NCBI GenBank assembly: GCA_965204375.1
Contig: OZ241986.1
Location: forward strand, 1,664,001-1,728,000
Length of the DNA stretch: 64,000 nt
Source of the DNA: Candidatus Latescibacterota bacterium
Lineage (GTDB): Bacteria > Latescibacterota > UBA2968
Direction: 5' to 3'
Shown: positions 1 to 64,000 of the stretch, in pieces
Numbering within the stretch: the first letter of the stretch is position 1
Layout: the number at the start of each line of letters is the position of its first letter
The notes under the pieces: generated by a model
What the model saw: only the letters and a program-made list of their open reading frames with translations
The model's database searches: none
Told to the model about the DNA's origin: nothing
Translations under genes and position numbers: made by a program

Positions 1-2
1 GA

Positions 3-386
3 CAGCCTGATGGCGACGCCCCCGAAAAAGAGCCTGGCATTTATACTCTGCGCTCATTCAAAGTCGCGCCCACCGACGTTTCGCGTTTTGTCGATTTATC
101 AGAAAATCAGTGGTGGCCCTGGGTCACCCGAGGCGAAGGCGTGCGCCCCATTGGCCAATGGATAACCAAATCAGCACCCGAAGACCGCATCTACATGATG
201 ACGCGATACGACAGCCTGTATCATTGGGAAGGCCATCACAGCAATGTCGGCACCATCGCACAACCCGATGATCCCGAAATGGGCAAAGTCTGGGAAATCG
301 GCCAAAAAGCCATTCAAGAGCGCAAAAAAATCACCATCGATACCAACGTCAAAGTTCTGCGTCCCATCACCAGCAGAAGACCATAG
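3..386 (+). CDS. NIPSNAP-like protein (5' truncated by window edge)
   Basis: Frame is open from position 3 (QPDGDAPEKEPGIYTLRSFKVAP...GVRPIGQW...IYMMTRYDSL). The IYxLRxF, PIGxW and YxSL pattern is NIPSNAP-like. Confidence 0.55.
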   Translation, partial: QPDGDAPEKEPGIYTLRSFKVAPTDVSRFVDLSENQWWPWVTRGEGVRPIGQWITKSAPEDRIYMMTRYDSLYHWEGHHSNVGTIAQPDDPEMGKVWEIGQKAIQERKKITIDTNVKVLRPITSRRP

Positions 387-425
387 ATCGTTTAATCATA
401 AACATCATTTTTTGGAGGAGCAACA

Positions 426-1172
426 ATGTCAATCGAGCAATTACAAGAAAATGGCCTAACCGGTCCTTTTGAGTTGGCAGACAAATCCCTCGTCGATGCC
501 GTATGTGAGGTCGGGATAGAACTACAAGCGCTACAACGCCAGGAAAATATCGTGCGCCAGTTGGCAGGACAAGAACCCCAATTTAGAACGAAGATCGATA
601 GACACATGGAATTCAAGGTGATGAGAGACCTCTGTCTCGATGACAATGTGAAGTCCGTGGTGTCCGAACATTTCGGCAATGATCTTTTTATCTGGGGTAG
701 CGTTTTTCAATTGAAATCTGAAGGCGTGTCAGAAAATATATGGCACCACGATCGCGCATACGAAAACGGTCGCGATCAAGTCAATCTCTATGATACCAGC
801 AACCACTTCACGGTTCTATTTGCGTTGACCGACATTGGGTACGGTGCTGGCCGCATCGAATATGTGAAGGGATCTCATCAACCCATTGATGGATGGAACA
901 GAGATATGCGATTTGTAAAAGAAGTGCCTGAACTCGTCCATGATAGGATCGGCACACTCACAATGGAAAGAGGCCAGTTCACGGTGTTTCATTCTCAAAT
1001 CATGCATCGCAGTCTGCCTTTTGAGTATGGCGAGCCAAGAATCTCATTGGCTGTAAGACTCGCGAGGAAGGGCACACAAATCCCCGATTATTATCCACAA
1101 AATCCAAATCCGGCCGCAGAAACACAAGGGATCGCCCGTTTCATCCCTTCAGCAACATTTGATTTTAATTAG
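426..1172 (+). CDS. Phytanoyl-CoA dioxygenase (PhyH) family 2OG-Fe(II) oxygenase
   Basis: WHHD (HxD) motif, GSH, distal HRS His and RISL Arg; GGAGGAG RBS upstream. Confidence 0.85.
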   Translation: MSIEQLQENGLTGPFELADKSLVDAVCEVGIELQALQRQENIVRQLAGQEPQFRTKIDRHMEFKVMRDLCLDDNVKSVVSEHFGNDLFIWGSVFQLKSEGVSENIWHHDRAYENGRDQVNLYDTSNHFTVLFALTDIGYGAGRIEYVKGSHQPIDGWNRDMRFVKEVPELVHDRIGTLTMERGQFTVFHSQIMHRSLPFEYGEPRISLAVRLARKGTQIPDYYPQNPNPAAETQGIARFIPSATFDFN

Positions 1173-1329
1173 AACCAGCCCCAAGCGCTGAAACCCATGA
1201 AATGGGTTATCGTCATCTAAACCAGAAAGATGTCCGTTATGAGACACACACGCTCAGACGGTCCAACCGAACTCACTTTCGAGCAAAAGGAAGTCGTTGC
1301 TGAGGCACAAAATTCGGGAGATCAAAGCG

Positions 1330-2598
1330 ATGCTTGAACTTGGTGTAATCGCAGATGATCTCACAGGTGGGATGATGGTCGCGAGTTTGCTCGAAAGAGA
1401 AGGCGTGCGTTGTCCACTGGTAACATCTGTTGATGCACTCAATACACTCGACGACGATGCACAAGCTGTGGTCGTTGGACGAAAACTCCTGATCCAACCC
1501 CCTGACGATGCCCGTGCCGATGCAAAACACACGGCTGAAGCCCTGCTCGCCAAAGGGACGAAACAGATATACTACAAATACAGTGCGCTCTTTTCCTCTA
1601 CAGCACGTGGCAATATCGGGCCTGTGGCAGAAACGTTGATGGACTTGACCCAGGCCGACCACGTATTTTTCTGTCCCATCTGGAAAAACACAACCATCTA
1701 TCAAGGGCGGTTGTTTCTTGGCGAGATCATGTTGCACGAATCACCCCGGCGCAATGATCCTGTAACACCGATGACCAATTCCAATCTTGTTGAAGTACTA
1801 CAGGAACAAAGCCAGGTCAAAGTCGGTCTTTTGCCATATCAAATTGTGGTGTCAGGAACAGACGCTTGCGAGAATTACATTTCAGAGCAGAAGGCTCTGG
1901 GTGTAAAGTTTTTTGTTGTCGACGTAATTCATGAGTCGGATCTTGAGCAATTAGCAACACTATCCAAAGATTTGCCATTGAGCACTGGCGCAGATCTACT
2001 CCCAGTGATGCTCGCCCGCAACTGGCAGGAAAATACAAGGAGCCAACCGAAAACATTACTGCCGCCTGCACCTGGTTATGAAGCTGTTATTTCTGGAAGT
2101 TGCACAGGAAAATCAGTCCGGCAACTTGCGCATTTCGAGCAAACGCATCCGGTGTTTCGCATTGACCTTTTAGAAGCAGCTCAAGACGCCAACATGGTTG
2201 ACCGCATTGTGGAATGGGCAAAAGACCGATTAGAAAAAGGGCCTGTAGGTGTGGGTACCTCAACGGATCCTGAAGGCGTAAAAAGAGCCCAAGCGGAGCT
2301 CGGGCGCGAAGGCGCTGCAACACTTGCCGATAAGCTTCTGTCCAGTGTTGCCCAGCATTTCTATCAGCACGGTGTGCGCAAATTTGTTGTGATGGGTGGC
2401 GAAACATCAGGGGCGGTCATGGCATCTTTAGGTATAGAGCAAGTTTCGGTGGCAACATTCGACGTTCTCAACGGTGGTTATTGTCACCGTGCAGGGCGCG
2501 ATCCATTGTCGTTGGTACTAAAAGCGGGCGGTGTTGGTGAAGGCAACTTTATTCATACCGCCCTGGAGCAGATGCGTGAAGCAGACAAAAACCAATAA
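1330..2598 (+). CDS. Four-carbon acid sugar kinase family (OtnK/YgbK, DUF1537)
   Basis: GVIADDLTGG N-terminus, YYKY, HESP..DPVTPMT.SNL, ISGSC, GGETSGAV, LVLKAGG. Start set at ATG 1330. Confidence 0.88.
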   Translation: MLELGVIADDLTGGMMVASLLEREGVRCPLVTSVDALNTLDDDAQAVVVGRKLLIQPPDDARADAKHTAEALLAKGTKQIYYKYSALFSSTARGNIGPVAETLMDLTQADHVFFCPIWKNTTIYQGRLFLGEIMLHESPRRNDPVTPMTNSNLVEVLQEQSQVKVGLLPYQIVVSGTDACENYISEQKALGVKFFVVDVIHESDLEQLATLSKDLPLSTGADLLPVMLARNWQENTRSQPKTLLPPAPGYEAVISGSCTGKSVRQLAHFEQTHPVFRIDLLEAAQDANMVDRIVEWAKDRLEKGPVGVGTSTDPEGVKRAQAELGREGAATLADKLLSSVAQHFYQHGVRKFVVMGGETSGAVMASLGIEQVSVATFDVLNGGYCHRAGRDPLSLVLKAGGVGEGNFIHTALEQMREADKNQ

Positions 2599-2608
2599 AG
2601 GAATACAT

Positions 2609-3268
2609 ATGGAAGATGATCCCGTTTATGAAATGGCCTTACGCGAGCAATTGGTTTTTTATTATAAAAAAGTTGGAGAGCTTGGCTTAAACGAAATGTC
2701 CTCTGGCAATCTGAGCGTCCGATTTGGCGACAAAATGCTCATCTCTCCCAACCACGCAACCGCAGACAATATTACCACAGAAACGATTGTCAAAGCCACC
2801 TTCGACGGTGAGTATGAAGGCGACCGCAAACCCTCTTCGGAATCGCCCATGCATGGTGCCATCTATAAAAAGCACCCCGAAGCCGGAGCAGTGGTTCACA
2901 CCCACTCCGATTACTGTGTTGCGGTATCGTGCCATGTGATGACCCTACCAGGCTTTCACTACCTCATGGGTGTGTTTGGCGGTAACGATGTGCCCTGTGT
3001 CCCTTATTCCACATTTGGCAGCCAATCGCTTGCCAAAGACGCATCCGAAGCGCTCTATGACCGCACCGCGTGTCTCCTCGGAAACCACGGCATGGTCTGC
3101 CACGGACCAACCTTAAAACGCGCTGTCAACCAGGCCCATCGTCTGGAAATCATGTGCCGACAATACGTGCTTTCCCGTCAGCTTGGCGAACCAAAATATC
3201 TGACCGATGACGATTGGTACGCGTTTCACAACAGAGGCAAGGAAAACCAATACGGCAAAAACGGTTAA
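2609..3268 (+). CDS. Class II aldolase/adducin family (FucA/Ald2-like)
   Basis: SSGNLS, PSSE.PMH, VVHTHS, FHY...FGG, LGNHG metal-binding motifs; AAGGAA upstream of ATG 2609. Confidence 0.88.
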   Translation: MEDDPVYEMALREQLVFYYKKVGELGLNEMSSGNLSVRFGDKMLISPNHATADNITTETIVKATFDGEYEGDRKPSSESPMHGAIYKKHPEAGAVVHTHSDYCVAVSCHVMTLPGFHYLMGVFGGNDVPCVPYSTFGSQSLAKDASEALYDRTACLLGNHGMVCHGPTLKRAVNQAHRLEIMCRQYVLSRQLGEPKYLTDDDWYAFHNRGKENQYGKNG

Positions 3269-3416
3269 GTCGGCAAAGTTGAGGGCGTGTGGACGATCGG
3301 TGGTATTTCGAGAATATAAAAATGAGGGATTAGTAAGGAGGAATATCTTGAAAATTACATCGGTAAAAGCAGTTCACGCATCTAAAACGCGCTGAAATGC
3401 CTCGATCCCTGTTCGA

Positions 3417-4205
3417 TTAAGGTGGCGGGGGTCTCTCAATTTTAGACAAAACAGTAACAGCCCTTGTATGCATGGCGTTAATGCTATCATAGGTTGACTG
3501 CGAAAGCACCAGGTCTGCTCGCATCTTGTCGAGATTTCTCGTTTTCTCCGCAACCAGACTGTCCCATACTGATTCTTCGCGGAGATACACAGCCTTTGCG
3601 TCGATTAAAACTTTTTCCCAGTGGGCTATTTCCTTCACACGCTTTTTAGGTTTCTCAATAAACTTCCAAAGGATATTACCCGCTGATTTATAATTCCTTT
3701 TGAGCCTTTCAAGCTGCACCCGTTCTTTCGCAACCGAGTCCGTCGCTATTTTCAGGAGTTTGGTTAAATGAGCCTTGTAGCCACTCAAAGACGCCATTCT
3801 CAAATTTTCTTCATAGCGTATAGAGTCCCTTTCCAGGGTGCGAATTACGCGCTTTTTATGGTCAATCTTCCAATCCCATGAACTCAGATGCTTTTCCCTG
3901 ATTCTTTTTTCTTCAGCAATATGCCAATTACGCACCTCGGCCAGCTTTTTTTCTACCGTCTCAAAATCCCGCTTCTTGTAATAGAGGTTTTCTCTTTCAA
4001 ACGTTGCCCATTCATCGAATTTTTCTCTTTCGGCGGCAATGGCTACCATCTGCTCTGTAATAATCTCCATTGTTTTTTTTCGCATCTCGTCGAGACGTTC
4101 AACTTCTTGTAGTGCCATCGTCAGCTTTTCTTCTTGCGAAGGCCCACAGCCTACAAGATAAACAAACAGGAGACCGCACACACAATGGGCTTTATTAAAC
4201 ATCAC
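3417..4205 (-). CDS. Hypothetical coiled-coil lipoprotein
   Basis: Lipobox LVG-C after a hydrophobic stretch; the rest is K/E/R-rich and helical; GGAG RBS. Confidence 0.65.
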   Translation of the reverse strand: MMFNKAHCVCGLLFVYLVGCGPSQEEKLTMALQEVERLDEMRKKTMEIITEQMVAIAAEREKFDEWATFERENLYYKKRDFETVEKKLAEVRNWHIAEEKRIREKHLSSWDWKIDHKKRVIRTLERDSIRYEENLRMASLSGYKAHLTKLLKIATDSVAKERVQLERLKRNYKSAGNILWKFIEKPKKRVKEIAHWEKVLIDAKAVYLREESVWDSLVAEKTRNLDKMRADLVLSQSTYDSINAMHTRAVTVLSKIERPPPP

Positions 4206-4524
4206 TCATCTCCATTTTGAAAAGTTTCTTGGTTGGCTTCGGTGTTTTGTCCTGTGTTTTAATTGGTCTTTTCATACCTGAAATAATATTCCGCAACCGC
4301 CTGTTTTAGGCCCGCTCTTTGGCAAGGTCGGCTCTCTGTTCTCCGAATGTGCTCCTACCGCTATATTATTATCTCTCTCGCAGGCAATGGCAAGGCAATT
4401 CTCGACAATCTCCTATTCGTGTATGCCTAAAAAAATACGATAAGATTAAAAAAAGGCAATTTGCATAGGTGATGGGCGATTGATGCTATTATTCACCAAA
4501 ACTGAGCAAGTCCATTTAGAAAAG

Positions 4525-4541
4525 TTGGCATAATTTTTGCC
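4525..4541 (+). promoter_or_regulatory. Putative sigma54 -24/-12 promoter
   Basis: TTGGCATAATTTTTGCC has exact GG-N10-GC spacing and is intergenic, upstream of the small ORF and AAA genes. Confidence 0.4.
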
Positions 4542-4686
4542 TTGCTCTGTTAAACGGGAATTATATACAAAATCGCACCACGTTTTTAAAAAAGAATAAG
4601 ATTTTTTCGGAATATTTGAATTAGGGGAGGTATAACCATGTGGAAGCGTTAATCAAAAATGAGGTATTATTCAGGAGGGCTGTATC

Positions 4687-4833
4687 ATGAGTAAAATTGG
4701 AAAAGCTATTATTTTGGTCATGCTGGTCATGTACCTTCGGGGAGAAAGCACATGGAACTCCTGGATGTACCGGGCGTCAGTACCCTACATTAACAATTGT
4801 GGGGTACTGACATGGCTGCGCGAAAAGACATAA
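4687..4833 (+). CDS. Small hypothetical protein, 48 aa (MSKIGKAIILVMLVMYLRGESTWNSWMYRASVPYINNCGVLTWLREKT)
   Basis: Translated by hand (below the ORF-track cutoff); strong AGGAGGG RBS 7 nt upstream; signal-like N-terminus. Confidence 0.4.
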   Translation: MSKIGKAIILVMLVMYLRGESTWNSWMYRASVPYINNCGVLTWLREKT

Positions 4834-4946
4834 GTACTCATTTTTCGGTTGTCTCTGTCACCCAAGTATTGTACATTCGCAGGGACAACACCGACGCGAT
4901 GGCGTGTAATTTTGACCGAGAGGTGGTTTGTTATGGTGGGAAAAAA

Positions 4947-6410
4947 ATGACACCAAATTCGATTGAAGAACATATCAGAGTAAGAATTAGGAATATAGGG
5001 AAACTTAGAGACGCAGAAATCCATGTCGGTCAGTTTACTGTGTTTGCTGGGACAAACAGCACAGGAAAAAGCTCTGTGTCTAAACTCTTATATTCTTTTT
5101 TTAGCGCAACAAATCCACATCCCGGTGAAACGTATCTATATACCATTGTGCAAGACGTCTGCGATAACTTAAAGGCAATGGTAAGTGTGTACGAAGAAGA
5201 TGAGGATGAAGCTCCCGAAATCAGCATGTATGGGGACTACAGCACATTCAGGGGGTGGTTAGGCAGGGTAAAATCCGAGACCGCAAAATTACAATCTCTT
5301 GGCGATGTGGAGTATTCTCTAAGTGAAAGCATTGCAAAATTAGCCAATCAAGTAGATGTGCTTATTGCCATATTTTCTGAGATGCACTTTGAAAGAACGA
5401 AGAAGAAAAGACGTCGTAGAGATATAGGTTCTTCAATATATGATGACTTTTCCCCAAGTAATGTGAAAGATTCATTAAAAAAATTAAAAGAAAAGCTCCA
5501 AATCAGCCCAGAACAATCCATTGTTAATGGCTTATCACTTCAGATTAGAAAAAATTTGGTCAGCAATTTTCAAATACCAAATGCTTCTGATTTAATAGGC
5601 TCAGAAAGGCATCTGGCAGCAGAGGTTGAAATAGGTGACTTTGGTACATTTTGTTTGCTAAAAAACAAAGAAGTCCAATTCGTGCCCAATGACAACAAGT
5701 CTTTATTAGAACGGTTACAATATTACAAGAGGCACTCGGATGTCATTTATTTAGAATCTCCAATTCACTGGAAAGTAAAAAATGCTTTGACGCAGGATCG
5801 CTACTTGTTTTTCTCCTCCATTGGCAGGAGAAGGCAACCGTTGACTGGTGTGCCTGGATACTTTCGTGATCTTGTGAGAAAACTGGAGACCATCTACACA
5901 GGAGATATGGATTTTTCGGACATATATGCCGAGTTGACTGGGGAAGATGTCATTGGCGGGAAAATCGCACTCTCTGAAACAGGAGTCCTTTCTTTCCAAG
6001 AAAACAACCGTAATTTTCCCTTGCCTGTTACTGCTACGGGAATCACAAATCTCGGCATGTTGGCCTTGCTGATTGAACGTAAAGTATTAAATAAAGGCAC
6101 ATTTCTTTTTATTGATGAGCCAGAAGCCCACTTGCATCCGTCATGGCAAATATTTATGGTAAAAAACCTTTTCGCGCTATCCCAGCAGGGCGTAAACGTC
6201 GTGATTGCCACACACAGTGTAGATATTCTTAAATGGCTGTCGGTTCATATAAAAAACAATCCAGAGGATATGCGGCGCGTTGCACTCAATCACTTTGACA
6301 ACGACAACACAACCGCAGAGGACGCCGAGGACACCTTTGAAGAAAAAATGGATAAAATTATGTACGAACTGACGAAGCCTTTCTCAGACCTATATATTGA
6401 GGGTATATGA
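4947..6410 (+). CDS. AAA_15/AAA_21-type (ABC-like) ATPase
   Basis: IRNIGKL start, Walker A GTNSTGKS, Walker B/D-loop LFIDEPEAHLHP, ATHS switch; AT-rich DNA. Confidence 0.85.
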   Translation: MTPNSIEEHIRVRIRNIGKLRDAEIHVGQFTVFAGTNSTGKSSVSKLLYSFFSATNPHPGETYLYTIVQDVCDNLKAMVSVYEEDEDEAPEISMYGDYSTFRGWLGRVKSETAKLQSLGDVEYSLSESIAKLANQVDVLIAIFSEMHFERTKKKRRRRDIGSSIYDDFSPSNVKDSLKKLKEKLQISPEQSIVNGLSLQIRKNLVSNFQIPNASDLIGSERHLAAEVEIGDFGTFCLLKNKEVQFVPNDNKSLLERLQYYKRHSDVIYLESPIHWKVKNALTQDRYLFFSSIGRRRQPLTGVPGYFRDLVRKLETIYTGDMDFSDIYAELTGEDVIGGKIALSETGVLSFQENNRNFPLPVTATGITNLGMLALLIERKVLNKGTFLFIDEPEAHLHPSWQIFMVKNLFALSQQGVNVVIATHSVDILKWLSVHIKNNPEDMRRVALNHFDNDNTTAEDAEDTFEEKMDKIMYELTKPFSDLYIEGI

Positions 6411-6970
6411 GTCACCTCAACAAGTACTGGGAGACTATTAAACTCGCAGGCAAGTCCATTAAAAACTGCTATGCGTACTGTATGGATGGCGAACCTCCTT
6501 GTCCCAATGATATGAGAAAAGATGTAGGTTTAGGCACATGCAGTTGTGCCGATTACTTCAGCCCCCAAAGCAATTCTATTCTCATCATTGAAGAAGGCCA
6601 GATCGCAGCAAGCGTTGATAGCTATAAAAATGACTACGAATTTTGTAATAGTACTGACCAGACAAAGTACGCCGAGAAACAACTTCTAAAAGAATTTCAG
6701 CTTAAAGCCTATGGATCATTGATTGTGTTGTGCCGTTTATCCGCAATCTGCGAAAGCGTGAGAGATTTGTTAAAAAACAAAAAGTATGAATATTGGGTTA
6801 TTGTAAGCGACAAAAAATACAATGTGCAATTTTTGGAACATCTCACAAGCAATCTAAAAAGCACTCTATCAAAGCAAATCGTAAAAAGTGTCAAAGTGAT
6901 ATTCCGAGATGATTTTGAGGAAGAATTCCGCAAGGGGGAGAGTTTAAAAATAACTGATTGTAATAACTGA
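6407..6970 (+). CDS. Hypothetical partner of the ATPase (possible PD-(D/E)xK-like fold)
   Basis: ATGA overlap with the ATPase stop codon; CADY...ILIIEE pattern; AT-rich. Confidence 0.65.
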   Translation: MSHLNKYWETIKLAGKSIKNCYAYCMDGEPPCPNDMRKDVGLGTCSCADYFSPQSNSILIIEEGQIAASVDSYKNDYEFCNSTDQTKYAEKQLLKEFQLKAYGSLIVLCRLSAICESVRDLLKNKKYEYWVIVSDKKYNVQFLEHLTSNLKSTLSKQIVKSVKVIFRDDFEEEFRKGESLKITDCNN

Positions 6971-7138
6971 TTGTCTGAAACAAAAAAGCAGTGCGAGATG
7001 ACGAAAATAAAACGGGAAGGTTCAATATGAAAATATTCATACGTGCTTCCCGTTTTTGTATTGAACCCCAGAACAAATTTAGCCATATTAAATATACGCC
7101 AATAAGTTTATAAAAATCAAAAATTTATGGAGTTAACC

Positions 7139-7285
7139 ATGAACGGACTAATTGCCTTTTCTCAGCGTTTTTCTACGCCAGATGAATGTCTTGTCCACAT
7201 TGAATCTGTGCGCTGGGAAAAGGGCGAATTTTGCCCGAAGTGTGGTTCTACGGAAAAGATATACCATTATCAAAAAGGCGTATAG
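7139..7285 (+). pseudogene. IS1595-family transposase N-terminal zinc-ribbon fragment
   Basis: Hand translation MNGLIAFSQRFSTPDECLVHIESVRWEKGEFCPKCGSTEKIYHYQKGV* matches the F...C......RW..G..CPxCG pattern; no DDE domain follows. Confidence 0.75.
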
Positions 7286-7359
7286 CTTATGAAAAACTGC
7301 ATCAATCACAGGCTTGAAATACAAGCCCTAAACTCTCCACCGAAGCGGGGCAACCCCAA

Positions 7360-8127
7360 TTAGACGCCCGTGGTCAAGAGACCGCCATCTACCGGTAGGG
7401 AGACGCCTGTAATATTGCCAGCCGCTGGCGAACAGAGAAAGGCAACAGTTCGTCCGATGTCCTCGGGAGTGCCACGGCGCTGCAAGGGTATATTGGCTTT
7501 GAGGTTGTCGGACGCGCTACCCACAGACGGAGCCTGAGTGCCAAAAATATGGGTCAGGTCCATATACCCCGGCATCACGGCGTTGCAGCGGATATTGTGG
7601 TGACCTAAGTCCACAGCCATGCTCTCGGTGAGACGCAGAACACCCGCTTTGGCCACTCCGTAGGCCGTATCGTCGGGCCAGGCGCGGTAGGCATGGACCG
7701 AGGAAGTACTGACAATGCAGCCTCCCTCGCCCTGTTGTACCATGATGCGGGCGGCCTGTTGACTACAAAGAAAAAAGCCTTTGAGACACACGTCCAGGGT
7801 CAAATCCCAGTTTTTTTCGGTGATTTCGAGGAAGGTAGCCCCACTTCCGGCATAGGGATTGTTAACCAGGATATCAAGGCGATTAAAACGTGCGGTGAAG
7901 GCGGTGAACATCGCTTCTACCTGTGCTCGGTCGGATATATCAGCCTGAAAGAAGTCGGCTTCTCGCCCTTGATCCCGGATCAGTTCCAGGGTCCTGTCGG
8001 CATCGGCATCTCGTTCCAGATCATTGATGCCTACATCACAGCCTGCCTCAGCCAGAGCAAGGGCAATTCCGCGACCGATATTGCGGCGTCCTCCAGTGAC
8101 GAGAGCCTTTTTTCCATCGAGTGACAT
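7360..8127 (-). CDS. SDR family oxidoreductase
   Basis: TGGRRNIG glycine motif, LVNN, catalytic S and YGVAK, C-terminal ITG..LPVDGG; GGAGG RBS before ATG 8127. Confidence 0.92.
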   Translation of the reverse strand: MSLDGKKALVTGGRRNIGRGIALALAEAGCDVGINDLERDADADRTLELIRDQGREADFFQADISDRAQVEAMFTAFTARFNRLDILVNNPYAGSGATFLEITEKNWDLTLDVCLKGFFLCSQQAARIMVQQGEGGCIVSTSSVHAYRAWPDDTAYGVAKAGVLRLTESMAVDLGHHNIRCNAVMPGYMDLTHIFGTQAPSVGSASDNLKANIPLQRRGTPEDIGRTVAFLCSPAAGNITGVSLPVDGGLLTTGV

Positions 8128-8359
8128 AGTGCGACCTCCCTTTTGGCGTAGTAGTGCAAGACTATTTATGAAATATTTGTAAATTTCAATATACACCAAA
8201 AACGGTGCGATGCGACAGAGAAAGCATGGCTACATCAAACCCCCTGCATCATCTTAAAAATTGCTTTCAATGATGAGGTGTGTTATCATTACTATTCACT
8301 GATTACCGGGGATAAAGCGTCCTGTCCTGCTTTTCACATCTGGGAACTCGCGTTTTGTT

Positions 8360-8836
8360 ATGACAAAAGAAATTGAGCGGAAGTTTTGCGTGCGAAAAAT
8401 GCCGGATCTAACGGCTTGTACAGGAGTAGAAATATCACAGGGTTATCTCTCGGTAGGCGAGAATGGCGTGGAGATTCGGCTGCGTCGTAAAGGCGACCGA
8501 TTTTATCAGACTGTGAAACAGGGCAAGGGTGTGCAACGGACGGAAGTTGAGGTGGAATTGAGCCAGGCGCAATTTGATACCCTCTGGCCTTTAACTGAGG
8601 GCAGGCGGGTCGAAAAAGTGCGCTATGAGATCGTCGAAGGGATATGGACAATTGAATTGGATGTGTACCGCGGTCGCCTGGAGGGTCTGGTGGTGGCCGA
8701 GGTTGAGTTTGAGACCGTAGATGAAAGTTCGCGCTTTGTCCCTCCGCCGTGGTTTGGACGAGATGTGACTAATGATGACCGTTACAAAAATGCGATCCTC
8801 GCACATAAGGGTAAGCCCGATGATCACGCGCAGTGA
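8360..8836 (+). CDS. CYTH domain (triphosphate tunnel metalloenzyme) protein
   Basis: EIERKF (ExExK) start, ISQGYL, IRLR, EKVRY, AEVEF, DVT.D.RYKN. Confidence 0.92.
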   Translation: MTKEIERKFCVRKMPDLTACTGVEISQGYLSVGENGVEIRLRRKGDRFYQTVKQGKGVQRTEVEVELSQAQFDTLWPLTEGRRVEKVRYEIVEGIWTIELDVYRGRLEGLVVAEVEFETVDESSRFVPPPWFGRDVTNDDRYKNAILAHKGKPDDHAQ

Positions 8837-10349
8837 AACTTATATTTTACGTGAACCACATGGACGGGATGCGGTCGAACAACTCGCGTCCGAGCGCCTG
8901 CTACCTGTATCTGAAATTGAGAATACGGTGCGGTATTTCGACACGTTTGACTGGCGGTTGTATAAAAAGGGACTCGCGCTGATACAAACGGGAAGCACGG
9001 TGTATTTGCAGCGAATTGTAGATGGAGAATACCCCTTGGTACACGATCAAATCGAAATGAAACAACGTATAGAAGGCCGTTTCTGGTGGATGTTTCCAGA
9101 AGGCAAATTGCGCGACACATTGCAAGATGCGCTCTCAGTTCGGGCGCTGTTATTTCGAGCGCAGGTGACGCAGAAAGTTTGCGGATTTGGCGTTTTGAAT
9201 GCAGATGAAAAGACCGTTGTCCGGTTGTTTCTCACGCATACCAACGTAGAAAACAGACATGTTGCGACTTTGACATTGCGAAGCGTGCGGGGATATGAGC
9301 GCGATTTTGAGAATTTGCGCCGTCGTTTTCTGAAATTGGATGTTGCACAGGCGGCAGAGGATGTATTTGAGCGCGTGATGAGTCTCGCAGGGTGCGTGCC
9401 GGGTGATTATTCTTCAAAGCTCAATCTTGGCCTGAATCACGAGGCGAGTGGGCGCGAGGCAACATGTGAGATTTTGAAATGCCTGCACGATGTGATGCGC
9501 CAAAATGAAACGGGCATTCGCGCGGATTGGGATACGGAATTTTTGCACGATTTTCGGGTTGCAATTCGGCGCACGCGGTCTGCACTGACTCAAATCAAAG
9601 GCGTTTTGCCCGAAGATGCTGTAGCACACTTTAAGGATGAGTTTCGGCAATTGGGCAGATCAACCAATCGGTTGCGAGATCTGGACGTGTATTTACTCGA
9701 AGAAGAGACTTATCGCGCCATGTTGCCCTGGTCACTGCAACCCGGGCTGGACGCCGTATTTTCGCGCTTAAAAAGCGAGCGTCGGCGTGCCCTTAAAGAC
9801 ATGGTGCAGGTTCTCGATACTCCTGAATATCGGGACCTGATGGATTCATGGGCGGCTTTTTTACGGGGCGCACAGTCTCGGGGGGGGAAGGACGCCGCGG
9901 TACCTGCTATAGTCCTTGCGCGAAAATTTATTTTTAAGCGTTTTAAGCAAGTGCTCAAAAGGGGCAAGACGATCGGAGACGACACGCCCGATGAGGCATT
10001 GCACGATTTGCGAATCGACTGCAAAAAATTGCGATATTTGTTAGAATTTTTCGCCTCGTTTTTTCCTAAAGATAAGATGGATAAACTCATCGGGTCTATG
10101 AAGAAATTGCAGGATAATCTGGGAGATTTTAACGATTTATCGGTACAACAGTGGGAATTGACGACCTATTTGAACGAGGTATTGCCCCGCAGCCGGCGTG
10201 CGGACCGCCTGCTTTGTGCTGCGGCTGTTGGCGGACTTATTGCGCGTTTGCACGACCAGCAGCAAACTGTTCGACGCGAATTTGCCAGTGCGTTTGCCGT
10301 TTATGCGAAAAAGAAAAATGTTCGTTTGTACCGCGATTTATTTGGATAG
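8820..10349 (+). CDS. CHAD domain polyphosphate-binding protein with a degenerate CYTH-like N-terminus
   Basis: EFLHDFRVAIRRTRS, RDLDV, LHDLRIDCKKLRY, LQDNLGDFND; N-terminal YFDTFDWRL. Confidence 0.9.
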   Translation: MITRSETYILREPHGRDAVEQLASERLLPVSEIENTVRYFDTFDWRLYKKGLALIQTGSTVYLQRIVDGEYPLVHDQIEMKQRIEGRFWWMFPEGKLRDTLQDALSVRALLFRAQVTQKVCGFGVLNADEKTVVRLFLTHTNVENRHVATLTLRSVRGYERDFENLRRRFLKLDVAQAAEDVFERVMSLAGCVPGDYSSKLNLGLNHEASGREATCEILKCLHDVMRQNETGIRADWDTEFLHDFRVAIRRTRSALTQIKGVLPEDAVAHFKDEFRQLGRSTNRLRDLDVYLLEEETYRAMLPWSLQPGLDAVFSRLKSERRRALKDMVQVLDTPEYRDLMDSWAAFLRGAQSRGGKDAAVPAIVLARKFIFKRFKQVLKRGKTIGDDTPDEALHDLRIDCKKLRYLLEFFASFFPKDKMDKLIGSMKKLQDNLGDFNDLSVQQWELTTYLNEVLPRSRRADRLLCAAAVGGLIARLHDQQQTVRREFASAFAVYAKKKNVRLYRDLFG

Positions 10350-10371
10350 TGAATTTTATTGAGGAGCGGGT

Positions 10372-11112
10372 GTGAGTATCTTTGCGTTGTACAGCATGAA
10401 AGGTGGCGTAGGGAAGACCGCCGCCGCTGTGAATCTGGCTTATGAAGCGGTTCGTTCTGGTGCGACCGCATTGCTGTGCGATTTAGACCCTCAAGGGGCT
10501 GCGGCTTTTTATTTTCGCATTCGAGCAAAAAAAAAATTTGGACGCAAGCGTTTCTTGAAGGGCGGCAAGCACTTAGAGAATAATATTCGGGGGACGGACT
10601 TTGAAGGTCTGGACTTATTGCCTTCGGCCATGTCTTTTCGCAATATGGATTTGGGGTTGGACGATCGGGCAAAAAACAAAAGCTATTTGAAGCGTCTGTT
10701 GACGCCGATGAGGAAAGAGTACGATTATATTTTTTTAGATTGCCCGCCCAACCTGACGCTCCTTGCCGAGCATGTTTTCAGGGCGGCCGATTATGTGGTT
10801 GTTCCGTGTATTCCGACAACTCTGTCGATGTTGACACATCAAAAGCTGGTAGAGTTCTTTAAAAAAAATAAATTGAAGCGCAAGACAATAGTGTCGTTTT
10901 TTTCAATGGTTGAACAGCGCAAGACAATGCACAGGGAAATGATCGCACAGGTGGGCGAGCGCGAGGGAAAATTTCTGAACGCGCAAATTCCTTACACGAC
11001 GGATGTGGAACGGATGGGATGGACGAGACAACCCGTAGCATGCTTCAAGTCGCGTTCAAAGGCAACTCAGGCGTATCGGGAATTGTGGACAGAATTGCAA
11101 ATGCTTGGATGA
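10372..11112 (+). CDS. ParA/MinD family ATPase (orphan, no parB)
   Basis: Deviant Walker A KGGVGKT, DLDPQG, LDCPP. Confidence 0.9.
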   Translation: MSIFALYSMKGGVGKTAAAVNLAYEAVRSGATALLCDLDPQGAAAFYFRIRAKKKFGRKRFLKGGKHLENNIRGTDFEGLDLLPSAMSFRNMDLGLDDRAKNKSYLKRLLTPMRKEYDYIFLDCPPNLTLLAEHVFRAADYVVVPCIPTTLSMLTHQKLVEFFKKNKLKRKTIVSFFSMVEQRKTMHREMIAQVGEREGKFLNAQIPYTTDVERMGWTRQPVACFKSRSKATQAYRELWTELQMLG

Positions 11113-11205
11113 ATAGACGAATAGACGAATAGACGAATAGACGAATAGACGACCCCCTCCTCACCACCCAAAATCAGTGCGAATTCGTAGATTTGTTTGC
11201 AGCCA
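11111..11205. repeat. Intergenic REP/MITE-like element with a (GAATAGAC)5 tandem array
   Basis: Five exact GAATAGAC copies at 11111-11150, then GACCCC...AAAATCAGT...TTCGTAGATTTG, shared with elements at 17701 and 28900. Confidence 0.75.
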
Positions 11206-11207
11206 AT

Positions 11208-11242
11208 AACAAAACCCCCCGACAAGTTTTTGTCGGGGGGTT
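11208..11242 (-). terminator. Intrinsic terminator of tonB
   Basis: AACCCCCCGACAA-loop-TTGTCGGGGGGTT stem, followed by a T-rich tract on the minus strand. Confidence 0.75.
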
Positions 11243-11260
11243 GGTGTTTGCGTTCGTAAA

Positions 11261-11947
11261 TTATCGACTAATTCGGAAACGTATGGGTATGACGAGATAG
11301 ACTTTAACAGGTCTATCATTTTGACGGGCTGGCTTAAAACGATATTGATTAACGGACTGAAGGGCCGCTTTGTAAAAAATTTCTTTGCCTTTGACAGCAA
11401 CGGCCTGTTCGACTACTCCGGCTTTGTCAACCAGTATTTTCAAGTGAACGGTGCCTTCAATACCCGCCTTGAGGGCGACCGGGGGATATACTGGTGCTAC
11501 GCGATGGAGGAGCACGGGTTTTTCTTCGACCATGAAATATTCGAGTATCTCTTCTTCTGGTTCTTCTATTACAGCAGTCTCACCAGGGGGTGGAGGCACA
11601 TGGAGGTCGACCTTATCGAAATCGAGGTCGGTAGTTTCAATAGTGACGTCGTCGGGCACATCCTCGCTTTCGGTTGCAATGGGAATAGACGGCCGTGGCG
11701 GTGGCGGCGCGCGGTGAATTTGACGGGTTTCCGGTATATCGACGGTCTCAATGACGATGGTGCGTCGCTCTATTTTACGCGTGCCGGCTGTGAATGTGGG
11801 AAACATAATCCCCACACCCACATGCAAGATGAATGCAATCACCATGCTGATGCGAAATACGCGCTTATAAGTGCGTTTGAGATCACAATCTGGATTTTTG
11901 GTACGCGGAATTTCGGGCGTAATCAACTGATCTGATTTTTCGTTCAT
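11261..11947 (-). CDS. tonB: TonB family energy transducer
   Basis: Single N-terminal TM helix with His, Pro-rich linker, C-terminal YPPVA..AGIEGTV and FKPARQ..PV. Confidence 0.88.
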   Translation of the reverse strand: MNEKSDQLITPEIPRTKNPDCDLKRTYKRVFRISMVIAFILHVGVGIMFPTFTAGTRKIERRTIVIETVDIPETRQIHRAPPPPRPSIPIATESEDVPDDVTIETTDLDFDKVDLHVPPPPGETAVIEEPEEEILEYFMVEEKPVLLHRVAPVYPPVALKAGIEGTVHLKILVDKAGVVEQAVAVKGKEIFYKAALQSVNQYRFKPARQNDRPVKVYLVIPIRFRISR

Positions 11948-12173
11948 GATTCTTCTCGACAGAAAGAATTGCGGGCTTATGTGATTGAGCGTTTAGCTTG
12001 TTTTGCTGACTGCTGGCCGCTTATACCTACCTATCTATAAATTTTAACACCGCCGTAACAGAAAGGCAAGGTATTTTTGCAAGACCCTATTTGACAAACT
12101 GCTTGTTTATTCATGGTTCATATCAATATATTGAAGCCTGTTAATCAATTATTACCTTTCTCGTGGTACAAAA

Positions 12174-13712
12174 ATGGGAAACCGCTTCTCTCATTTGCTA
12201 TTTATGTGTGCTATGGGCCTTCTGACCGGATGTTATAACCCCCAACGCGATCTGAGTATAGACCCATACAATACACCGCTTATCCACATTCTCGATGCCT
12301 CCTATAATGTTGAGGATAACACCTGGGGAGTGGTCACTGTGCAGTGGGAGTATCTCGGGCAGAAGCGCGTTGAGAACTTTGTCCTCCAGCGTCGAGATAT
12401 TTCCGGTTTTAGAAATATTGAGCTTTCTTCCGGTGCCGATGCCAATGGTAAATACGCGACTGTGGGTGCATTTCGAGACGAAAAACTGATTGCTGGCGAG
12501 CTCCTGCAATACCGCGTGGTTGCCGAACATAGTGAGGGTGGCCTGGTGAGTACTTCTGCTGTTGAAGTTCCTATCCCGGGTGCTGGTTTGCGCGAAGTTC
12601 GGCGCGCCCCCATTGCTCTTGCCGTGCAACTCGTCTGGCATGATGAGGGAAACACGGCAAGAAGTTATGAAATTCTGCGGACGCCTGAAGGTGGTGATAA
12701 AAAAATTCTTGCCGTCATACAAAGCCGTGCACAGACCTCCTTTTGGGATCGGTCAATTTCCGACAACCGCTCTTATACTTATGCCATAAGGTCTATGCGT
12801 GTCTCAAGGTCTCCCCTTTCGACGGATGTGCGGCTCACAAGTCGCAGTGTGAGCGTGCAATTTTATCGCGAGGTAGGACGGCACGTCGTTGAAACTCTAA
12901 GCGGGACAAACGAGCGGATGAGGCTTGCAGCAGCAGATTCCGATGGCGAAGCCGACATGCTCGCCCTGATTGTTCGCCCCAATCAGATTTCGCTTTCTCG
13001 CCTGCGACATACCCTGAGTGTCGATATTTCCAATACGCTATCGCGCCATCTGGTCGGGACTTCTTTTCCGCGATTGAACGACCTCGTGTCGCAATCGGTG
13101 GATCTGGCTGGACCTTCGCTTGCTGGAAGAGGTGCTCTTCAACGCGCTTATATCGGCGGTCTGGATCGGGCCGGGCGCGTTGTAGTAGTGGGTATCGAAC
13201 TGATAAATAATAACACGGTGTGGCGTATTCCCGACAATTGGGTAAGCGCGTCTTCGCATGTGCGATTGGCCCAGGACGATCAACAGCGGATTTATATTGC
13301 GACAGGCGGACAATTACGCGTCTATTCTGCCGCGGGTTCTCCTGTGGGCACTTTCGATCTCGAAGAGGATCCCGTGGATATCGCAGTTTACAATGGTGTT
13401 ATCTGGGCCGCATGGACAAATGGGATTCAACGGGGAGTTTTGCGCTTTTCGAATGATGTCCTCAGTGATATTACATGGGATGTGCTACATTCTCAGATCG
13501 AACCGCGCGCTTTAACGCTCAATACCGCGGGACAGGTTTTTGTATTGGATCGCCTACAAGTGCGCGTGTTTCAGGCAAATGGAGAAGACCTTCTCTCATG
13601 GGCACTGCCTTCAAGCGCACTCTCAGCAGGTGATCTAACTATCGGCGGATCGGGCAGAAATTTTGTCCATCTTTCAGATGAAAGTGGGGGAGTCATAACG
13701 TATGTACCGTAG
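12174..13712 (+). CDS. Lipoprotein with FN3-like domains and a C-terminal beta-propeller-like region
   Basis: Lipobox LTG-C; two W...Y.I.R...D......Y.Y FN3-like segments; PVDIAV/PRALTL NHL-like blades. Confidence 0.7.
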   Translation: MGNRFSHLLFMCAMGLLTGCYNPQRDLSIDPYNTPLIHILDASYNVEDNTWGVVTVQWEYLGQKRVENFVLQRRDISGFRNIELSSGADANGKYATVGAFRDEKLIAGELLQYRVVAEHSEGGLVSTSAVEVPIPGAGLREVRRAPIALAVQLVWHDEGNTARSYEILRTPEGGDKKILAVIQSRAQTSFWDRSISDNRSYTYAIRSMRVSRSPLSTDVRLTSRSVSVQFYREVGRHVVETLSGTNERMRLAAADSDGEADMLALIVRPNQISLSRLRHTLSVDISNTLSRHLVGTSFPRLNDLVSQSVDLAGPSLAGRGALQRAYIGGLDRAGRVVVVGIELINNNTVWRIPDNWVSASSHVRLAQDDQQRIYIATGGQLRVYSAAGSPVGTFDLEEDPVDIAVYNGVIWAAWTNGIQRGVLRFSNDVLSDITWDVLHSQIEPRALTLNTAGQVFVLDRLQVRVFQANGEDLLSWALPSSALSAGDLTIGGSGRNFVHLSDESGGVITYVP

Positions 13713-14478
13713 TCTATTGGTCTGGGTGTTGTTTTGTCTGGCGATGGGGTCGGCATGGGCGAATGACCAGAAAATTATTGAAAAAGCGCAGGCCGCCTAT
13801 CGCGCAGGTGATTACGCCAGCGCATTTGAGACGCTCTCTCATCTTCCGAGCTTGTTGGGCGTAGTGCCTTTGTTCGATAGACCGCAGCAAAGTCGAAGAG
13901 CCGAGATCTTTTTTGATCTGGGGCGTATTCACATGGCTTCTGGCGATACGACTCGTGCCCGTCTGGTACTTGTCGAGGTATTTCACCTGGATCCAGAGGT
14001 CAACGAGGGTATTATGGACATTCCCTCCGATCAGGCACTTGCAGATACACGGACGTTGCTTTCGGGCATGCGCCGCATAACGTTGCGACAAAACCTTGGA
14101 AAAACCACGTTTTGGGGTGCTGCGAGCCGCTCGCTGCTCTTGCCGGGTTGGGGACAGTTGTACCGCGGACACAAAAAACGGGGGTATGTTTTTATGGGGA
14201 CTTCAGCAGTGCTCGCAGCGGTCTGGCTTGTGAGCGATATATCCTATCGCAGTGCATATAATACCTACCGCGGTACGCGTCTGAGTGATTTGCAACTGGG
14301 GCAACCCATAGCAGGTACGGATTCCGATGCGTTTACGCGCAATTTTGAACGCGTGGAATCTCGCGCGGGACGGGCCAATCTCGTCCTGGGCTTGCTCGCG
14401 GCGGTCTGGTTATCCAGTGTATTGGATCATCTGGTGATTGGGCCAGCTCAAGTTTCCCTGTCAGTGCCCATAAATTGA
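13702..14478 (+). CDS. Secreted TPR protein with a DUF5683-like C-terminal membrane region
   Basis: Signal peptide, TPR-like helices, SLLLPGWGQLY motif. Confidence 0.7.
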   Translation: MYRSLLVWVLFCLAMGSAWANDQKIIEKAQAAYRAGDYASAFETLSHLPSLLGVVPLFDRPQQSRRAEIFFDLGRIHMASGDTTRARLVLVEVFHLDPEVNEGIMDIPSDQALADTRTLLSGMRRITLRQNLGKTTFWGAASRSLLLPGWGQLYRGHKKRGYVFMGTSAVLAAVWLVSDISYRSAYNTYRGTRLSDLQLGQPIAGTDSDAFTRNFERVESRAGRANLVLGLLAAVWLSSVLDHLVIGPAQVSLSVPIN

Positions 14479-14490
14479 GGGAGGCCGGGT

Positions 14491-17400
14491 TTGAGGCTAT
14501 TGCTGAGACAAAAAATATTCTATCGGGTATATCTTTATGTACTGGTTGGGTTGCTGTCGCCAGCCAGTGCTTTTTCTCAATCACCAGCCACCTTCCGATT
14601 GGCAATCGCGCCCTTTTATTCTCCTTACAATGGCGATTACGGCGTCTATATGGCCGATCGCATCGCCTATGAACTCCATCGCCGTGCTTATGTGCCAGCT
14701 CTGGGAAGGGCGCGGTTTGTTTTAATAGAAACCGATGTGCCGATGGGGGAAATAGATCAGACAGATAGACAGCTTTCTCCCGATCTACGCGAGTTCCTTA
14801 GCAAAAGGGTTCCCGCCTCTTATCTCTTGACGGGTTCTGTAGCGTTTACAGGGATTTATTTGATCAAACTCAAACTCATTGATCTTCGGACGGGTATGAT
14901 TGTCTGGACTGGCGATGTGCGGGACAATCCGGCATGGGTATGGACGCGAGCGCATCGATCTGTGGGAGAGATCCCCACTGTTGAAGTGCGATCTTCGCTT
15001 GGATTTGGTGAAGCGGAAACACCTGTACCTGCGCCAGAGGCGGAGCATTTGCCGCATCATATCCTCCTGCAACCGATCCATACTACGGATTATTTGCCTC
15101 TGGCTGCCGATTGTGAAATGCATCTTAAAAATGCGATTCAGCGCGATGGCCTGTTTTCTCTCGTGCCAGGGACATTAAAAGGAAAACAGGGGCGCGAGCG
15201 GTTTTCTCGCATCAGTCCCGATTTGCGCCGGGAAGCATCAGAAACAACGCTTGCAGAAGCCATCCTGACGGGCAGCTTACTCGTGCTGGGCAAAGATGGC
15301 GCAACAGACAATATCGGCCTGGTATTGCGTTTGGTTGAAGTGGAGACCGGACAAATTCTCTGGATGGGGTCTTCAACCGGGCGAAGGGTCTGGAGATGGG
15401 ACAAAGTGGCGGATATTGTATCCGCGACCATGGGGCGGCTCGGTGAAGATCTTTCGCAGTACGGGGCAGGAGCAGCAGAAACGCAGATTGCAGCGTTGCG
15501 CGACCTGGCAAAAGATGGGAAATCGTGGAGTGTGCTCGGTCATGCCTATCTCGAGCGGGGATTGCTCAAGCAGGCTGAAGAAGCATTTGAAAAAGCTGTG
15601 ATTTTTCCCGATGCGCCGGCACAGGCGCGCGCGGGAAAAGGGCTGGTACTGCTGAGGCGGGGTGGGTATTTCGATGACGGGGTGCAAGCACTCAGATCTG
15701 CAATTCGATCTGATCCAGATTATCTGGATGCGTACAGCTTTTTAGCACAAGCTCTTCTCGACCAAGGGATGGTCGATGGCGTTAAAATTGCCGAAAACGC
15801 CATTCGGCGCGATTCGACATATCTCCCGCCATACCGCGTGCTGGGCGATTGGTATGCAGATCGCGAAGACCACCAAAGATCCCGGGCATTTTACCAAGCG
15901 TATTTGACGCGCAATCCCGACGACGAAGTCGCTGTGCGGCTGGGTAGAAGTCTGTTGCAGTTAAAAAATTATCGGGATATCGACCGTTTTGTCGCACCCA
16001 TCGCACGCGAAAAACCCGAAGCCTCGCATTTGTTGCCCATTATGGCAATCAAAGCACTACGGGTGAAGCGCTACGAGGAATCGACCCAATTATTCGAGCG
16101 ATTCCTCGCGCAAATTGACGCGCGTGAACGCCAGCTTTACGATGATATTCGGGTACTATTGTCAGAGGAGGAAATAGAGATTTACCACGCGCTTGACGAT
16201 GTGGAAAAGAAAAAGTATGTGGCGCGGTTTTGGCGTGCAAAAAATCCGAATTTGTCCAGCGCGTACAACGAGCGCCAACTGGCGCACTACGAACGGGTCT
16301 GGACGGCGCGCTGGGCATTTGGGCGGGAAAATTATCCCTGGGATCGGCGTGGTGAAGTCTATATCCGCTATGGTGAACCCGATTACCGCGCCCGATCGGG
16401 ATGGGTTTCCTCGCTGCCTTCAACACGCGTGCAGGAGGTGAAGGAAAAGGTGTACAGAGAATTGTATCGGGATCCCAATGACAGTGAATTGATTGGTCCG
16501 GTTTTTCCCATTCGGAGCGATCGCGGGTTTGCTGCTGAACGCGAAAGGCAGGTAATCGATATTCCCGATCAGAGTACCTTTGCCCCGGTTGAAGGACGCC
16601 GCGAAGAAACCACTCGCAGCGACCCTTCTCAGGAAGCTTACGCGCCTGTTACCATGCAACACGACCGCAGTATCGTGCCCTGGGAGTCGTGGGTCTATAC
16701 CGAGGTAGATGGCGGCATAGTCATCGATTTTACACGCGAATTGGGTGGTGTCTCCGGGTTTGATTTCGCGCCTATTCCGCCCATTCCGCCCACTATGCTC
16801 AGAGACAATATTCGCATTGCCGAACACGCCCCGGCAATTCGCTACAAAAATGCTACCGTGAACCAGCCCGACGAATTTCGCAGAGCACCTCGTTTGTCGC
16901 TGGGCACTTTTTATTTTGATCTGGCGGACTTTCGGGGCAGTACAGGCAAAACCCGGGTGGATATTATGTATGGCATACCACTTGAAAATTTGCTCGCCGT
17001 TACAGATGGGCAACAGCCCCAGGTGGTACTTGAGCACGCGGTTGCGCTGGCCGATTCGGCGTATCGCATGGTGTATCGAAACGCGCAAAAAGTGCAGCAT
17101 TTTGTAGATACTTCAAATGTCGCCACTCAGGAAGTCGTGGATATCACGCGCCAAGACGTGCCCGCGGGGATGTATCATCTTACATTGACCGTTACCGATG
17201 TTATGTCCGCGCGGCAAGGGGTGCTCGCGCTCGATGTGGCGATTGATGACTACGGTGAAGAACGGCTTCATATCAGCGATCTTATGCTGGTTAAGAGCAT
17301 GTCGGATACGCTACTCCATACGCGATTTCGAAGGGGGAATTGGCAGGTTGTACCCAATCCTCGGAGGACTGTTCGCGCGCCCAATCCACTCGCGTTTTAT

Positions 17401-17688
17401 TGCGAAGTGTACAATCTGGCAAAAGACGAGTTTGGGCAGACCCGCTATCGCGTGACAACCGCAGTCAAGGTAGAGGAAACAGAGCAGAGGCGTGCGCCGG
17501 GTACTGTTGATCAACCCGAAGTCGCCTTGTCCTATACACAGGTGGGCAATAGCGATTGGGAACGCCTGCCCCTCGAAGTCCATCTCGAACACGCACAGGC
17601 AGGACAAAATCGCCTCTTTGTGATTATTGAGGATCTCGTTGCGGGAACACGGGTGGCAAAAGATACTTTTTTTCAGTATATTCGATGA
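14491..17688 (+). CDS. GWxTD-domain protein with N-terminal CsgG/TolB-N-like domains and TPRs
   Basis: FW...NP......NER...HYERV..A and WDRRGEVYIRYGEPD; two LIDLRTG.IVW / LVEVETGQILW segments; multiple TPRs. Confidence 0.8.
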   Translation: MRLLLRQKIFYRVYLYVLVGLLSPASAFSQSPATFRLAIAPFYSPYNGDYGVYMADRIAYELHRRAYVPALGRARFVLIETDVPMGEIDQTDRQLSPDLREFLSKRVPASYLLTGSVAFTGIYLIKLKLIDLRTGMIVWTGDVRDNPAWVWTRAHRSVGEIPTVEVRSSLGFGEAETPVPAPEAEHLPHHILLQPIHTTDYLPLAADCEMHLKNAIQRDGLFSLVPGTLKGKQGRERFSRISPDLRREASETTLAEAILTGSLLVLGKDGATDNIGLVLRLVEVETGQILWMGSSTGRRVWRWDKVADIVSATMGRLGEDLSQYGAGAAETQIAALRDLAKDGKSWSVLGHAYLERGLLKQAEEAFEKAVIFPDAPAQARAGKGLVLLRRGGYFDDGVQALRSAIRSDPDYLDAYSFLAQALLDQGMVDGVKIAENAIRRDSTYLPPYRVLGDWYADREDHQRSRAFYQAYLTRNPDDEVAVRLGRSLLQLKNYRDIDRFVAPIAREKPEASHLLPIMAIKALRVKRYEESTQLFERFLAQIDARERQLYDDIRVLLSEEEIEIYHALDDVEKKKYVARFWRAKNPNLSSAYNERQLAHYERVWTARWAFGRENYPWDRRGEVYIRYGEPDYRARSGWVSSLPSTRVQEVKEKVYRELYRDPNDSELIGPVFPIRSDRGFAAERERQVIDIPDQSTFAPVEGRREETTRSDPSQEAYAPVTMQHDRSIVPWESWVYTEVDGGIVIDFTRELGGVSGFDFAPIPPIPPTMLRDNIRIAEHAPAIRYKNATVNQPDEFRRAPRLSLGTFYFDLADFRGSTGKTRVDIMYGIPLENLLAVTDGQQPQVVLEHAVALADSAYRMVYRNAQKVQHFVDTSNVATQEVVDITRQDVPAGMYHLTLTVTDVMSARQGVLALDVAIDDYGEERLHISDLMLVKSMSDTLLHTRFRRGNWQVVPNPRRTVRAPNPLAFYCEVYNLAKDEFGQTRYRVTTAVKVEETEQRRAPGTVDQPEVALSYTQVGNSDWERLPLEVHLEHAQAGQNRLFVIIEDLVAGTRVAKDTFFQYIR

Positions 17689-17700
17689 AGAGAAAAAAGC

Positions 17701-17848
17701 GCGAATCTACGGAACGGGGTACAACTGCGTCAGCAGTTCATCTACGAACCCCGCCCATCCACCTAAAATCAGTATGTACTGCTATTCGTCTATTCGTCTA
17801 TGAACTGGCCTGAGAGTCGGCCAGTTGTACCCCGCTCCGTCTATTCGC
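17701..17848. repeat. Palindromic MITE/REP-like element with nested inverted repeats
   Basis: 27-bp terminal IR (GCGAATCTACGGAACGGGGTACAACTG / CAGTTGTACCCCGCTCCGTCTATTCGC, 3 mismatches) plus an inner IR (CAGTTCATCTACGAA / TTCGTCTATGAACTG); flanked by A and T tracts. Confidence 0.75.
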
Positions 17849-17868
17849 TCGTTTTTTTAGCCGATTGA

Positions 17869-17897
17869 TTGACAGAAATGCGTGCATTGCTTAAGTT
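17869..17897 (+). promoter_or_regulatory. Putative sigma70 promoter
   Basis: TTGACA-17 nt-TAAGTT just upstream of the AAGGAGAGG RBS. Confidence 0.55.
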
Positions 17898-17915
17898 TGC
17901 CTGAAGGAGAGGAAA

Positions 17916-18263
17916 ATGGAAAAGCCAGATTTTAGCGAAGATGAGCGCATATTGGCCGTTTTGACGGATAATACCGATATTGAAGCGTTTAACAATCTGA
18001 TGGAACACGCACATGAGCAGGGGGTCAGTGCGGCTGATTTTATTCGCGAAGAACCCAGACGCACCTCTCGAAAGCGCATTCGCAAGCTCTGCCTGAAAAA
18101 TCGCAAGCGATCCCTGCAGGTGATGTTCCAATCCATTATAAAATCGCTGTGGGATCGCCCTGTTACTGACACATCAGTTGTTGAATCCCTGTATGGGATG
18201 CCTCCTCAATTTGGCAAACCCCACCGCAATGGTAGTACCAACAAAAGGAATAAGGGTGAATAA
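17916..18263 (+). CDS. Hypothetical protein
   Basis: Strong RBS, promoter upstream, first gene of the operon. Confidence 0.65.
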   Translation: MEKPDFSEDERILAVLTDNTDIEAFNNLMEHAHEQGVSAADFIREEPRRTSRKRIRKLCLKNRKRSLQVMFQSIIKSLWDRPVTDTSVVESLYGMPPQFGKPHRNGSTNKRNKGE

Positions 18264-18432
18264 TCCACTGATCCTTCGGGCGCATATTGACGAAATAGAA
18301 GCTCTCAGAGACGATTTGCTGCCCTCTGCAAAACGCGGACAGGACGACGCACGCGAACTCGCGGTTGCCCTACACAAAGTCGCAATGGAAAAACGCGATC
18401 GTTTGCGAGGCCATACTGACGGAAACCCCTGA
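18256..18432 (+). CDS. Small hypothetical helical protein (58 aa)
   Basis: GTG start with AAGGAA upstream; overlaps the previous stop and ends 2 nt before ruvX. Confidence 0.5.
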   Translation: MNNPLILRAHIDEIEALRDDLLPSAKRGQDDARELAVALHKVAMEKRDRLRGHTDGNP

Positions 18433-18434
18433 TT

Positions 18435-18845
18435 ATGGCACGGATTTTAGCCGTTGACTTTGGAAGGCGACGAATTGGACTTGCGGTATGCGACGAATTG
18501 CAAATTTCCGTTCGTGGATTGCCCACGCTCAAAGTCCGCAATTTCAATGATAGTGTGGCGCAGGTTGCACAGGTCGCAGGGGATCAGGTAGCAGAGGAAG
18601 TAGTGGTTGGCTTGCCCTTAAACATGGATGGCAGTCGTGGGGAAATGGCGAGTGCTGCAGAAAATTTCGCCTCCCAACTGGCTGTTTTGAGCAACAGGCC
18701 AGTTCGCACGTTTGATGAACGGCTTTCATCGGTGGGTGCAAAACGCGAGTTGCATGCCATGCAGGCTAAGAAACACAAAGGAGAAATAGATCGCCTGGCT
18801 GCTGTATTAATCCTCGAAACCTATTTGCAACACAAAGGAAGATAG
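18435..18845 (+). CDS. ruvX: YqgF/RuvX family (pre-16S rRNA) nuclease
   Basis: ILAVDFGRRRIGLA, VVGLPLNMDG, DERLSS, D..AA..IL..YL. Confidence 0.95.
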   Translation: MARILAVDFGRRRIGLAVCDELQISVRGLPTLKVRNFNDSVAQVAQVAGDQVAEEVVVGLPLNMDGSRGEMASAAENFASQLAVLSNRPVRTFDERLSSVGAKRELHAMQAKKHKGEIDRLAAVLILETYLQHKGR

Positions 18846-18851
18846 CCCCTC

Positions 18852-19877
18852 ATGAAACGGTTTCTCTTTATTTTTAGTATTGTGCCAATTGTGTGCTTTT
18901 TGGGTGCTTGCACGGGTATTCTTATTTTTAATCGGCCAACGGGGGTGGGAAAGAAAGAGGTCGAGATTCGACATGGAGCAACCGTTAAACAAATCAGCCA
19001 GCAACTCTATCAAAAACGCCTGATCCACAGCCCGCGCCTGCTGCAGTTTCTTGCCCAGCTCAATGGGAGCAGTCGCCGCCTGAAGGCAGGCATTCATCCC
19101 TTCGACGGTCAGATGACGACCTGGGAGGTTTTGCTCGAGTTGGAGCGTTCACGCGATGTCACGCAAAATGTCACGGTTCCCGAGGGTTTAGAAAAAAAAC
19201 AAGTTGCGGCGATCCTATCTGAGAAATTGAATCTCGACCAGAAAAAATTGCTGTTGTTAATGAACAGTTCCGCTTTTTGCAAAACCCTTTCTGTACAGGC
19301 CAAAGATCTGGAAGGCTATTTATTCCCCGAAACCTATAATTTTCCGATAACAGTATCAGAACAACAGGTTCTGCGCAGGATGGTTGAGCATTGTCGTGCT
19401 GTTTTTGATGAAAGGCTTCAGAGACGCGCAGATGAACTCGGAATGAGTATTCACGAAGTGATCACCTTCGCATCTATTATCGAAGGGGAAACCAGTTGGG
19501 ATTCCGAGCGAGATACGATTGCGGCAGTCTATCACAATCGTCTGAAAAAAGGCATGCGTCTGCAAGCCGATCCCACGGTGCAATATGCCCTTCCGGGTGA
19601 ACCTCGGCGGCTATTTTATAAGGATTATGACTACGATTCTCCCTATAATACCTATCGCCATGCAGGACTGCCGCCCGGACCTATTAACAGTCCTGGACGT
19701 GCGTCTATTGAGGCTGCACTTTTTCCAGCGGATGTCAATTATTTTTATTTTGTCGCTACTGGCGAAGGCGGCCATGTCTTTACACATTCTTTGCAAGAGC
19801 ACAAGGCCGCAAAAAAGAGAACCGCTTCTGCACGACAAAACACCTGGCAAAAAAAGAAACTGGTAACAGGGGATTAG
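18852..19877 (+). CDS. mltG: Endolytic transglycosylase MltG
   Basis: VTVPEG, LEGYLFPETY, ASIIE.E, LQADPTVQY, SPYNTY..AGLPPGPI.SPG. Confidence 0.95.
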   Translation: MKRFLFIFSIVPIVCFLGACTGILIFNRPTGVGKKEVEIRHGATVKQISQQLYQKRLIHSPRLLQFLAQLNGSSRRLKAGIHPFDGQMTTWEVLLELERSRDVTQNVTVPEGLEKKQVAAILSEKLNLDQKKLLLLMNSSAFCKTLSVQAKDLEGYLFPETYNFPITVSEQQVLRRMVEHCRAVFDERLQRRADELGMSIHEVITFASIIEGETSWDSERDTIAAVYHNRLKKGMRLQADPTVQYALPGEPRRLFYKDYDYDSPYNTYRHAGLPPGPINSPGRASIEAALFPADVNYFYFVATGEGGHVFTHSLQEHKAAKKRTASARQNTWQKKKLVTGD

Positions 19878-19903
19878 GGCTTGGGGGTTTTGACAACTGG
19901 CTT

Positions 19904-22075
19904 ATGTCTTCAATTCTCAATGGATTAAATGATGCACAACGCAAAGCTGTACAGGCCGTAGATGGTCCCGTGCTCGTTCTCGCAGGGGCCGGTTCTGGTA
20001 AAACGCGTGTTTTGACGCGGCGCATCGCTTATCTGTTGAGTGAATGCGGTGTTGAGCCGCGCCAGATTCTGGCGATGACTTTTACCAATAAGGCCGCCGG
20101 AGAAATGCGCGAGCGCGTCGAAGACTTGCTTAATCGCTCGTGCCAAACCATGTGGATTGGTACGTTCCACAGTTTATGTGCGCGTCTTTTGCGATCACAG
20201 GCCGAACGCGTGGGACTGAGGTCCAACTTTACGATTTACGATGCAACAGATCAACTCGCGCTTCTGCGACGGGTTATTGCTGATGAGGAACTTTCTGAAC
20301 GCGATTTTCCTGCGCGTTTGATTCGCACGCGGATCAGCCAGGCGAAAAACCAGATGGTGGGAGTCGATGTGTTTGCCCAGCGTGCGAGCACATTTCGGGA
20401 GCAAATAATCGCGCGGGTTTTCCGCCACTATCAGGATGCCCTGAAACAGAATAACGCCGTTGACTTTGATGATTTGTTGACATTGAGCGTGGAGTTGATC
20501 CGCGACCACGAGGATGTGCGCCAAACCTATCAGGCGCAGTTTTCACATATTTTAATCGACGAATATCAGGATACCAATCGTCCACAATACCTTTTTGCGC
20601 GTTATCTGGCTGAGGAGTATCAAAATATATGTGTTGTTGGCGATGACGATCAGAGTATCTATGCGTGGCGTGGCGCAGATATTCGCAATATTCTCGATTT
20701 TGAAGCCGATTATCCCAACGCGCTTGTCGTGCGTCTGGAGCAAAATTACCGTTCCACGCAGGTTATTCTGGATGCCGGCAATGCCCTGATTCGCAACAAT
20801 GCGGGGCGCAAGGGAAAGGAACTGTGGACGGATCGCGCGCGCGGTGAAAAAATCCGTTTAAAAAGATGTGCCGATGAAGCAGAAGAAGCCCGCTGGATCG
20901 CCGGTGTAGCACGAGACTTTAAGCGCGTGCATACCTACCGGAATATGGCGGTGCTCTATCGCACCAATGCACAGTCTCGCGCCCTTGAAGAAGGGTTCAG
21001 ACGCGCCAATATTCCATATCAAATTGTGGGGGATGTGCGATTTTACGAGCGCAAGGAAGTCAAGGATGTACTCGCGTATCTCAAATTGGTGGTCAATTCG
21101 CGCGATTCCATCAGTTTTTGGCGCGTGATTAACACGCCGCGCCGCGGCATTGGGGCGACATCTACAGGGCGGCTCGATGAGTTTGCCATGCGCGAGGGAC
21201 TTGCGCCCTACCAGGCACTTGCACATTTAGACGTTATTGATACAATTCCGAAGCGCACAGCCCACGCGATGCGGCGGTTTTACGACATGATCGAGGGTTT
21301 TCGCCAGGATATGGAAGCGATACCTGCCGATGAACTCGCGGCAAACATTGTCGATGAAACTGGCTATTTGGGCAATTTTGAGAAACTCCTGCCAGAAGAA
21401 CAGATGTCCCGAAGAGCGCATGTCGCGGAATTGTTGACGGATATCCAGATTTTTGTCGAACAATCGGATGATGTCTCTTTAGAGGCGTATTTACGGAAAG
21501 TTTCGCTGGTGACAGATGTGGATCAGTGGGAAAACGCCGCAGATGCGGTCACGCTGATGACTCTGCACAGTGCTAAGGGACTGGAATTTCCCATTGTGTT
21601 TGTTACCGGTCTCGAAGAAGGGCTATTTCCGATTTTGCGCCCTGCTGGCGACGAAGGGAATATGGAAGATGCATTAGAAGAGGAACGCCGTCTTTTTTAT
21701 GTGGGCATTACCCGCGCCCAGGATAGACTCTTTTTGTCCTATGCCATGCGAAGGCAGCGATACGGCGGCGCGGTAAGCTGCTCTGCCTCGCAGTTTTTGT
21801 CCGAAATACCCGAAGACCTGCTCGATGCCGGTTTTAAGATCAGTGAAATCAGCAGTGTTCCACGCCCCAAATCGGGCAGAGAACCCGCCCGGCGGGTCAA
21901 TCCGGGAGAACCGTTTTTAATGGATGTCGGATCGTGGGTCGTGCATCCCGCCTGGGGCCGTGGACAGATTCAAAGCCGCGCGGGATCGGGGCAAACGGCC
22001 AGACTCAAAGTGCGATTCGACGGCGGGGCCGTCAAAACACTCATGGTCAAATTTGCCAATCTTCAGCCGGGATAG
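19904..22075 (+). CDS. pcrA: ATP-dependent DNA helicase PcrA/UvrD
   Basis: AGAGSGKT, TFTNKAA, DEYQDTN, LEQNYRST, TLHSAKGLEF, EERRLFYVGITRA, C-terminal Tudor-like tail. Confidence 0.95.
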   Translation: MSSILNGLNDAQRKAVQAVDGPVLVLAGAGSGKTRVLTRRIAYLLSECGVEPRQILAMTFTNKAAGEMRERVEDLLNRSCQTMWIGTFHSLCARLLRSQAERVGLRSNFTIYDATDQLALLRRVIADEELSERDFPARLIRTRISQAKNQMVGVDVFAQRASTFREQIIARVFRHYQDALKQNNAVDFDDLLTLSVELIRDHEDVRQTYQAQFSHILIDEYQDTNRPQYLFARYLAEEYQNICVVGDDDQSIYAWRGADIRNILDFEADYPNALVVRLEQNYRSTQVILDAGNALIRNNAGRKGKELWTDRARGEKIRLKRCADEAEEARWIAGVARDFKRVHTYRNMAVLYRTNAQSRALEEGFRRANIPYQIVGDVRFYERKEVKDVLAYLKLVVNSRDSISFWRVINTPRRGIGATSTGRLDEFAMREGLAPYQALAHLDVIDTIPKRTAHAMRRFYDMIEGFRQDMEAIPADELAANIVDETGYLGNFEKLLPEEQMSRRAHVAELLTDIQIFVEQSDDVSLEAYLRKVSLVTDVDQWENAADAVTLMTLHSAKGLEFPIVFVTGLEEGLFPILRPAGDEGNMEDALEEERRLFYVGITRAQDRLFLSYAMRRQRYGGAVSCSASQFLSEIPEDLLDAGFKISEISSVPRPKSGREPARRVNPGEPFLMDVGSWVVHPAWGRGQIQSRAGSGQTARLKVRFDGGAVKTLMVKFANLQPG

Positions 22076-22083
22076 GATTTCCT

Positions 22084-22371
22084 ATGCCTGTTTCAAAAGA
22101 TGATGTCCAAAAAGTGGCGCAACTTGCGCGCCTGGATTTCGCGCCGGAAGAAGAGGCGCAGCTAATCGAAGACTTAAACCGCATGCTCGAATACGTTGCG
22201 GCACTTGATCAACTCGATACAACAGAGGTAGCCCCGACAGCGCATGTACTCCCCCTGGAAAATGCGTTTCGGGACGATGTCATGGGACAGTCATTGGATC
22301 GGTCAGATGCGCTGGCGAATGCCCCGCTTTCCGGACAAGGCCACTTTCGCGTCCCCAGAGTAATTGAATAA
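22084..22371 (+). CDS. gatC: Asp/Glu-tRNA amidotransferase subunit C
   Basis: VA.LARL, L...DT..V.PT.H, R.D, L.NAP....F.VPRVIE. Confidence 0.92.
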   Translation: MPVSKDDVQKVAQLARLDFAPEEEAQLIEDLNRMLEYVAALDQLDTTEVAPTAHVLPLENAFRDDVMGQSLDRSDALANAPLSGQGHFRVPRVIE

Positions 22372-22434
22372 GCACAAGTCTCGGCGGTAAACTTCCGCCG
22401 ATTTTCTTTTGTCGAACACAGATGGAGGCACATT

Positions 22435-24216
22435 GTGAAAAAACATGATCGCGAGCCAAAATACATCGTGGTTGCCGGGGGGGTGATCAGTGGCGTGGGG
22501 AAAGGACTCGCCACGGCTTCTATCGGTAAAATTTTGCAGTATTACGGCTATAAAACCACAGCCATAAAAATTGATCCCTATTTGAATTACGATGCCGGGA
22601 CACTCAGGCCCACAGAACACGGCGAGGTGTGGGTCACGGATGACGGGGGCGAGATCGACCTCGATCTGGGCAACTATGAGCGGTTTCTCGGCCTGGATTT
22701 GCCCCGCACAAACAATCTTACAACCGGGCAAATCTACCACGCGGTTATCGAGCGCGAGAGGCGGGGCGAATATCTCGGACAGACCGTTCAGCCGATCCCA
22801 CATATTACTGACGAGATCAAGGATCGGGTGCAGCAGGCTGCACAGGGGTCCGATATCGCGCTGGTCGAAATTGGCGGCACCATTGGCGACGATGAAAATA
22901 TCCCATTTTTCTTTGCAATGAAGGGCCTGGAGCGGGAAATTGGCGAGGCCAATATTATGTATGTGCTGGTTAGCTATTTGCCCGTGCCCGATCATATCAA
23001 CGAGATGAAGACCAAACCCACGCAACACGCAGTCAAACTACTCAGCGGGCATGGCATGGTACCCGACTTTATTATTTGCCGCGCCACGCGACCGGTGGAT
23101 GAGGTGCGAAAACGCAAAATTGAGGTTTCTGCCAATATCCCAAAAGATCGCATTATTTCCGCGCCAGATTTGGATATTGTGTATCAAGTTCCGATCCATT
23201 ATGAAAGCGAGCAGGTCGGTGTTAAAATGCTCGCACATCTGGGGCTAAAACCCAAAAAAGAACCCGATTGGACGCGGTGGACGCATTTGGTGCAGAAGAT
23301 TCGTCGGCCTTCACAGACGGTTAAAGTGGCGATGGTTGGAAAATACGTCGAGATTGGCGATTACGAATTTACAGATTCGTACATTTCAGTGAACCAATCT
23401 CTCGAACACGCCGGTGCCAATTTAGACACGCGCATCGACATTTCCTGGATTGATTCGGCCAGCCTCGAAATGGGAGGGGGCGAAGATGTGCTTGGAGAAT
23501 TTGATGGCATTATTGTACCTGGTGCCTTTGGTGAAGGAGGAGCCGAAGGCGTGATTGAGGCCATTCGCTATGCGCGTGAAAATGGCCTGCCATTTCTCGG
23601 GCTGTGTTATGGACTTCAGATGGCCATTGTTGAATATGCGCGAAACGTGGTAGGATTGGAAGATGCCAATTCGGCTGAAAATGATCCCGACACGCCCCAT
23701 GCTGTGATCGATATTCAGATGAGCCAACGAGAAATTATTGAAGAAAGTCGTTTTGGCGGTACGATGCGTCTGGGGGGATATGTGGCTGTACTCCGCCGAG
23801 AGAGCGTCGTACTCGATCTGTATGAGCGCACGGGGCGCCTGGAGGAAGATGCATGGCGCATCGATCAACTGAGCAAGAATCCGGCTGAGGCTTTCCGCCT
23901 GGGTGTTCTTCTCGAAAGCGAGCGCTGTGTGATTGAACGCCATCGCCATCGCTATGAAGTATCGCCCAAATTCGTCGATTTGCTCGATGAATTTGGCCTG
24001 ATTTTTTCCGGGTATCACCGCCGAGAGGACGGCACCAAACTCATGGAATTTATAGAGTTACCTGATCATCCATTTTTTGTGGCTACGCAAGCCCATCCCG
24101 AATTTAAGTCGCGCCTCGAACAGCCCGCCCCTTTGTTTTACGGTTTTGTAGAATCTGTTGTCGCTCATACACAGGAACGAGTTGGTGATACATCGGTTTC
24201 TAAAAAAAGCGTCTGA
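22435..24216 (+). CDS. pyrG: CTP synthase (archaeal/eukaryote-like signature)
   Basis: GGVISGVGKG, KIDPYLNYDAGT, HGEV, KTKPTQ, GLCYGLQ nucleophile, ERHRHRYEV, QAHPEF. Confidence 0.95.
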   Translation: MKKHDREPKYIVVAGGVISGVGKGLATASIGKILQYYGYKTTAIKIDPYLNYDAGTLRPTEHGEVWVTDDGGEIDLDLGNYERFLGLDLPRTNNLTTGQIYHAVIERERRGEYLGQTVQPIPHITDEIKDRVQQAAQGSDIALVEIGGTIGDDENIPFFFAMKGLEREIGEANIMYVLVSYLPVPDHINEMKTKPTQHAVKLLSGHGMVPDFIICRATRPVDEVRKRKIEVSANIPKDRIISAPDLDIVYQVPIHYESEQVGVKMLAHLGLKPKKEPDWTRWTHLVQKIRRPSQTVKVAMVGKYVEIGDYEFTDSYISVNQSLEHAGANLDTRIDISWIDSASLEMGGGEDVLGEFDGIIVPGAFGEGGAEGVIEAIRYARENGLPFLGLCYGLQMAIVEYARNVVGLEDANSAENDPDTPHAVIDIQMSQREIIEESRFGGTMRLGGYVAVLRRESVVLDLYERTGRLEEDAWRIDQLSKNPAEAFRLGVLLESERCVIERHRHRYEVSPKFVDLLDEFGLIFSGYHRREDGTKLMEFIELPDHPFFVATQAHPEFKSRLEQPAPLFYGFVESVVAHTQERVGDTSVSKKSV

Positions 24217-24721
24217 GGTTCTGTTGTGTACCCTGTGCGCCTGCGCTCCTGCTGACCGGGTAGAGCAAGCTGTGGAAGAAACACTGGTTAACCGAGAAAT
24301 GTGGCACTGGTCCACGCGGATTACAGATCGTGGCAAATCCCGAGCACAGGTTCAGGCTGGCTCTTTTCAACAGGTGTCGGAAGATGAACCCGCTCGTTTT
24401 TCCGATGGTGTTCGGGTTGTATTTTTTAATGCTCAGGGCGATACAGTTTCCACGCTGAGTGCTGAAAGAGGCGAAATTAACGCATCGGGCGACGATATGA
24501 AAGTATTTGGGTCTGTCGTTGTCGTGGCACGAGACCGCACGCAGTTGCAAACGGATTCGCTCCGCTGGCAGCGCGATGAGGATCGCATTATGGGCGAGGG
24601 CTATGTGACGATTTCTCGGCCCGATGGCACAGAGACGGGGGTGGGTTTTAATGCTTCGTCAGATCTGAAACAGTGGACACTTTTGTTTGTAAATACGCAG
24701 ATGAGACGCAAGAAGCCGTGA
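24158..24721 (+). CDS. lptC: LPS export periplasmic protein LptC (start uncertain)
   Basis: V.FF...G...S.L.A.RG, G.VVV, L.TDSL.W beta-jellyroll pattern; lies before lptA/lptB. Confidence 0.8.
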   Translation: MSLIHRNELVIHRFLKKASEVLLCTLCACAPADRVEQAVEETLVNREMWHWSTRITDRGKSRAQVQAGSFQQVSEDEPARFSDGVRVVFFNAQGDTVSTLSAERGEINASGDDMKVFGSVVVVARDRTQLQTDSLRWQRDEDRIMGEGYVTISRPDGTETGVGFNASSDLKQWTLLFVNTQMRRKKP

Positions 24722-26031
24722 AAAATATCAGACATTATTTTATTTTTCGAACAGAACTCCGGGGCTTTCTCGGAGTTCTGCTTATATGCACCTGCTCGGG
24801 AGTAAATGCCGAGCAGAAGCTCAGTGCAGATTGGGTGAAAACGCTGCTCTTGAACGACCAGACGCAGCGCAATTACCGCGGGAGCGTGGTGTATGAAGAC
24901 AGCTTGCGCCAACTCACGGTAAAAGCCGATTCTGCACATGTACGCGTTGGAGATGCGATTTATCTTTTTGTACATCAAGTGAGTTACAAAGACACGGTGA
25001 GGGAAATTCGCGCTGATACACTCGTGTTTCAAGACCGCGAAGACCGCGCGACATTTCGGGGACACGTCTTTCTAAGCGATGACCAGCGCACGCTTGAGGC
25101 GCATATCGTGCAATTTTTAAGCAAAGAAGACTCGCTTATTGCCGAGGGTGATGTCATCCTTCTGTTGCCCGAAGGCCGAAGTCTGCGCGCTTCCCAATTG
25201 CGCTACGATTTGATCCGCGAGCGCGGAAATCTGCAGGGCCAGACACAGTTACAGGTAGTAGGAGAATACGGCGATACCCTCGAGGCTCAGTCCGATTCCA
25301 TTGCCTTTGTCAATCGCGGGCAAGAGCTCTTGCTCAATGGCAACCTCATCTTGCGTCAGGGACACACGCGCGGCAAAGCTATGTCTGGCGCGTATGCGGA
25401 TTCTGCAATCGTCCTTTCTGGGAGGCCCTTGATGACCTGGACCAATCCCAGCAGGCGAGATTCCGTTTCGGCACAGGGCACAAAAATTCTTATGGATGTG
25501 TCTGATCAGATCATCAATGCGATGGTGCTTTCAGATAGCACACGCATCCATGCTATGGCTTTTGCCAATGGTCATGCACAAAAAATACGCTCAGATTCTG
25601 CTCGGATTGTCTTTCGTGATGAGACCCCACAGCGCATGCACGCCTGGGGAAATGTGATACTCAATCTGAGCGAGCGGGATACGTCGCGGGCGGTGCTGTC
25701 TGGCGACGATCTCAAAGTGTCCTATAGAGATGGGAAATTGGATAGTTTGACGCTGTCTGGTGACTGTATCGGTTCTTATATTGCCCAGGACAGCCTATCG
25801 GAAAGCCACCTGAGGGGCAAAAAATTTGTATTGTGGTTTTCCAACAGTGAGTTAGTCCAGATGGCGATTTCCGATGAAGCACATTGCACGCGGATTATGC
25901 GAGATAACGACGATGTGACGGTTTCTGGGGATTATCTCCTTTTGAAATTTACTCCCGGTCAGTTGTCATCTATCCGAGCTGAAGGGGCTGTGCGAGGGCA
26001 CTATACCGCTGAGTTGGAGGATGCGCCGTGA
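24718..26031 (+). CDS. Extended LptA/OstA-like beta-jellyroll protein
   Basis: Repeated ADS/ADT...G.V OstA-like units; between lptC and lptB with GTGA overlaps. Confidence 0.75.
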   Translation: MKNIRHYFIFRTELRGFLGVLLICTCSGVNAEQKLSADWVKTLLLNDQTQRNYRGSVVYEDSLRQLTVKADSAHVRVGDAIYLFVHQVSYKDTVREIRADTLVFQDREDRATFRGHVFLSDDQRTLEAHIVQFLSKEDSLIAEGDVILLLPEGRSLRASQLRYDLIRERGNLQGQTQLQVVGEYGDTLEAQSDSIAFVNRGQELLLNGNLILRQGHTRGKAMSGAYADSAIVLSGRPLMTWTNPSRRDSVSAQGTKILMDVSDQIINAMVLSDSTRIHAMAFANGHAQKIRSDSARIVFRDETPQRMHAWGNVILNLSERDTSRAVLSGDDLKVSYRDGKLDSLTLSGDCIGSYIAQDSLSESHLRGKKFVLWFSNSELVQMAISDEAHCTRIMRDNDDVTVSGDYLLLKFTPGQLSSIRAEGAVRGHYTAELEDAP

Positions 26032-26753
26032 ACCTGAGAGCCGAGGGATTGGTCAAAAAATACGCACGGCGCCTGGTTGTCAATCAGGTCAACTTAATTG
26101 TCAATCCCGGTGAAATTGTCGGCCTATTAGGGCCTAATGGCGCGGGAAAAACCACCTGTTTTTACCTCATTGTCGGCGCAATTTCGTCAAATGCCGGACA
26201 CATTTTTTTAGGTGATCGAGACATCACTGCATTGCCCATGTATCGCCGCGCACGCCTGGGCATTGGTTATTTGGCACAGGAATCAACTGTTTTTAGGAAG
26301 ATGTCCGTGTTGGAAAATGTACTGTCCGTGCTCGAATACGAGAAAATAGGTAAGGCAGAACGGTTAGACCGCGCCCACAAGGTATTGGAAGATCTGGGAG
26401 TGGGACATTTATCGCACCAACGCGCAGATAGTTTGTCGGGCGGCGAAACACGCCGACTGGAAATCGCGCGGGCACTCTCTCGAGAACCGCTTTTTATGCT
26501 GCTTGACGAGCCTTTTGCCGGCGTGGATCCGCGTGCGGTTGAAGATATTCAGAATATTATTGCCGAACTGAAACGCCTGAATATAGGCGTTTTGATTACT
26601 GATCACAATGTGCGAGAAACTCTGGCGATTACAGATCGCTCCTATTTGCTCTCCGAAGGGAAAATTCTCCTATCAGGTACATCCCAGGCATTGGCAGCAA
26701 GCGACGAAGCGCGTCGCATTTATCTGGGTGACCGGTTTCGCCTCGATTCGTGA
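26028..26753 (+). CDS. lptB: LPS export ABC ATPase LptB
   Basis: GLLGPNGAGKTT, GIGYLAQE, LSGGE.RRLEIARAL, LLDEPFAGVDP, ITDHNVRETL. Confidence 0.96.
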   Translation: MNLRAEGLVKKYARRLVVNQVNLIVNPGEIVGLLGPNGAGKTTCFYLIVGAISSNAGHIFLGDRDITALPMYRRARLGIGYLAQESTVFRKMSVLENVLSVLEYEKIGKAERLDRAHKVLEDLGVGHLSHQRADSLSGGETRRLEIARALSREPLFMLLDEPFAGVDPRAVEDIQNIIAELKRLNIGVLITDHNVRETLAITDRSYLLSEGKILLSGTSQALAASDEARRIYLGDRFRLDS

Positions 26754-26831
26754 CAAATTGGGAAAAAGGTTTACAATCCTCTCCGTTATGTGTTATTATT
26801 TAAAGTTAAATTTTCTCTTTATTGAATACTG

Positions 26832-27398
26832 ATGAGGACAGGAATGAAACATGTAACAATGGCAGAACTGGAAGCGGGATTAGAAGATATTCGCCAGTCT
26901 CCCACAGATGCGGGTGTGTTAGCATTGATTGTGCGACGGCCGCAGGTTGAGGCGCGGGAGGTTCTGGAAGTGGGCGAACTCGATCTGTTTGAAGGACTCG
27001 TGGGCGACAACTGGAAAACGCGCGGCAGTTCTCAAACCGCAGACGGGTCAGCTCATCCAGACATGCAACTCAACATCATGAACGCCCGCGTGATTGCCCT
27101 GTTGGCGCAGAAAAAGGAGCGTTGGGCACTGGCGGGGGATCAGTTGTATATGGATCTCGATTTAAGCGCAGAGAATGTGCCACCGGGTACCAGACTAAGT
27201 CTGGGGGAAGCGGTGATCGAGGTGACAGATCAACCTCACACGGGCTGTAAAAAATTTGCGGCGCGTTTTGGGTTGGACGCGCTGAAATTTATCAGTTCTC
27301 CCGTGGGAAAACAGCTTCAGTTGCGCGGAATCAATGCAAAGGTCATTCGCTCTGGCGCGATACGGATTGGTGATACTGTGAAGAAAGTTAAACTATGA
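26832..27398 (+). CDS. MOSC domain protein (YiiM-like)
   Basis: GLVGDNW, GDQL..DLDLS, G.A.IEVT..PHTGCKKF, LRGINAKV...G.I..GD. Confidence 0.85.
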   Translation: MRTGMKHVTMAELEAGLEDIRQSPTDAGVLALIVRRPQVEAREVLEVGELDLFEGLVGDNWKTRGSSQTADGSAHPDMQLNIMNARVIALLAQKKERWALAGDQLYMDLDLSAENVPPGTRLSLGEAVIEVTDQPHTGCKKFAARFGLDALKFISSPVGKQLQLRGINAKVIRSGAIRIGDTVKKVKL

Positions 27399-28897
27399 TT
27401 GGTCTTGATCATACACAATCTCAGATGCTCCAGCAAAAACTGGCGCCGCAGCTTATCCAATCTTTGCACTTGCTCCAAATGCCAACTCTGGAATTAGCGG
27501 AGTTAATTCGACAAGAATTGGAGATCAATCCGCTTCTGGAGATTGATGAAGATGCTGCTCTGGATTTGGAACAAGAAGAACCTGAATCCGAACAGGACGA
27601 CGAGACCGAGAACGAAGACCAGGATGAGGAACCCGTTGAGGAATTGGAATTTGAAGAAGCGGATTTAAACACAATCGATACAGACATATTCGATGAGCAT
27701 GACTGGGACCACTACTTAAATGAATCCGGGTATGCCAGCCCGCGTGAAGAATTTGAATCCAATACCGAAGACTGGCACACCGACAGCACCACCCAGAAAA
27801 CGCTTCGAGATTCACTTTTAGAACAGGTGGCAGTTACGGATCTTTCACCGAGTGAACGCATCATCGCCGAATACTTAATTTGCAATATTGACGAAGACGG
27901 ATTTCTGGGATGTTCGACAGGAGAAGTGGCTGATGAGCTTGGGGTCAATTGTGATAACGTGGAACGCATTTTGGGCATTATCCAGACATTTGATCCAGTA
28001 GGTGTTGGTGCACGAAACCTTCAAGAGTGTTTGTTGATTCAGTTAAAAGAAAAAAATATCACAAACGGTTTGGTTGCAAAGGTGGTACGCGATCACCTCG
28101 ACGACTGGATTAACCGGCGGTTTGGACTGATCAGTCAGGCACTCGACACAAGTATTGATGATATGCGCGATGATATGCGCGTTGTCGAAGAAGTACTCGC
28201 ATCGCTCAATCCCAAACCCAATATTGAATCCGAACCCGCATTGAATCTCAATCACGTCATTCCCGATCTCGAAGTCCAAAAGGTCGGTGACGAGTACGTC
28301 GTTTCCCTGACTGATCGCACGCTGCCCGAATTGCGTGTCAGTCCAGTTTATCGCACTTTGCTCAGACAATCTGACAAATCTGGGCGAGGTGACCCAAAAT
28401 TGCGAGAGACCAAAAAATTTGTCGTTGAAAAACTCAATTCTGCGCGCTGGTTTATCAATGCGATTCACCAAAGACGCGCAACCATGTTAACGGTCATGCG
28501 ATGTATTGTCGAAAATCAGATTGATTTTTTTGACCGAGGTCCTGGTTTTCTCAAACCGATGGTACTTCAAGAAGTAGCTGATATGGTGCAGATGCACATT
28601 TCGACCATCAGCCGTGTGAGCAATGGCAAATACGTGCAAACATCGCATGGCGTTTATGAGTTGAAATATTTTTTTGATGGAGGATTGAGTCGATACGATG
28701 ACGACGATATATCTGCCAGAAGTGTAAAAGAAAAAATTGCAATGCTCATTCATGATGAAGACGTACAGAATCCGTTGAGCGATCAACATATATCAGATAT
28801 GCTAAGAGAAGAAGGCATTAATATCGCGCGGCGCACAGTAGCCAAATATCGAGATCAACTCAATATTAGCTCTGCGCGACTTCGGAAGGCGCTTTAG
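27395..28897 (+). CDS. rpoN: RNA polymerase sigma-54 factor
   Basis: Gln-rich region I, P.GVGARNLQECLLIQL, H.STISR, RpoN box ARRTVAKYR. Confidence 0.97.
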   Translation: MIGLDHTQSQMLQQKLAPQLIQSLHLLQMPTLELAELIRQELEINPLLEIDEDAALDLEQEEPESEQDDETENEDQDEEPVEELEFEEADLNTIDTDIFDEHDWDHYLNESGYASPREEFESNTEDWHTDSTTQKTLRDSLLEQVAVTDLSPSERIIAEYLICNIDEDGFLGCSTGEVADELGVNCDNVERILGIIQTFDPVGVGARNLQECLLIQLKEKNITNGLVAKVVRDHLDDWINRRFGLISQALDTSIDDMRDDMRVVEEVLASLNPKPNIESEPALNLNHVIPDLEVQKVGDEYVVSLTDRTLPELRVSPVYRTLLRQSDKSGRGDPKLRETKKFVVEKLNSARWFINAIHQRRATMLTVMRCIVENQIDFFDRGPGFLKPMVLQEVADMVQMHISTISRVSNGKYVQTSHGVYELKYFFDGGLSRYDDDDISARSVKEKIAMLIHDEDVQNPLSDQHISDMLREEGINIARRTVAKYRDQLNISSARLRKAL

Positions 28898-28899
28898 AA

Positions 28900-28964
28900 C
28901 GAATTAGCAAATCTACGATAGTAGTTAGGTGATAGGGCGGGGTTCGTCTATTCGTCTATTCGCT
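28900..28964. repeat. Third copy (reverse orientation) of the GAATAGAC-type intergenic element
   Basis: Reverse complement reads GCGAATAGACGAATAGACGAACCCCGCCC...CGTAGATTTGC; lies between convergent genes. Confidence 0.7.
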
Positions 28965-29741
28965 TCAGTCTGTCTGCTGAGTGCTGATTTCGTCTTCTGA
29001 GATTTTGTGTACACTTTTGGGATTGAAGGTCTGCTGGGTATTGATGCGGAGTGCAACTTCAATCCGCCCGCCAGTTAGCACAAAAAACTGAATCAGAAAC
29101 CCGCCACCTTGCATGGTTTCAACCTGGTAAGCGTCGGTGTCTAATCCGTCGAGCAATTGTGGAAGGGTGGTTTCAAATCGCGGGTGTTGTGTAATATTGG
29201 GAGGCAACGCCATAATCAGGGTTCCCGGTTCTGCATTGAGATGACCTCCAATGCGTTGTCGAGTGCTGACCATGTGAGCAATAACCCTGCATGCATAATC
29301 GAAATCATCGCCGCCGTTTCGATCTGGCGGCACTATCCCCCAGGTCAGGTGGTGGATAAAGGGATTGCCGTATCCCTGCCCAAGCATCTGATCAAGCGCG
29401 GGTTGGTCAACGGGATGAACCACTGCGACATAGTGAAACCAGCCACGTGCGAGGGCAGGATGCCCGAACGGCAAACCCGATGGTACGTTGATATAATCCT
29501 GTTCATCGACGGGTGAGGGATAACACTTGGTGTCCCAACCCGCAATATAACCCATCGTTTTTAGAGGTCCTGCGACGAGGTACGGTGGATCCGTAAAGAT
29601 CGCCGCGTGGTCCATGTTGGGATACAATTTGACGCCAGCAGCAGAAATTTTTTCGGCGACTTGCAAGGCTTCATCAAAGCGTTCAGACGCATTCTCAATT
29701 TGGAGAACTGTGTGAAAGTCTTCGGGTAATTTACAGTTCAT
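28965..29741 (-). CDS. Hypothetical VOC-fold / HPPD C-domain-like metalloenzyme
   Basis: MDHAA, FIHHLTW, GGFLIQFF, RIEVALR, TFNPKS parallel the HPPD motifs DH, GIQHIA, GYLLQIF, FFEIIQR, GFG; AGGAG RBS before ATG 29741. Confidence 0.6.
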   Translation of the reverse strand: MNCKLPEDFHTVLQIENASERFDEALQVAEKISAAGVKLYPNMDHAAIFTDPPYLVAGPLKTMGYIAGWDTKCYPSPVDEQDYINVPSGLPFGHPALARGWFHYVAVVHPVDQPALDQMLGQGYGNPFIHHLTWGIVPPDRNGGDDFDYACRVIAHMVSTRQRIGGHLNAEPGTLIMALPPNITQHPRFETTLPQLLDGLDTDAYQVETMQGGGFLIQFFVLTGGRIEVALRINTQQTFNPKSVHKISEDEISTQQTD

Positions 29742-29968
29742 AGTGTCATCCTCCTGTTGGTTAGACGATGTAATCAATAACACGTTTTTTCCATATACGT
29801 CAAGCATAAATGAATCCCGGTCACTTTGGTGGCCGTTTTTTTTTTGAAAAATTTGATTCACCCATTGCTGAAAAATTGAACGATTCATTCTCTAATGCTA
29901 TTTGGTTATACAGACCTCTATGGACATAACTTACTGATTTAACGTCTCTTGCGATATTTTTCTCAATT

Positions 29969-29985
29969 CTGGCACGCGATTTGCG
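29969..29985 (+). promoter_or_regulatory. Sigma54 -24/-12 promoter
   Basis: CTGGCACGCGATTTGCG is a near-perfect match to TGGCACG-N4-TTGC, about 37 nt before the LTD gene start. Confidence 0.75.
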
Positions 29986-30021
29986 TAAGTCATGATCCAA
30001 AAAACATTGCGGGAGGTCAAT

Positions 30022-33000
30022 ATGATGAGATACGGGATTATTGTTGTGATGTTGGGAGTGCTTTTGTTAGCACATGTAACTGTAGCACAAGGGTCGGACA
30101 AATTGAGTGGCCTACAAATTGAAGAAATTCTCGCGGATCCACCATCTGGCGAAAAGGGTGATGCCAACGGCGACGGAGTACGCGATACCTATACGGATGA
30201 ATTTATTGAATTGGTCAACAAGGGGAATGATTCGATTGATCTGTCGGGTTATCTGCTTTCTGATGATGATGTTGCACATGAAAATATGTTCCCATTTCCA
30301 ACAGGAACGGTGCTCGCACCAGGAGAACGCTTCGTGCTGTTTGGCGGAGGAAACCCTCAGGGTATTCCTGGACTGGTATATACAGATGACGGAAGAATTG
30401 GCAATGGCCTGACAAATACGAAGGATGTAATCTTAATCATTGATCCGGTAGCCGGAGATACACTGCTCTCGGTGGGGTATGACACGAAAGTTAAAGATCA
30501 GTCTCTCGTCCAAAAAAATGGGACTTGGATTGGGCATAGTACACAAAATGGCAGAGGATTGTTTTCGCCGGGCAAACCACGGTCGCTTTTTGATAAAATC
30601 GAGTCTCTTCCCGAATATGTGGACCTGATAGCAGGAGAATCCATTTCACTGATCCCTGCGATCTATAGCTACGAGACTGGGGAAACGAAGCGGATTGAAG
30701 ACGAAGTTTTATGGGTATCGTGGGATACCACTGTCGTGCGAATCGAACACGGCGACAGGGTGGTTGCTGTGCGTGCTGGTGAGACGAAGGTCGGATTTTT
30801 ATGGAATGGTCGCGAGAGTCTCCACACATATATCCGGGTGTTAGAAAAGGAAAAACCCCCATTGGTGATCTCGGAGGTGCATCCCAATCCCGCCTGGGGA
30901 GACGCGGGTGATACCAATGGCGATGGGGTGCGACACACCTATCAAGACGAATTTGTCGAAGTGGCGAATATGAGTAAACAGCCCATTGACATTGGCGGCT
31001 ATTTTCTCGGTGATGACGATGTCTCAGCAGATCGCCTATTTCGATTTCCCGACAACACAGTGCTTGATACGCAAGCAGTTGTCGTGCTCTTTGGTGGTGG
31101 GGATATGCCAGTTAGCGGTCGGGTTTTTGCCGATGACGGTCGCATTGGCGATGGCTTATCCAATTGGAGCGATACCGTGCAGCTATTGGCACCAGATAGT
31201 AGTACGGTGGTATTTTCAATGACGTATGAACGTTCAACCAGAGGCGTATCTTTTGTCAGAGACAATAATGGCAATTATGTCTTGCACAATGAGATATACA
31301 AAGAGGATTCAACTTCCGTCGGACGCTTAGAGCCAGGCGATGATCCGATTGAGCCTGAGGTATTGACCGATACATTGACTGTCCCGGATGGTATCGTATT
31401 TTCCGAAATTCTGATGCTGCCCGAACAGGTGGATGCCAATAATGATGGGATTGTCGATCGGCATGCAGATGCCTTTGTCGAATTGACCAATATCGGTGCA
31501 GATACCCTCAACTTGAGCGGATGGCTACTCGGCGATGACGATATCATGGTCTCTCAGTTTTTCTCTTTTCCCGATAATGTCGTGCTCGTGCCCGGTGGTT
31601 ATGTCACCATTTTTGGCGGAGGAACGCCCATGGGCATCTCCGGCACTGTCTTGTCCGCCGAGGGACAAATTGGAAATGGACTGAGTAGTAGTGGCGATGT
31701 CGTCCACCTGATCATGTCCGATGGCAAGACCGTGGCGCGGTCTGTGCGCGTACCAAAAGCCACACCCGACGTTTCATGGCTATTTTCGTCCGATGAGCCT
31801 CCAGAGTTACACCCTCAAATCCCTGGCAGGCACGCGATGTCGCCCGGTACATCACCGGATGGGCAAGAGGCGACTTCCATAGATACAACTGCACTCGACA
31901 TATTTCAACCACCTGAAGGCCTGGTGATCTCCGAAGTCTATCCCAATCCCGCCGCAGGCGATGCAGGCGATACCAATGGCGATGGGGGGCGACACACCTA
32001 TCAGGACGAGTTTGTCGAGGTGGCGAATTTAGGTGAATACCCCATCGACATTGGCGGCTATTTCCTCGGTGATGACGATGTACCTGTGGAAAAATTTTTC
32101 CGATTCCCCGATAGCACAGTGCTCGATACGCAAGCAGTTGTCGTGCTCTTTGGCGGTGGGGATATGCCCGTTAGCGAGCGAATATTTGCCGATGATGGTC
32201 GCATTGGCGATGGCCTGTCCAATGGAGGTGATACCGTGCAATTACTGGCACCCGATGGAAGTACGGTGGTCTCCGGAATGACGTATGAGAACGCGCGTCA
32301 GGGCATATCTTTTGCGAGAGATGATAATGGCAATTATCTATTACACAACCAGATATACGAGGGAGAATCTACCTCTGTCGGACGCTTGGGGCAGGGCGAT
32401 GATTCGATTGAACCCGAGGAATTGACTGTTTCAGATGGCCTGATATTTTCCGAAATCCTGATGTTGCCCGAAAAGGTGGATGCCAATAACGATGGGATTG
32501 TCGACCGGCATGCAGATGCTTTTGTCGAATTGACCAATATCGGTGCAGATACGCTCGACCTGAGCGGGTGGCTAATCGGAGATGACGATATCGTTGTCTC
32601 TCGATTCTTTTCCTTTCCCGATGATGTCGTACTCGCGCCCAGCGGTTATATCACCATTTTTGGTGGGGGAACGCCCGTGGATATCCCCGGTACTGTCTTG
32701 TCTGCTGAAGGTCAGATTGGCAATGGACTCAGTAGCGGGGGGGATGTCGTCCATCTGATCATGCCCGATAGCAAGACCGTAGCGCGGTCTGTGCGCGTAC
32801 CAAAAGCTACCCCAGACGTTTCCTGGATATTTTCGCCCGATGAGCCTCCAGAGTTACATCCCAAAATTCCTGGCAAGCACGCAATATCGCCCGGCACATC
32901 ACCTATTTCGGAGGTGAAATCAGACACTCTGACTGGTGTGGATGCCGTATCGGGAAAACCGATTGTTTTTGATGGTGAATACCAGACTATTAACAGTCCT

Positions 33001-33312
33001 ATCTCTGATAATTCCAAACTACGTGGGAAGGAAAAGGATTACAAAGAGGGTATTTACCCATCACCCAATCCCTTCAATTCTACAACTGTATTGGGTTTTT
33101 ACACTACAGGAGGCCCTGTTTATGTGACTATATATAATATTCTGGGACAACCTATCAGACGATTGGTTCAGCAGCATTTGCCAGCCGGATATTATCGGCG
33201 TATATGGGATGGTAAAAGTGACTCTGGTGTATCTGTGGGTTCTGGAATCTACATCGTCCTTCTAAAAGACAGCGAAGCGACATTTACCCAGCGCGTCGCG
33301 CTCTTGAAGTGA
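30022..33312 (+). CDS. Secreted protein with five lamin-tail-like domains, an Ig-like (Big_2) domain and a C-terminal FlgD-Ig/sorting-like domain
   Basis: Signal peptide; five I.EI...D.N.DG...DEF(I/V)EL.N.....DLSG..L.D repeats; W.S.DT.V Big_2 pattern; PNPFNSTT...IYNILGQ.IR.L...WDG C-terminus. Confidence 0.85.
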   Translation: MMRYGIIVVMLGVLLLAHVTVAQGSDKLSGLQIEEILADPPSGEKGDANGDGVRDTYTDEFIELVNKGNDSIDLSGYLLSDDDVAHENMFPFPTGTVLAPGERFVLFGGGNPQGIPGLVYTDDGRIGNGLTNTKDVILIIDPVAGDTLLSVGYDTKVKDQSLVQKNGTWIGHSTQNGRGLFSPGKPRSLFDKIESLPEYVDLIAGESISLIPAIYSYETGETKRIEDEVLWVSWDTTVVRIEHGDRVVAVRAGETKVGFLWNGRESLHTYIRVLEKEKPPLVISEVHPNPAWGDAGDTNGDGVRHTYQDEFVEVANMSKQPIDIGGYFLGDDDVSADRLFRFPDNTVLDTQAVVVLFGGGDMPVSGRVFADDGRIGDGLSNWSDTVQLLAPDSSTVVFSMTYERSTRGVSFVRDNNGNYVLHNEIYKEDSTSVGRLEPGDDPIEPEVLTDTLTVPDGIVFSEILMLPEQVDANNDGIVDRHADAFVELTNIGADTLNLSGWLLGDDDIMVSQFFSFPDNVVLVPGGYVTIFGGGTPMGISGTVLSAEGQIGNGLSSSGDVVHLIMSDGKTVARSVRVPKATPDVSWLFSSDEPPELHPQIPGRHAMSPGTSPDGQEATSIDTTALDIFQPPEGLVISEVYPNPAAGDAGDTNGDGGRHTYQDEFVEVANLGEYPIDIGGYFLGDDDVPVEKFFRFPDSTVLDTQAVVVLFGGGDMPVSERIFADDGRIGDGLSNGGDTVQLLAPDGSTVVSGMTYENARQGISFARDDNGNYLLHNQIYEGESTSVGRLGQGDDSIEPEELTVSDGLIFSEILMLPEKVDANNDGIVDRHADAFVELTNIGADTLDLSGWLIGDDDIVVSRFFSFPDDVVLAPSGYITIFGGGTPVDIPGTVLSAEGQIGNGLSSGGDVVHLIMPDSKTVARSVRVPKATPDVSWIFSPDEPPELHPKIPGKHAISPGTSPISEVKSDTLTGVDAVSGKPIVFDGEYQTINSPISDNSKLRGKEKDYKEGIYPSPNPFNSTTVLGFYTTGGPVYVTIYNILGQPIRRLVQQHLPAGYYRRIWDGKSDSGVSVGSGIYIVLLKDSEATFTQRVALLK
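30862..32903 (+). repeat. Intragenic tandem duplication (about 1 kb x2)
   Basis: About 30862-31856 aligns with about 31921-32903 at the DNA level, with long identical stretches. Confidence 0.85.
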
Positions 33313-33364
33313 GAAGCGGTATTATTTTTTTACCTTTTACCAAATAGAAGGGAGGTGAAACAGG

Positions 33365-33646
33365 ATGGCACAGCCCGAAATCACATTTCGTCATGGTCTG
33401 TGTAGTGCTTCGATTTTTGAAAATGAATACAAGCGCGGTGAAGAATCTTTCACTGTACGCACGGTTTCATTTCAGCGAAGTTATTTGGACAAAGAGGGGA
33501 ATTGGCAAACAACCAATAGCTTGAAAGTGAACGACATTCCCAAAGCCGTATTGGTGTTGAATAAAGCGTATGAGTTTTTGACATCAAACAGTCAGGTTGA
33601 AGCAGAAGCAGATGATGCGGCTACAATAGCAGATGAACAGGTTTGA
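33365..33646 (+). CDS. Small hypothetical protein, possible PC4/SSB-like nucleic-acid-binding protein
   Basis: GGGAGGTG RBS; beta-rich SASIFENE...VSFQRSY.D..G.WQTT.S, acidic tail; terminator follows. Confidence 0.7.
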   Translation: MAQPEITFRHGLCSASIFENEYKRGEESFTVRTVSFQRSYLDKEGNWQTTNSLKVNDIPKAVLVLNKAYEFLTSNSQVEAEADDAATIADEQV

Positions 33647-33713
33647 GGAATTGGCGCACAACGGCATATTATACCTCATACCCTTTCAGTTATCAGTTCG
33701 ATAATTCAAATGA

Positions 33714-33748
33714 AAAAAGGTCCAGCTAATAAATAGTTGGACCTTTTT
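33714..33748. terminator. Bidirectional intrinsic terminator
   Basis: AAAAAGGTCCAGCTA-loop-TAGTTGGACCTTTTT between convergent genes. Confidence 0.75.
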
Positions 33749-33796
33749 GTGTTATGAACCGCTATTATATTTTTTACTATGACTTGCTTCGAGCAT

Positions 33797-34093
33797 CTAC
33801 TCGTCCAAAGGCTCGTGCAATGCTTTCTTGATCAGAACACCAGCTTTGAAATAGCTCTTTCGCCGCGCAGGAACATAGACAATCTCGCCTGTGCGGGGGT
33901 TGCGTGCAGCGGGTTTGGGTTTGGTCGGCTTGATACCCAGCACGCCAAATCCTCTGATTTCGATTCGATCACCAGCGATCAGGTTTTCGCGCATCGTGTT
34001 AAAAAGTGTATTTACAATCTCATAAGCGAGTTGTTTTTTGATTCCCAGACGATCGGAAATTTTTAACGCGATGTCTTTTTTTGTCATCGTCAT
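33797..34093 (-). CDS. HU/IHF family DNA-binding protein (IHF-beta-like)
   Basis: MTKKDI, RIEIRGFG, ARNPRTGE.V.VPAR...FK.G. Confidence 0.93.
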   Translation of the reverse strand: MTMTKKDIALKISDRLGIKKQLAYEIVNTLFNTMRENLIAGDRIEIRGFGVLGIKPTKPKPAARNPRTGEIVYVPARRKSYFKAGVLIKKALHEPLDE

Positions 34094-34250
34094 ACGGTCC
34101 TCCCATTTCACATATATTCTCAAGCCATTGGCTAATATAGCCTTAAACATCTAAGATGCAAGACAAAAATGTTTCAAAATTGTCACAAAATTGAAAAATT
34201 GCATTTGTTCTATATGTCGCTTATTTTATTATTGTTAATGAGGATAATAC

Positions 34251-35078
34251 ATGAGAGCAAAATCAGAAACCAGTGTAATACACCGCGTCACGCGATATGA
34301 TGGCTCTATTGGCAAATCCGCAGATGATGTGCTGGTCGTAGAGGAGCCGCTTGAAATTCGCGTTGCCGGAGAATCCGTTGCCGTGACCATGCGAACGCCG
34401 GGGGATGACCGCGCCCTTGCGCTGGGATTTTTGTATGGCGAGGGCATTATTCGTGAAATTGGCGATGTCGGACGTGCGGAACACTGCGGTCGCCCGGGGA
34501 CTCCTGAGTATGGAAATGTTATTGATGTTCTCCCTCATCCGGGCGAGATACTCGATCCCGAAAGGATTCGAGCGGGACGACGAGGCACACTGACTTCATC
34601 GGCGTGTGGGGTATGTGGGCGCGAGCAGATAGAAGATATGATGCAGCGATGTCAGCCCATCAATGATCATCGCGCTGTTCGGGCAGCGATGATTTTTTCC
34701 ACGCAAGAGCAAATGCGTCAAGCCCAGTACGTGTTTGCACAAACAGGGGGCGTTCATGCTGCTGCCGCATTTTCTGAAACAGGGGATATGTATTGCTGTT
34801 TTGAAGATATTGGCCGGCACAATGCAGTAGATAAGGTTGTAGGACATTTGATCGAAACGCATAACATAGTAGAAGGGGAGGGAGTACAGATACTTGCGGT
34901 GAGCAGCAGGGCGAGTTTTGAAATCGTGCAAAAGGCCGTTGTTGCGCGCATACCTGTCGTGGTTGCCGTATCTGCAGCGAGTTCATTGGCGGCAGATCTT
35001 GCACAGGCGATGGGAATAACTCTCATTGGTTTTGCACGCGATAAAAGGATGGTCGTTTATACGGGATCTGTGCAATAG
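34251..35078 (+). CDS. fdhD: Formate dehydrogenase accessory sulfurtransferase FdhD
   Basis: EEPLEIR, TMRTPG.D..LA.GFL..EG, SACGVCG, F.QTGGVHAA, EDIGRHNAVDK. Confidence 0.95.
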   Translation: MRAKSETSVIHRVTRYDGSIGKSADDVLVVEEPLEIRVAGESVAVTMRTPGDDRALALGFLYGEGIIREIGDVGRAEHCGRPGTPEYGNVIDVLPHPGEILDPERIRAGRRGTLTSSACGVCGREQIEDMMQRCQPINDHRAVRAAMIFSTQEQMRQAQYVFAQTGGVHAAAAFSETGDMYCCFEDIGRHNAVDKVVGHLIETHNIVEGEGVQILAVSSRASFEIVQKAVVARIPVVVAVSAASSLAADLAQAMGITLIGFARDKRMVVYTGSVQ

Positions 35079-35152
35079 GGTGAGGGAAGAGGTCTCGCAT
35101 CCCCCTATAGGCGGTTGGGCTGGTTGATCCAACCGCTAAATTTTGCCGTATA

Positions 35153-35169
35153 TGGGAACACTATTTGCA
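35153..35169 (+). promoter_or_regulatory. Putative sigma54 promoter for the RND-ABC operon
   Basis: TGGGAACACTATTTGCA has GG(35155-6)-N10-GC(35167-8) with TTGCA at -12, about 46 nt before ATG 35215. Confidence 0.45.
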
Positions 35170-35214
35170 AATTTCAGGTCTAATCGTTGGCAAAGCACAA
35201 TGAGGGATGTATTG

Positions 35215-36108
35215 ATGGTCATTCGCATTTCAAATCTGACAAAAGTATATCGCCGTGGCGCGGTTCCCGCCTTAGACGATGTCACATTGACCATTCCGCA
35301 CGGAACATTTGGTCTGCTGGGCCCCAATGGTGCAGGCAAGACAACGCTGATTAAAATTTTATCGACTCAGATGGACGCATCGAGCGGCAGTGTGACCATG
35401 GATGAGTTCGACCTCGTAAAAGACCGCACTGAAATTCGCCGGCGCCTGGGATATTTACCCCAACATTTTGGGACGTATCCGCAACTGACTGCCTGGGAAT
35501 TTCTCGATTATATGGCTGTTTTAGGCGGCATGCATAATAGAAGTTCGCGTTTGAATCGCGTGGAACAAGCTCTAAACGAAGTCGGATTGTACGAAGCGCG
35601 CAATCGGCGCTCGGGCACGTTTTCAGGTGGCATGATGCGCCGCCTTGGCATTGCACAGACCATTTTGACCAATCCAGAATTTCTCATTGTCGATGAACCC
35701 ACCGTAGGACTTGACCCGGAAGAGCGCATACGGTTTCGGGGTATTTTGGGACGCTTGAGCAGCGATCGCGCAATTTTGATTTCCACGCATATTGTGGGCG
35801 ATATTTCGAGCACCTGCGAAGATCTCGCGGTCCTGGATACCGGACGGCTGATCTTTCGCGGTTCTCCCGGAGAACTCATTTCCAAAGCCGATGGCAAAAC
35901 GTGGGAAGTACAGGTCGATGACGCTGGCTTTGAAATGCTGTCGCGCGTGTTTCGCGTAGTCACAGTAAATGTTGAAGGCGATCTGATGCGTCTGCGTATG
36001 GTGGGCGATGGCGAGCCTCCCGCTGATGCCGAAGCAGTCGCGCCCAATCTCGAAGATGCCTATGTCTATTTTGTCGGAGGCGATACCACAGGCGAAATCG
36101 CCGCGTAA
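35215..36108 (+). CDS. ABC-2 type (DrrA-like) ATP-binding protein
   Basis: GLLGPNGAGKTT, GYLPQ, FSGGM, IVDEPTVGLDP, STH, P.LEDAY. Confidence 0.95.
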   Translation: MVIRISNLTKVYRRGAVPALDDVTLTIPHGTFGLLGPNGAGKTTLIKILSTQMDASSGSVTMDEFDLVKDRTEIRRRLGYLPQHFGTYPQLTAWEFLDYMAVLGGMHNRSSRLNRVEQALNEVGLYEARNRRSGTFSGGMMRRLGIAQTILTNPEFLIVDEPTVGLDPEERIRFRGILGRLSSDRAILISTHIVGDISSTCEDLAVLDTGRLIFRGSPGELISKADGKTWEVQVDDAGFEMLSRVFRVVTVNVEGDLMRLRMVGDGEPPADAEAVAPNLEDAYVYFVGGDTTGEIAA

Positions 36109-36120
36109 AGGATTAATGCC

Positions 36121-39100
36121 ATGTTATCTATTTGTTACAATGTATGGGGCGTTGCGCGTTATGAGCGCAAAATGCTCTTGAGAACCACAAAATTCCGTAT
36201 TTTGGGCGGCCTGGGGATGAGCATTCCCGTTTTGCTCGGTATCGGCTTTGCCATAGCAGAAGCCAACGGTGCTGAACTGCCCGTGGGAATTGATTCTTAT
36301 GTTCCATTTTTAGTGTACAGTTTCTTGCAGACCATTGTCATAGCATTTATTGTAGGGGATTTTAGAGCGGCGGATGAACAGGCGCATATTTACGAAGTCG
36401 TGGCCGGGCGGCCCATTTCCACTGCAGAACTGGTTGCGGGTAAGTATCTGGGCATTGTTAGTGCGCTTGTCTTTTTGAGCCTGGGCGTTCTGCTTTTAAC
36501 CCTGAGTATCCAGGCTGCAAAAATCAGCATGACGGGTAATCCATTTACAATAAAACCCTATATCAGCTACCTCGTGCTCATGAACCTGCCCGCCCTGATT
36601 TTTATGTCTTCTGTGACATTTTTTCTGGGGGCAGTGTTGCGACGGCAAGCTGCAGTTGCCCTGATTGTGATCGGGTACTTGTTGGCCGTCTTGTTATTCC
36701 TGGGCAGGCGATATGACGGCATCTACGACTTTGGTGCTTTTTTTACGCCTCTGTATTATTCCGATCTGATTGGTCTGGCAGATATTACGCAAGTGGGGCT
36801 AAAACGCCTGTTTTACATCTTGCTCGGCATTGGATTTTTTGGGTTTTCAATTGATTGGTATCCCCGCCTTGCGCATTCCATAGTCGCGCGGTGGTTTGGT
36901 CGCGGCTGCGCGTTGACCGGTTTTGGTCTGGCTGTGGGCCTTTACTTCTATATGGGTGCAGAGGCACAAGAAGGGAAAGCGTATCGCCAGTCTCTGCTCG
37001 AGCAACAGGAAGCGGTTGCGAATATTCCCGTCGCGGAAATAACCCATTACGATCTGGCATTGACGCTTTTGGGAGAGGAACCGCTTGCTGCCTCTGGCAC
37101 GATTAGATTGAAAAATTCCAACGAAGTCCCGCTCGATACGCTGATCCTTTCGCTCAATCCCGGATTAAAAATCCAGAGCCTGACGCGCGGCGATGGCGGC
37201 ACAATAGCGTGGGAGCGGATGGGAAGCGTGATCCGCGTTGTGCCTACTAACCCCCTGCAATCGGAGCGAGAACTCGATCTGACATTGGCTTATGCGGGTG
37301 ATATTAACACGGAAGGTTTTGACCTCAAACGGGAAAAAGCCAGACCGAAGTTACGCAAACGCGAAGGGCCATTTGGAATATTTAATAAAGGCTCTCTGAC
37401 GGCGTGGATTCGCGACAATTCCATCTTCTTGCCTCCGCGCAGCCGATGGTATCCGGTAACGGGCGTTGATTACGGCTATGAAGATACGCGCGCGGTTTCC
37501 TTTTCAACGGCAAATTTACAAATAACATACCCGCAAGGCATTGAAGTCATTACTCAGGGGCAGGTCGGCAAGACCGATACACTCGACACACAGATAACGC
37601 GCCAATGGACTGTTGAAAAACCCGTGCCTGTCCTATCGCTGAATGCGGGCGAATACCGCGTTTACCGCGCGATCATTCACGACGTCGAATGCGCCCTTTA
37701 CGCCCATCCATCACATCTGCGTCCAGTCCGATTTTTTGAAGGTGCCGAAGAAGAGATTTTGCGCGCACTCGGGCAAATTATGGACGCAATGGAACAGGAA
37801 TCGGGCATGAAATATCCCTATGCCAGTCTTTCTCTGGTGGAAATCCCCTTCCATGTTCAATGGTATTACGAAGGCTGGGAAGAAAAGGGCGGTTTGACGC
37901 AGCCCGGTGTGTTAATGATAGAAGAAGATGTGTTCATGAGGCAGCAATTCACCCGCGATTTCAAGCGCTATCAGGAGCGCTCGCGCGGCAACCGTGAACC
38001 CAAAGATATTAAAAAGGATCTTTTGGTACGCGCGGTTTTTTCGACCTTCTTTTCCAGAGAGGGAAATTCGGGCAGACAGGGACAACCAGGCGGATTGTTT
38101 CGCAGCCCAGTTGTTCAACTCTGGGCTTATGACAAGCAGTTTGTGGGCGACCACCATGCCTTGCTCAAAAAGGGCATGCCCCTGTATCTCCAGAATGATT
38201 TGAGCACCGATATGACCTCTGCGTTTTATTCGAGCCAACGACGCGGTGGCGGGCGTGGTGGACCCGGAGGGCGCGATGGTCCCGGAGGACGCGGTGGACC
38301 CGGAGGGCGCGGCAGGACAGCTGGTGGTGGGGCTGCCTGGGATACGTTGATCGCGAAAATGCAACGCAAGTCATTTGCCGATTTAAATCCCGAAACGCAA
38401 GCCGGCCTCTATCGCCAGGTTCTCGACGCCAAGGGACCCGCACTTTTTCAAATGATGGAATCTTTTTTGGGTGAGGAAACATTTCGCACGGTCTTAGACG
38501 ACATAGACCACAATCACAAATACGAAAACATCGATTTTTCCACCTTTGAACGCGCTGCTGTGGGCGATACCACAGAAAGTGACGAGAGCCAAAAATTGCA
38601 GCGCCTCGTCAACGACTGGATTTTCAGTACAGAAATCCCGGGCTATACCCTTACAAGGGTAAAAGCACTGAAGATGGACGACGGCTTTGGGATGGTGGTC
38701 TATCAATTGATTCTGCGGATAAAGAATAGCGAACCGGGCCGGGGATATGTGCAAATTACAGCTACGGGCCGGGGCGATGAAGCCCTAAAAGGCGTAGAGA
38801 TTGAAGGTGGACAGGAAATTGAAGTCTCGATGGTTTTGTGGGAGCAACCATTCAGGGTGATGGTCGAACCCTTTTTTGCGCGCAATCGGCGACCTCTTAT
38901 GTCCCCCGTGCGCGTCCCCGAAGATGTCACAGAGGGCTTTCCCGTTGCTTATGTCAAAGACGTGACGGGCGAAGAGTCCGGTCCTGTTGAGATTATTGTA
39001 GATAATGACGACGACGGATTCTCAATGCCCGTGCGACGCGCAACGCGCTACTTCCGCCCGGGACTCAAAGGCGGCAACTGGCGCGAGCAGGGCTCGCCAA

Positions 39101-39606
39101 TGGCCTTTGGGCGATTTGAGACAAATTTTCGAATGAAACATCCGGGCGATGGGGCACAGCCGGCTGTGTGGACAGCGCAAATCCCCAAAGACGGCGAGTA
39201 CGATGTGAGCTTCTTTTTTCCCGATCCCTCAATGGCCAGGCGCATGCGCGTCGGATCGAATTTTATACTCACTATTTTTCACAGCGGCAAAGCCGATACC
39301 CTCGAAATGGAGCGCGACCAGATGAAAGCGGGATGGAATTATCTGGGGCGATACAAATTTGCCGAGGGCGAAGAAGCCGTAGTCGAATTGTCCGACCGAG
39401 CAGAAGGGCGTGGGCGCCTGTATGCCGATGCTGTACGATGGCGCTTTTTTGACCCGGAAAACCCCGATGCCTACGAAGATGAAATGCCCACCTTTATGTT
39501 TCGCGGTCGAGGTGGACCAGGTGGCGGGCCTGGGGGGCGCGGCGGCGGGGATGGTAGGCGAGGTTCCGGTGGTGGCAGAGGTGGCGGCGGGTTGTTGGGC
39601 TTTTAA
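36121..39606 (+). CDS. ABC-2 permease fused to an M1-aminopeptidase-like fold (no HExxH) and a Golvesin/Xly-CBD-like domain
   Basis: N-terminal TM bundle (RPIS..E...GK.LG); HYDL.L, WYP, YPY..L..VE.P and KG......lG...F M1-like elements; IIVDN.D.GF...W...G.Y.V...GWNYLG.Y.F...ADAVRW C-domain; Gly/Arg-rich inserts. Confidence 0.75.
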   Translation: MLSICYNVWGVARYERKMLLRTTKFRILGGLGMSIPVLLGIGFAIAEANGAELPVGIDSYVPFLVYSFLQTIVIAFIVGDFRAADEQAHIYEVVAGRPISTAELVAGKYLGIVSALVFLSLGVLLLTLSIQAAKISMTGNPFTIKPYISYLVLMNLPALIFMSSVTFFLGAVLRRQAAVALIVIGYLLAVLLFLGRRYDGIYDFGAFFTPLYYSDLIGLADITQVGLKRLFYILLGIGFFGFSIDWYPRLAHSIVARWFGRGCALTGFGLAVGLYFYMGAEAQEGKAYRQSLLEQQEAVANIPVAEITHYDLALTLLGEEPLAASGTIRLKNSNEVPLDTLILSLNPGLKIQSLTRGDGGTIAWERMGSVIRVVPTNPLQSERELDLTLAYAGDINTEGFDLKREKARPKLRKREGPFGIFNKGSLTAWIRDNSIFLPPRSRWYPVTGVDYGYEDTRAVSFSTANLQITYPQGIEVITQGQVGKTDTLDTQITRQWTVEKPVPVLSLNAGEYRVYRAIIHDVECALYAHPSHLRPVRFFEGAEEEILRALGQIMDAMEQESGMKYPYASLSLVEIPFHVQWYYEGWEEKGGLTQPGVLMIEEDVFMRQQFTRDFKRYQERSRGNREPKDIKKDLLVRAVFSTFFSREGNSGRQGQPGGLFRSPVVQLWAYDKQFVGDHHALLKKGMPLYLQNDLSTDMTSAFYSSQRRGGGRGGPGGRDGPGGRGGPGGRGRTAGGGAAWDTLIAKMQRKSFADLNPETQAGLYRQVLDAKGPALFQMMESFLGEETFRTVLDDIDHNHKYENIDFSTFERAAVGDTTESDESQKLQRLVNDWIFSTEIPGYTLTRVKALKMDDGFGMVVYQLILRIKNSEPGRGYVQITATGRGDEALKGVEIEGGQEIEVSMVLWEQPFRVMVEPFFARNRRPLMSPVRVPEDVTEGFPVAYVKDVTGEESGPVEIIVDNDDDGFSMPVRRATRYFRPGLKGGNWREQGSPMAFGRFETNFRMKHPGDGAQPAVWTAQIPKDGEYDVSFFFPDPSMARRMRVGSNFILTIFHSGKADTLEMERDQMKAGWNYLGRYKFAEGEEAVVELSDRAEGRGRLYADAVRWRFFDPENPDAYEDEMPTFMFRGRGGPGGGPGGRGGGDGRRGSGGGRGGGGLLGF
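38257..38310 (+). repeat. 3 x 18-bp coding repeat (GGPGGR/DGPGGR)
   Basis: GGTGGACCCGGAGGGCGC / GATGGTCCCGGAGGACGC / GGTGGACCCGGAGGGCGC. Confidence 0.8.
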
Positions 39607-39618
39607 TTTAACGGAGGA

Positions 39619-40692
39619 ATGGACGTGAAGTTTGATTTTTGCTCAAAATTTCTGTTGGTAATTGTCCTTTGTGGGATAGTCGCCTGTGATCAACAGGCGG
39701 AACAGCGCACCGTTGACCTGACGGTTCCCGTTACTGTTCAATCCGTAGAGACGGGAACAATCGAATCTATAGTGACAGCTACCGGAACACTCAGACCCGT
39801 GCGCGAAGCCCAGATCACGACGGAGATTCGGGGAAATCTGTACTGGAGCAAAGGGAGTAATAACCGCTTGCTCGCCAAGGGATCAGAGGTTAGAAGGAGG
39901 CAGACTATAGCCAGGCTCGACAGCGACGAATGGGTTGTTGGCGCACGGGTGGAAGCGCGCAAACTGGCGGTTGAAACAGCCAAGCGAACGCTAAAAGAGC
40001 AGGAAACTCTGTTTAGCCGACAACTGGCAACGGAAATGGACGTTGAAAGTGCGCGTAGAGCCTGGGCCGATGCAGAAGCCAATTATCAGGATGCCCTCAT
40101 CAAGATCGATAAAACCAAACTTTTAGCCCCCATTCAGGGCGTGCTATCGGAACTTGCGGATATTACGCAGGGAACGCTGGTGACTCCAAATACCGCAATC
40201 GCAAAAATTATGGATTATTCACAGGTATTTGTGGATCTGAAAATTCCCAATGCCCAGATTATTAACGTGAAATTGGGCCAAGGCATCCGCGTGAGTAATT
40301 ACGCTTTGCCCGAAGAAGTTTTTGAGGGCGAGATTGTCGAGATGGATCCCGCCATTGATCCGGTCACGCGCACGGTTCAGGTCGTCGGAATGGTCGATAA
40401 TCCCGACTTGTTGTTGCGGGCGGGCATGTTTGTAAAAACGGAAATCGTCACGGAATCGCGGCAAAATGTCGTACTTATTGCGCGCAATCTCGTTTTGCGG
40501 CGCAGAAATCAGAAGGTCGTTTTTATCGAAGAAGAAGGCCGCGCGCAACAACGCGAAGTCGAAACAGGTCTGGAAGACCGCGAGCGCGTGGAAATTGTGG
40601 TCGGCCTTGAACCGGGAGACCAATTGATCACGAGCAATTACGAAACACTGAGGCCGCGCACCCGGGTGCGGGTCACGGGAGATAGCCGATGA
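39619..40692 (+). CDS. RND periplasmic adaptor (membrane fusion protein), probable lipoprotein
   Basis: IVA-C lipobox, G..V...Q.IA.LD, helical hairpin, APIQG, P.IDP.TRT, L.AGMF, GL..GD.LI. Confidence 0.93.
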   Translation: MDVKFDFCSKFLLVIVLCGIVACDQQAEQRTVDLTVPVTVQSVETGTIESIVTATGTLRPVREAQITTEIRGNLYWSKGSNNRLLAKGSEVRRRQTIARLDSDEWVVGARVEARKLAVETAKRTLKEQETLFSRQLATEMDVESARRAWADAEANYQDALIKIDKTKLLAPIQGVLSELADITQGTLVTPNTAIAKIMDYSQVFVDLKIPNAQIINVKLGQGIRVSNYALPEEVFEGEIVEMDPAIDPVTRTVQVVGMVDNPDLLLRAGMFVKTEIVTESRQNVVLIARNLVLRRRNQKVVFIEEEGRAQQREVETGLEDRERVEIVVGLEPGDQLITSNYETLRPRTRVRVTGDSR

Positions 40693-43600
40693 ATTTGCCG
40701 GAATTTTCAACGCGATATCCCGTGACAATTGCCATGGCGACCCTCGCGGTGGTATTGCTTGGATGGATATCGCTAGACGGTCTGGGCACCGATCTCTTGC
40801 CCGATTTGCAGACGCCTGTCGTCACCATAGACCTGGCAGCACCGGGCAAATCGCCTGTCGAGATCGAAGAAAGCTATACGCGCCGCCTCGAGCGCGACGT
40901 GAGCACGATTAATGGTGTCAAGCGCGTGTATTCGATTACCCGCTCGGGACAAGCCGTAGTCATTGCGGAATTTGCCTGGGATGCGGACATGGATTACGGG
41001 TTGCTCGACGTACAAAAAAGAGTGGGTCGCTATGCGGCGAATGAAGATGTGTCGCAGTTGGATGTGACACGAGAAGACCCGCTCGCACTCGCAGTGATGC
41101 GCATTGCGATTACAGCAGACGAAAACACGGAACTCGACGCACTGATGGGCACGGTAGAATTGCTGATCAAGCCCAAATTGGAGGCCCTCGAAGGCGTGGC
41201 GTCTGCTGAAGTGGAAGGGGGAGCAGAAAAGGAAGTGCGCGTTTCGCTCGACCCCTATTTGCTCGAAGCGTTTGGGCTTTCACCCGATGCGGTCATCAAT
41301 CGCATCGCACAGGCAAATGCCGATGTATCCGGAGGTACGCTCAGAGAAAATCAGCAGTCGTATCTGGTCAAAGCCCTCGGTCGCTTAAATGACATAAACG
41401 ATGTGCGGGAAGTCATCGTGGGAGAAAAGCGCGGGGGAGGAGGCACGGTTTCTGGAGATCGCGTGCCGGTGCGCGTGCGCGACGTGGGCACGGTTGATCT
41501 GGAATATCAAGAGCGAGAAACCATTGTACGCCTCAATGGACGGGAATGCGTTGGCCTCGCCATTTACAAAGAAGCCGGCAGCAATACAGTCGCCGTGGTC
41601 AATACGGTATTGGATGCGATAGACGATATCGAAGCAGATCTGAGCGGCATGCGGTTTACAACCGTCGAAAATCAGGCGCGATTTGTCGAAGACGCCATAG
41701 GTGAAGTCGAAACATCTGCCATTCATGGGGCAATTTTGGCAATTTTCGTGCTTTTGATCGCGTTGCGAAGTTGGACGGTGACGCTGGTGATTGCGTTGGC
41801 GATTCCCATTTCCGTATTGGCGACGTTCTCGCTCATGTACTTTGAAGGGCTGTCCCTGAATATTATGACGCTGGGCGGATTGGCCCTGGGCGCGGGCATG
41901 CTCGTTGACAATGCCATTGTGGTCATTGAAAACATTTATCGCCATCTCGAAAGTGGCGAGGATGCGCGCACAGCATCGAGTCGCGGAGCCTCTGAAGTCG
42001 GCGTGGCAATTCTGGCCTCAACGCTGACGACCGTGGCTGTTTTTTTGCCCATTGTCTATTTGCAGGGGCTGGCGGGCAAACTCTTTGTGGATCAGGCGTG
42101 GACAGTAGCATTTTCGCTGCTGTCATCACTGGTTGTGGCAATGACGACGATTCCGATGCTGACGTCGCGTATTTTCAGGCGGCTGAATACCACGCGTCAC
42201 ACGACCATTCGGTCGGACAAATACTATCGGTTTCTCAATGGTGTTTTGAACCGCAAACTCATCATGCTCGGCGTCGTGCTGCTCATTCTGGGTGGGACGG
42301 GATATATCGCCCGCGAGTTGCAGACCGAATTTATCCCACGCGAAGATCAGGGGCTGTTTCAAATTGACCTCACATTGTCCGAAGGCTCGCGTGTGGAACT
42401 GAGCGATCAGGTCGCCCTGCACGCCAAGGAGATTGTCGAAAGCGTTGGCGGAAGCGATGTGGCACATGTGTACGCACTGGTCGGCCTCAATCCCGCTCTG
42501 GTATCGAGCGGAGGCGAACCAACGGGTCCCAATCGCGCGACCCTATCGGTGGCTTTGCACACACAGCGGTCGCGCAGCGTCAGCGAGTTGGTGCGCGATC
42601 TGGATCCCATTTTGAGTGCCATGCCCGATATCGAGGTGAAATACAAGTTACACGAAACCGCGCTCGAAGGCGTGATGGGAGGGCAAGAAGCGCCCATTCA
42701 GGTCGAAGTGTCTGGGGAAAATCTCGATATTTTGGCACGCATCACAAAAGAGCTTCAGACGAGGATCGAGGATCTGCCTTCGGTGTACAATGTGCGCACG
42801 AGTTTTCAAGGCGGACAGCCAGAAATCGATCTGGCGATTCGCGATGAAGTGGCATCGGCTTTTGGACTGACTACCCAGACCATCAGCCGCACATTGGAAA
42901 GACAACTGTCGGGTGAAGTTGCCGGCGAATTGTCAAAAGACCAGCGCACGAGGGATATCCGCGTGAAATATCGAGATATGGACCTGCGCGAACTCCACAC
43001 CATGCAAATCGAAGGATCAGATGGCGCGATCCTGACATTGGGGGATATTGCCGAACTCAATATTATTGAAGGTCCCCGCGAAATTTTGAGAGAAAATCAG
43101 CAGCGCGTGGGGCGCATTACGGGCTATCTCACAGAAGGGCGCATTTTAAGTGAAGCCATTGCCGACGTACGCGCCATCATGCAGGAAATGGTTGTGCCGT
43201 CCGGGTATCGCGTTGAAATTGGCGGGGAAGAGCGCGAACGCGCGGCGTCATTTGAAAGTCTCAAATTCGCACTCCTGCTTTCAATTGTTCTGGTCTATAT
43301 GGTTATGGCATCGCTGTTTGAATCCACGCTCCATCCGTTCACCGTCATGTTTTCCGTTCCCTTAGCTGGCGTCGGCGTAATATTTGGATTCTATCTTTTG
43401 GGCGAACCGCTCAGTGTAATGGCCTATATCGGCATTATTATGCTGGGTGGTATTGCGGTCAACGATGCGATTGTGCTCGTGGATCGCATCAACCAGCTCC
43501 GGCAAGCTGGCTTGACGCTGCGAGAAGCAATTCTCCAGGGTGGTCAAGACCGCTTGCGCCCCATTATGATGACGAGTGCGACGACCATTCTCGCTCTGCT

Positions 43601-43754
43601 GCCCATGGCACTCGGCTTTGGCGAGGGGGCAAAATTGCGCGCGCCTATGGCGATTGCCGTCATTGCCGGATTGGTGACATCGACATTGATGACCTTACTC
43701 GTGATACCCACCATGTATGAACTAATTGATCGACTTCGGGGGAAATCCGCGTGA
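40689..43754 (+). CDS. AcrB/AcrD/AcrF family RND permease
   Basis: SLNIMTLGGLALGAGMLVDNAIVVIENI, STLTTVAVFLP, GIAVNDAIVLVD, RLRPIMMTS.TT, APMAIAVI.GL. Confidence 0.95.
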   Translation: MNLPEFSTRYPVTIAMATLAVVLLGWISLDGLGTDLLPDLQTPVVTIDLAAPGKSPVEIEESYTRRLERDVSTINGVKRVYSITRSGQAVVIAEFAWDADMDYGLLDVQKRVGRYAANEDVSQLDVTREDPLALAVMRIAITADENTELDALMGTVELLIKPKLEALEGVASAEVEGGAEKEVRVSLDPYLLEAFGLSPDAVINRIAQANADVSGGTLRENQQSYLVKALGRLNDINDVREVIVGEKRGGGGTVSGDRVPVRVRDVGTVDLEYQERETIVRLNGRECVGLAIYKEAGSNTVAVVNTVLDAIDDIEADLSGMRFTTVENQARFVEDAIGEVETSAIHGAILAIFVLLIALRSWTVTLVIALAIPISVLATFSLMYFEGLSLNIMTLGGLALGAGMLVDNAIVVIENIYRHLESGEDARTASSRGASEVGVAILASTLTTVAVFLPIVYLQGLAGKLFVDQAWTVAFSLLSSLVVAMTTIPMLTSRIFRRLNTTRHTTIRSDKYYRFLNGVLNRKLIMLGVVLLILGGTGYIARELQTEFIPREDQGLFQIDLTLSEGSRVELSDQVALHAKEIVESVGGSDVAHVYALVGLNPALVSSGGEPTGPNRATLSVALHTQRSRSVSELVRDLDPILSAMPDIEVKYKLHETALEGVMGGQEAPIQVEVSGENLDILARITKELQTRIEDLPSVYNVRTSFQGGQPEIDLAIRDEVASAFGLTTQTISRTLERQLSGEVAGELSKDQRTRDIRVKYRDMDLRELHTMQIEGSDGAILTLGDIAELNIIEGPREILRENQQRVGRITGYLTEGRILSEAIADVRAIMQEMVVPSGYRVEIGGEERERAASFESLKFALLLSIVLVYMVMASLFESTLHPFTVMFSVPLAGVGVIFGFYLLGEPLSVMAYIGIIMLGGIAVNDAIVLVDRINQLRQAGLTLREAILQGGQDRLRPIMMTSATTILALLPMALGFGEGAKLRAPMAIAVIAGLVTSTLMTLLVIPTMYELIDRLRGKSA

Positions 43755-46700
43755 CACTTGCTGGTATTGCCGTTCGGCGGCCCGTGACCACGGCCATGTT
43801 TTTTCTTGGTCTGGCTATTTTAGGCGCGATTTCACTGGATCGGTTGCCCGTTCAGATATTTCCCGAACTCGTTCGCCCGGAAGTCTTTATCACAGTTACT
43901 CAGCAGGGCTACTCGCCCGAGCAGGTCGAGCGGGAATTGGTGATGCCCGTCGAGGGAGAAGTAGGCAAACTTGAAGGCATTGAGGCGTATGAGTCCTTTT
44001 CTCGTCAGAACAATGGCCAGATACGCATTTCTTACGCGCCCAATACGGATATGAAATTCGCTCTGTTGCAGCTCGAGAGCCGCATCACGCGCCTGCAATC
44101 GCTTTTGCCCGAAAGAACGCGGGTCAACATACAGCGCTTTGATTCCTCTGATCTGAGTGCCTCGGTGATGCAAATCCACGTGCTGGGCGAAGGCGATATA
44201 AACTGGCTACGCGAATTTGCCGAGGAGAAAATCAGGCCAGAATTGGAAGCGGTCGATGGCGTTGTCAACGCGCAGGTCCTGGGCGGGCAAAGGACAGCTA
44301 TTGAAATTATTGTCGATCCATTGATGCTGCAGGCGCACCAGCTTGCGATGTCTGATGTTCGCAATCGCATCAATGCTTTTAATACGCGGCGGCAATATCT
44401 CGGGCGGGTGTACGACGGCGACCAGGCTTATGCGGTCAGCATTCAGGGGCAATTTACAGACCTCGTGCAAATCCGCAGAGTCGTTATCAAACCCGAATTG
44501 CCCCTGCATCTGGGCGACATTGCCCAAATTCGCTACGGCCTTCAGGAGCGTACAGATCTGCAGCGCATCAATGGCAAACCCGCCGTTGGCATTCGCATTC
44601 AAAAAGACGATGAAGCCAATCTCATCGAACTTGCAGGAGAACTCGAAGACACCATCGAACGCGTCAACCGCGATCTCGCCTATGAAAATATCCAGCTCGT
44701 GATCAGCCAGAATCTGGCAGAGATTATGAACGAAGCCCTCAATACCCTCAAACTGGCCGCTGTTGTCGGGGGATTGCTCGGGCTTTTTGTTTTGTTCTTG
44801 TTTTTGAGAAATCTGCGTTTTGTCGCTGTTTTGCTCCTCGCCATTCCGTGTTCTTTGCTGCTCACATTCAATCTGATGTATATGTGGGATCTCAGTTTGA
44901 ATGTGCTCTCGCTGTGTGGCCTCGCGCTTGCAATTGGTATGTTGATGGACAACAGCATCGTGGTCATGGAAAATATCTTCAAGCATTTTGAACAGGGTAA
45001 ATCCCCCAAAGAAGCCGCAAAAGCCGGAACCGATGAGGTTGCACGCGCCGTTGTTGCGGCTACAGCGACTACGATTACGGTTTTTTTGCCCGTTGTTTTT
45101 ATTCAAAGCGATTTTCAGGATATCCTGCGGGAACTCGCGTTGTCCATGGTATTTCCGCTGCTTGCCTCTCTCCTTGTCGCGCTCACACTCGTGCCTGCCC
45201 TCGCATCGAAAACCCTTTCTCTCACATCTCGACCACCGACGGAAACAGGCGTATTGATCGAGATGTACACCGTATGTCTCAAAGCGGGCTTGCGCCATAG
45301 AATCAGCGTGTCACTGGGCATTGCCGGCGCGCTTGTCGTCACGCTGATCATTTCTTTTTTCTTTATGCTACAACAGGATATCCGCCAGGAAGAAAGCCGT
45401 TTTACCGTCTATATCAGCATGCCTGAAGGCACGACTATTGAAGCCCTCGATGCTGTTGTTGGCGAAATTGAAAGTGCTGTGCGAGATCTCAAAGGTATAG
45501 ATCGCTTTACGACCAGTATCAGCGAAACCCAGGCGAGTATCAATGTGGAGCTTTTGCCCTTAGCCGAACGCCCCGACCAGATTTCTGTCGATCTCATCAA
45601 GGAGAATCTCGAAGAGTCATTCGGTGATGTCCAAAATGCAATTGTGAGTTATGAGGCCATCGCGCGTACGGGTAGGGGAGGTGGTGGTGGCCGAGGCGGT
45701 GGGGGAGGCGGCGGTATTCGAGGCACCCGCCAGGCATCTGGTGGATTCAATCTGGAAGGGGGCACCCCTTCGGAAATGGCTGTAATTCGCGGCTATGATT
45801 TCACGGTGCTTCAAATGCTTGCCGACGATCTGGTCTATCGCCTCGAAGAATTGGAGGAACTCGATCCCAATAGCGTGCAGGCCGATGCAGAACGCGGCGC
45901 ATCTGAAGTGCATGTTTTGCCCGATGAAGAAGTGATGTTTGATCGGCGATTGCAGGTTCGCCAGGTGCTCAATGCAGTATCCGACGCCAATCCGCGCGGT
46001 GCGCGGTCCAATATCGCATTTCTCACACCCGAAGGTGTGGAAATCCCGATTGATATTCGCAATGTTGAAGATCCCGAAGAAGAAGGGGAAGGCATTGCGG
46101 GCTTGAGACAGACGCCGATTCTGGGTACGGGGGGGACGTACATTCCCCTTGTGGAAGTTTCGCATGTGCGCCGGGATCAGGGCAGGAGCATGATTTTGCG
46201 CACCAATCAATCGCGGCGCGTAATTGTGTCCTATCGCTTCGCCGACGAAATTTTGCAATCTCAGCCTCTGCTGGAAGCCTCCCGCGATTATGTGCAAGCT
46301 GTGGTCTCTGAAATGGTACTTCCCGAAGGGTATAGTATCGAAATGATCGAGGCAGAGGAAGAGACGATTTATTACTGGATGCTCGGCATTGCTGCACTGC
46401 TCATTTTTATGATTTTGGCCTCTTTGTTTGAATCGCTTTCTGCGCCTTTGATTATTCTGTGTACGTTGCCCACGGCAATTATTGGATCGTGCTGGGCCCT
46501 GGTCTTATCGGGTACGGGATTGACCCAACAAGAAGGCCCAATGGCACTGTTGGGATTTATTGTTTTGCTCGGTATTGCCGTCAACAATGGGATCGTGCTG
46601 ATCGATGCGATTGGAACCCTTCGCAATCGCCGCGGATTCAGGCGAGAACGCGCGGTGCTCGCGGCGAGTCGGTCGCGTGTGCGCCCCATTTTAATGACTT

Positions 46701-48478
46701 CAGCGACCACCATTTTGGGCGTTTTGCCTCTGGCACTCACGTTTGGCGGCGATTACGAAATTTGGCCGCCCTTTGCGATTACGGTGCTGGGGGGAATGGC
46801 GGTTTCAATGGTATCTACCCTCGTATTTATACCCGTGATGTACATGGGAATTGACCAGATCAAAGCCTGGTTGGCGGATATTGGCTGGTTCGGGATCGTA
46901 TTGGGGACGGCAGCCGCTGCGGGATTGACGTATTGGGTTGACGATTATTACCAGAGTTTGTTCTGGACCTGTCTTTTGGCATTGCCGGCGTGGATGTTGT
47001 GTATGAGCGTGGTCTGGATTGTGCAACGCATTTATCGCGCGCGTATGGCTTCTCTTGCTGAGATCGGGAATATTGAATATCTCGAAATTCGCAATCTGAC
47101 AAAAATTTACGGCGCGCCGGGGCGGTTTAAGCACGAATGGGATCGCTTCAAGCGCCGCAATCAGCGCCTTTTAGAGCGCGGACAGGTATTGGTAGATAAA
47201 AAGGCGATTCGAGATAGTTTGTGGTGGAAGTTACCACTTGTGGTACTTTTGATCTATTTAGAAACCTATTTTGAACAGGGATCCTGGATCTTTTTGACGG
47301 GGCTTGCTATATGGGGTCTTATACATCACCTTGTGCTTTGCGCGGCAGCTTTGCGCGATTTTCAGATTGAGAACAGATGGATATCACAAATCGCCCAATT
47401 GATTTTGCCGCTGGTCTTTGTCGCCTTTATCCATTGGCGTTTGGAACTTATATCTTTGACTATAGCCACTTCTGCAATCTACTTTCTCTATCGCATCATC
47501 GGATTTTTGGCAAATCGCGTCGCACGAGGTCGCGTTGATCCCGAACATATACCGGGAAAGTTGGGCCCTGTAAAAGGCATTGTGTACCGCGGTGCTGCAG
47601 CCGTTCCCCTGATTGGCGTTCCCCGTCCGCAATTTCAGGCTCTCGGCGGTGTGAGTCTCGATATACCACGCGGCATGTTTGGCCTTCTGGGTCCCAATGG
47701 CGCGGGCAAGACCACGCTGATGCGAATTGTCTGTCGGGTTTTGTCGTCAAATTACGGATCTGTGCTCGCCAATGGCAAAATACCGCTTACACATCGGAAT
47801 ATGCAGGGGGTGATTGGATATTTGCCGCAGCACTTTGGCCTGTATCTTCACATGTCTGCGTATAATTATCTGGAATACCGCGCGCTTTTGGAGGGATTTA
47901 AGGACGGGGTGGCACGGCGCAATCGCGTACAGGAATGTCTGGAGCAGGTCAATCTGTGGGATAGGCGCGACGATCCGATCGGTTCATTCTCCGGCGGTAT
48001 GAAACAGCGTGTGGGTATTGCACAAACTCTGTTGCACTTGCCGCAAATTATTGTGGTGGATGAACCGACAGCGGGATTGGATCCACTCGAGCGAATCCGG
48101 TTCAGAAATTTGCTGGCGCGATTTAGCCAGGAAAAGATCATTATTTTTTCCACGCATATTGTGGAAGATATTTCGGGCAGTTGCAACCAATTGGCCGTGC
48201 TGAATCACGGTAAGCTGCTTTATACGGGAACCCCGATTGAGATGCGCGATTTGGCGCGCGATAAGGTGTGGGACGCCCTGCTACCAGATCAGCGCTTTGA
48301 AGCGTTAGAACGCGATCTGGATATGATTACGCATGTGCGCGTACCCGATGGGATTCGAGTGCGATTTCTCGCCACTGATCCCATCCCAGAAGCATGTCCA
48401 GTTACGCCCACCCTCGAAGATGCGTACCTCTACCTTTTGCGACATGGCGATGAATACAAACAGTCTAACATGGCGTGA
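43751..48478 (+). CDS. RND permease fused in-frame to a C-terminal ABC ATPase domain
   Basis: One 1575-aa ORF: full RND ([23 protein letters not shown]), extra TM helices, then [36 protein letters not shown], STH. Confidence 0.92.
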   Translation: [1575 protein letters not shown]

Positions 48479-49178
48479 GTTGCTCTTTTTCGTCGGAAAG
48501 ATGCACAGCCTGAGCATGAGAATCGTTTTTCACCGCAAAATGATTTTTATGTTCGGCGGAATTGTGGCGTATTACGCAATTTTGTACGCAATTGCAATCT
48601 GGCGTCCAGGCGAGGGGTTTTCAGTTGAGCAAGCCCTCCATGTATTGGTCGAAGTGCCGGGGACAGTGCTTGCAATTTATATGACGATGGATCTGGTGTC
48701 GGGGGAGAGGGATAAGGATACGCTTGAGATTTTGTTCAGCACGGCGATCAGCCACTATGCGACGTGGTCTGTGAGAATTGTGTCGATCAGCGCTGCACTA
48801 TTTGCCACGCTGATGGCAATGAGCACGATTTCCTACTATTTTTTCGCGGAGTTCCCCTATGTCCTGGGGGGATTGAATGCCTGTATTCCCGCCTTTTTTA
48901 TGGTGGGAGCCACATTTTTGTTTTCTGTTTTGTGTCGCAGTGGGAATGCGGCAGGTATGCTCGCTGTTGGGCTTTTGATTGCGATTTTGCTTTCTACCGA
49001 GACGTTTGAAGATACATCGTATTACCTTTTTCTCAAGCCATTTGATCCGCCTTCAGATTTAGATACCAGCCTGTGGGTAAATCGCGTAGTCTTAAACCGC
49101 ACGGGCATTGCCATTCTCGGTATATTGTTCATTTTTCTGGCTCTGAGACGAATGATAGAGCGCGAAAAGCTACTGTGA
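48444..49178 (+). CDS. ABC-2 type permease-like membrane protein
   Basis: About 6 hydrophobic helices; E.D..TLE.LFS motif typical of ABC-2 permeases; overlaps the previous gene's end. Confidence 0.8.
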   Translation: MAMNTNSLTWRELLFFVGKMHSLSMRIVFHRKMIFMFGGIVAYYAILYAIAIWRPGEGFSVEQALHVLVEVPGTVLAIYMTMDLVSGERDKDTLEILFSTAISHYATWSVRIVSISAALFATLMAMSTISYYFFAEFPYVLGGLNACIPAFFMVGATFLFSVLCRSGNAAGMLAVGLLIAILLSTETFEDTSYYLFLKPFDPPSDLDTSLWVNRVVLNRTGIAILGILFIFLALRRMIEREKLL

Positions 49179-49243
49179 TAGCGTCCAAAGCGTCCGCAGA
49201 TGACGCAGAAAGACGCAGATGAAAAGCAAAAGCAACATCCATA

Positions 49244-49279
49244 GAAAAGCCCCTCGTCAATATAGACCAAGGGCTTTTT
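49244..49279 (+). terminator. Intrinsic terminator ending the RND-ABC operon
   Basis: AAAAGCCC..GTC-loop-GAC..GGGCTTTTT. Confidence 0.65.
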
Positions 49280-49314
49280 ATGTTGTTTGAACTACCATTT
49301 GCAGGGATTTTTAA

Positions 49315-49836
49315 ATGAATAAAAATGTCGCCTATTCCGAGACCTCATGGCCGTTCATCCTTCCTGCGATTTTACTGTATTTGGCTATTGCTATAATAGT
49401 CGTTTATTTTAAGGGACTGGAATTTAGAACTTATTTGGCTATCGCTATTATATTTGTAGGAAGTTGCTATATGTTTCTGCTTTACTGGCGTTACGCAATT
49501 CAGATAGACGATACAACAATCTCGTTTGGTTATCACTTTACCGGAAAAGAAAAAGTTTTATTGAATACAATTGAGTATGCTGAGATTCTCATCTTTGATC
49601 GAAAAAATCCTACCACACGCTTCGGCATTAATAGATTGGGAGGGCCTCCTGTTCGGTTGACGGGGAGGTTGATCAGGTTGAGATTGAATGAAGAATACCT
49701 TACCCGGTATAAACTCAAGCGAAAAAAGAAGGTGAAACAATTAGTACTTGTATCGAGAAAGCCCGAATCGGTTTTGTCCGTGCTATCAGAAAAAGGCGTT
49801 CCAGTGCAACGGATGCAACGGCAAAGAACTGAATAA
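49315..49836 (+). CDS. Hypothetical membrane protein (2 TM helices plus a bacterial PH-like domain)
   Basis: Two hydrophobic helices, then I.ID...I.F, I....I, SRKPE; AT-rich. Confidence 0.6.
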   Translation: MNKNVAYSETSWPFILPAILLYLAIAIIVVYFKGLEFRTYLAIAIIFVGSCYMFLLYWRYAIQIDDTTISFGYHFTGKEKVLLNTIEYAEILIFDRKNPTTRFGINRLGGPPVRLTGRLIRLRLNEEYLTRYKLKRKKKVKQLVLVSRKPESVLSVLSEKGVPVQRMQRQRTE

Positions 49837-49924
49837 CATTTTTTTCTTTATCTTGCCCAAAATGTGCAATTTATATACCTTAGCACCTTAATATCTCATC
49901 ATAGGGTAGGGAAGGAGATCATTC

Positions 49925-50587
49925 ATGCAGTCACCACAGCCGCAACAAGAAGACATACTGGTCTGGTTCCTCAAGGTTTGGGGGCAGATTGAAGCAAATT
50001 ATATCAGAATCCTCACGGGATTTGGCATTGCCATTGTCGCTGCGCTGATAGTCCTCTTTTTTTATCGCACGCAAACACAACACGCAGAGGCGGCTCGCAT
50101 AGCTCTTGGAGACGTTTATATTGCGCTTTATGAAGGGCGCGTGGAGGATGCGCTTGCCGCATCTCAGGAAGTAATAGAAACCTATGCAGGTGAAGCCGAA
50201 GCGGGCGAAGCATTGATGGCGCTGGCCAATTTGCACTATGAAGAAGGACGTATCGCAGAGGCTCGCACATATTTTCAACAATATCTGAACGAATATCCAA
50301 CAGACGGACCATTGGGTTATGGTGCCTGGTCGGGTTTGGCATCATGTCTTGAAAGCGAAGAAAAATTCGCCGAAGCAGGCCAACAGTTCGCAGCCTTCGC
50401 CGAAGCACATCCCGGATCGCCTTTTGCGCCGATAGCTCTGAAGGAAGCCGGCAGATGTTACGAACTCGGAAAAATGCCTCAGCAGGCGAGCGATGCGTAT
50501 CAAAAGATCGTCAAAGAATACGATGAGTCATCCGTCACGAGATTTGCACGCGGGCAATTGAGCATGATGGGTATTGAGATAGATTAG
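49925..50587 (+). CDS. YfgM-like membrane-anchored TPR protein
   Basis: Single TM helix followed by TPR helices with YP/HP.S motifs; AAGGAG RBS. Confidence 0.8.
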   Translation: MQSPQPQQEDILVWFLKVWGQIEANYIRILTGFGIAIVAALIVLFFYRTQTQHAEAARIALGDVYIALYEGRVEDALAASQEVIETYAGEAEAGEALMALANLHYEEGRIAEARTYFQQYLNEYPTDGPLGYGAWSGLASCLESEEKFAEAGQQFAAFAEAHPGSPFAPIALKEAGRCYELGKMPQQASDAYQKIVKEYDESSVTRFARGQLSMMGIEID

Positions 50588-50619
50588 CGCAAATCTTTGA
50601 ATTTGGCACAATACCATAA

Positions 50620-50662
50620 ATAAAACCCTGGGAAGCAGAAAAACGCTTCTCAGGGTTTTATT
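50620..50662 (+). terminator. Intrinsic terminator
   Basis: AAAACCCTGGGAAGC-loop-GCTTCTCAGGGTTTTATTTTT. Confidence 0.75.
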
Positions 50663-50750
50663 TTTTAGGAAAAAGTCTTGAGGTTCCCAAATAGACCAAA
50701 ATTGGCCTGATTGGCAGATGATAGGACTCGTCAAAAAATAACAGCAAAAA

Positions 50751-50778
50751 TTGCGGTATAAGATACATTATGTAAACT
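50751..50778 (+). other. dif site (XerC/XerD chromosome dimer resolution)
   Basis: TTGCGGTATAA-GATACA-TTATGTAAACT has 11-6-11 architecture with ATAA/TTAT inner dyad; right arm is close to the E. coli XerD arm TTATGTTAAAT; intergenic; gene orientation converges here. Confidence 0.8.
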
Positions 50779-50851
50779 TAATGTAAAAACCAACCTGAAA
50801 CTGCTGTGTAATGCCCATCCTTGTATCAAAACTTCGTTTATACCCATTATT

Positions 50852-51478
50852 TCATTTTACCGGTGTTTGTGGCTGTTGGTCTCCCACATCCGCGTGTGCA
50901 AGTCCAAGAGCGCGTTGATATAACAGATCTGACAGCCGTTTATTCTCTTCGCGGAGTTTCTGAATCGTTTCAGCGTTTCTCTGAGCGGTTATTTCCACTT
51001 CTTTTTGTTCTTTACGCAGCCAATTTGCGTCTTGTTCCGCTTGTTTTTCCCTTTCTTTTGCCATATTCAGCTCTTCTCGTGTCTTTTCGAGTTCTTCTTT
51101 TAGGGCACGTGCTTCCGTCCATCCAGAGGCTGATGACGCCTCTAATTGCGCATTGCGTTCGTTAACACTGCGAATTTCCGCTCTCAGCTCCCTTTCAACT
51201 GTTTCGATCGCTGCCAATTTTCCCAATTGCTGTTGTTGAGCTTCAAATTCAGATTTTTCGACGAGAATTTGATCGGGATTGTGGCTTATATCAATCTCAT
51301 TTTCTCTCATTTTTTTTCCATGTTTTTTCCTGAATAATTCCTCAATTTCATCTCTGGATATTCGCCAGGTCCCATTCCATTTTTCAGGCTTTAAAAAACC
51401 TCTATTTATGTAATTTCTTATTGTTTTATCGGTTACTTCGAGAATTTTCGCTGCTTCGCGGATTCCGTAACTTTCCAT
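50852..51478 (-). CDS. MerR/excisionase-like HTH (HTH_17) plus long coiled-coil protein
   Basis: YGIREAAKILEVTDKTIRNYI.RG.L...K..G.WRI N-terminus; E/K/Q/R heptad-like C-terminus. Confidence 0.8.
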   Translation of the reverse strand: MESYGIREAAKILEVTDKTIRNYINRGFLKPEKWNGTWRISRDEIEELFRKKHGKKMRENEIDISHNPDQILVEKSEFEAQQQQLGKLAAIETVERELRAEIRSVNERNAQLEASSASGWTEARALKEELEKTREELNMAKEREKQAEQDANWLRKEQKEVEITAQRNAETIQKLREENKRLSDLLYQRALGLAHADVGDQQPQTPVK

Positions 51479-51526
51479 CTTTTTCCCTTTTTTGAAGTTC
51501 CATTTTATTTACAATTATTTTCCATT

Positions 51527-51555
51527 AAATTAACACTATTTTTCCGTATTGTCAA
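51527..51555 (-). promoter_or_regulatory. Putative sigma70 promoter of the HTH/coiled-coil gene
   Basis: Minus strand reads TTGACA-17 nt-TAATTT with a TG extension. Confidence 0.6.
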
Positions 51556-51722
51556 GGAGCAAAATAACAAAAAAAGAGGCACAAATAATGAATTTTTGTT
51601 ATTTTTCGAGAAAAAGACGTATTTTACACGGATTTTCAAAAAATAAATGCGAAAAAACAACGAAAGGCTAAAATATGGCAAAAAACAAGACGATGTCTCA
51701 AAAAATGAATATTTCAATAAAT

Positions 51723-51840
51723 ATGGGACAAAAAACTAAGTATAAAAAATGGGACCGAAACTGAGTATAAAAAAACAGGAGAGATAGCTAAATTCAAAAA
51801 AACAAGGACCAGAGAGGATAAAACTGAAATTTGAAACAAA
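51723..51840. repeat. Degenerate ~26-bp direct repeats in an A-tract-rich intergenic region
   Basis: ATGGGACAAAAAACTAAGTATAAAAA (51723) and ATGGGACCGAAACTGAGTATAAAAAA (51749), then weaker copies. Confidence 0.5.
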
Positions 51841-51857
51841 AAGAGAGGAGAAAATAG

Positions 51858-52949
51858 TTGGAAAACTTAAAAAAAACCCCACTAAACGAAATACACCACA
51901 AAACCAACGCCCGAATGGTTCCATTTGGCGGCTGGGAAATGCCAGTCCAATACGAGGGGATAGTCGCGGAACATCAAGCGGTGCGATCACAAGCCGGACT
52001 TTTTGATGTCTCGCACATGGGAGAATTTGAATTTAGAGGCAAAGGAGCCAGGAAACTGGTCCAATATCTAACAGCGAATGACATAGACCTCATTGGTATT
52101 GGCCGCGGTCAGTATTCTTTATTCCTCAACAAAAATGGCGGCGCAATTGACGACATCATCGTTTACCGCCTCGGCGAGACAACCTACCTGATCGTCGTAA
52201 ACGCCTCAAATGTCGATAAAGACTGGAAACATGTCCAATCGATGGCAAAATCATTTCATAACGTTCAGATAACCAATCGCAGTGAAGAAATTGCCCTTCT
52301 CGCGCTTCAAGGACCAGGAGCAGAGGCTGTACTCTCCCCTATCGCGAGCCGGGACCTCTCTGAAATCGGTTTTTTCCGCATTCGCAAAGCAGAACTCGCG
52401 GGAATACCCGTTCATATTGCCCGCACGGGATATACTGGCGAAGGAATGAATGGATTTGAGATATTTACACGAACAGAAGACGCTGCGGCAATATGGAATG
52501 CCCTCATCGCATCACCCGATGTATCACCTGCAGGGTTGGGCGCACGGGATACACTCCGCATCGAAGCCTCCCTCCCCCTCTACGGTCAGGAACTCGACGA
52601 GGCAACAACACCATTAGAAGCCGGATTGCACAGATTCGTCTCACAGGCGGGCGGATTCTCGGGCGCCGAAGCCCTTGAGAAACAGCGCGCGAATGGCCCG
52701 ACAAAGACACTCGTGATGATCGAAATGATCGACCGCGGCATCCCCAGACATGGTTACGAAATCCTGGATTGTTCGGGAAATACAATTGGCCAAGTCACCA
52801 GTGGCACAACCGCGCCCTATCTAAAAAAGAATATCGCAATGGGTTATGTCCCTCCCAATTATTCAGAAATTGGGACAGAACTCGCCATTGCGATCCGAAA
52901 CCGCGCCCTCAAAGCGCGAATTGTTCCCAGACCTTTTTTTAAGCGGTAA
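51858..52949 (+). CDS. gcvT: Glycine cleavage system aminomethyltransferase T
   Basis: KTPL, FGGWEMPVQY, GLFDVSHMGE, ALQGP, RTGYTGE, GLGARDTLR.EA...LYG. Confidence 0.96.
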   Translation: MENLKKTPLNEIHHKTNARMVPFGGWEMPVQYEGIVAEHQAVRSQAGLFDVSHMGEFEFRGKGARKLVQYLTANDIDLIGIGRGQYSLFLNKNGGAIDDIIVYRLGETTYLIVVNASNVDKDWKHVQSMAKSFHNVQITNRSEEIALLALQGPGAEAVLSPIASRDLSEIGFFRIRKAELAGIPVHIARTGYTGEGMNGFEIFTRTEDAAAIWNALIASPDVSPAGLGARDTLRIEASLPLYGQELDEATTPLEAGLHRFVSQAGGFSGAEALEKQRANGPTKTLVMIEMIDRGIPRHGYEILDCSGNTIGQVTSGTTAPYLKKNIAMGYVPPNYSEIGTELAIAIRNRALKARIVPRPFFKR

Positions 52950-52956
52950 CTCTATA

Positions 52957-53151
52957 CAATACTTCGGACAGTTTTTGGCTGTAGAAGGTTCTTTGAAATC
53001 AACAAGTTATATGAGGCCAAATGTTTTATTTTTTACTTAGGTCTGCACCCTGAGTTTGATAAAAAAACATGTCCTTCTATAAACCATTGTTTTATGGAAA
53101 CTTAGAATTTTAGGCTGGTTAAAAATCTATCGAAAAGTGTCCGAACCATTG
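52957..53151. mobile_element. 195-bp MITE with terminal inverted repeats and a 6-bp target-site duplication
   Basis: Left end CAATACTTCGGACAGTTT, right end (reverse complement) CAATGGTTCGGACACTTT; TCTATA directly repeated at 52951-52956 and 53152-53157. Confidence 0.75.
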
Positions 53152-53159
53152 TCTATAAA

Positions 53160-53199
53160 AAATAAAAAGAGACAGGTTTTCACCTGTCTCTTTTTATTT
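53160..53199. terminator. Bidirectional terminator between gcvT and leuS
   Basis: AAATAAAAAGAGACAGGT-loop-ACCTGTCTCTTTTTATTT. Confidence 0.85.
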
Positions 53200-53218
53200 G
53201 TAACATTCCTTGTAACGG

Positions 53219-55657
53219 TTACACCACAATATTGACCAGCCGATTGGGAATGACGATTATCTTTTTGGGGTCTTGATCCTGGACATGCGCTTGTACATTC
53301 GGCTGGTCTAACGCCAAGCTTTCAATCTCCTCCTGCCCAGCATCAACCTCTACTTCCATGCGAGCACGGACTTTGCCATTGACCTGAACTGGCATCTCAA
53401 TTGTTGCTGGTCGAGCGAGCTCTTCGTTCCATTTCGGCCAATTCTGTTGATGAACGCTGTACTCTCCCCCAATGCGCGACCACAGCTCTTCGGAGAGATG
53501 TGGCGTTATCGGTGCCAGGAGCAAGATAAGCGTCTCAATGGCTTCTTTCCACACATCCGTATGCACAACAGGCGTATTGTGGGCTGCCGACAAACCATTG
53601 CTAAATGTCATGAGCGCAGCCAGCGCTGTATTAAACCCAAAGGTTTCAAAATCTTCAGACACCTTACGGATAGTCTGATGGGTTAAGCGCCGCAGATCCT
53701 CCTGGGCTTCTTGCGTAGCATCGCCCTTTGCTGGAGCACCATTTTCAACTACTATACGCCACACGCGGTTCAAAAATCTCGGAATACCTTCCACACTCGA
53801 TGAATTCCAGGGACCACCCTGTTCCCACCGACTCAGAAACATCAAATAAGCCCGAATGCAATCTGCTCCATACTGTACAATCAGATCGTCAGGATTGACA
53901 ACATTGCCTTGAGACTTGCTCATTTTTTCTTGATCTTCACCCAGAATAACGCCCTGATTAAACAAGCGAGTCATCGGCTCATCATCACTGACAAGGTCCA
54001 TATCGCGCATGGCTTTGGTGAAAAATCGCGTGTAAAGCAGATGCATAGTCGCGTGTTCTATACCCCCTGTATATTGATCGACGGGCAACCAGTATTCACC
54101 CTCATGAGGCTCGAAAGGTCCCGTATCGTAATGTGGGCTTAAATAGCGATATTGATACCAAGAAGAACACATAAAGGTATCCATTGTATCCGTCTCTCGC
54201 TGGGCTGGTGCGCCGCATTTGGGACAGGTCGTGTGCAGAAATCCTTCGTGGTATTTGAGAGGAGATTCACCCGTTGGCAAAAATTCTGCATCATCGGGTA
54301 GCACTACGGGTAGGTCATGCACTGGCACGGGAACAATGCCGCATGCATCACAGTAAATAATCGGTATGGGACATCCCCAATAACGCTGGCGGGAAATCAG
54401 CCAATCGTGAAGGCGGTAATTGACTTTTCGCTCACCAATATCTCGGGATTCCAGATCATTAGCCACTGCATCTTTTCCATCTTCAGAGGACAAACCATCG
54501 AATTGTCCCGAATTTACCATGCGTCCCGCATCGGTATATGGCTGGATGAGTGTTTCACCGTCCCAATCATCCGGGGCAATCACTACGGGAATGGACAACC
54601 CATACTTTTTTGCAAAATCAAAATCGCGTTCATCGTGTGCAGGCACAGCCATAATGGCTCCGGTGCCATATTGAAGCAATACATAGTCCGCAATGTAAAT
54701 AGGGACATCGGCATTGTTCATGGGATTAATCGCATAAGCACCGGTGAAAACGCCATCCTGTTCTTTATCTACAGAAAGCCGCTCGATTTCCGATTGCCGT
54801 TCGGCTTTGACACAATATGCTTTAACAGCTTCCCGTTGGTCGGGCACTGTTATCTCATCAACCAATGGATGTTCGGGGGCTAAAACCGCAAAAGACATGC
54901 CAAAAATGGTATCTGGGCGCGTTGTGAACGCGCGAAACGATGACTCTGAATTTTTGACGCGCATTTCAAATTCAACGCCCTCACTGCGTCCGATCCAATT
55001 TTCTTGCATGGCCTGTACGCGGTTGGGCCACTCAATTTTTGAAAAATCGAGTAATTCTTCAGCATATCTGGTAATCCGAAATAGCCATTGGTCCAGGTCT
55101 TTTTTAATCACGGGTGTATTACACCGCTCACAGTGCCTGTCCTCCCCCCAAACCTGCTCTCTGGCCAGAGTAGTATTGCACTGTGGGCACCAATCAACGG
55201 GGGCTTTCTCTCGATAAGCCAGACCATTGGCGTAAAATTTGAGGAATAACCACTGCGTCCATCTATAATATTCGGGCAAACAAGTGATCGCTTCGCGCGT
55301 CCAGTCAAACATTGCACCCATTGTTTTCAGTTGTTCGCGCATGCGTTCCACATTGTCCAATGTCCATTTAGCCGGGTGAATACCCCGTTGGATTGCAGCG
55401 TTTTCAGCGGGCAATCCAAAAGCATCAAAACCGATGGGAAACAGTACATTGTGTCCCTTCATTCGCATATATCGCGCCCGAACATCAGAGGGAACAATCG
55501 CATACCAGTGACCAATGTGGAGATCACCCGAAGTGTAAGGCAACATAGTCAAAGCATAGTGCTTGGGGCGGTCAGAATCGATTTGACTGCGGTACAGATC
55601 AGTATCTTCCCAGCGTTGACGCCATTTTTTTTCAATCTCAGAAAACTCGTAAGCCAT
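53219..55657 (-). CDS. leuS: Leucine--tRNA ligase
   Basis: PYTSG.LHIGH, FTTRPDT, GTGAIMAVPAHDERD, DWLISRQRYWG.PIP, KMSKS; start at MAYEF. Confidence 0.97.
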   Translation of the reverse strand: MAYEFSEIEKKWRQRWEDTDLYRSQIDSDRPKHYALTMLPYTSGDLHIGHWYAIVPSDVRARYMRMKGHNVLFPIGFDAFGLPAENAAIQRGIHPAKWTLDNVERMREQLKTMGAMFDWTREAITCLPEYYRWTQWLFLKFYANGLAYREKAPVDWCPQCNTTLAREQVWGEDRHCERCNTPVIKKDLDQWLFRITRYAEELLDFSKIEWPNRVQAMQENWIGRSEGVEFEMRVKNSESSFRAFTTRPDTIFGMSFAVLAPEHPLVDEITVPDQREAVKAYCVKAERQSEIERLSVDKEQDGVFTGAYAINPMNNADVPIYIADYVLLQYGTGAIMAVPAHDERDFDFAKKYGLSIPVVIAPDDWDGETLIQPYTDAGRMVNSGQFDGLSSEDGKDAVANDLESRDIGERKVNYRLHDWLISRQRYWGCPIPIIYCDACGIVPVPVHDLPVVLPDDAEFLPTGESPLKYHEGFLHTTCPKCGAPAQRETDTMDTFMCSSWYQYRYLSPHYDTGPFEPHEGEYWLPVDQYTGGIEHATMHLLYTRFFTKAMRDMDLVSDDEPMTRLFNQGVILGEDQEKMSKSQGNVVNPDDLIVQYGADCIRAYLMFLSRWEQGGPWNSSSVEGIPRFLNRVWRIVVENGAPAKGDATQEAQEDLRRLTHQTIRKVSEDFETFGFNTALAALMTFSNGLSAAHNTPVVHTDVWKEAIETLILLLAPITPHLSEELWSRIGGEYSVHQQNWPKWNEELARPATIEMPVQVNGKVRARMEVEVDAGQEEIESLALDQPNVQAHVQDQDPKKIIVIPNRLVNIVV

Positions 55658-55670
55658 TGAAATACAACTC

Positions 55671-56966
55671 CTAAGGATATAATCTTTGCAAAAGTCGAGG
55701 AAATGGAATCGTCTCGCGGACATGGGACAATCCGCATATCCACGCGACGGTACGCTCAATACCCAATCCAAAACCGGAATGCGGCACCGATCCATAGTGC
55801 CTGAGGTCCAGGTACCACTGGAACGGCACCTCGTCAAGACCGTGTTCGGCGAGCTTCCGCCGCAAGACCTCCAGATCGTCCTCGCGCTGTCCCCCACCGA
55901 CGATTTCGCCATATCCTTCGGGAGCCAACACATCCATACACAATGCCAGTTGGGAATCTTCTGGATCCCCCTTCATATAAAAAGCTTTACAAGCTGCCGG
56001 ATACCGATGCACAATCACGGGGCGATCGTGTGCATTGGCCAACACGGTTTCATCCTCAGCGCCAAAATCCTCCCCCCATGTGTGATCGCAACCCGCGTCT
56101 TTTAGCAACTCATGTGCATCCGAATAAGATATCCTGGGAAATGGTTTTTGCACCCGTTGTAGGGGCGCAAGATCGCGTTGCAAGGTTTCAAGTTCAGACC
56201 GACAGGTTTCTATCACACGCTGAACAACACAACAGATAAAGTCTTCAGCCAGGTCCATATTACCCGATAGATCCATATAGGCCACCTCTGGCTCGACCAT
56301 CCAAAATTCGGTCAAATGACGCCGCGTCTTGGATTTCTCAGCGCGAAAGGTCGGTCCAAAACAGTACACCTTTCCAAACGCCATAGCTGCTGCTTCCATA
56401 TATAGCTGACCACTCTGTGTCAGATATGCTCTCTCATCGAAATAATCGGTTTCAAAAAGCGTACTGGTGCCTTCACAGGACGACGGTGTAAAAATGGGCG
56501 CATCAACAAGTGTGAAGCCATTGTTGTCGTAATAATCGCGACAGGCTTTGACAATTTCAGCACGCACACTTAAAATGGCGTGTTGACGCGATGAGCGCAG
56601 CCACAAATGACGATGATCCATCAGAAATGCCGTGCCGTGTTCTTTGGGCGTAATCGGATAATCCTCCGCGCGATGCACAATTTCGATATCGCTGACGCCA
56701 ATTTCAAAGCCGATGGGCGAACGCGCATCGGCCCGAACCACCCCCGTCACGCGAAGGGCCGACTCTTGCCCCAGGTCTGAAGCCTTTTCAAAAACGTCTG
56801 GCGAGACATCGCCCTGAAACACCACGCACTGAATCGTACCAGCGCCATCTCTGATCTGAAGAAAGTGCAATTTTCCACTTGACCGTTTGTTGTACAGCCA
56901 TCCCTCAATCACAACTTCTTTATCTTCCCATGCACTTACGTCGTTTATCCTGATGATATCTGGCAT
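55671..56966 (-). CDS. asnS: Asparagine--tRNA ligase
   Basis: OB-fold start, [46 protein letters not shown]. Confidence 0.95.
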
Positions 56967-57060
56967 ATTATCGTTCCCTGAGAATAAAAAAACGAAAGAC
57001 GACCGGGTACATCTGCTTGCCCACCGATCGCCTTGTGTTTTTTTCGTGTATATACAAATC

Positions 57061-59178
57061 TCACGATCTTTGGGGGGGGCGTTGCCTACCCTGCGGATTT
57101 GAACCACCATTGGGTTTGTCGATAAGGACTTTGCGGCTCAGTCGAATTTTGCCCTGATCGTCGATAGCGATCACTTTGACCCGAACTTTTTCGCCTTCAC
57201 TAAGCACATCGTTTACCTTGCGCACCCGGTGATGTTCAAGCTCGGAAATATGGCAAAGCCCATCCTTGCCTGGCAATATCTCGACAAACGCACCAAAGTC
57301 CGTGATCCGGCGCACTGTGCCATCGTAGATTCGCCCAACTTCTGGCTCTTCGACGAGTGCTTCAACCATACCCATTGCGGTTTCACCGGCTTGCGCATCT
57401 AAAGAGGTGACCGTAACCAGCCCATCGTCCTCGACTGAAACCGTCGCGCCTGTCTCTTCAATGCTGCGAATGGTCTTCCCTCCCGGGCCAATAACCGCAC
57501 CGATTTTTGCCGGATCAATTCGGATGGACAAAATGCGTGGCGCGTATTCCGACAAGCTCGTTCTCGGCGCGGAAATAGCTTCTTCCATAAGACCGAGAAT
57601 GTGGTCTAAAGCGTCTCGGGCACGAGCAAATGCCGCACTGAGAATCTCAAAACTTATACCGCCGATCTTAATATCCATCTGAATCGCCGTCAGACCCGAT
57701 CGCGTTCCCGCTATTTTGAGATCCATATCACCCAAATGGTCTTCTTCGCCTAAAATATCTGTGAGAACCGCCCACTGATCCCCTTCCATGACCAGCCCTA
57801 CACCAGCCCCGGCAACATGGCTTTTAATGGGCACGCCCGCATCCATCAAAGCGAGAGAGCCGCCACACACCGTGGCCATTGAAGACGAGCTGTTGGATTC
57901 TAAGATCTCGGAAACCAGCCGGATCGTATATGGAAAATGCTCTTCACTGGGCACGACAGGCTCGAGTGCCTTTTCAGCTAAAGCTCCGTGACCGACTTCG
58001 CGACGGCCGGGCGCTGCGATCCGCCCCGTTTCCCCAACACTGTAGTTGGGAAAGTTGTAATCGAGCATAAAGCTCTTGAACGATTTGCCCTCGAGATCAT
58101 CTACCATTCGGGTATCCATCTTGCTTCCGAGCGTCGCCACACACAAAGCCTGCGTCTGCCCGCGCGTAAAAATACCGGACCCGTGTGCGCGAGGCAATAC
58201 GCTCAGGTCGATGTCAATGGGCCGAACCTGATTGAGATCGCGCCCATCAATACGCTGATTTTCCGCAAGGATCATCGCGCGCATATCCTTTTTGATCAAC
58301 CGATCTATTTCACCGCCAATTTCACTATCTTCAAAGTCTTCTGCGAGTGCTTCCCGCACCTCGGCGCGAATCGCGGACAATGTCTCTGCACGCGCCGCCT
58401 TATCCGGCATGCGATTGGCTGCGTGAATCTGCTCTGAAGCGCGTTCGGCAACAGCAGCGACAAGAGCCTCATTTTCTTCAGGCTCGTCGAAGGATCGTTT
58501 GGGTTTTCCAACACGGGCAATCAGGTCATCCTGTAATTCAATCAGTTGTACAATGCCTTGATGGGCGACGCGCAGTGCTTCTACGACATCACCATCGGCT
58601 ACTTCGTGAAAATCGCCTTCAACTGAAATAATGGACTCGCGATTGCCCGATACCATCAGGTGGACATCGCTTTCTTCGAGTTGAGAAAGTGTGGGGTTGA
58701 GTACAAATTCTCCATCGACTCGTCCAACGCACACAGCACCAATGGGACCGTCAAACGGAATATCAGAAATGCACAGTGCAGCCGAAGCACCTGTCATTGA
58801 GAGCACTGCAGGATCATTTTCCCCATCAAAAGACAACACAGTGACATAAACCTGCGTTTCAAAATCATAAGCCTCCGGAAATAGGGGCCTGATTTGATGG
58901 TCGATTAAACGCGCATGCAATTTTTCAGTTGTTGAAGGTGCGCCCTCTCGCTTAAAAAAATTGCCGGGAATGCGCCCACCAGCATACATCTTTTCGCGAT
59001 AATCGACTTGAAGGGGGAAAAAATCAAAATCCGAAGGTTTGTTATCGGAAACGGCAGCCACCAGCACAATAGTTTCACCGTACTGCATCCACACTGCCCC
59101 GTGCGACTGTTTGGCCACCCGACCCGTTTCAATGGACAGTGGACGACCAGCATATTCAAGCTCTACTTTTGTTATCAT
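57061..59178 (-). CDS. pnp: Polyribonucleotide nucleotidyltransferase
   Basis: [32 protein letters not shown]...[10 protein letters not shown] and S1 domains. Confidence 0.97.
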
Positions 59179-59267
59179 TCTATCTCCTAATATTTACAAA
59201 ACACATCTATTCCAGCGCCCTGGCAAAAGGGCCAGAGATACGGCCAACTGCTGGAATACAAAAAAAC

Positions 59268-59537
59268 TCAACCGCGAATATCCAGTGCCGCAATCAAGCT
59301 ACGATAACCTTCTAAATCTACGCGTCGCAAATACCGCAACAGACGGCGACGACGCCCAACCAGTTTGAGCAGGCCTCGACGCGAGTGATGATCTTTCTTG
59401 TGGGTTTGAAAGTGTTCGATGAGTTGTACAATACGCTCTGTAAGTTGCGCAATCTGGACTTGTGGCGATCCCGTATCGCCTTCTTTGCGCCCGTATTGTG
59501 CGATCAACTCTGCCTTCTTTTCTTTTGTTAACGCCAA
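59268..59537 (-). CDS. rpsO: 30S ribosomal protein S15
   Basis: [33 protein letters not shown]; TTG start with GGAGG RBS. Confidence 0.97.
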
Positions 59538-60481
59538 AATTTACCTCCATCGGTATGATGCCGCGAAAGCATATCTTCCGCGGTCTGTATATCTGCCTGG
59601 ATCTGTTCGATCAAAGCTTCTTTGCTACCAAATTCACGCTCTCCGCGAATGCGATACAAAATCTCAACGGGTAAAATTTTTCCATAGAGATTTTGTGAAA
59701 AATTGAGCAAATGCACTTCACAACGCGCTGAATCCCCCCCAAATGTAGGGCGTTTGCCGTAATTGACAACGGCGATGTAGGGCTGCTCCAGCCTGGCAAC
59801 ACCAGCATAAACCCCCGGCACCGGCAAGAGTTTTCCCGGTGTTTCAAACAGGAGATTGGCAGTGGGAAAACCAAGTGATCTACCCCGCTTTTCTCCCTCT
59901 ACCACACGCCCCCACAAGGGGTAAGGGTGTCCCATAAGCTGAACAACCGCATCCAGGTCTCCTTTCAGGAGTGCGTTGCGAATGCGGGTACTGCTCACAG
60001 GTTTTTCGGCGATGCACACAGCAGGCGGAGAAAAAACAGAGAAACCAAACTGTTTTCCCAAACTTTTCATCGTCTCAAACCCGCCCTGGCGCCCCCTTCC
60101 AAAACCGTGGTCATAACCTACAATCACAGACCTGGCGCTGAGTTTATCAACCAGAAAGCTTTTGACAAATACCTCGGGAGACAACTGCCGGAGTGCGTCA
60201 TCAAATCCAACAACAGCCAGAATATCCACCCCTAAAGAGGCGAGACAATGCTGTTTCTCTTCAAGCGATGTCAACACCCCGGGAGCATCGGCACCGTCGA
60301 TAAACTGGCGGGGATGTGGATCAAAAGTGACAACGACAGATGTACCTCTACACGCCCGTGCCATATCGGTCATAGCTTCAATGACAGAGACATGTCCGAT
60401 GTGTATGCCGTCAAATGTTCCAACAGTGACCACCGGGTGAGCAAGCGCAACCGGTTCTTCAAGCGTTATGGTGCGCATCAT
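59528..60481 (-). CDS. ribF: Bifunctional riboflavin kinase/FAD synthetase
   Basis: [42 protein letters not shown]. Confidence 0.95.
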
Positions 60482-61356
60482 CAATTCTGGATCACGCGAA
60501 TAGGCTTCAAAACGCCCTCGTCGATATGACCGAGACCGAGCAAAATACCCCGGGAATTTTGCACTGTTACAATATCCTGGACATCTGATAAAATATCGGT
60601 CACGGAATTGCCATTTGAAAAACGCCCCTGCTGCGCCTCTGTCAAACAAACCGATGACAGATCAGATAAAACAGCGTGGGGATTGAGCAACACGTCAGAA
60701 ATACTTTCTGCACGCTCGAGTTCATAAACCGCAACACATTGTCCCAATTCAATACCCCCCACCGCGGTTCTGCGAAGCGTTGATAGATGAGCACCACATC
60801 CAAGCCGTTTGCCAATGTCGTCTGCAAGCGACCGAATATAAGTACCTTTAGAACAATGTACGTTCAGGTGCAAGAGCGGTGGTGCATAAACCGCAATATC
60901 GAGCTTGTGTACGCACACATCACGCGCAGGACGTTCAACCTCGACACCTCTTCGAGCGAGGTCATAAAGCCTGCGCCCCCCCATGCGGATGGCTGAATAC
61001 ATAGGCGGAACCTGCGCAATCGCCCCCCTGAATTCGACAACAGCGGCCTCGACTTGTGCATAATCGGCAGGTATATCCCCCGATCTACTGGTAACCACAC
61101 CATCGGCATCGAGAGAATCGGTCGTCATTCCCAAACGCACAACCGCTCGATATTGTTTACTGCCGCCCGTAATATAGGAACTCAGGCGCGTATAGGCTCC
61201 CAGACAAAGTGGCAAAACGCCCGTTGCCATGGGATCAAGGGTACCTGTGTGCCCTACTTTTTTGATCCCAAAGTGCTTACGCACCCAACTGACAACATCT
61301 TGAGAAGTCCAGCCAGCGGGTTTGTCTATGGAAAGAAAGCCGTTTATGGGCACCAC
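60481..61356 (-). CDS. truB: tRNA pseudouridine(55) synthase
   Basis: DKP.G.TS, GHTGTLDP.ATGVL, QVPPMYSA, CSKGTYIRSL. Confidence 0.96.
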   Translation of the reverse strand: MVPINGFLSIDKPAGWTSQDVVSWVRKHFGIKKVGHTGTLDPMATGVLPLCLGAYTRLSSYITGGSKQYRAVVRLGMTTDSLDADGVVTSRSGDIPADYAQVEAAVVEFRGAIAQVPPMYSAIRMGGRRLYDLARRGVEVERPARDVCVHKLDIAVYAPPLLHLNVHCSKGTYIRSLADDIGKRLGCGAHLSTLRRTAVGGIELGQCVAVYELERAESISDVLLNPHAVLSDLSSVCLTEAQQGRFSNGNSVTDILSDVQDIVTVQNSRGILLGLGHIDEGVLKPIRVIQN

Positions 61357-61698
61357 CTATGTGTTGAGACTATTGAGCAATTGCTCAATTCTCGCTCCCT
61401 GTGTGATGGAATCATCCCAGGCGAAAACCAACTCGGGCACATGTCGCAATTGAACGCGCTGAGCGAGCGCACGGCGCAAGAAAGATATTGCTCCCATCAG
61501 GCGCTCGAGCACCTCTGTTTGCTCTGCGGAGCCACTCATCACACTGATGTAAACCCTGGCTGTGCGCAGGTCACGAGTCATGGTGACAGCCGTAATCGTG
61601 ATTTCGGACAGACCGGGGTCACGGGTTTCCGTGTGCAAAATTTCACTCAGGGCAACCTGAATGGCTTTTCCCACACTTTCTGGCCGATAAGATGGCAT
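61357..61698 (-). CDS. rbfA: Ribosome-binding factor A
   Basis: RDP, IT.V..T.DL..A.VY, LR.VPEL.F..D; conserved position after infB. Confidence 0.93.
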   Translation of the reverse strand: MPSYRPESVGKAIQVALSEILHTETRDPGLSEITITAVTMTRDLRTARVYISVMSGSAEQTEVLERLMGAISFLRRALAQRVQLRHVPELVFAWDDSITQGARIEQLLNSLNT

Positions 61699-61699
61699 A

Positions 61700-61981
61700 T
61701 CAGAGCAACTCCAACGAATAATCTACCACAATAAGGCGATCTTCTCGCTCGATGAAATCGACCACCTTTGACAATATCTGATTGGCATACCGCGAGTCGT
61801 TGGCAACTGTTGCAACACCTAATTGTGCTCTTTGCCAGCGGTCATTATCACCCAGTTCAGAAACAGATACATTGAATTTGTTGCGTGTGCGCGTCGTGAT
61901 GCTCTTGAGCACGCTGCGTTTCTGTTTCAGCGAGGCGCATTCGGGCAAATACAGATCGAGATGACAAAAACCAATGGTCAT
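61700..61981 (-). CDS. DUF503 (YlxP-like) protein
   Basis: SLKQKRSV, KFNVSVSE....D.WQR..LG; between infB and rbfA. Confidence 0.9.
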   Translation of the reverse strand: MTIGFCHLDLYLPECASLKQKRSVLKSITTRTRNKFNVSVSELGDNDRWQRAQLGVATVANDSRYANQILSKVVDFIEREDRLIVVDYSLELL

Positions 61982-63999
61982 TAGATCGAGCGGGTCGTTT
62001 CAATGAGTTCGTAAGTTTCAATAACATCGCCGACTTTGACATCGTTAAAATTTTCGATACCAATGCCGCATTCAAAACCGTTTTGCACTTCGCGAACATC
62101 ATCCTTAAAACGCCGCAAAGATCCAATACGGCCTTCGTAAACAATGACGCCATCGCGCAAAACGCGCGCATTGGTCGTGCGGTGGATGAGTCCCTGAGAA
62201 ACAAGACATCCGGCAATCGTGCCAACACTTGCCACCTGGAATAGCTCGCGCACTTGCGCTTCGCCCTGTACATTTTCTTCAATTTTGGGTGCCAACAATC
62301 CAGAAAGGGCAGCGCGAATGTCTTCGACGACTTCGTAAATTACGCGATACAAACGAATATCAACGCGTTCTTGTGCCGCAACCTCTCTTGCATTTGCATC
62401 GGGACGCACGTTAAAACCGATGATAATGGCATCAGAGGCTGATGCGAGCAAAATGTCAGATTCGGAGATAGCACCTACAGCGCGGTGAATCACCGATAAA
62501 TGCACTTCTTCGTGTTCAATTTGCAATAGTGCGTCTTGCAGGGCCTCGACAGACCCATCGACATCGCCTTTAATAATCAGACGCAACTCCTCCATATTGC
62601 CCGTCTCAATCTGGTTGTGAATGTCGGACAATGATACCCGACGTACCCGATGATACTCTTGTTCGCGCCTGAGTTGCTGCCGTTTCTGGCTGATATCGCG
62701 GGCTTCGCGCTCATTTTCAACCACATGAAAAGTATCCCCTGCCTGGGGCAACCCAGCCAGACCGAGAACCTGAACCGGACGAGAAGGTCCTGCTGTTGTC
62801 ACGGATATACCACGCTCATCGAGCATTGCGCGGACGCGCCCACTAAACATGCCTGTAATAAACGGATCACCAACTTGTAGCCTGCCTTCTTGCACGAGCA
62901 CTGTTGCCACATTTCCTCGTCCTCGGTCGAGTTTTGACTCTACGATAGTGCCTTTGGCGCGCTTATCGGGATTGGCAACAAGTTCGAGCATTTCTGTTTC
63001 AAGAGCCAGTAACTCGAGCAAAGCATCGATATTTTGTCCCGTTTTGGCGGAAATTTCGCAGACTTGAACATTACCGCCATAATCCTCTACGACGACATTG
63101 TGCTCGGTCAACTCCCGTTTGATTTTGTCGGGATCGGAAGTTGGCAAGTCGATTTTGTTAATTGCCACGACGAGGGGCACGTTGGCCGCTTTGGCATGAT
63201 CAATGGCTTCTACTGTTTGTGGCATCACACTATCATCTGCCGCTACGACCAGAACCACGACATCGGTTACGCTGGCACCTCTGGCACGCATTGCCGTAAA
63301 AGCTTCGTGCCCAGGCGTATCGAGAAAACAGATTTCACGATCAGCACCGAGTTCAACGTGATACGCACCAATATGCTGCGTAATGCCGCCAGCTTCACCT
63401 TCCATCACATTGGTCTCTCGGATATAATCCAAAAGAGATGTTTTTCCGTGATCCACATGCCCCATAATTGTAACCACTGGGGGCCTTGGTTTTTGACTAT
63501 CTCCAGGCGCTTCTACCTCTGCTGCCAATACCTCTTCGCCGTATTCTTCGAGTTCTTCAACGCCGAAACCAAATTCATCGGCAACAAGCGTGATGGTGTC
63601 CATATCAAGGCGCTGGTTGATGGTCACCACCATGCCCAATTTGAGACATTGTGTGATGACTTCTGTAGGACGCACATCCATCTGAGAAGCGAGTTCGCCA
63701 ATGGTTGTAAACTCATTGACTTTGAGAACTTGGCCGCCTGTGGTTTCGTCTTCAGGCGTTTCACTGTCTTGACGACGGCGACGGCGCACCCGTGATGGTG
63801 CCGCACCACTCGACATTTGCGCCAGTGTTCGACGCACATTTTCTGATACTTCACGCTCATCAACGACAGGACGTTTGCGTCTGCGACGGCGTTTTCGCGG
63901 AGGTCGCGTGCGACTTCTCTTTTCCTGTACAGGTTTTGCTTTGGGCTTGGTCTCTTCTTTTACTACGGGTTTTTCTTGTTCGGTTTTTGGCACTTTTGT
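61981..63999 (-). CDS. infB: Translation initiation factor IF-2 (5' part outside window)
   Basis: [53 protein letters not shown]. Confidence 0.98.
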
Positions 64000-64000
64000 T

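Follow-up and report, generated by a model that had tools for sequence, protein, structure and literature searches.

Predicted membrane hairpins within the ABC ATPase domain of a bacterial RND permease fusion

Introduction

The ABC ATPase domain (NBD) is among the most studied protein modules and, to our knowledge, its connection with the membrane has always been described either as a non-covalent contact via coupling helices or as one covalent join at an end of the domain. RND pumps, which are proton-driven, and ABC pumps, which are ATP-driven, form the two main superfamilies of efflux pumps. A gene in which both are joined lies in a window of 64,000 nucleotides from Candidatus Latescibacterota bacterium (contig OZ241986.1, positions 1,664,001 to 1,728,000), which is the whole stretch of DNA analyzed here. 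An earlier note on this window had claimed that the NBD of the encoded protein is interrupted by a membrane domain of about 170 aa, which parts the first strand and the A-loop Tyr from the rest of the domain, and had suggested alignment with a free paralog, AlphaFold modelling and comparison with homologs as checks. The locus raises the question of whether an ABC ATPase domain is really split in this way, what the inserted segment is, and with which transporter the NBD works.

Architecture of the fusion protein

The fusion gene (ORF 43751-48478, on the forward strand like all features below) is open for 1575 codons and encodes a protein of 1575 aa. Its first part, aa 1-1035 (43751-46855), has the 12-TM architecture with two large periplasmic loops that characterizes RND permeases, and matches Pfam ACR_tran (PF00873) with 604 bits against a cut-off of 28 and NCBIfam RND_permease_2 over aa 6-1035. 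This part is 30% identical to an unfused RND paralog of 1021 aa encoded upstream (40689-43754; ACR_tran 778 bits), whose stop overlaps the start of the fusion gene. The AcrB-type proton relay, which we take to be two Asp in TM4, a Lys in TM10 and an Arg in TM11, was not found in the fused RND part, which has DN in TM4 and NN in TM10 compared with DD and KN in the AdeB-like chain 7b8p_A; the Arg of the motif RVRPILMT is retained in the same alignment. The TM4 and TM10 relay columns are at least 90% conserved in the fusion family, and the unfused paralog has DN in TM4 and ND in TM10 (AVNDA). Proton coupling is possible, as one TM4 Asp is kept in both paralogs and a TM10 Asp in the unfused one.

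Profile matches and motifs strongly indicate that the protein ends in an ABC ATPase domain of the GldA/DrrA/NosF (ABC-2) type, which fills its C-terminal third and is catalytically complete. Pfam ABC_tran (PF00005) matches aa 1300-1441 with 91.1 bits (cut-off 25). Walker A, Q-loop, signature, Walker B with the catalytic Glu, D-loop and H-loop (FSTHI) are all present; Walker A, the Q-loop, the SGGM signature, DEPT of Walker B and STH of the H-loop are invariant among 86 aligned sequences. The best NCBIfam matches are GldA (167.6, cut-off 402.6) and DrrA (152, cut-off 312.45), implying that the NBD resembles both and is a member of neither equivalog; no NCBIfam model attains its cut-off with the fused NBD. 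Foldseek matches of the NBD include 4yer, NosF and LptB.

Displacement of strand 1

The NBD is split in its primary sequence, with strand 1 and the A-loop Tyr standing far ahead of the remaining domain. These elements occupy aa 1110-1121 (47078-47113; placed by AF2, conservation and alignment with the free paralog), the motif stretch itself covering aa 1111-1121 (47081-47113). Strand 2 begins at aa 1297 (nt 47639) and Walker A lies at aa 1314-1322 (47690-47716), so that strand 1 and its Tyr are 194-203 aa away from Walker A; the rest of the NBD (strand 2, Walker A, Q-loop, signature, Walker B and H-loop) and a C-terminal domain take up 47639-48475. The interval 47075-47720 given in the earlier note brackets the split feature, from strand 1 to the end of Walker A at nt 47716, and its estimate of the insert length agrees with the 175 aa measured between G1121 and A1297 (aa 1122-1296, 47114-47638).

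Comparison with homologs gave the same picture throughout the family. The strand motif lies 195-288 aa upstream of Walker A in all 121 fused proteins (the query and the 120 relatives listed) and at the usual place in none. In ordinary relatives, including the free paralog of the same operon, the motif starts 31-33 aa before Walker A; a strict strand pattern was found at this distance in 17 of 32 loci, the other 15 comprising the three fused loci and 12 with looser versions recognized by eye. Strand 1 with its A-loop aromatic, normally about 25-33 aa upstream of Walker A, is hence present in the fused protein without being contiguous with the domain. Among the 86 sequences, K1118 never varies, and L1116, T1117, Y1120 and G1121 each reach a conservation of at least 90%, the strand motif being one of the most conserved stretches apart from the catalytic motifs. 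The tight motif [LIV]x[LIVF]xxL[TV]Kx[YF]G occurs once in the real protein and in none of 2000 shuffles. A loose version is expected 0.64 times per shuffle and on its own proves nothing; the decisive argument is the conservation of the motif rather than shuffle statistics.

The free paralogous ATPase (35143-36108; ABC_tran 109 bits), in which strands 1 and 2 are uninterrupted and joined by a loop of 6 residues, was aligned with the fused protein by BLASTP at 45% identity (123/274) only from about aa 1292 on, and a separate 10-residue segment aligned strand 1 of the one with strand 1 of the other. In the fused protein, the NCBIfam models GldA, LptB, PQQ_ABC_ATP and galliderm begin to match only at their position 15-17 (aa 1296-1298), but in the free paralog they do so at position 1-3. 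An AF2 model of the C-terminal part (pLDDT 91.2, pTM 0.79), the one source of structural evidence, whose input was the same 86-sequence alignment that displays the conservation, has aa 1110-1120 (E81-91) as a strand, with a confidence of 96 for model block 81-90; there is no other strand before model residue 266, and all others are in the NBD. Since E81-91 is the sole strand outside the NBD in the DSSP string, its ladder partners must be NBD strands, which suggests that strand 1 would rejoin the sheet of the NBD, with Tyr1120 presumably stacking on adenine and the four helices forming a loop in the membrane. The AlphaFold check thus delivered the strand itself directly, and its partners in the sheet by deduction from the DSSP string. 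Taken with the conservation in 121 of 121 proteins, the NCBIfam offsets and the hydropathy described below, the main proposal of a membrane insert separating strand 1 and the A-loop Tyr from the NBD was upheld as far as these analyses reach.

A Foldseek search with the C-terminal model aligned only the contiguous NBD (273 columns for 4yer) and is therefore uninformative on strand 1. In a DCA map (142 sequences, effective number 90, 477 columns), which is noisy and has top pairs that look arbitrary, the best pairs of strand 1 with the NBD were 1112-1304 and 1114-1342; the couplings lie on strand 2 and on the next hairpin, at ranks 43 and 22, and they were not counted as evidence. Both pairs fall where the canonical fold predicts.

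The inserted helices

Following a conserved GAPGRFxxEW, the insert opens with a basic amphipathic helix of 18 aa (aa 1125-1142, 47123-47176; AF2 helix 96-113 in model numbering), with a mean of 7.0 K+R per sequence and a Kyte-Doolittle (KD) value of -1.96; W1130 and R1135 in this region are at least 90% conserved among the 86 sequences. Next come TM15-TM16 (47198-47353; aa 1150-1173 and 1177-1201, AF2 helices 121-144 and 148-172), where W1159 is invariant, and TM17-TM18 (47363-47524; aa 1205-1231 and 1234-1258, AF2 helices 176-202 and 205-229), preceded by a loop that varies from 4 to 93 aa across the family and is K/R-rich where long. A conserved linker of roughly 38 aa (47525-47638) leads from TM18 to strand 2, with G1269 and Y1279 at least 90% conserved, P1286 invariant and a short helix, aa 1272-1283 (AF2 helix 243-254), bearing Tyr1279. 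The insert measures 167-260 residues across the family, and its commonest residue has a mean fraction of 0.48, versus 0.76 in the NBD core. A Pfam search of the insert at E values up to 10 gave no family, and an ESM Atlas search no usable match.

Where roughly four hydrophobic helices had been noticed earlier, AF2 placed exactly four, each of 24-27 residues and joined by turns of 2-3 residues. Their best 19-residue KD windows, from TM15 to TM18, are 1.29, 1.94, 1.76 and 1.62, compared with maxima of 0.94 elsewhere in the NBD and 0.99 in the periplasmic domains. Lys and Arg are concentrated in the helix before TM15, in the TM16-TM17 loop and after TM18, and the two short loops predicted to be periplasmic hold 0.0 and 0.1 K/R per sequence. 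Together with hydropathy and helix lengths, this charge pattern fits a predicted four-pass membrane loop with both ends inside. As two and four extra helices follow the cytoplasmic end of RND TM12, both pieces of the NBD would stay cytoplasmic. Strand 1 is not tight against the membrane, the basic helix and the linker lying in between, and the pinning of the NBD at the adenine loop put forward in the earlier note needs amending.

Profile comparison strongly indicates that the inserted helices are two copies of a TM hairpin, of which a third copy, TM13-TM14 (46841-47056), joins RND TM12 to strand 1 of the NBD. In hhalign, TM15-16 matched TM17-18 with Prob 87.3 and TM13-14 matched TM15-16 with Prob 77.8; TM13-14 against TM17-18 reached only 33. 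The known internal repeats of the RND part, used as positive controls, gave 94.4 and 61.9, i.e., the same range as the hairpin pairs, and the remaining 29 of 36 pairs did not exceed 13.7; none of 90 column-shuffled controls was above 4.9. The repeat signal (Prob 78-87) is moderate, and TM segments can yield spurious profile matches. TM13-14 consists of AF2 helices 2-38 and 41-73 (model numbering), with KD maxima of 1.56 and 2.09. With one hairpin before strand 1 and two after it, the NBD would hang from three homologous hairpins, and duplication of the tether hairpin TM13-14 is the most likely origin of the insert. A second, degenerate strand 1 that might be expected before strand 2 from duplication of a hairpin together with its strand (VKGIVYRG) was rejected, as AF2 makes this segment a helix and hhalign gives Prob 0.4.

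Three other explanations of the split domain may be considered. The insert might be a soluble or peripheral helical bundle on the surface of the NBD, a reading that draws on the only moderate hydrophobicity of TM15 (KD 1.29); it is very unlikely, as the three other helices score 1.62-1.94, well over every soluble segment, the long helices have tight turns, the charges obey the positive-inside rule, and the helices share homology with TM13-14, the direct continuation of RND TM12. Even less credible is that the upstream LTKxY strand is a relic outside the NBD, with the domain working without strand 1 or borrowing aa 1272-1283 with Tyr1279. Y1279 and P1286 are indeed highly conserved just ahead of strand 2, and VKGIVYRG faintly resembles the strand-1 pattern by eye, but in a relic K1118 would not stay invariant, nor four of its neighbors at 90% or more, among proteins that share as little as 38% identity; in the AF2 model, aa 1272-1283 are helical and aa 1110-1120 form a strand, and profile comparison of the two regions gives Prob 0.4. 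Y1279, 35 aa before Walker A, might nevertheless conceivably contact the nucleotide in place of Y1120. That the gene is an artefact, in which mis-assembly or a frameshift fused unrelated pieces, has no observation in its favor and is practically inconceivable, considering that the same unbroken architecture of about 1550-1650 aa is found in the 120 relatives listed, from many assemblies and several phyla, and that the fusion also occurs in three genome loci sharing gene order.

Distribution of the insert

Among the relatives listed, insert-bearing fusions occur in Latescibacterota, Gemmatimonadota, Acidobacteriota, KSB1, Calditrichota, Bacteroidales and Pseudomonadales. An exhaustive phmmer search with aa 1100-1300 against 1.84 billion representatives yielded 38 clusters; the 13 clusters longer than 1500 aa all measure 1559-1590 aa, and 22 are shorter than 900 aa. 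Five of the latter were inspected, together with four of the eight matches from a word-based search for shorter proteins. As candidates for free-standing NBDs with the insert, eight of these nine sequences were rejected as pieces, six of them starting inside the RND part or TM14, one after TM18, and one being a 123-aa piece of the insert. The other, P0145 (526 aa, starting with Met, with two TM helices and a split NBD), may be a free form or have a mis-called start. With P0145 as a possible exception, the insert is restricted, in the sequences inspected, to RND::NBD fusions of about 1560-1610 aa.

Operon context and the downstream permease

In the operon, the free ATPase is followed by a 1161-aa membrane protein (36121-39606) with an ABC-2/GldF-like N-terminus, a weak M1-peptidase match and a Golvesin_C domain (Pfam, NCBIfam), a membrane fusion protein serving as periplasmic adaptor (39619-40692; Pfam HlyD_D23 and HlyD_3), the unfused RND paralog and the fusion gene. 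Directly downstream lies a gene for a small membrane protein of about 240 aa resembling ABC-2/type V permeases (48444-49178; the start codon is uncertain, the ORF being open from 48333). Its Pfam scores are below the cut-offs (ABC2_membrane_2, 20.8 vs 27.2; ABC2_membrane_3, 17.4 vs 31.6), and NCBIfam gave no match. Its family comprises 97 homologs, some of which are named NosY-type permeases by JGI and some of which carry PF12698/PF12679 in precomputed annotation. The helix pattern of its AF2 model (pLDDT 79.5) would fit the fold of such permeases, in which an interface helix at the N-terminus is combined with six TM helices and a short helix lying between TM2 and TM3. The PDB matches listed for it are all ABC transporter chains (such as PmtCD, ABCG25, NosY and ABCG2; TM 0.42-0.59), and they are weak, the best having TM 0.55-0.59 and E values of 0.02 or worse, with none of 500 at E up to 0.001. 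The possibility that the insert is homologous to this permease was rejected (hhalign Prob at most 0.8).

A scan of genome contigs with patterns common to the whole NBD subfamily listed 80 loci; among those listed, the fusion occurs in three (L001, L002 and L008, closest relatives excluded), and the synteny sample is therefore small. In these three distant loci the permease gene directly follows the fusion gene, an unfused RND of 1031-1041 aa precedes it, and the adaptor gene has the same position. A Golvesin_C protein is also encoded upstream of the cassette in L002 and L008, and OMF genes lie ahead of it in L001 and L002. Gene order and the predicted fold make it likely that the ABC-2 (type V)-like permease is the partner of the fused NBD, and it is a more obvious mechanical partner than the RND domain.

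Discussion

We consider it reasonably probable that the split NBD, its hairpin scaffold and the ABC-2-like partner permease together form an ATP-driven exporter module inside an RND/adaptor pump. In such a module, the chain would run from strand 1 and the A-loop Tyr through the turn GAPGRFxxEW, the 18-residue basic helix, TM15-18 and the linker to strand 2 and Walker A. The NBD would work with the permease encoded directly downstream, whose short helix between TM2 and TM3 appears to sit where such permeases bear the coupling helix. The three hairpins may provide a fixed membrane scaffold that holds the NBD and the permease against the TM domain of the RND protomer, thereby building an ATP-driven exporter into the pump, and the module would most likely serve to carry substrate through the inner membrane, or to extract it from there, and pass it on to the RND stage. 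That nucleotide state also regulates the RND domain, as the earlier note had imagined, is possible but is a weaker reading than this one. RND pumps are trimers and NBDs act as dimers, a mismatch that counts against the exporter module. The NBD dimer might come about in a 2:1 heterotrimer that combines two fused protomers with one unfused RND, or the fused NBD might pair with the free ATPase paralog encoded in the operon. MdtBC is a B2C1 heterotrimer (PMC7015380), and this stoichiometry would offer a way to place exactly two NBDs per pump. Like the cassette, MdtB2C has two adjacent RND paralog genes behind one adaptor gene; in the cassette, the paralogs are just 30% identical and one bears the hairpin-NBD module.

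Two other ways of coupling deserve comparison with the exporter module. In the first, which we regard as unlikely, the hairpins would pack on the RND TM domain, and movements of the NBD would drive or gate the RND cycle, instead of or together with the proton-motive force. The covalent fusion of the NBD to the RND part through TM13-14, the lack of an AcrB-type relay in a part whose relay columns are at least 90% conserved, and the DN in TM4 of the unfused partner speak for such an arrangement; yet the TM4 Asp is kept in both paralogs and a TM10 Asp in the unfused one, and the NBD would have a conventional partner in the conserved ABC-2-type permease, which carries a putative coupling helix of its own. 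The second, a rather doubtful proposal, is a dual-energy efflux machine, in which an ABC-2 exporter is housed in an RND pump of 2:1 stoichiometry and ATP, acting through hairpin levers, compensates for or gates the reduced proton relay. Two RND::NBD protomers and one plain RND protomer would then place exactly two NBDs so that they meet under the trimer, and the three hairpins, of which two run through the loop between strands 1 and 2, would be rigid levers passing ATP-dependent NBD closure to the small ABC-2 permease and to the RND TM domain. If true, this would be a new means of energizing an RND transporter as well as a new class of NBD-TMD connection.

The closest precedent for the position of the insert is the regulatory insertion of CFTR NBD1 (residues 404-435), which lies at the same site, between strands 1 and 2, and shows that this loop tolerates insertion without loss of the fold. 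That insertion is described as about 30 residues long, soluble, largely disordered, phosphorylated and unique among solved NBDs, whereas the present insert has 167-260 residues, is ordered in the model, and comprises four predicted membrane-spanning helices and two structured linkers; at 175 aa, hydrophobic and confidently helical, the segment is not a CFTR-type regulatory insertion. In the exporters NosFY, PmtCD, ABCG, GldAF and DrrAB (ABC-2/type V), which resemble the fused NBD and the downstream permease by family and structure matches, the NBD either stands alone as a soluble subunit or is joined, in one piece, to a TMD of its own, and, unlike the fused protein, none is known to contain a membrane domain within its NBD or to be fused with an RND permease. 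ATPase heads of the SMC/Rad50 type are likewise built from two segments far apart in sequence with a large element looped out; there, the break separates the half with Walker A from the half with signature and Walker B, and a soluble coiled coil is looped out, whereas here it falls after strand 1 and a membrane domain is predicted. MacAB-TolC combines an ABC ATPase, a periplasmic adaptor and an outer-membrane channel, and the cassette is similar, with OMF genes in L001 and L002. In MacB, an uninterrupted NBD at the N-terminus is combined with four TM helices and a large periplasmic domain, and no RND component is known; by comparison, the periplasmic machinery of the cassette is the RND domain, and its extra helices have turns of only 2-3 residues outside.

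A full-text literature search, with subscription journals and TCDB outside its scope, found neither an RND-ABC fusion nor an NBD with internal membrane helices described, and the four-helix membrane insert is apparently an undescribed build of a very common domain. New here is the composition of the insert from two hairpin copies, with a third copy in TM13-14 and an ABC-2-like permease downstream. A membrane domain would thus be threaded through the NBD, in the loop beside the adenine-binding residue, in an arrangement that several phyla share; should the hairpins prove to transmit force or to set the geometry, they would represent a new type of NBD-membrane coupling. The RND-ABC fusion also makes the coordination of inner-membrane and trans-envelope efflux testable in one polypeptide, and this coordination is a long-standing question (reviewed in PMC4338810). 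Finally, annotation calls for caution, as sequence models recognize the NBD only from strand 2 and overlook the strand that has been displaced. Databases name these fusions just 'efflux RND transporter permease subunit' or 'ATP-binding cassette domain-containing protein'.

A nucleotide-binding domain split after its first strand

The 1575-aa product of the open reading frame at 43751-48478 (+ strand) matches both Pfam ACR_tran (604 bits) and ABC_tran (91 bits, aa 1300-1441), which makes it a fusion of an RND permease with an ABC ATPase domain (NBD). An earlier note on this DNA had claimed that the first strand and the A-loop Tyr of this NBD are parted from the rest of the domain by a membrane insert, and both its description of the split and its coordinates proved correct. 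The strand-1 segment occupies aa 1111-1121 (nt 47081-47113) and is followed by a gap of 175 aa, after which the strand-2 segment begins at aa 1297 (nt 47639), with the Walker A motif at aa 1314-1322. The alignment with the free ABC ATPase of the same gene run (35143-36108, +) falls into two blocks: 45% identity (123/274) is found only from about aa 1292 onward, while the ten residues of strand 1 of the free ATPase pair separately with the displaced strand 1.

Several lines of evidence place the displaced strand within the NBD fold. A search among long proteins with aa 1040-1575 yielded relatives of which 120 were listed (38-95% identity), all containing both ACR_tran and ABC_tran. A strand-1-type motif (...LTKxY) was present 195-288 aa before Walker A in the query and all of these relatives (121/121), 115 of them inside the first 260-aa span scanned and the other six at 262-288 aa. 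In an alignment of the query and 85 of the 120 relatives (the 35 omitted being mostly near-duplicates and fragments), K1118 was invariant, and L1116, T1117, Y1120 and G1121 were each at least 90% conserved; mean conservation was 0.69 for the strand-1 segment, 0.76 for the NBD core and 0.31 for the linker that precedes strand 1. Among the genome-scan loci listed, the strict motif of ordinary relatives began 31-33 aa ahead of Walker A in 17 of the 32 loci that could be scored, the remaining 15 comprising three fused loci and 12 with a looser motif at the usual place, as judged by eye. In addition, the NCBIfam models GldA, LptB, PQQ_ABC_ATP and galliderm matched the fused protein only from model position 15-17, at aa 1296-1298, so its contiguous part is without exactly the strand-1/A-loop positions; the same models matched the free paralog from position 1-3.

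Structure prediction agreed. An AlphaFold2 model of aa 1030-1575, built with the 86-sequence alignment (pLDDT 91.2, pTM 0.79), contained an 11-residue strand at model residues 81-91 (aa 1110-1120, pLDDT 96), and all other strands lay at residue 266 or later, inside the NBD. Because a DSSP ladder needs a partner and no strands exist elsewhere in the model, this segment must pair with an NBD strand, whose exact identity as sheet neighbour we infer from the model. Taken together, conservation, ordinary relatives, profile coverage and structure prediction strongly indicate that the displaced strand belongs to the NBD. A domain with its full catalytic set, broken behind strand 1, is likewise strongly indicated.

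The insert as a predicted membrane loop built of hairpins

The roughly four hydrophobic helices ascribed to the insert were recovered as TM15-TM18, of 24, 25, 27 and 25 residues in the AlphaFold2 model, with turns of 2-3 residues between them. Their best 19-residue hydropathy windows were 1.29 (TM15, the weakest helix of the insert), 1.94, 1.76 and 1.62, compared with maxima of 0.94 for the NBD and 0.99 for the periplasmic domains. Lys and Arg were concentrated at three places, namely the helix preceding TM15 (mean 7.0 per sequence), the start of TM17 and the stretch that follows TM18, and the two short loops predicted outside had 0.0 and 0.1 per sequence. The end of RND TM12 is established as cytoplasmic for AcrB-type pumps, and since two helices follow before strand 1 and four after it, both NBD pieces should be cytoplasmic. 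Positions near aa 1068, 1175 and 1232 are accordingly predicted to face outward, and those near aa 1140, 1203 and 1265 inward. Among the 142 sequences kept for the displaced motif, the insert measures 167-260 aa (median 178.5); most of this variation comes from the TM16-TM17 loop (4-93 aa), which is K/R-rich where long. The insert is strongly indicated to be a conserved four-helix membrane loop.

Profile-profile comparison of sub-alignments with hhalign (36 pairs, with 90 column-shuffled controls) gave a Prob of 87.3 for TM15-16 against TM17-18, 77.8 for TM13-14 against TM15-16, and 33.4 for TM13-14 against TM17-18. As positive controls, two pairs of internal repeats known from RND proteins scored 94.4 and 61.9; two overlapping pairs were trivially at 99, the other 29 of the 36 pairs did not exceed 13.7, and none of the 90 shuffled controls rose above 4.9. 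As the values for neighbouring hairpins are in the range of known RND repeats, the six extra helices (46841-47524) resemble, at the level of sequence profiles, a single TM hairpin present three times, copy 1 (TM13-14) and copy 2 (TM15-16) lying on either side of strand 1. Tethering of the NBD by three homologous hairpins is strongly indicated, and duplication of a tether already linking the RND domain to the NBD is the most likely origin of the insert. A decayed duplicate of strand 1 just before strand 2 was undetectable (Prob 0.4 in profile comparison). No Pfam family matched the insert at E ≤10, and the ESM Atlas returned nothing usable for it.

As regards the site, the nearest precedent is the regulatory insertion of CFTR NBD1; it too separates strand 1 from strand 2 but consists of about 30 soluble, disordered residues, whereas the insert described here has four predicted membrane helices. 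For an ABC head that is split in sequence, the nearest parallel is SMC/Rad50, in which a coiled coil is looped out and the break is at another place. A full-text literature search, with subscription journals and TCDB outside its scope, turned up no description of RND-ABC fusions or of NBDs that contain membrane helices. The fused proteins are already in public databases under generic names.

Distribution and gene order

With aa 1100-1300 as query, an exhaustive phmmer search of 1.84 billion representatives (E ≤0.001) found only 38 clusters, of which the 13 longer than 1500 aa all fell within 1559-1590 aa. Of nine shorter matches examined, eight were pieces (six starting in the RND part or TM14, one after TM18, and one a 123-aa piece of the insert). 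One match of 526 aa from a low-GC source (P0145) has a Met start, lacks the RND part and comprises two TM helices plus the split NBD with its displaced strand 1 and insert. Either the module exists here on its own, or the gene is truncated or mis-called. Source names among the relatives listed include Latescibacterota, Gemmatimonadota, Acidobacteriota, KSB1 and Calditrichota, to which the genome scan adds, among the loci listed, two Bacteroidales MAGs and one Pseudomonadales MAG (loci L001, L002 and L008). All three loci have the same gene order: adaptor, RND permease (1031-1041 aa), RND::NBD fusion (1567-1612 aa) and small membrane protein (231-239 aa). In L001 and L002 this series is preceded by an outer-membrane factor gene.

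In the window, the tight same-strand gene run spans 35143-49178, neighbouring stops and starts overlapping or lying at most 13 bases apart. Besides the free ATPase and the fusion, it encodes a 1161-aa membrane protein (36121-39606, +), a membrane fusion protein (39619-40692, +), an unfused RND permease of 1021 aa (40689-43754, +) and a small membrane protein (48444-49178 as used, +; open from 48333). The 1161-aa protein, whose gene comes after that of the free ATPase, has a weak ABC-2/GldF-like N-terminus, a weak M1-peptidase match and a Golvesin_C domain (Pfam, NCBIfam). The two ABC-2-type modules may belong to one system, because a Golvesin_C protein is also found farther upstream of the cassette in L002 and L008.

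The probable downstream permease and possible energy coupling

The small protein shares 19-24% identity with its counterparts in L001, L002 and L008, and has 97 homologs of about 238-241 aa, some labelled NosY-type ABC permease by JGI. Its model (pLDDT 79.5) shows an N-terminal helix and six long helices, with a short helix between the second and third. All PDB matches listed for this model were ABC transporter chains (PmtCD, ABCG25, NosY, ABCG2, ABCG5/8 and CcmABCD), at TM 0.42-0.59, with none reaching E 0.001. The fused NBD has its best structural matches in TM_1403, NosF and LptB, and its best sequence matches in GldA/DrrA, all below their cut-offs. The small permease is thus likely the partner of the fused NBD and, given its homology, model and PDB matches together with the NBD matches to ABC-2-type ATPases, the C-terminal module and this permease are read as a putative ABC-2-type exporter attached to an RND protomer. 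The permease ORF shares as many as 146 bases (48333-48478) with the 3' end of the fusion gene; its homologs (consensus M-LTWR) suggest a start a few codons past 48444, and no ATG is present there in the window.

The hairpins probably serve as a scaffold by which NBD and ABC-2 permease are anchored at the RND transmembrane domain, which would spatially couple the RND/adaptor step to ATP-driven movement across or out of the inner membrane. The mismatch between an NBD dimer and an RND trimer would be solved by a 2:1 heterotrimer, and equally could be solved by a heterodimer with the free paralogous ATPase. MdtB2C is such a 2:1 RND heterotrimer (PMC7015380). Cooperation between inner-membrane and trans-envelope pumps has been reviewed (PMC4338810), and the pairing of steps proposed here would be of the kind treated there.

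A direct driving or gating of the RND cycle by ATP is a minority reading and seems unlikely, though the reduced proton relay gives it some colour. The relay sites (44936-44965 and 46571-46600 in the fused RND; 41895-41924 and 43449-43478 in the unfused one) read DN in TM4 of both paralogs, and NN (fused) or ND (unfused) in TM10; the AdeB-like chain 7b8p has DD and KN. Both paralogs depart from the AcrB-type relay, and across the fused family these columns show conservation of 90% or more. Spatial coupling of an ATP-driven export step to the RND/adaptor step is preferred.

Other features of the window

The fused RND has a Gly/Arg-rich low-complexity stretch in its periplasmic part (aa 639-655, 45665-45715), where the family consensus retains a Gly-rich stretch, and the 1161-aa protein has two Gly/Arg-rich stretches (aa 707-733, 38239-38319; C-terminal aa 1128-1157, 39502-39591). 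A 173-aa ORF directly after the cassette (49315-49836), with no Pfam match, shows by eye two hydrophobic N-terminal segments. Elsewhere, and unrelated to the split NBD, are an AAA_15/AAA_21 ATPase (4797-6410), of a type often found in defence loci, and a 1106-aa protein with five lamin-tail domains (29992-33312).
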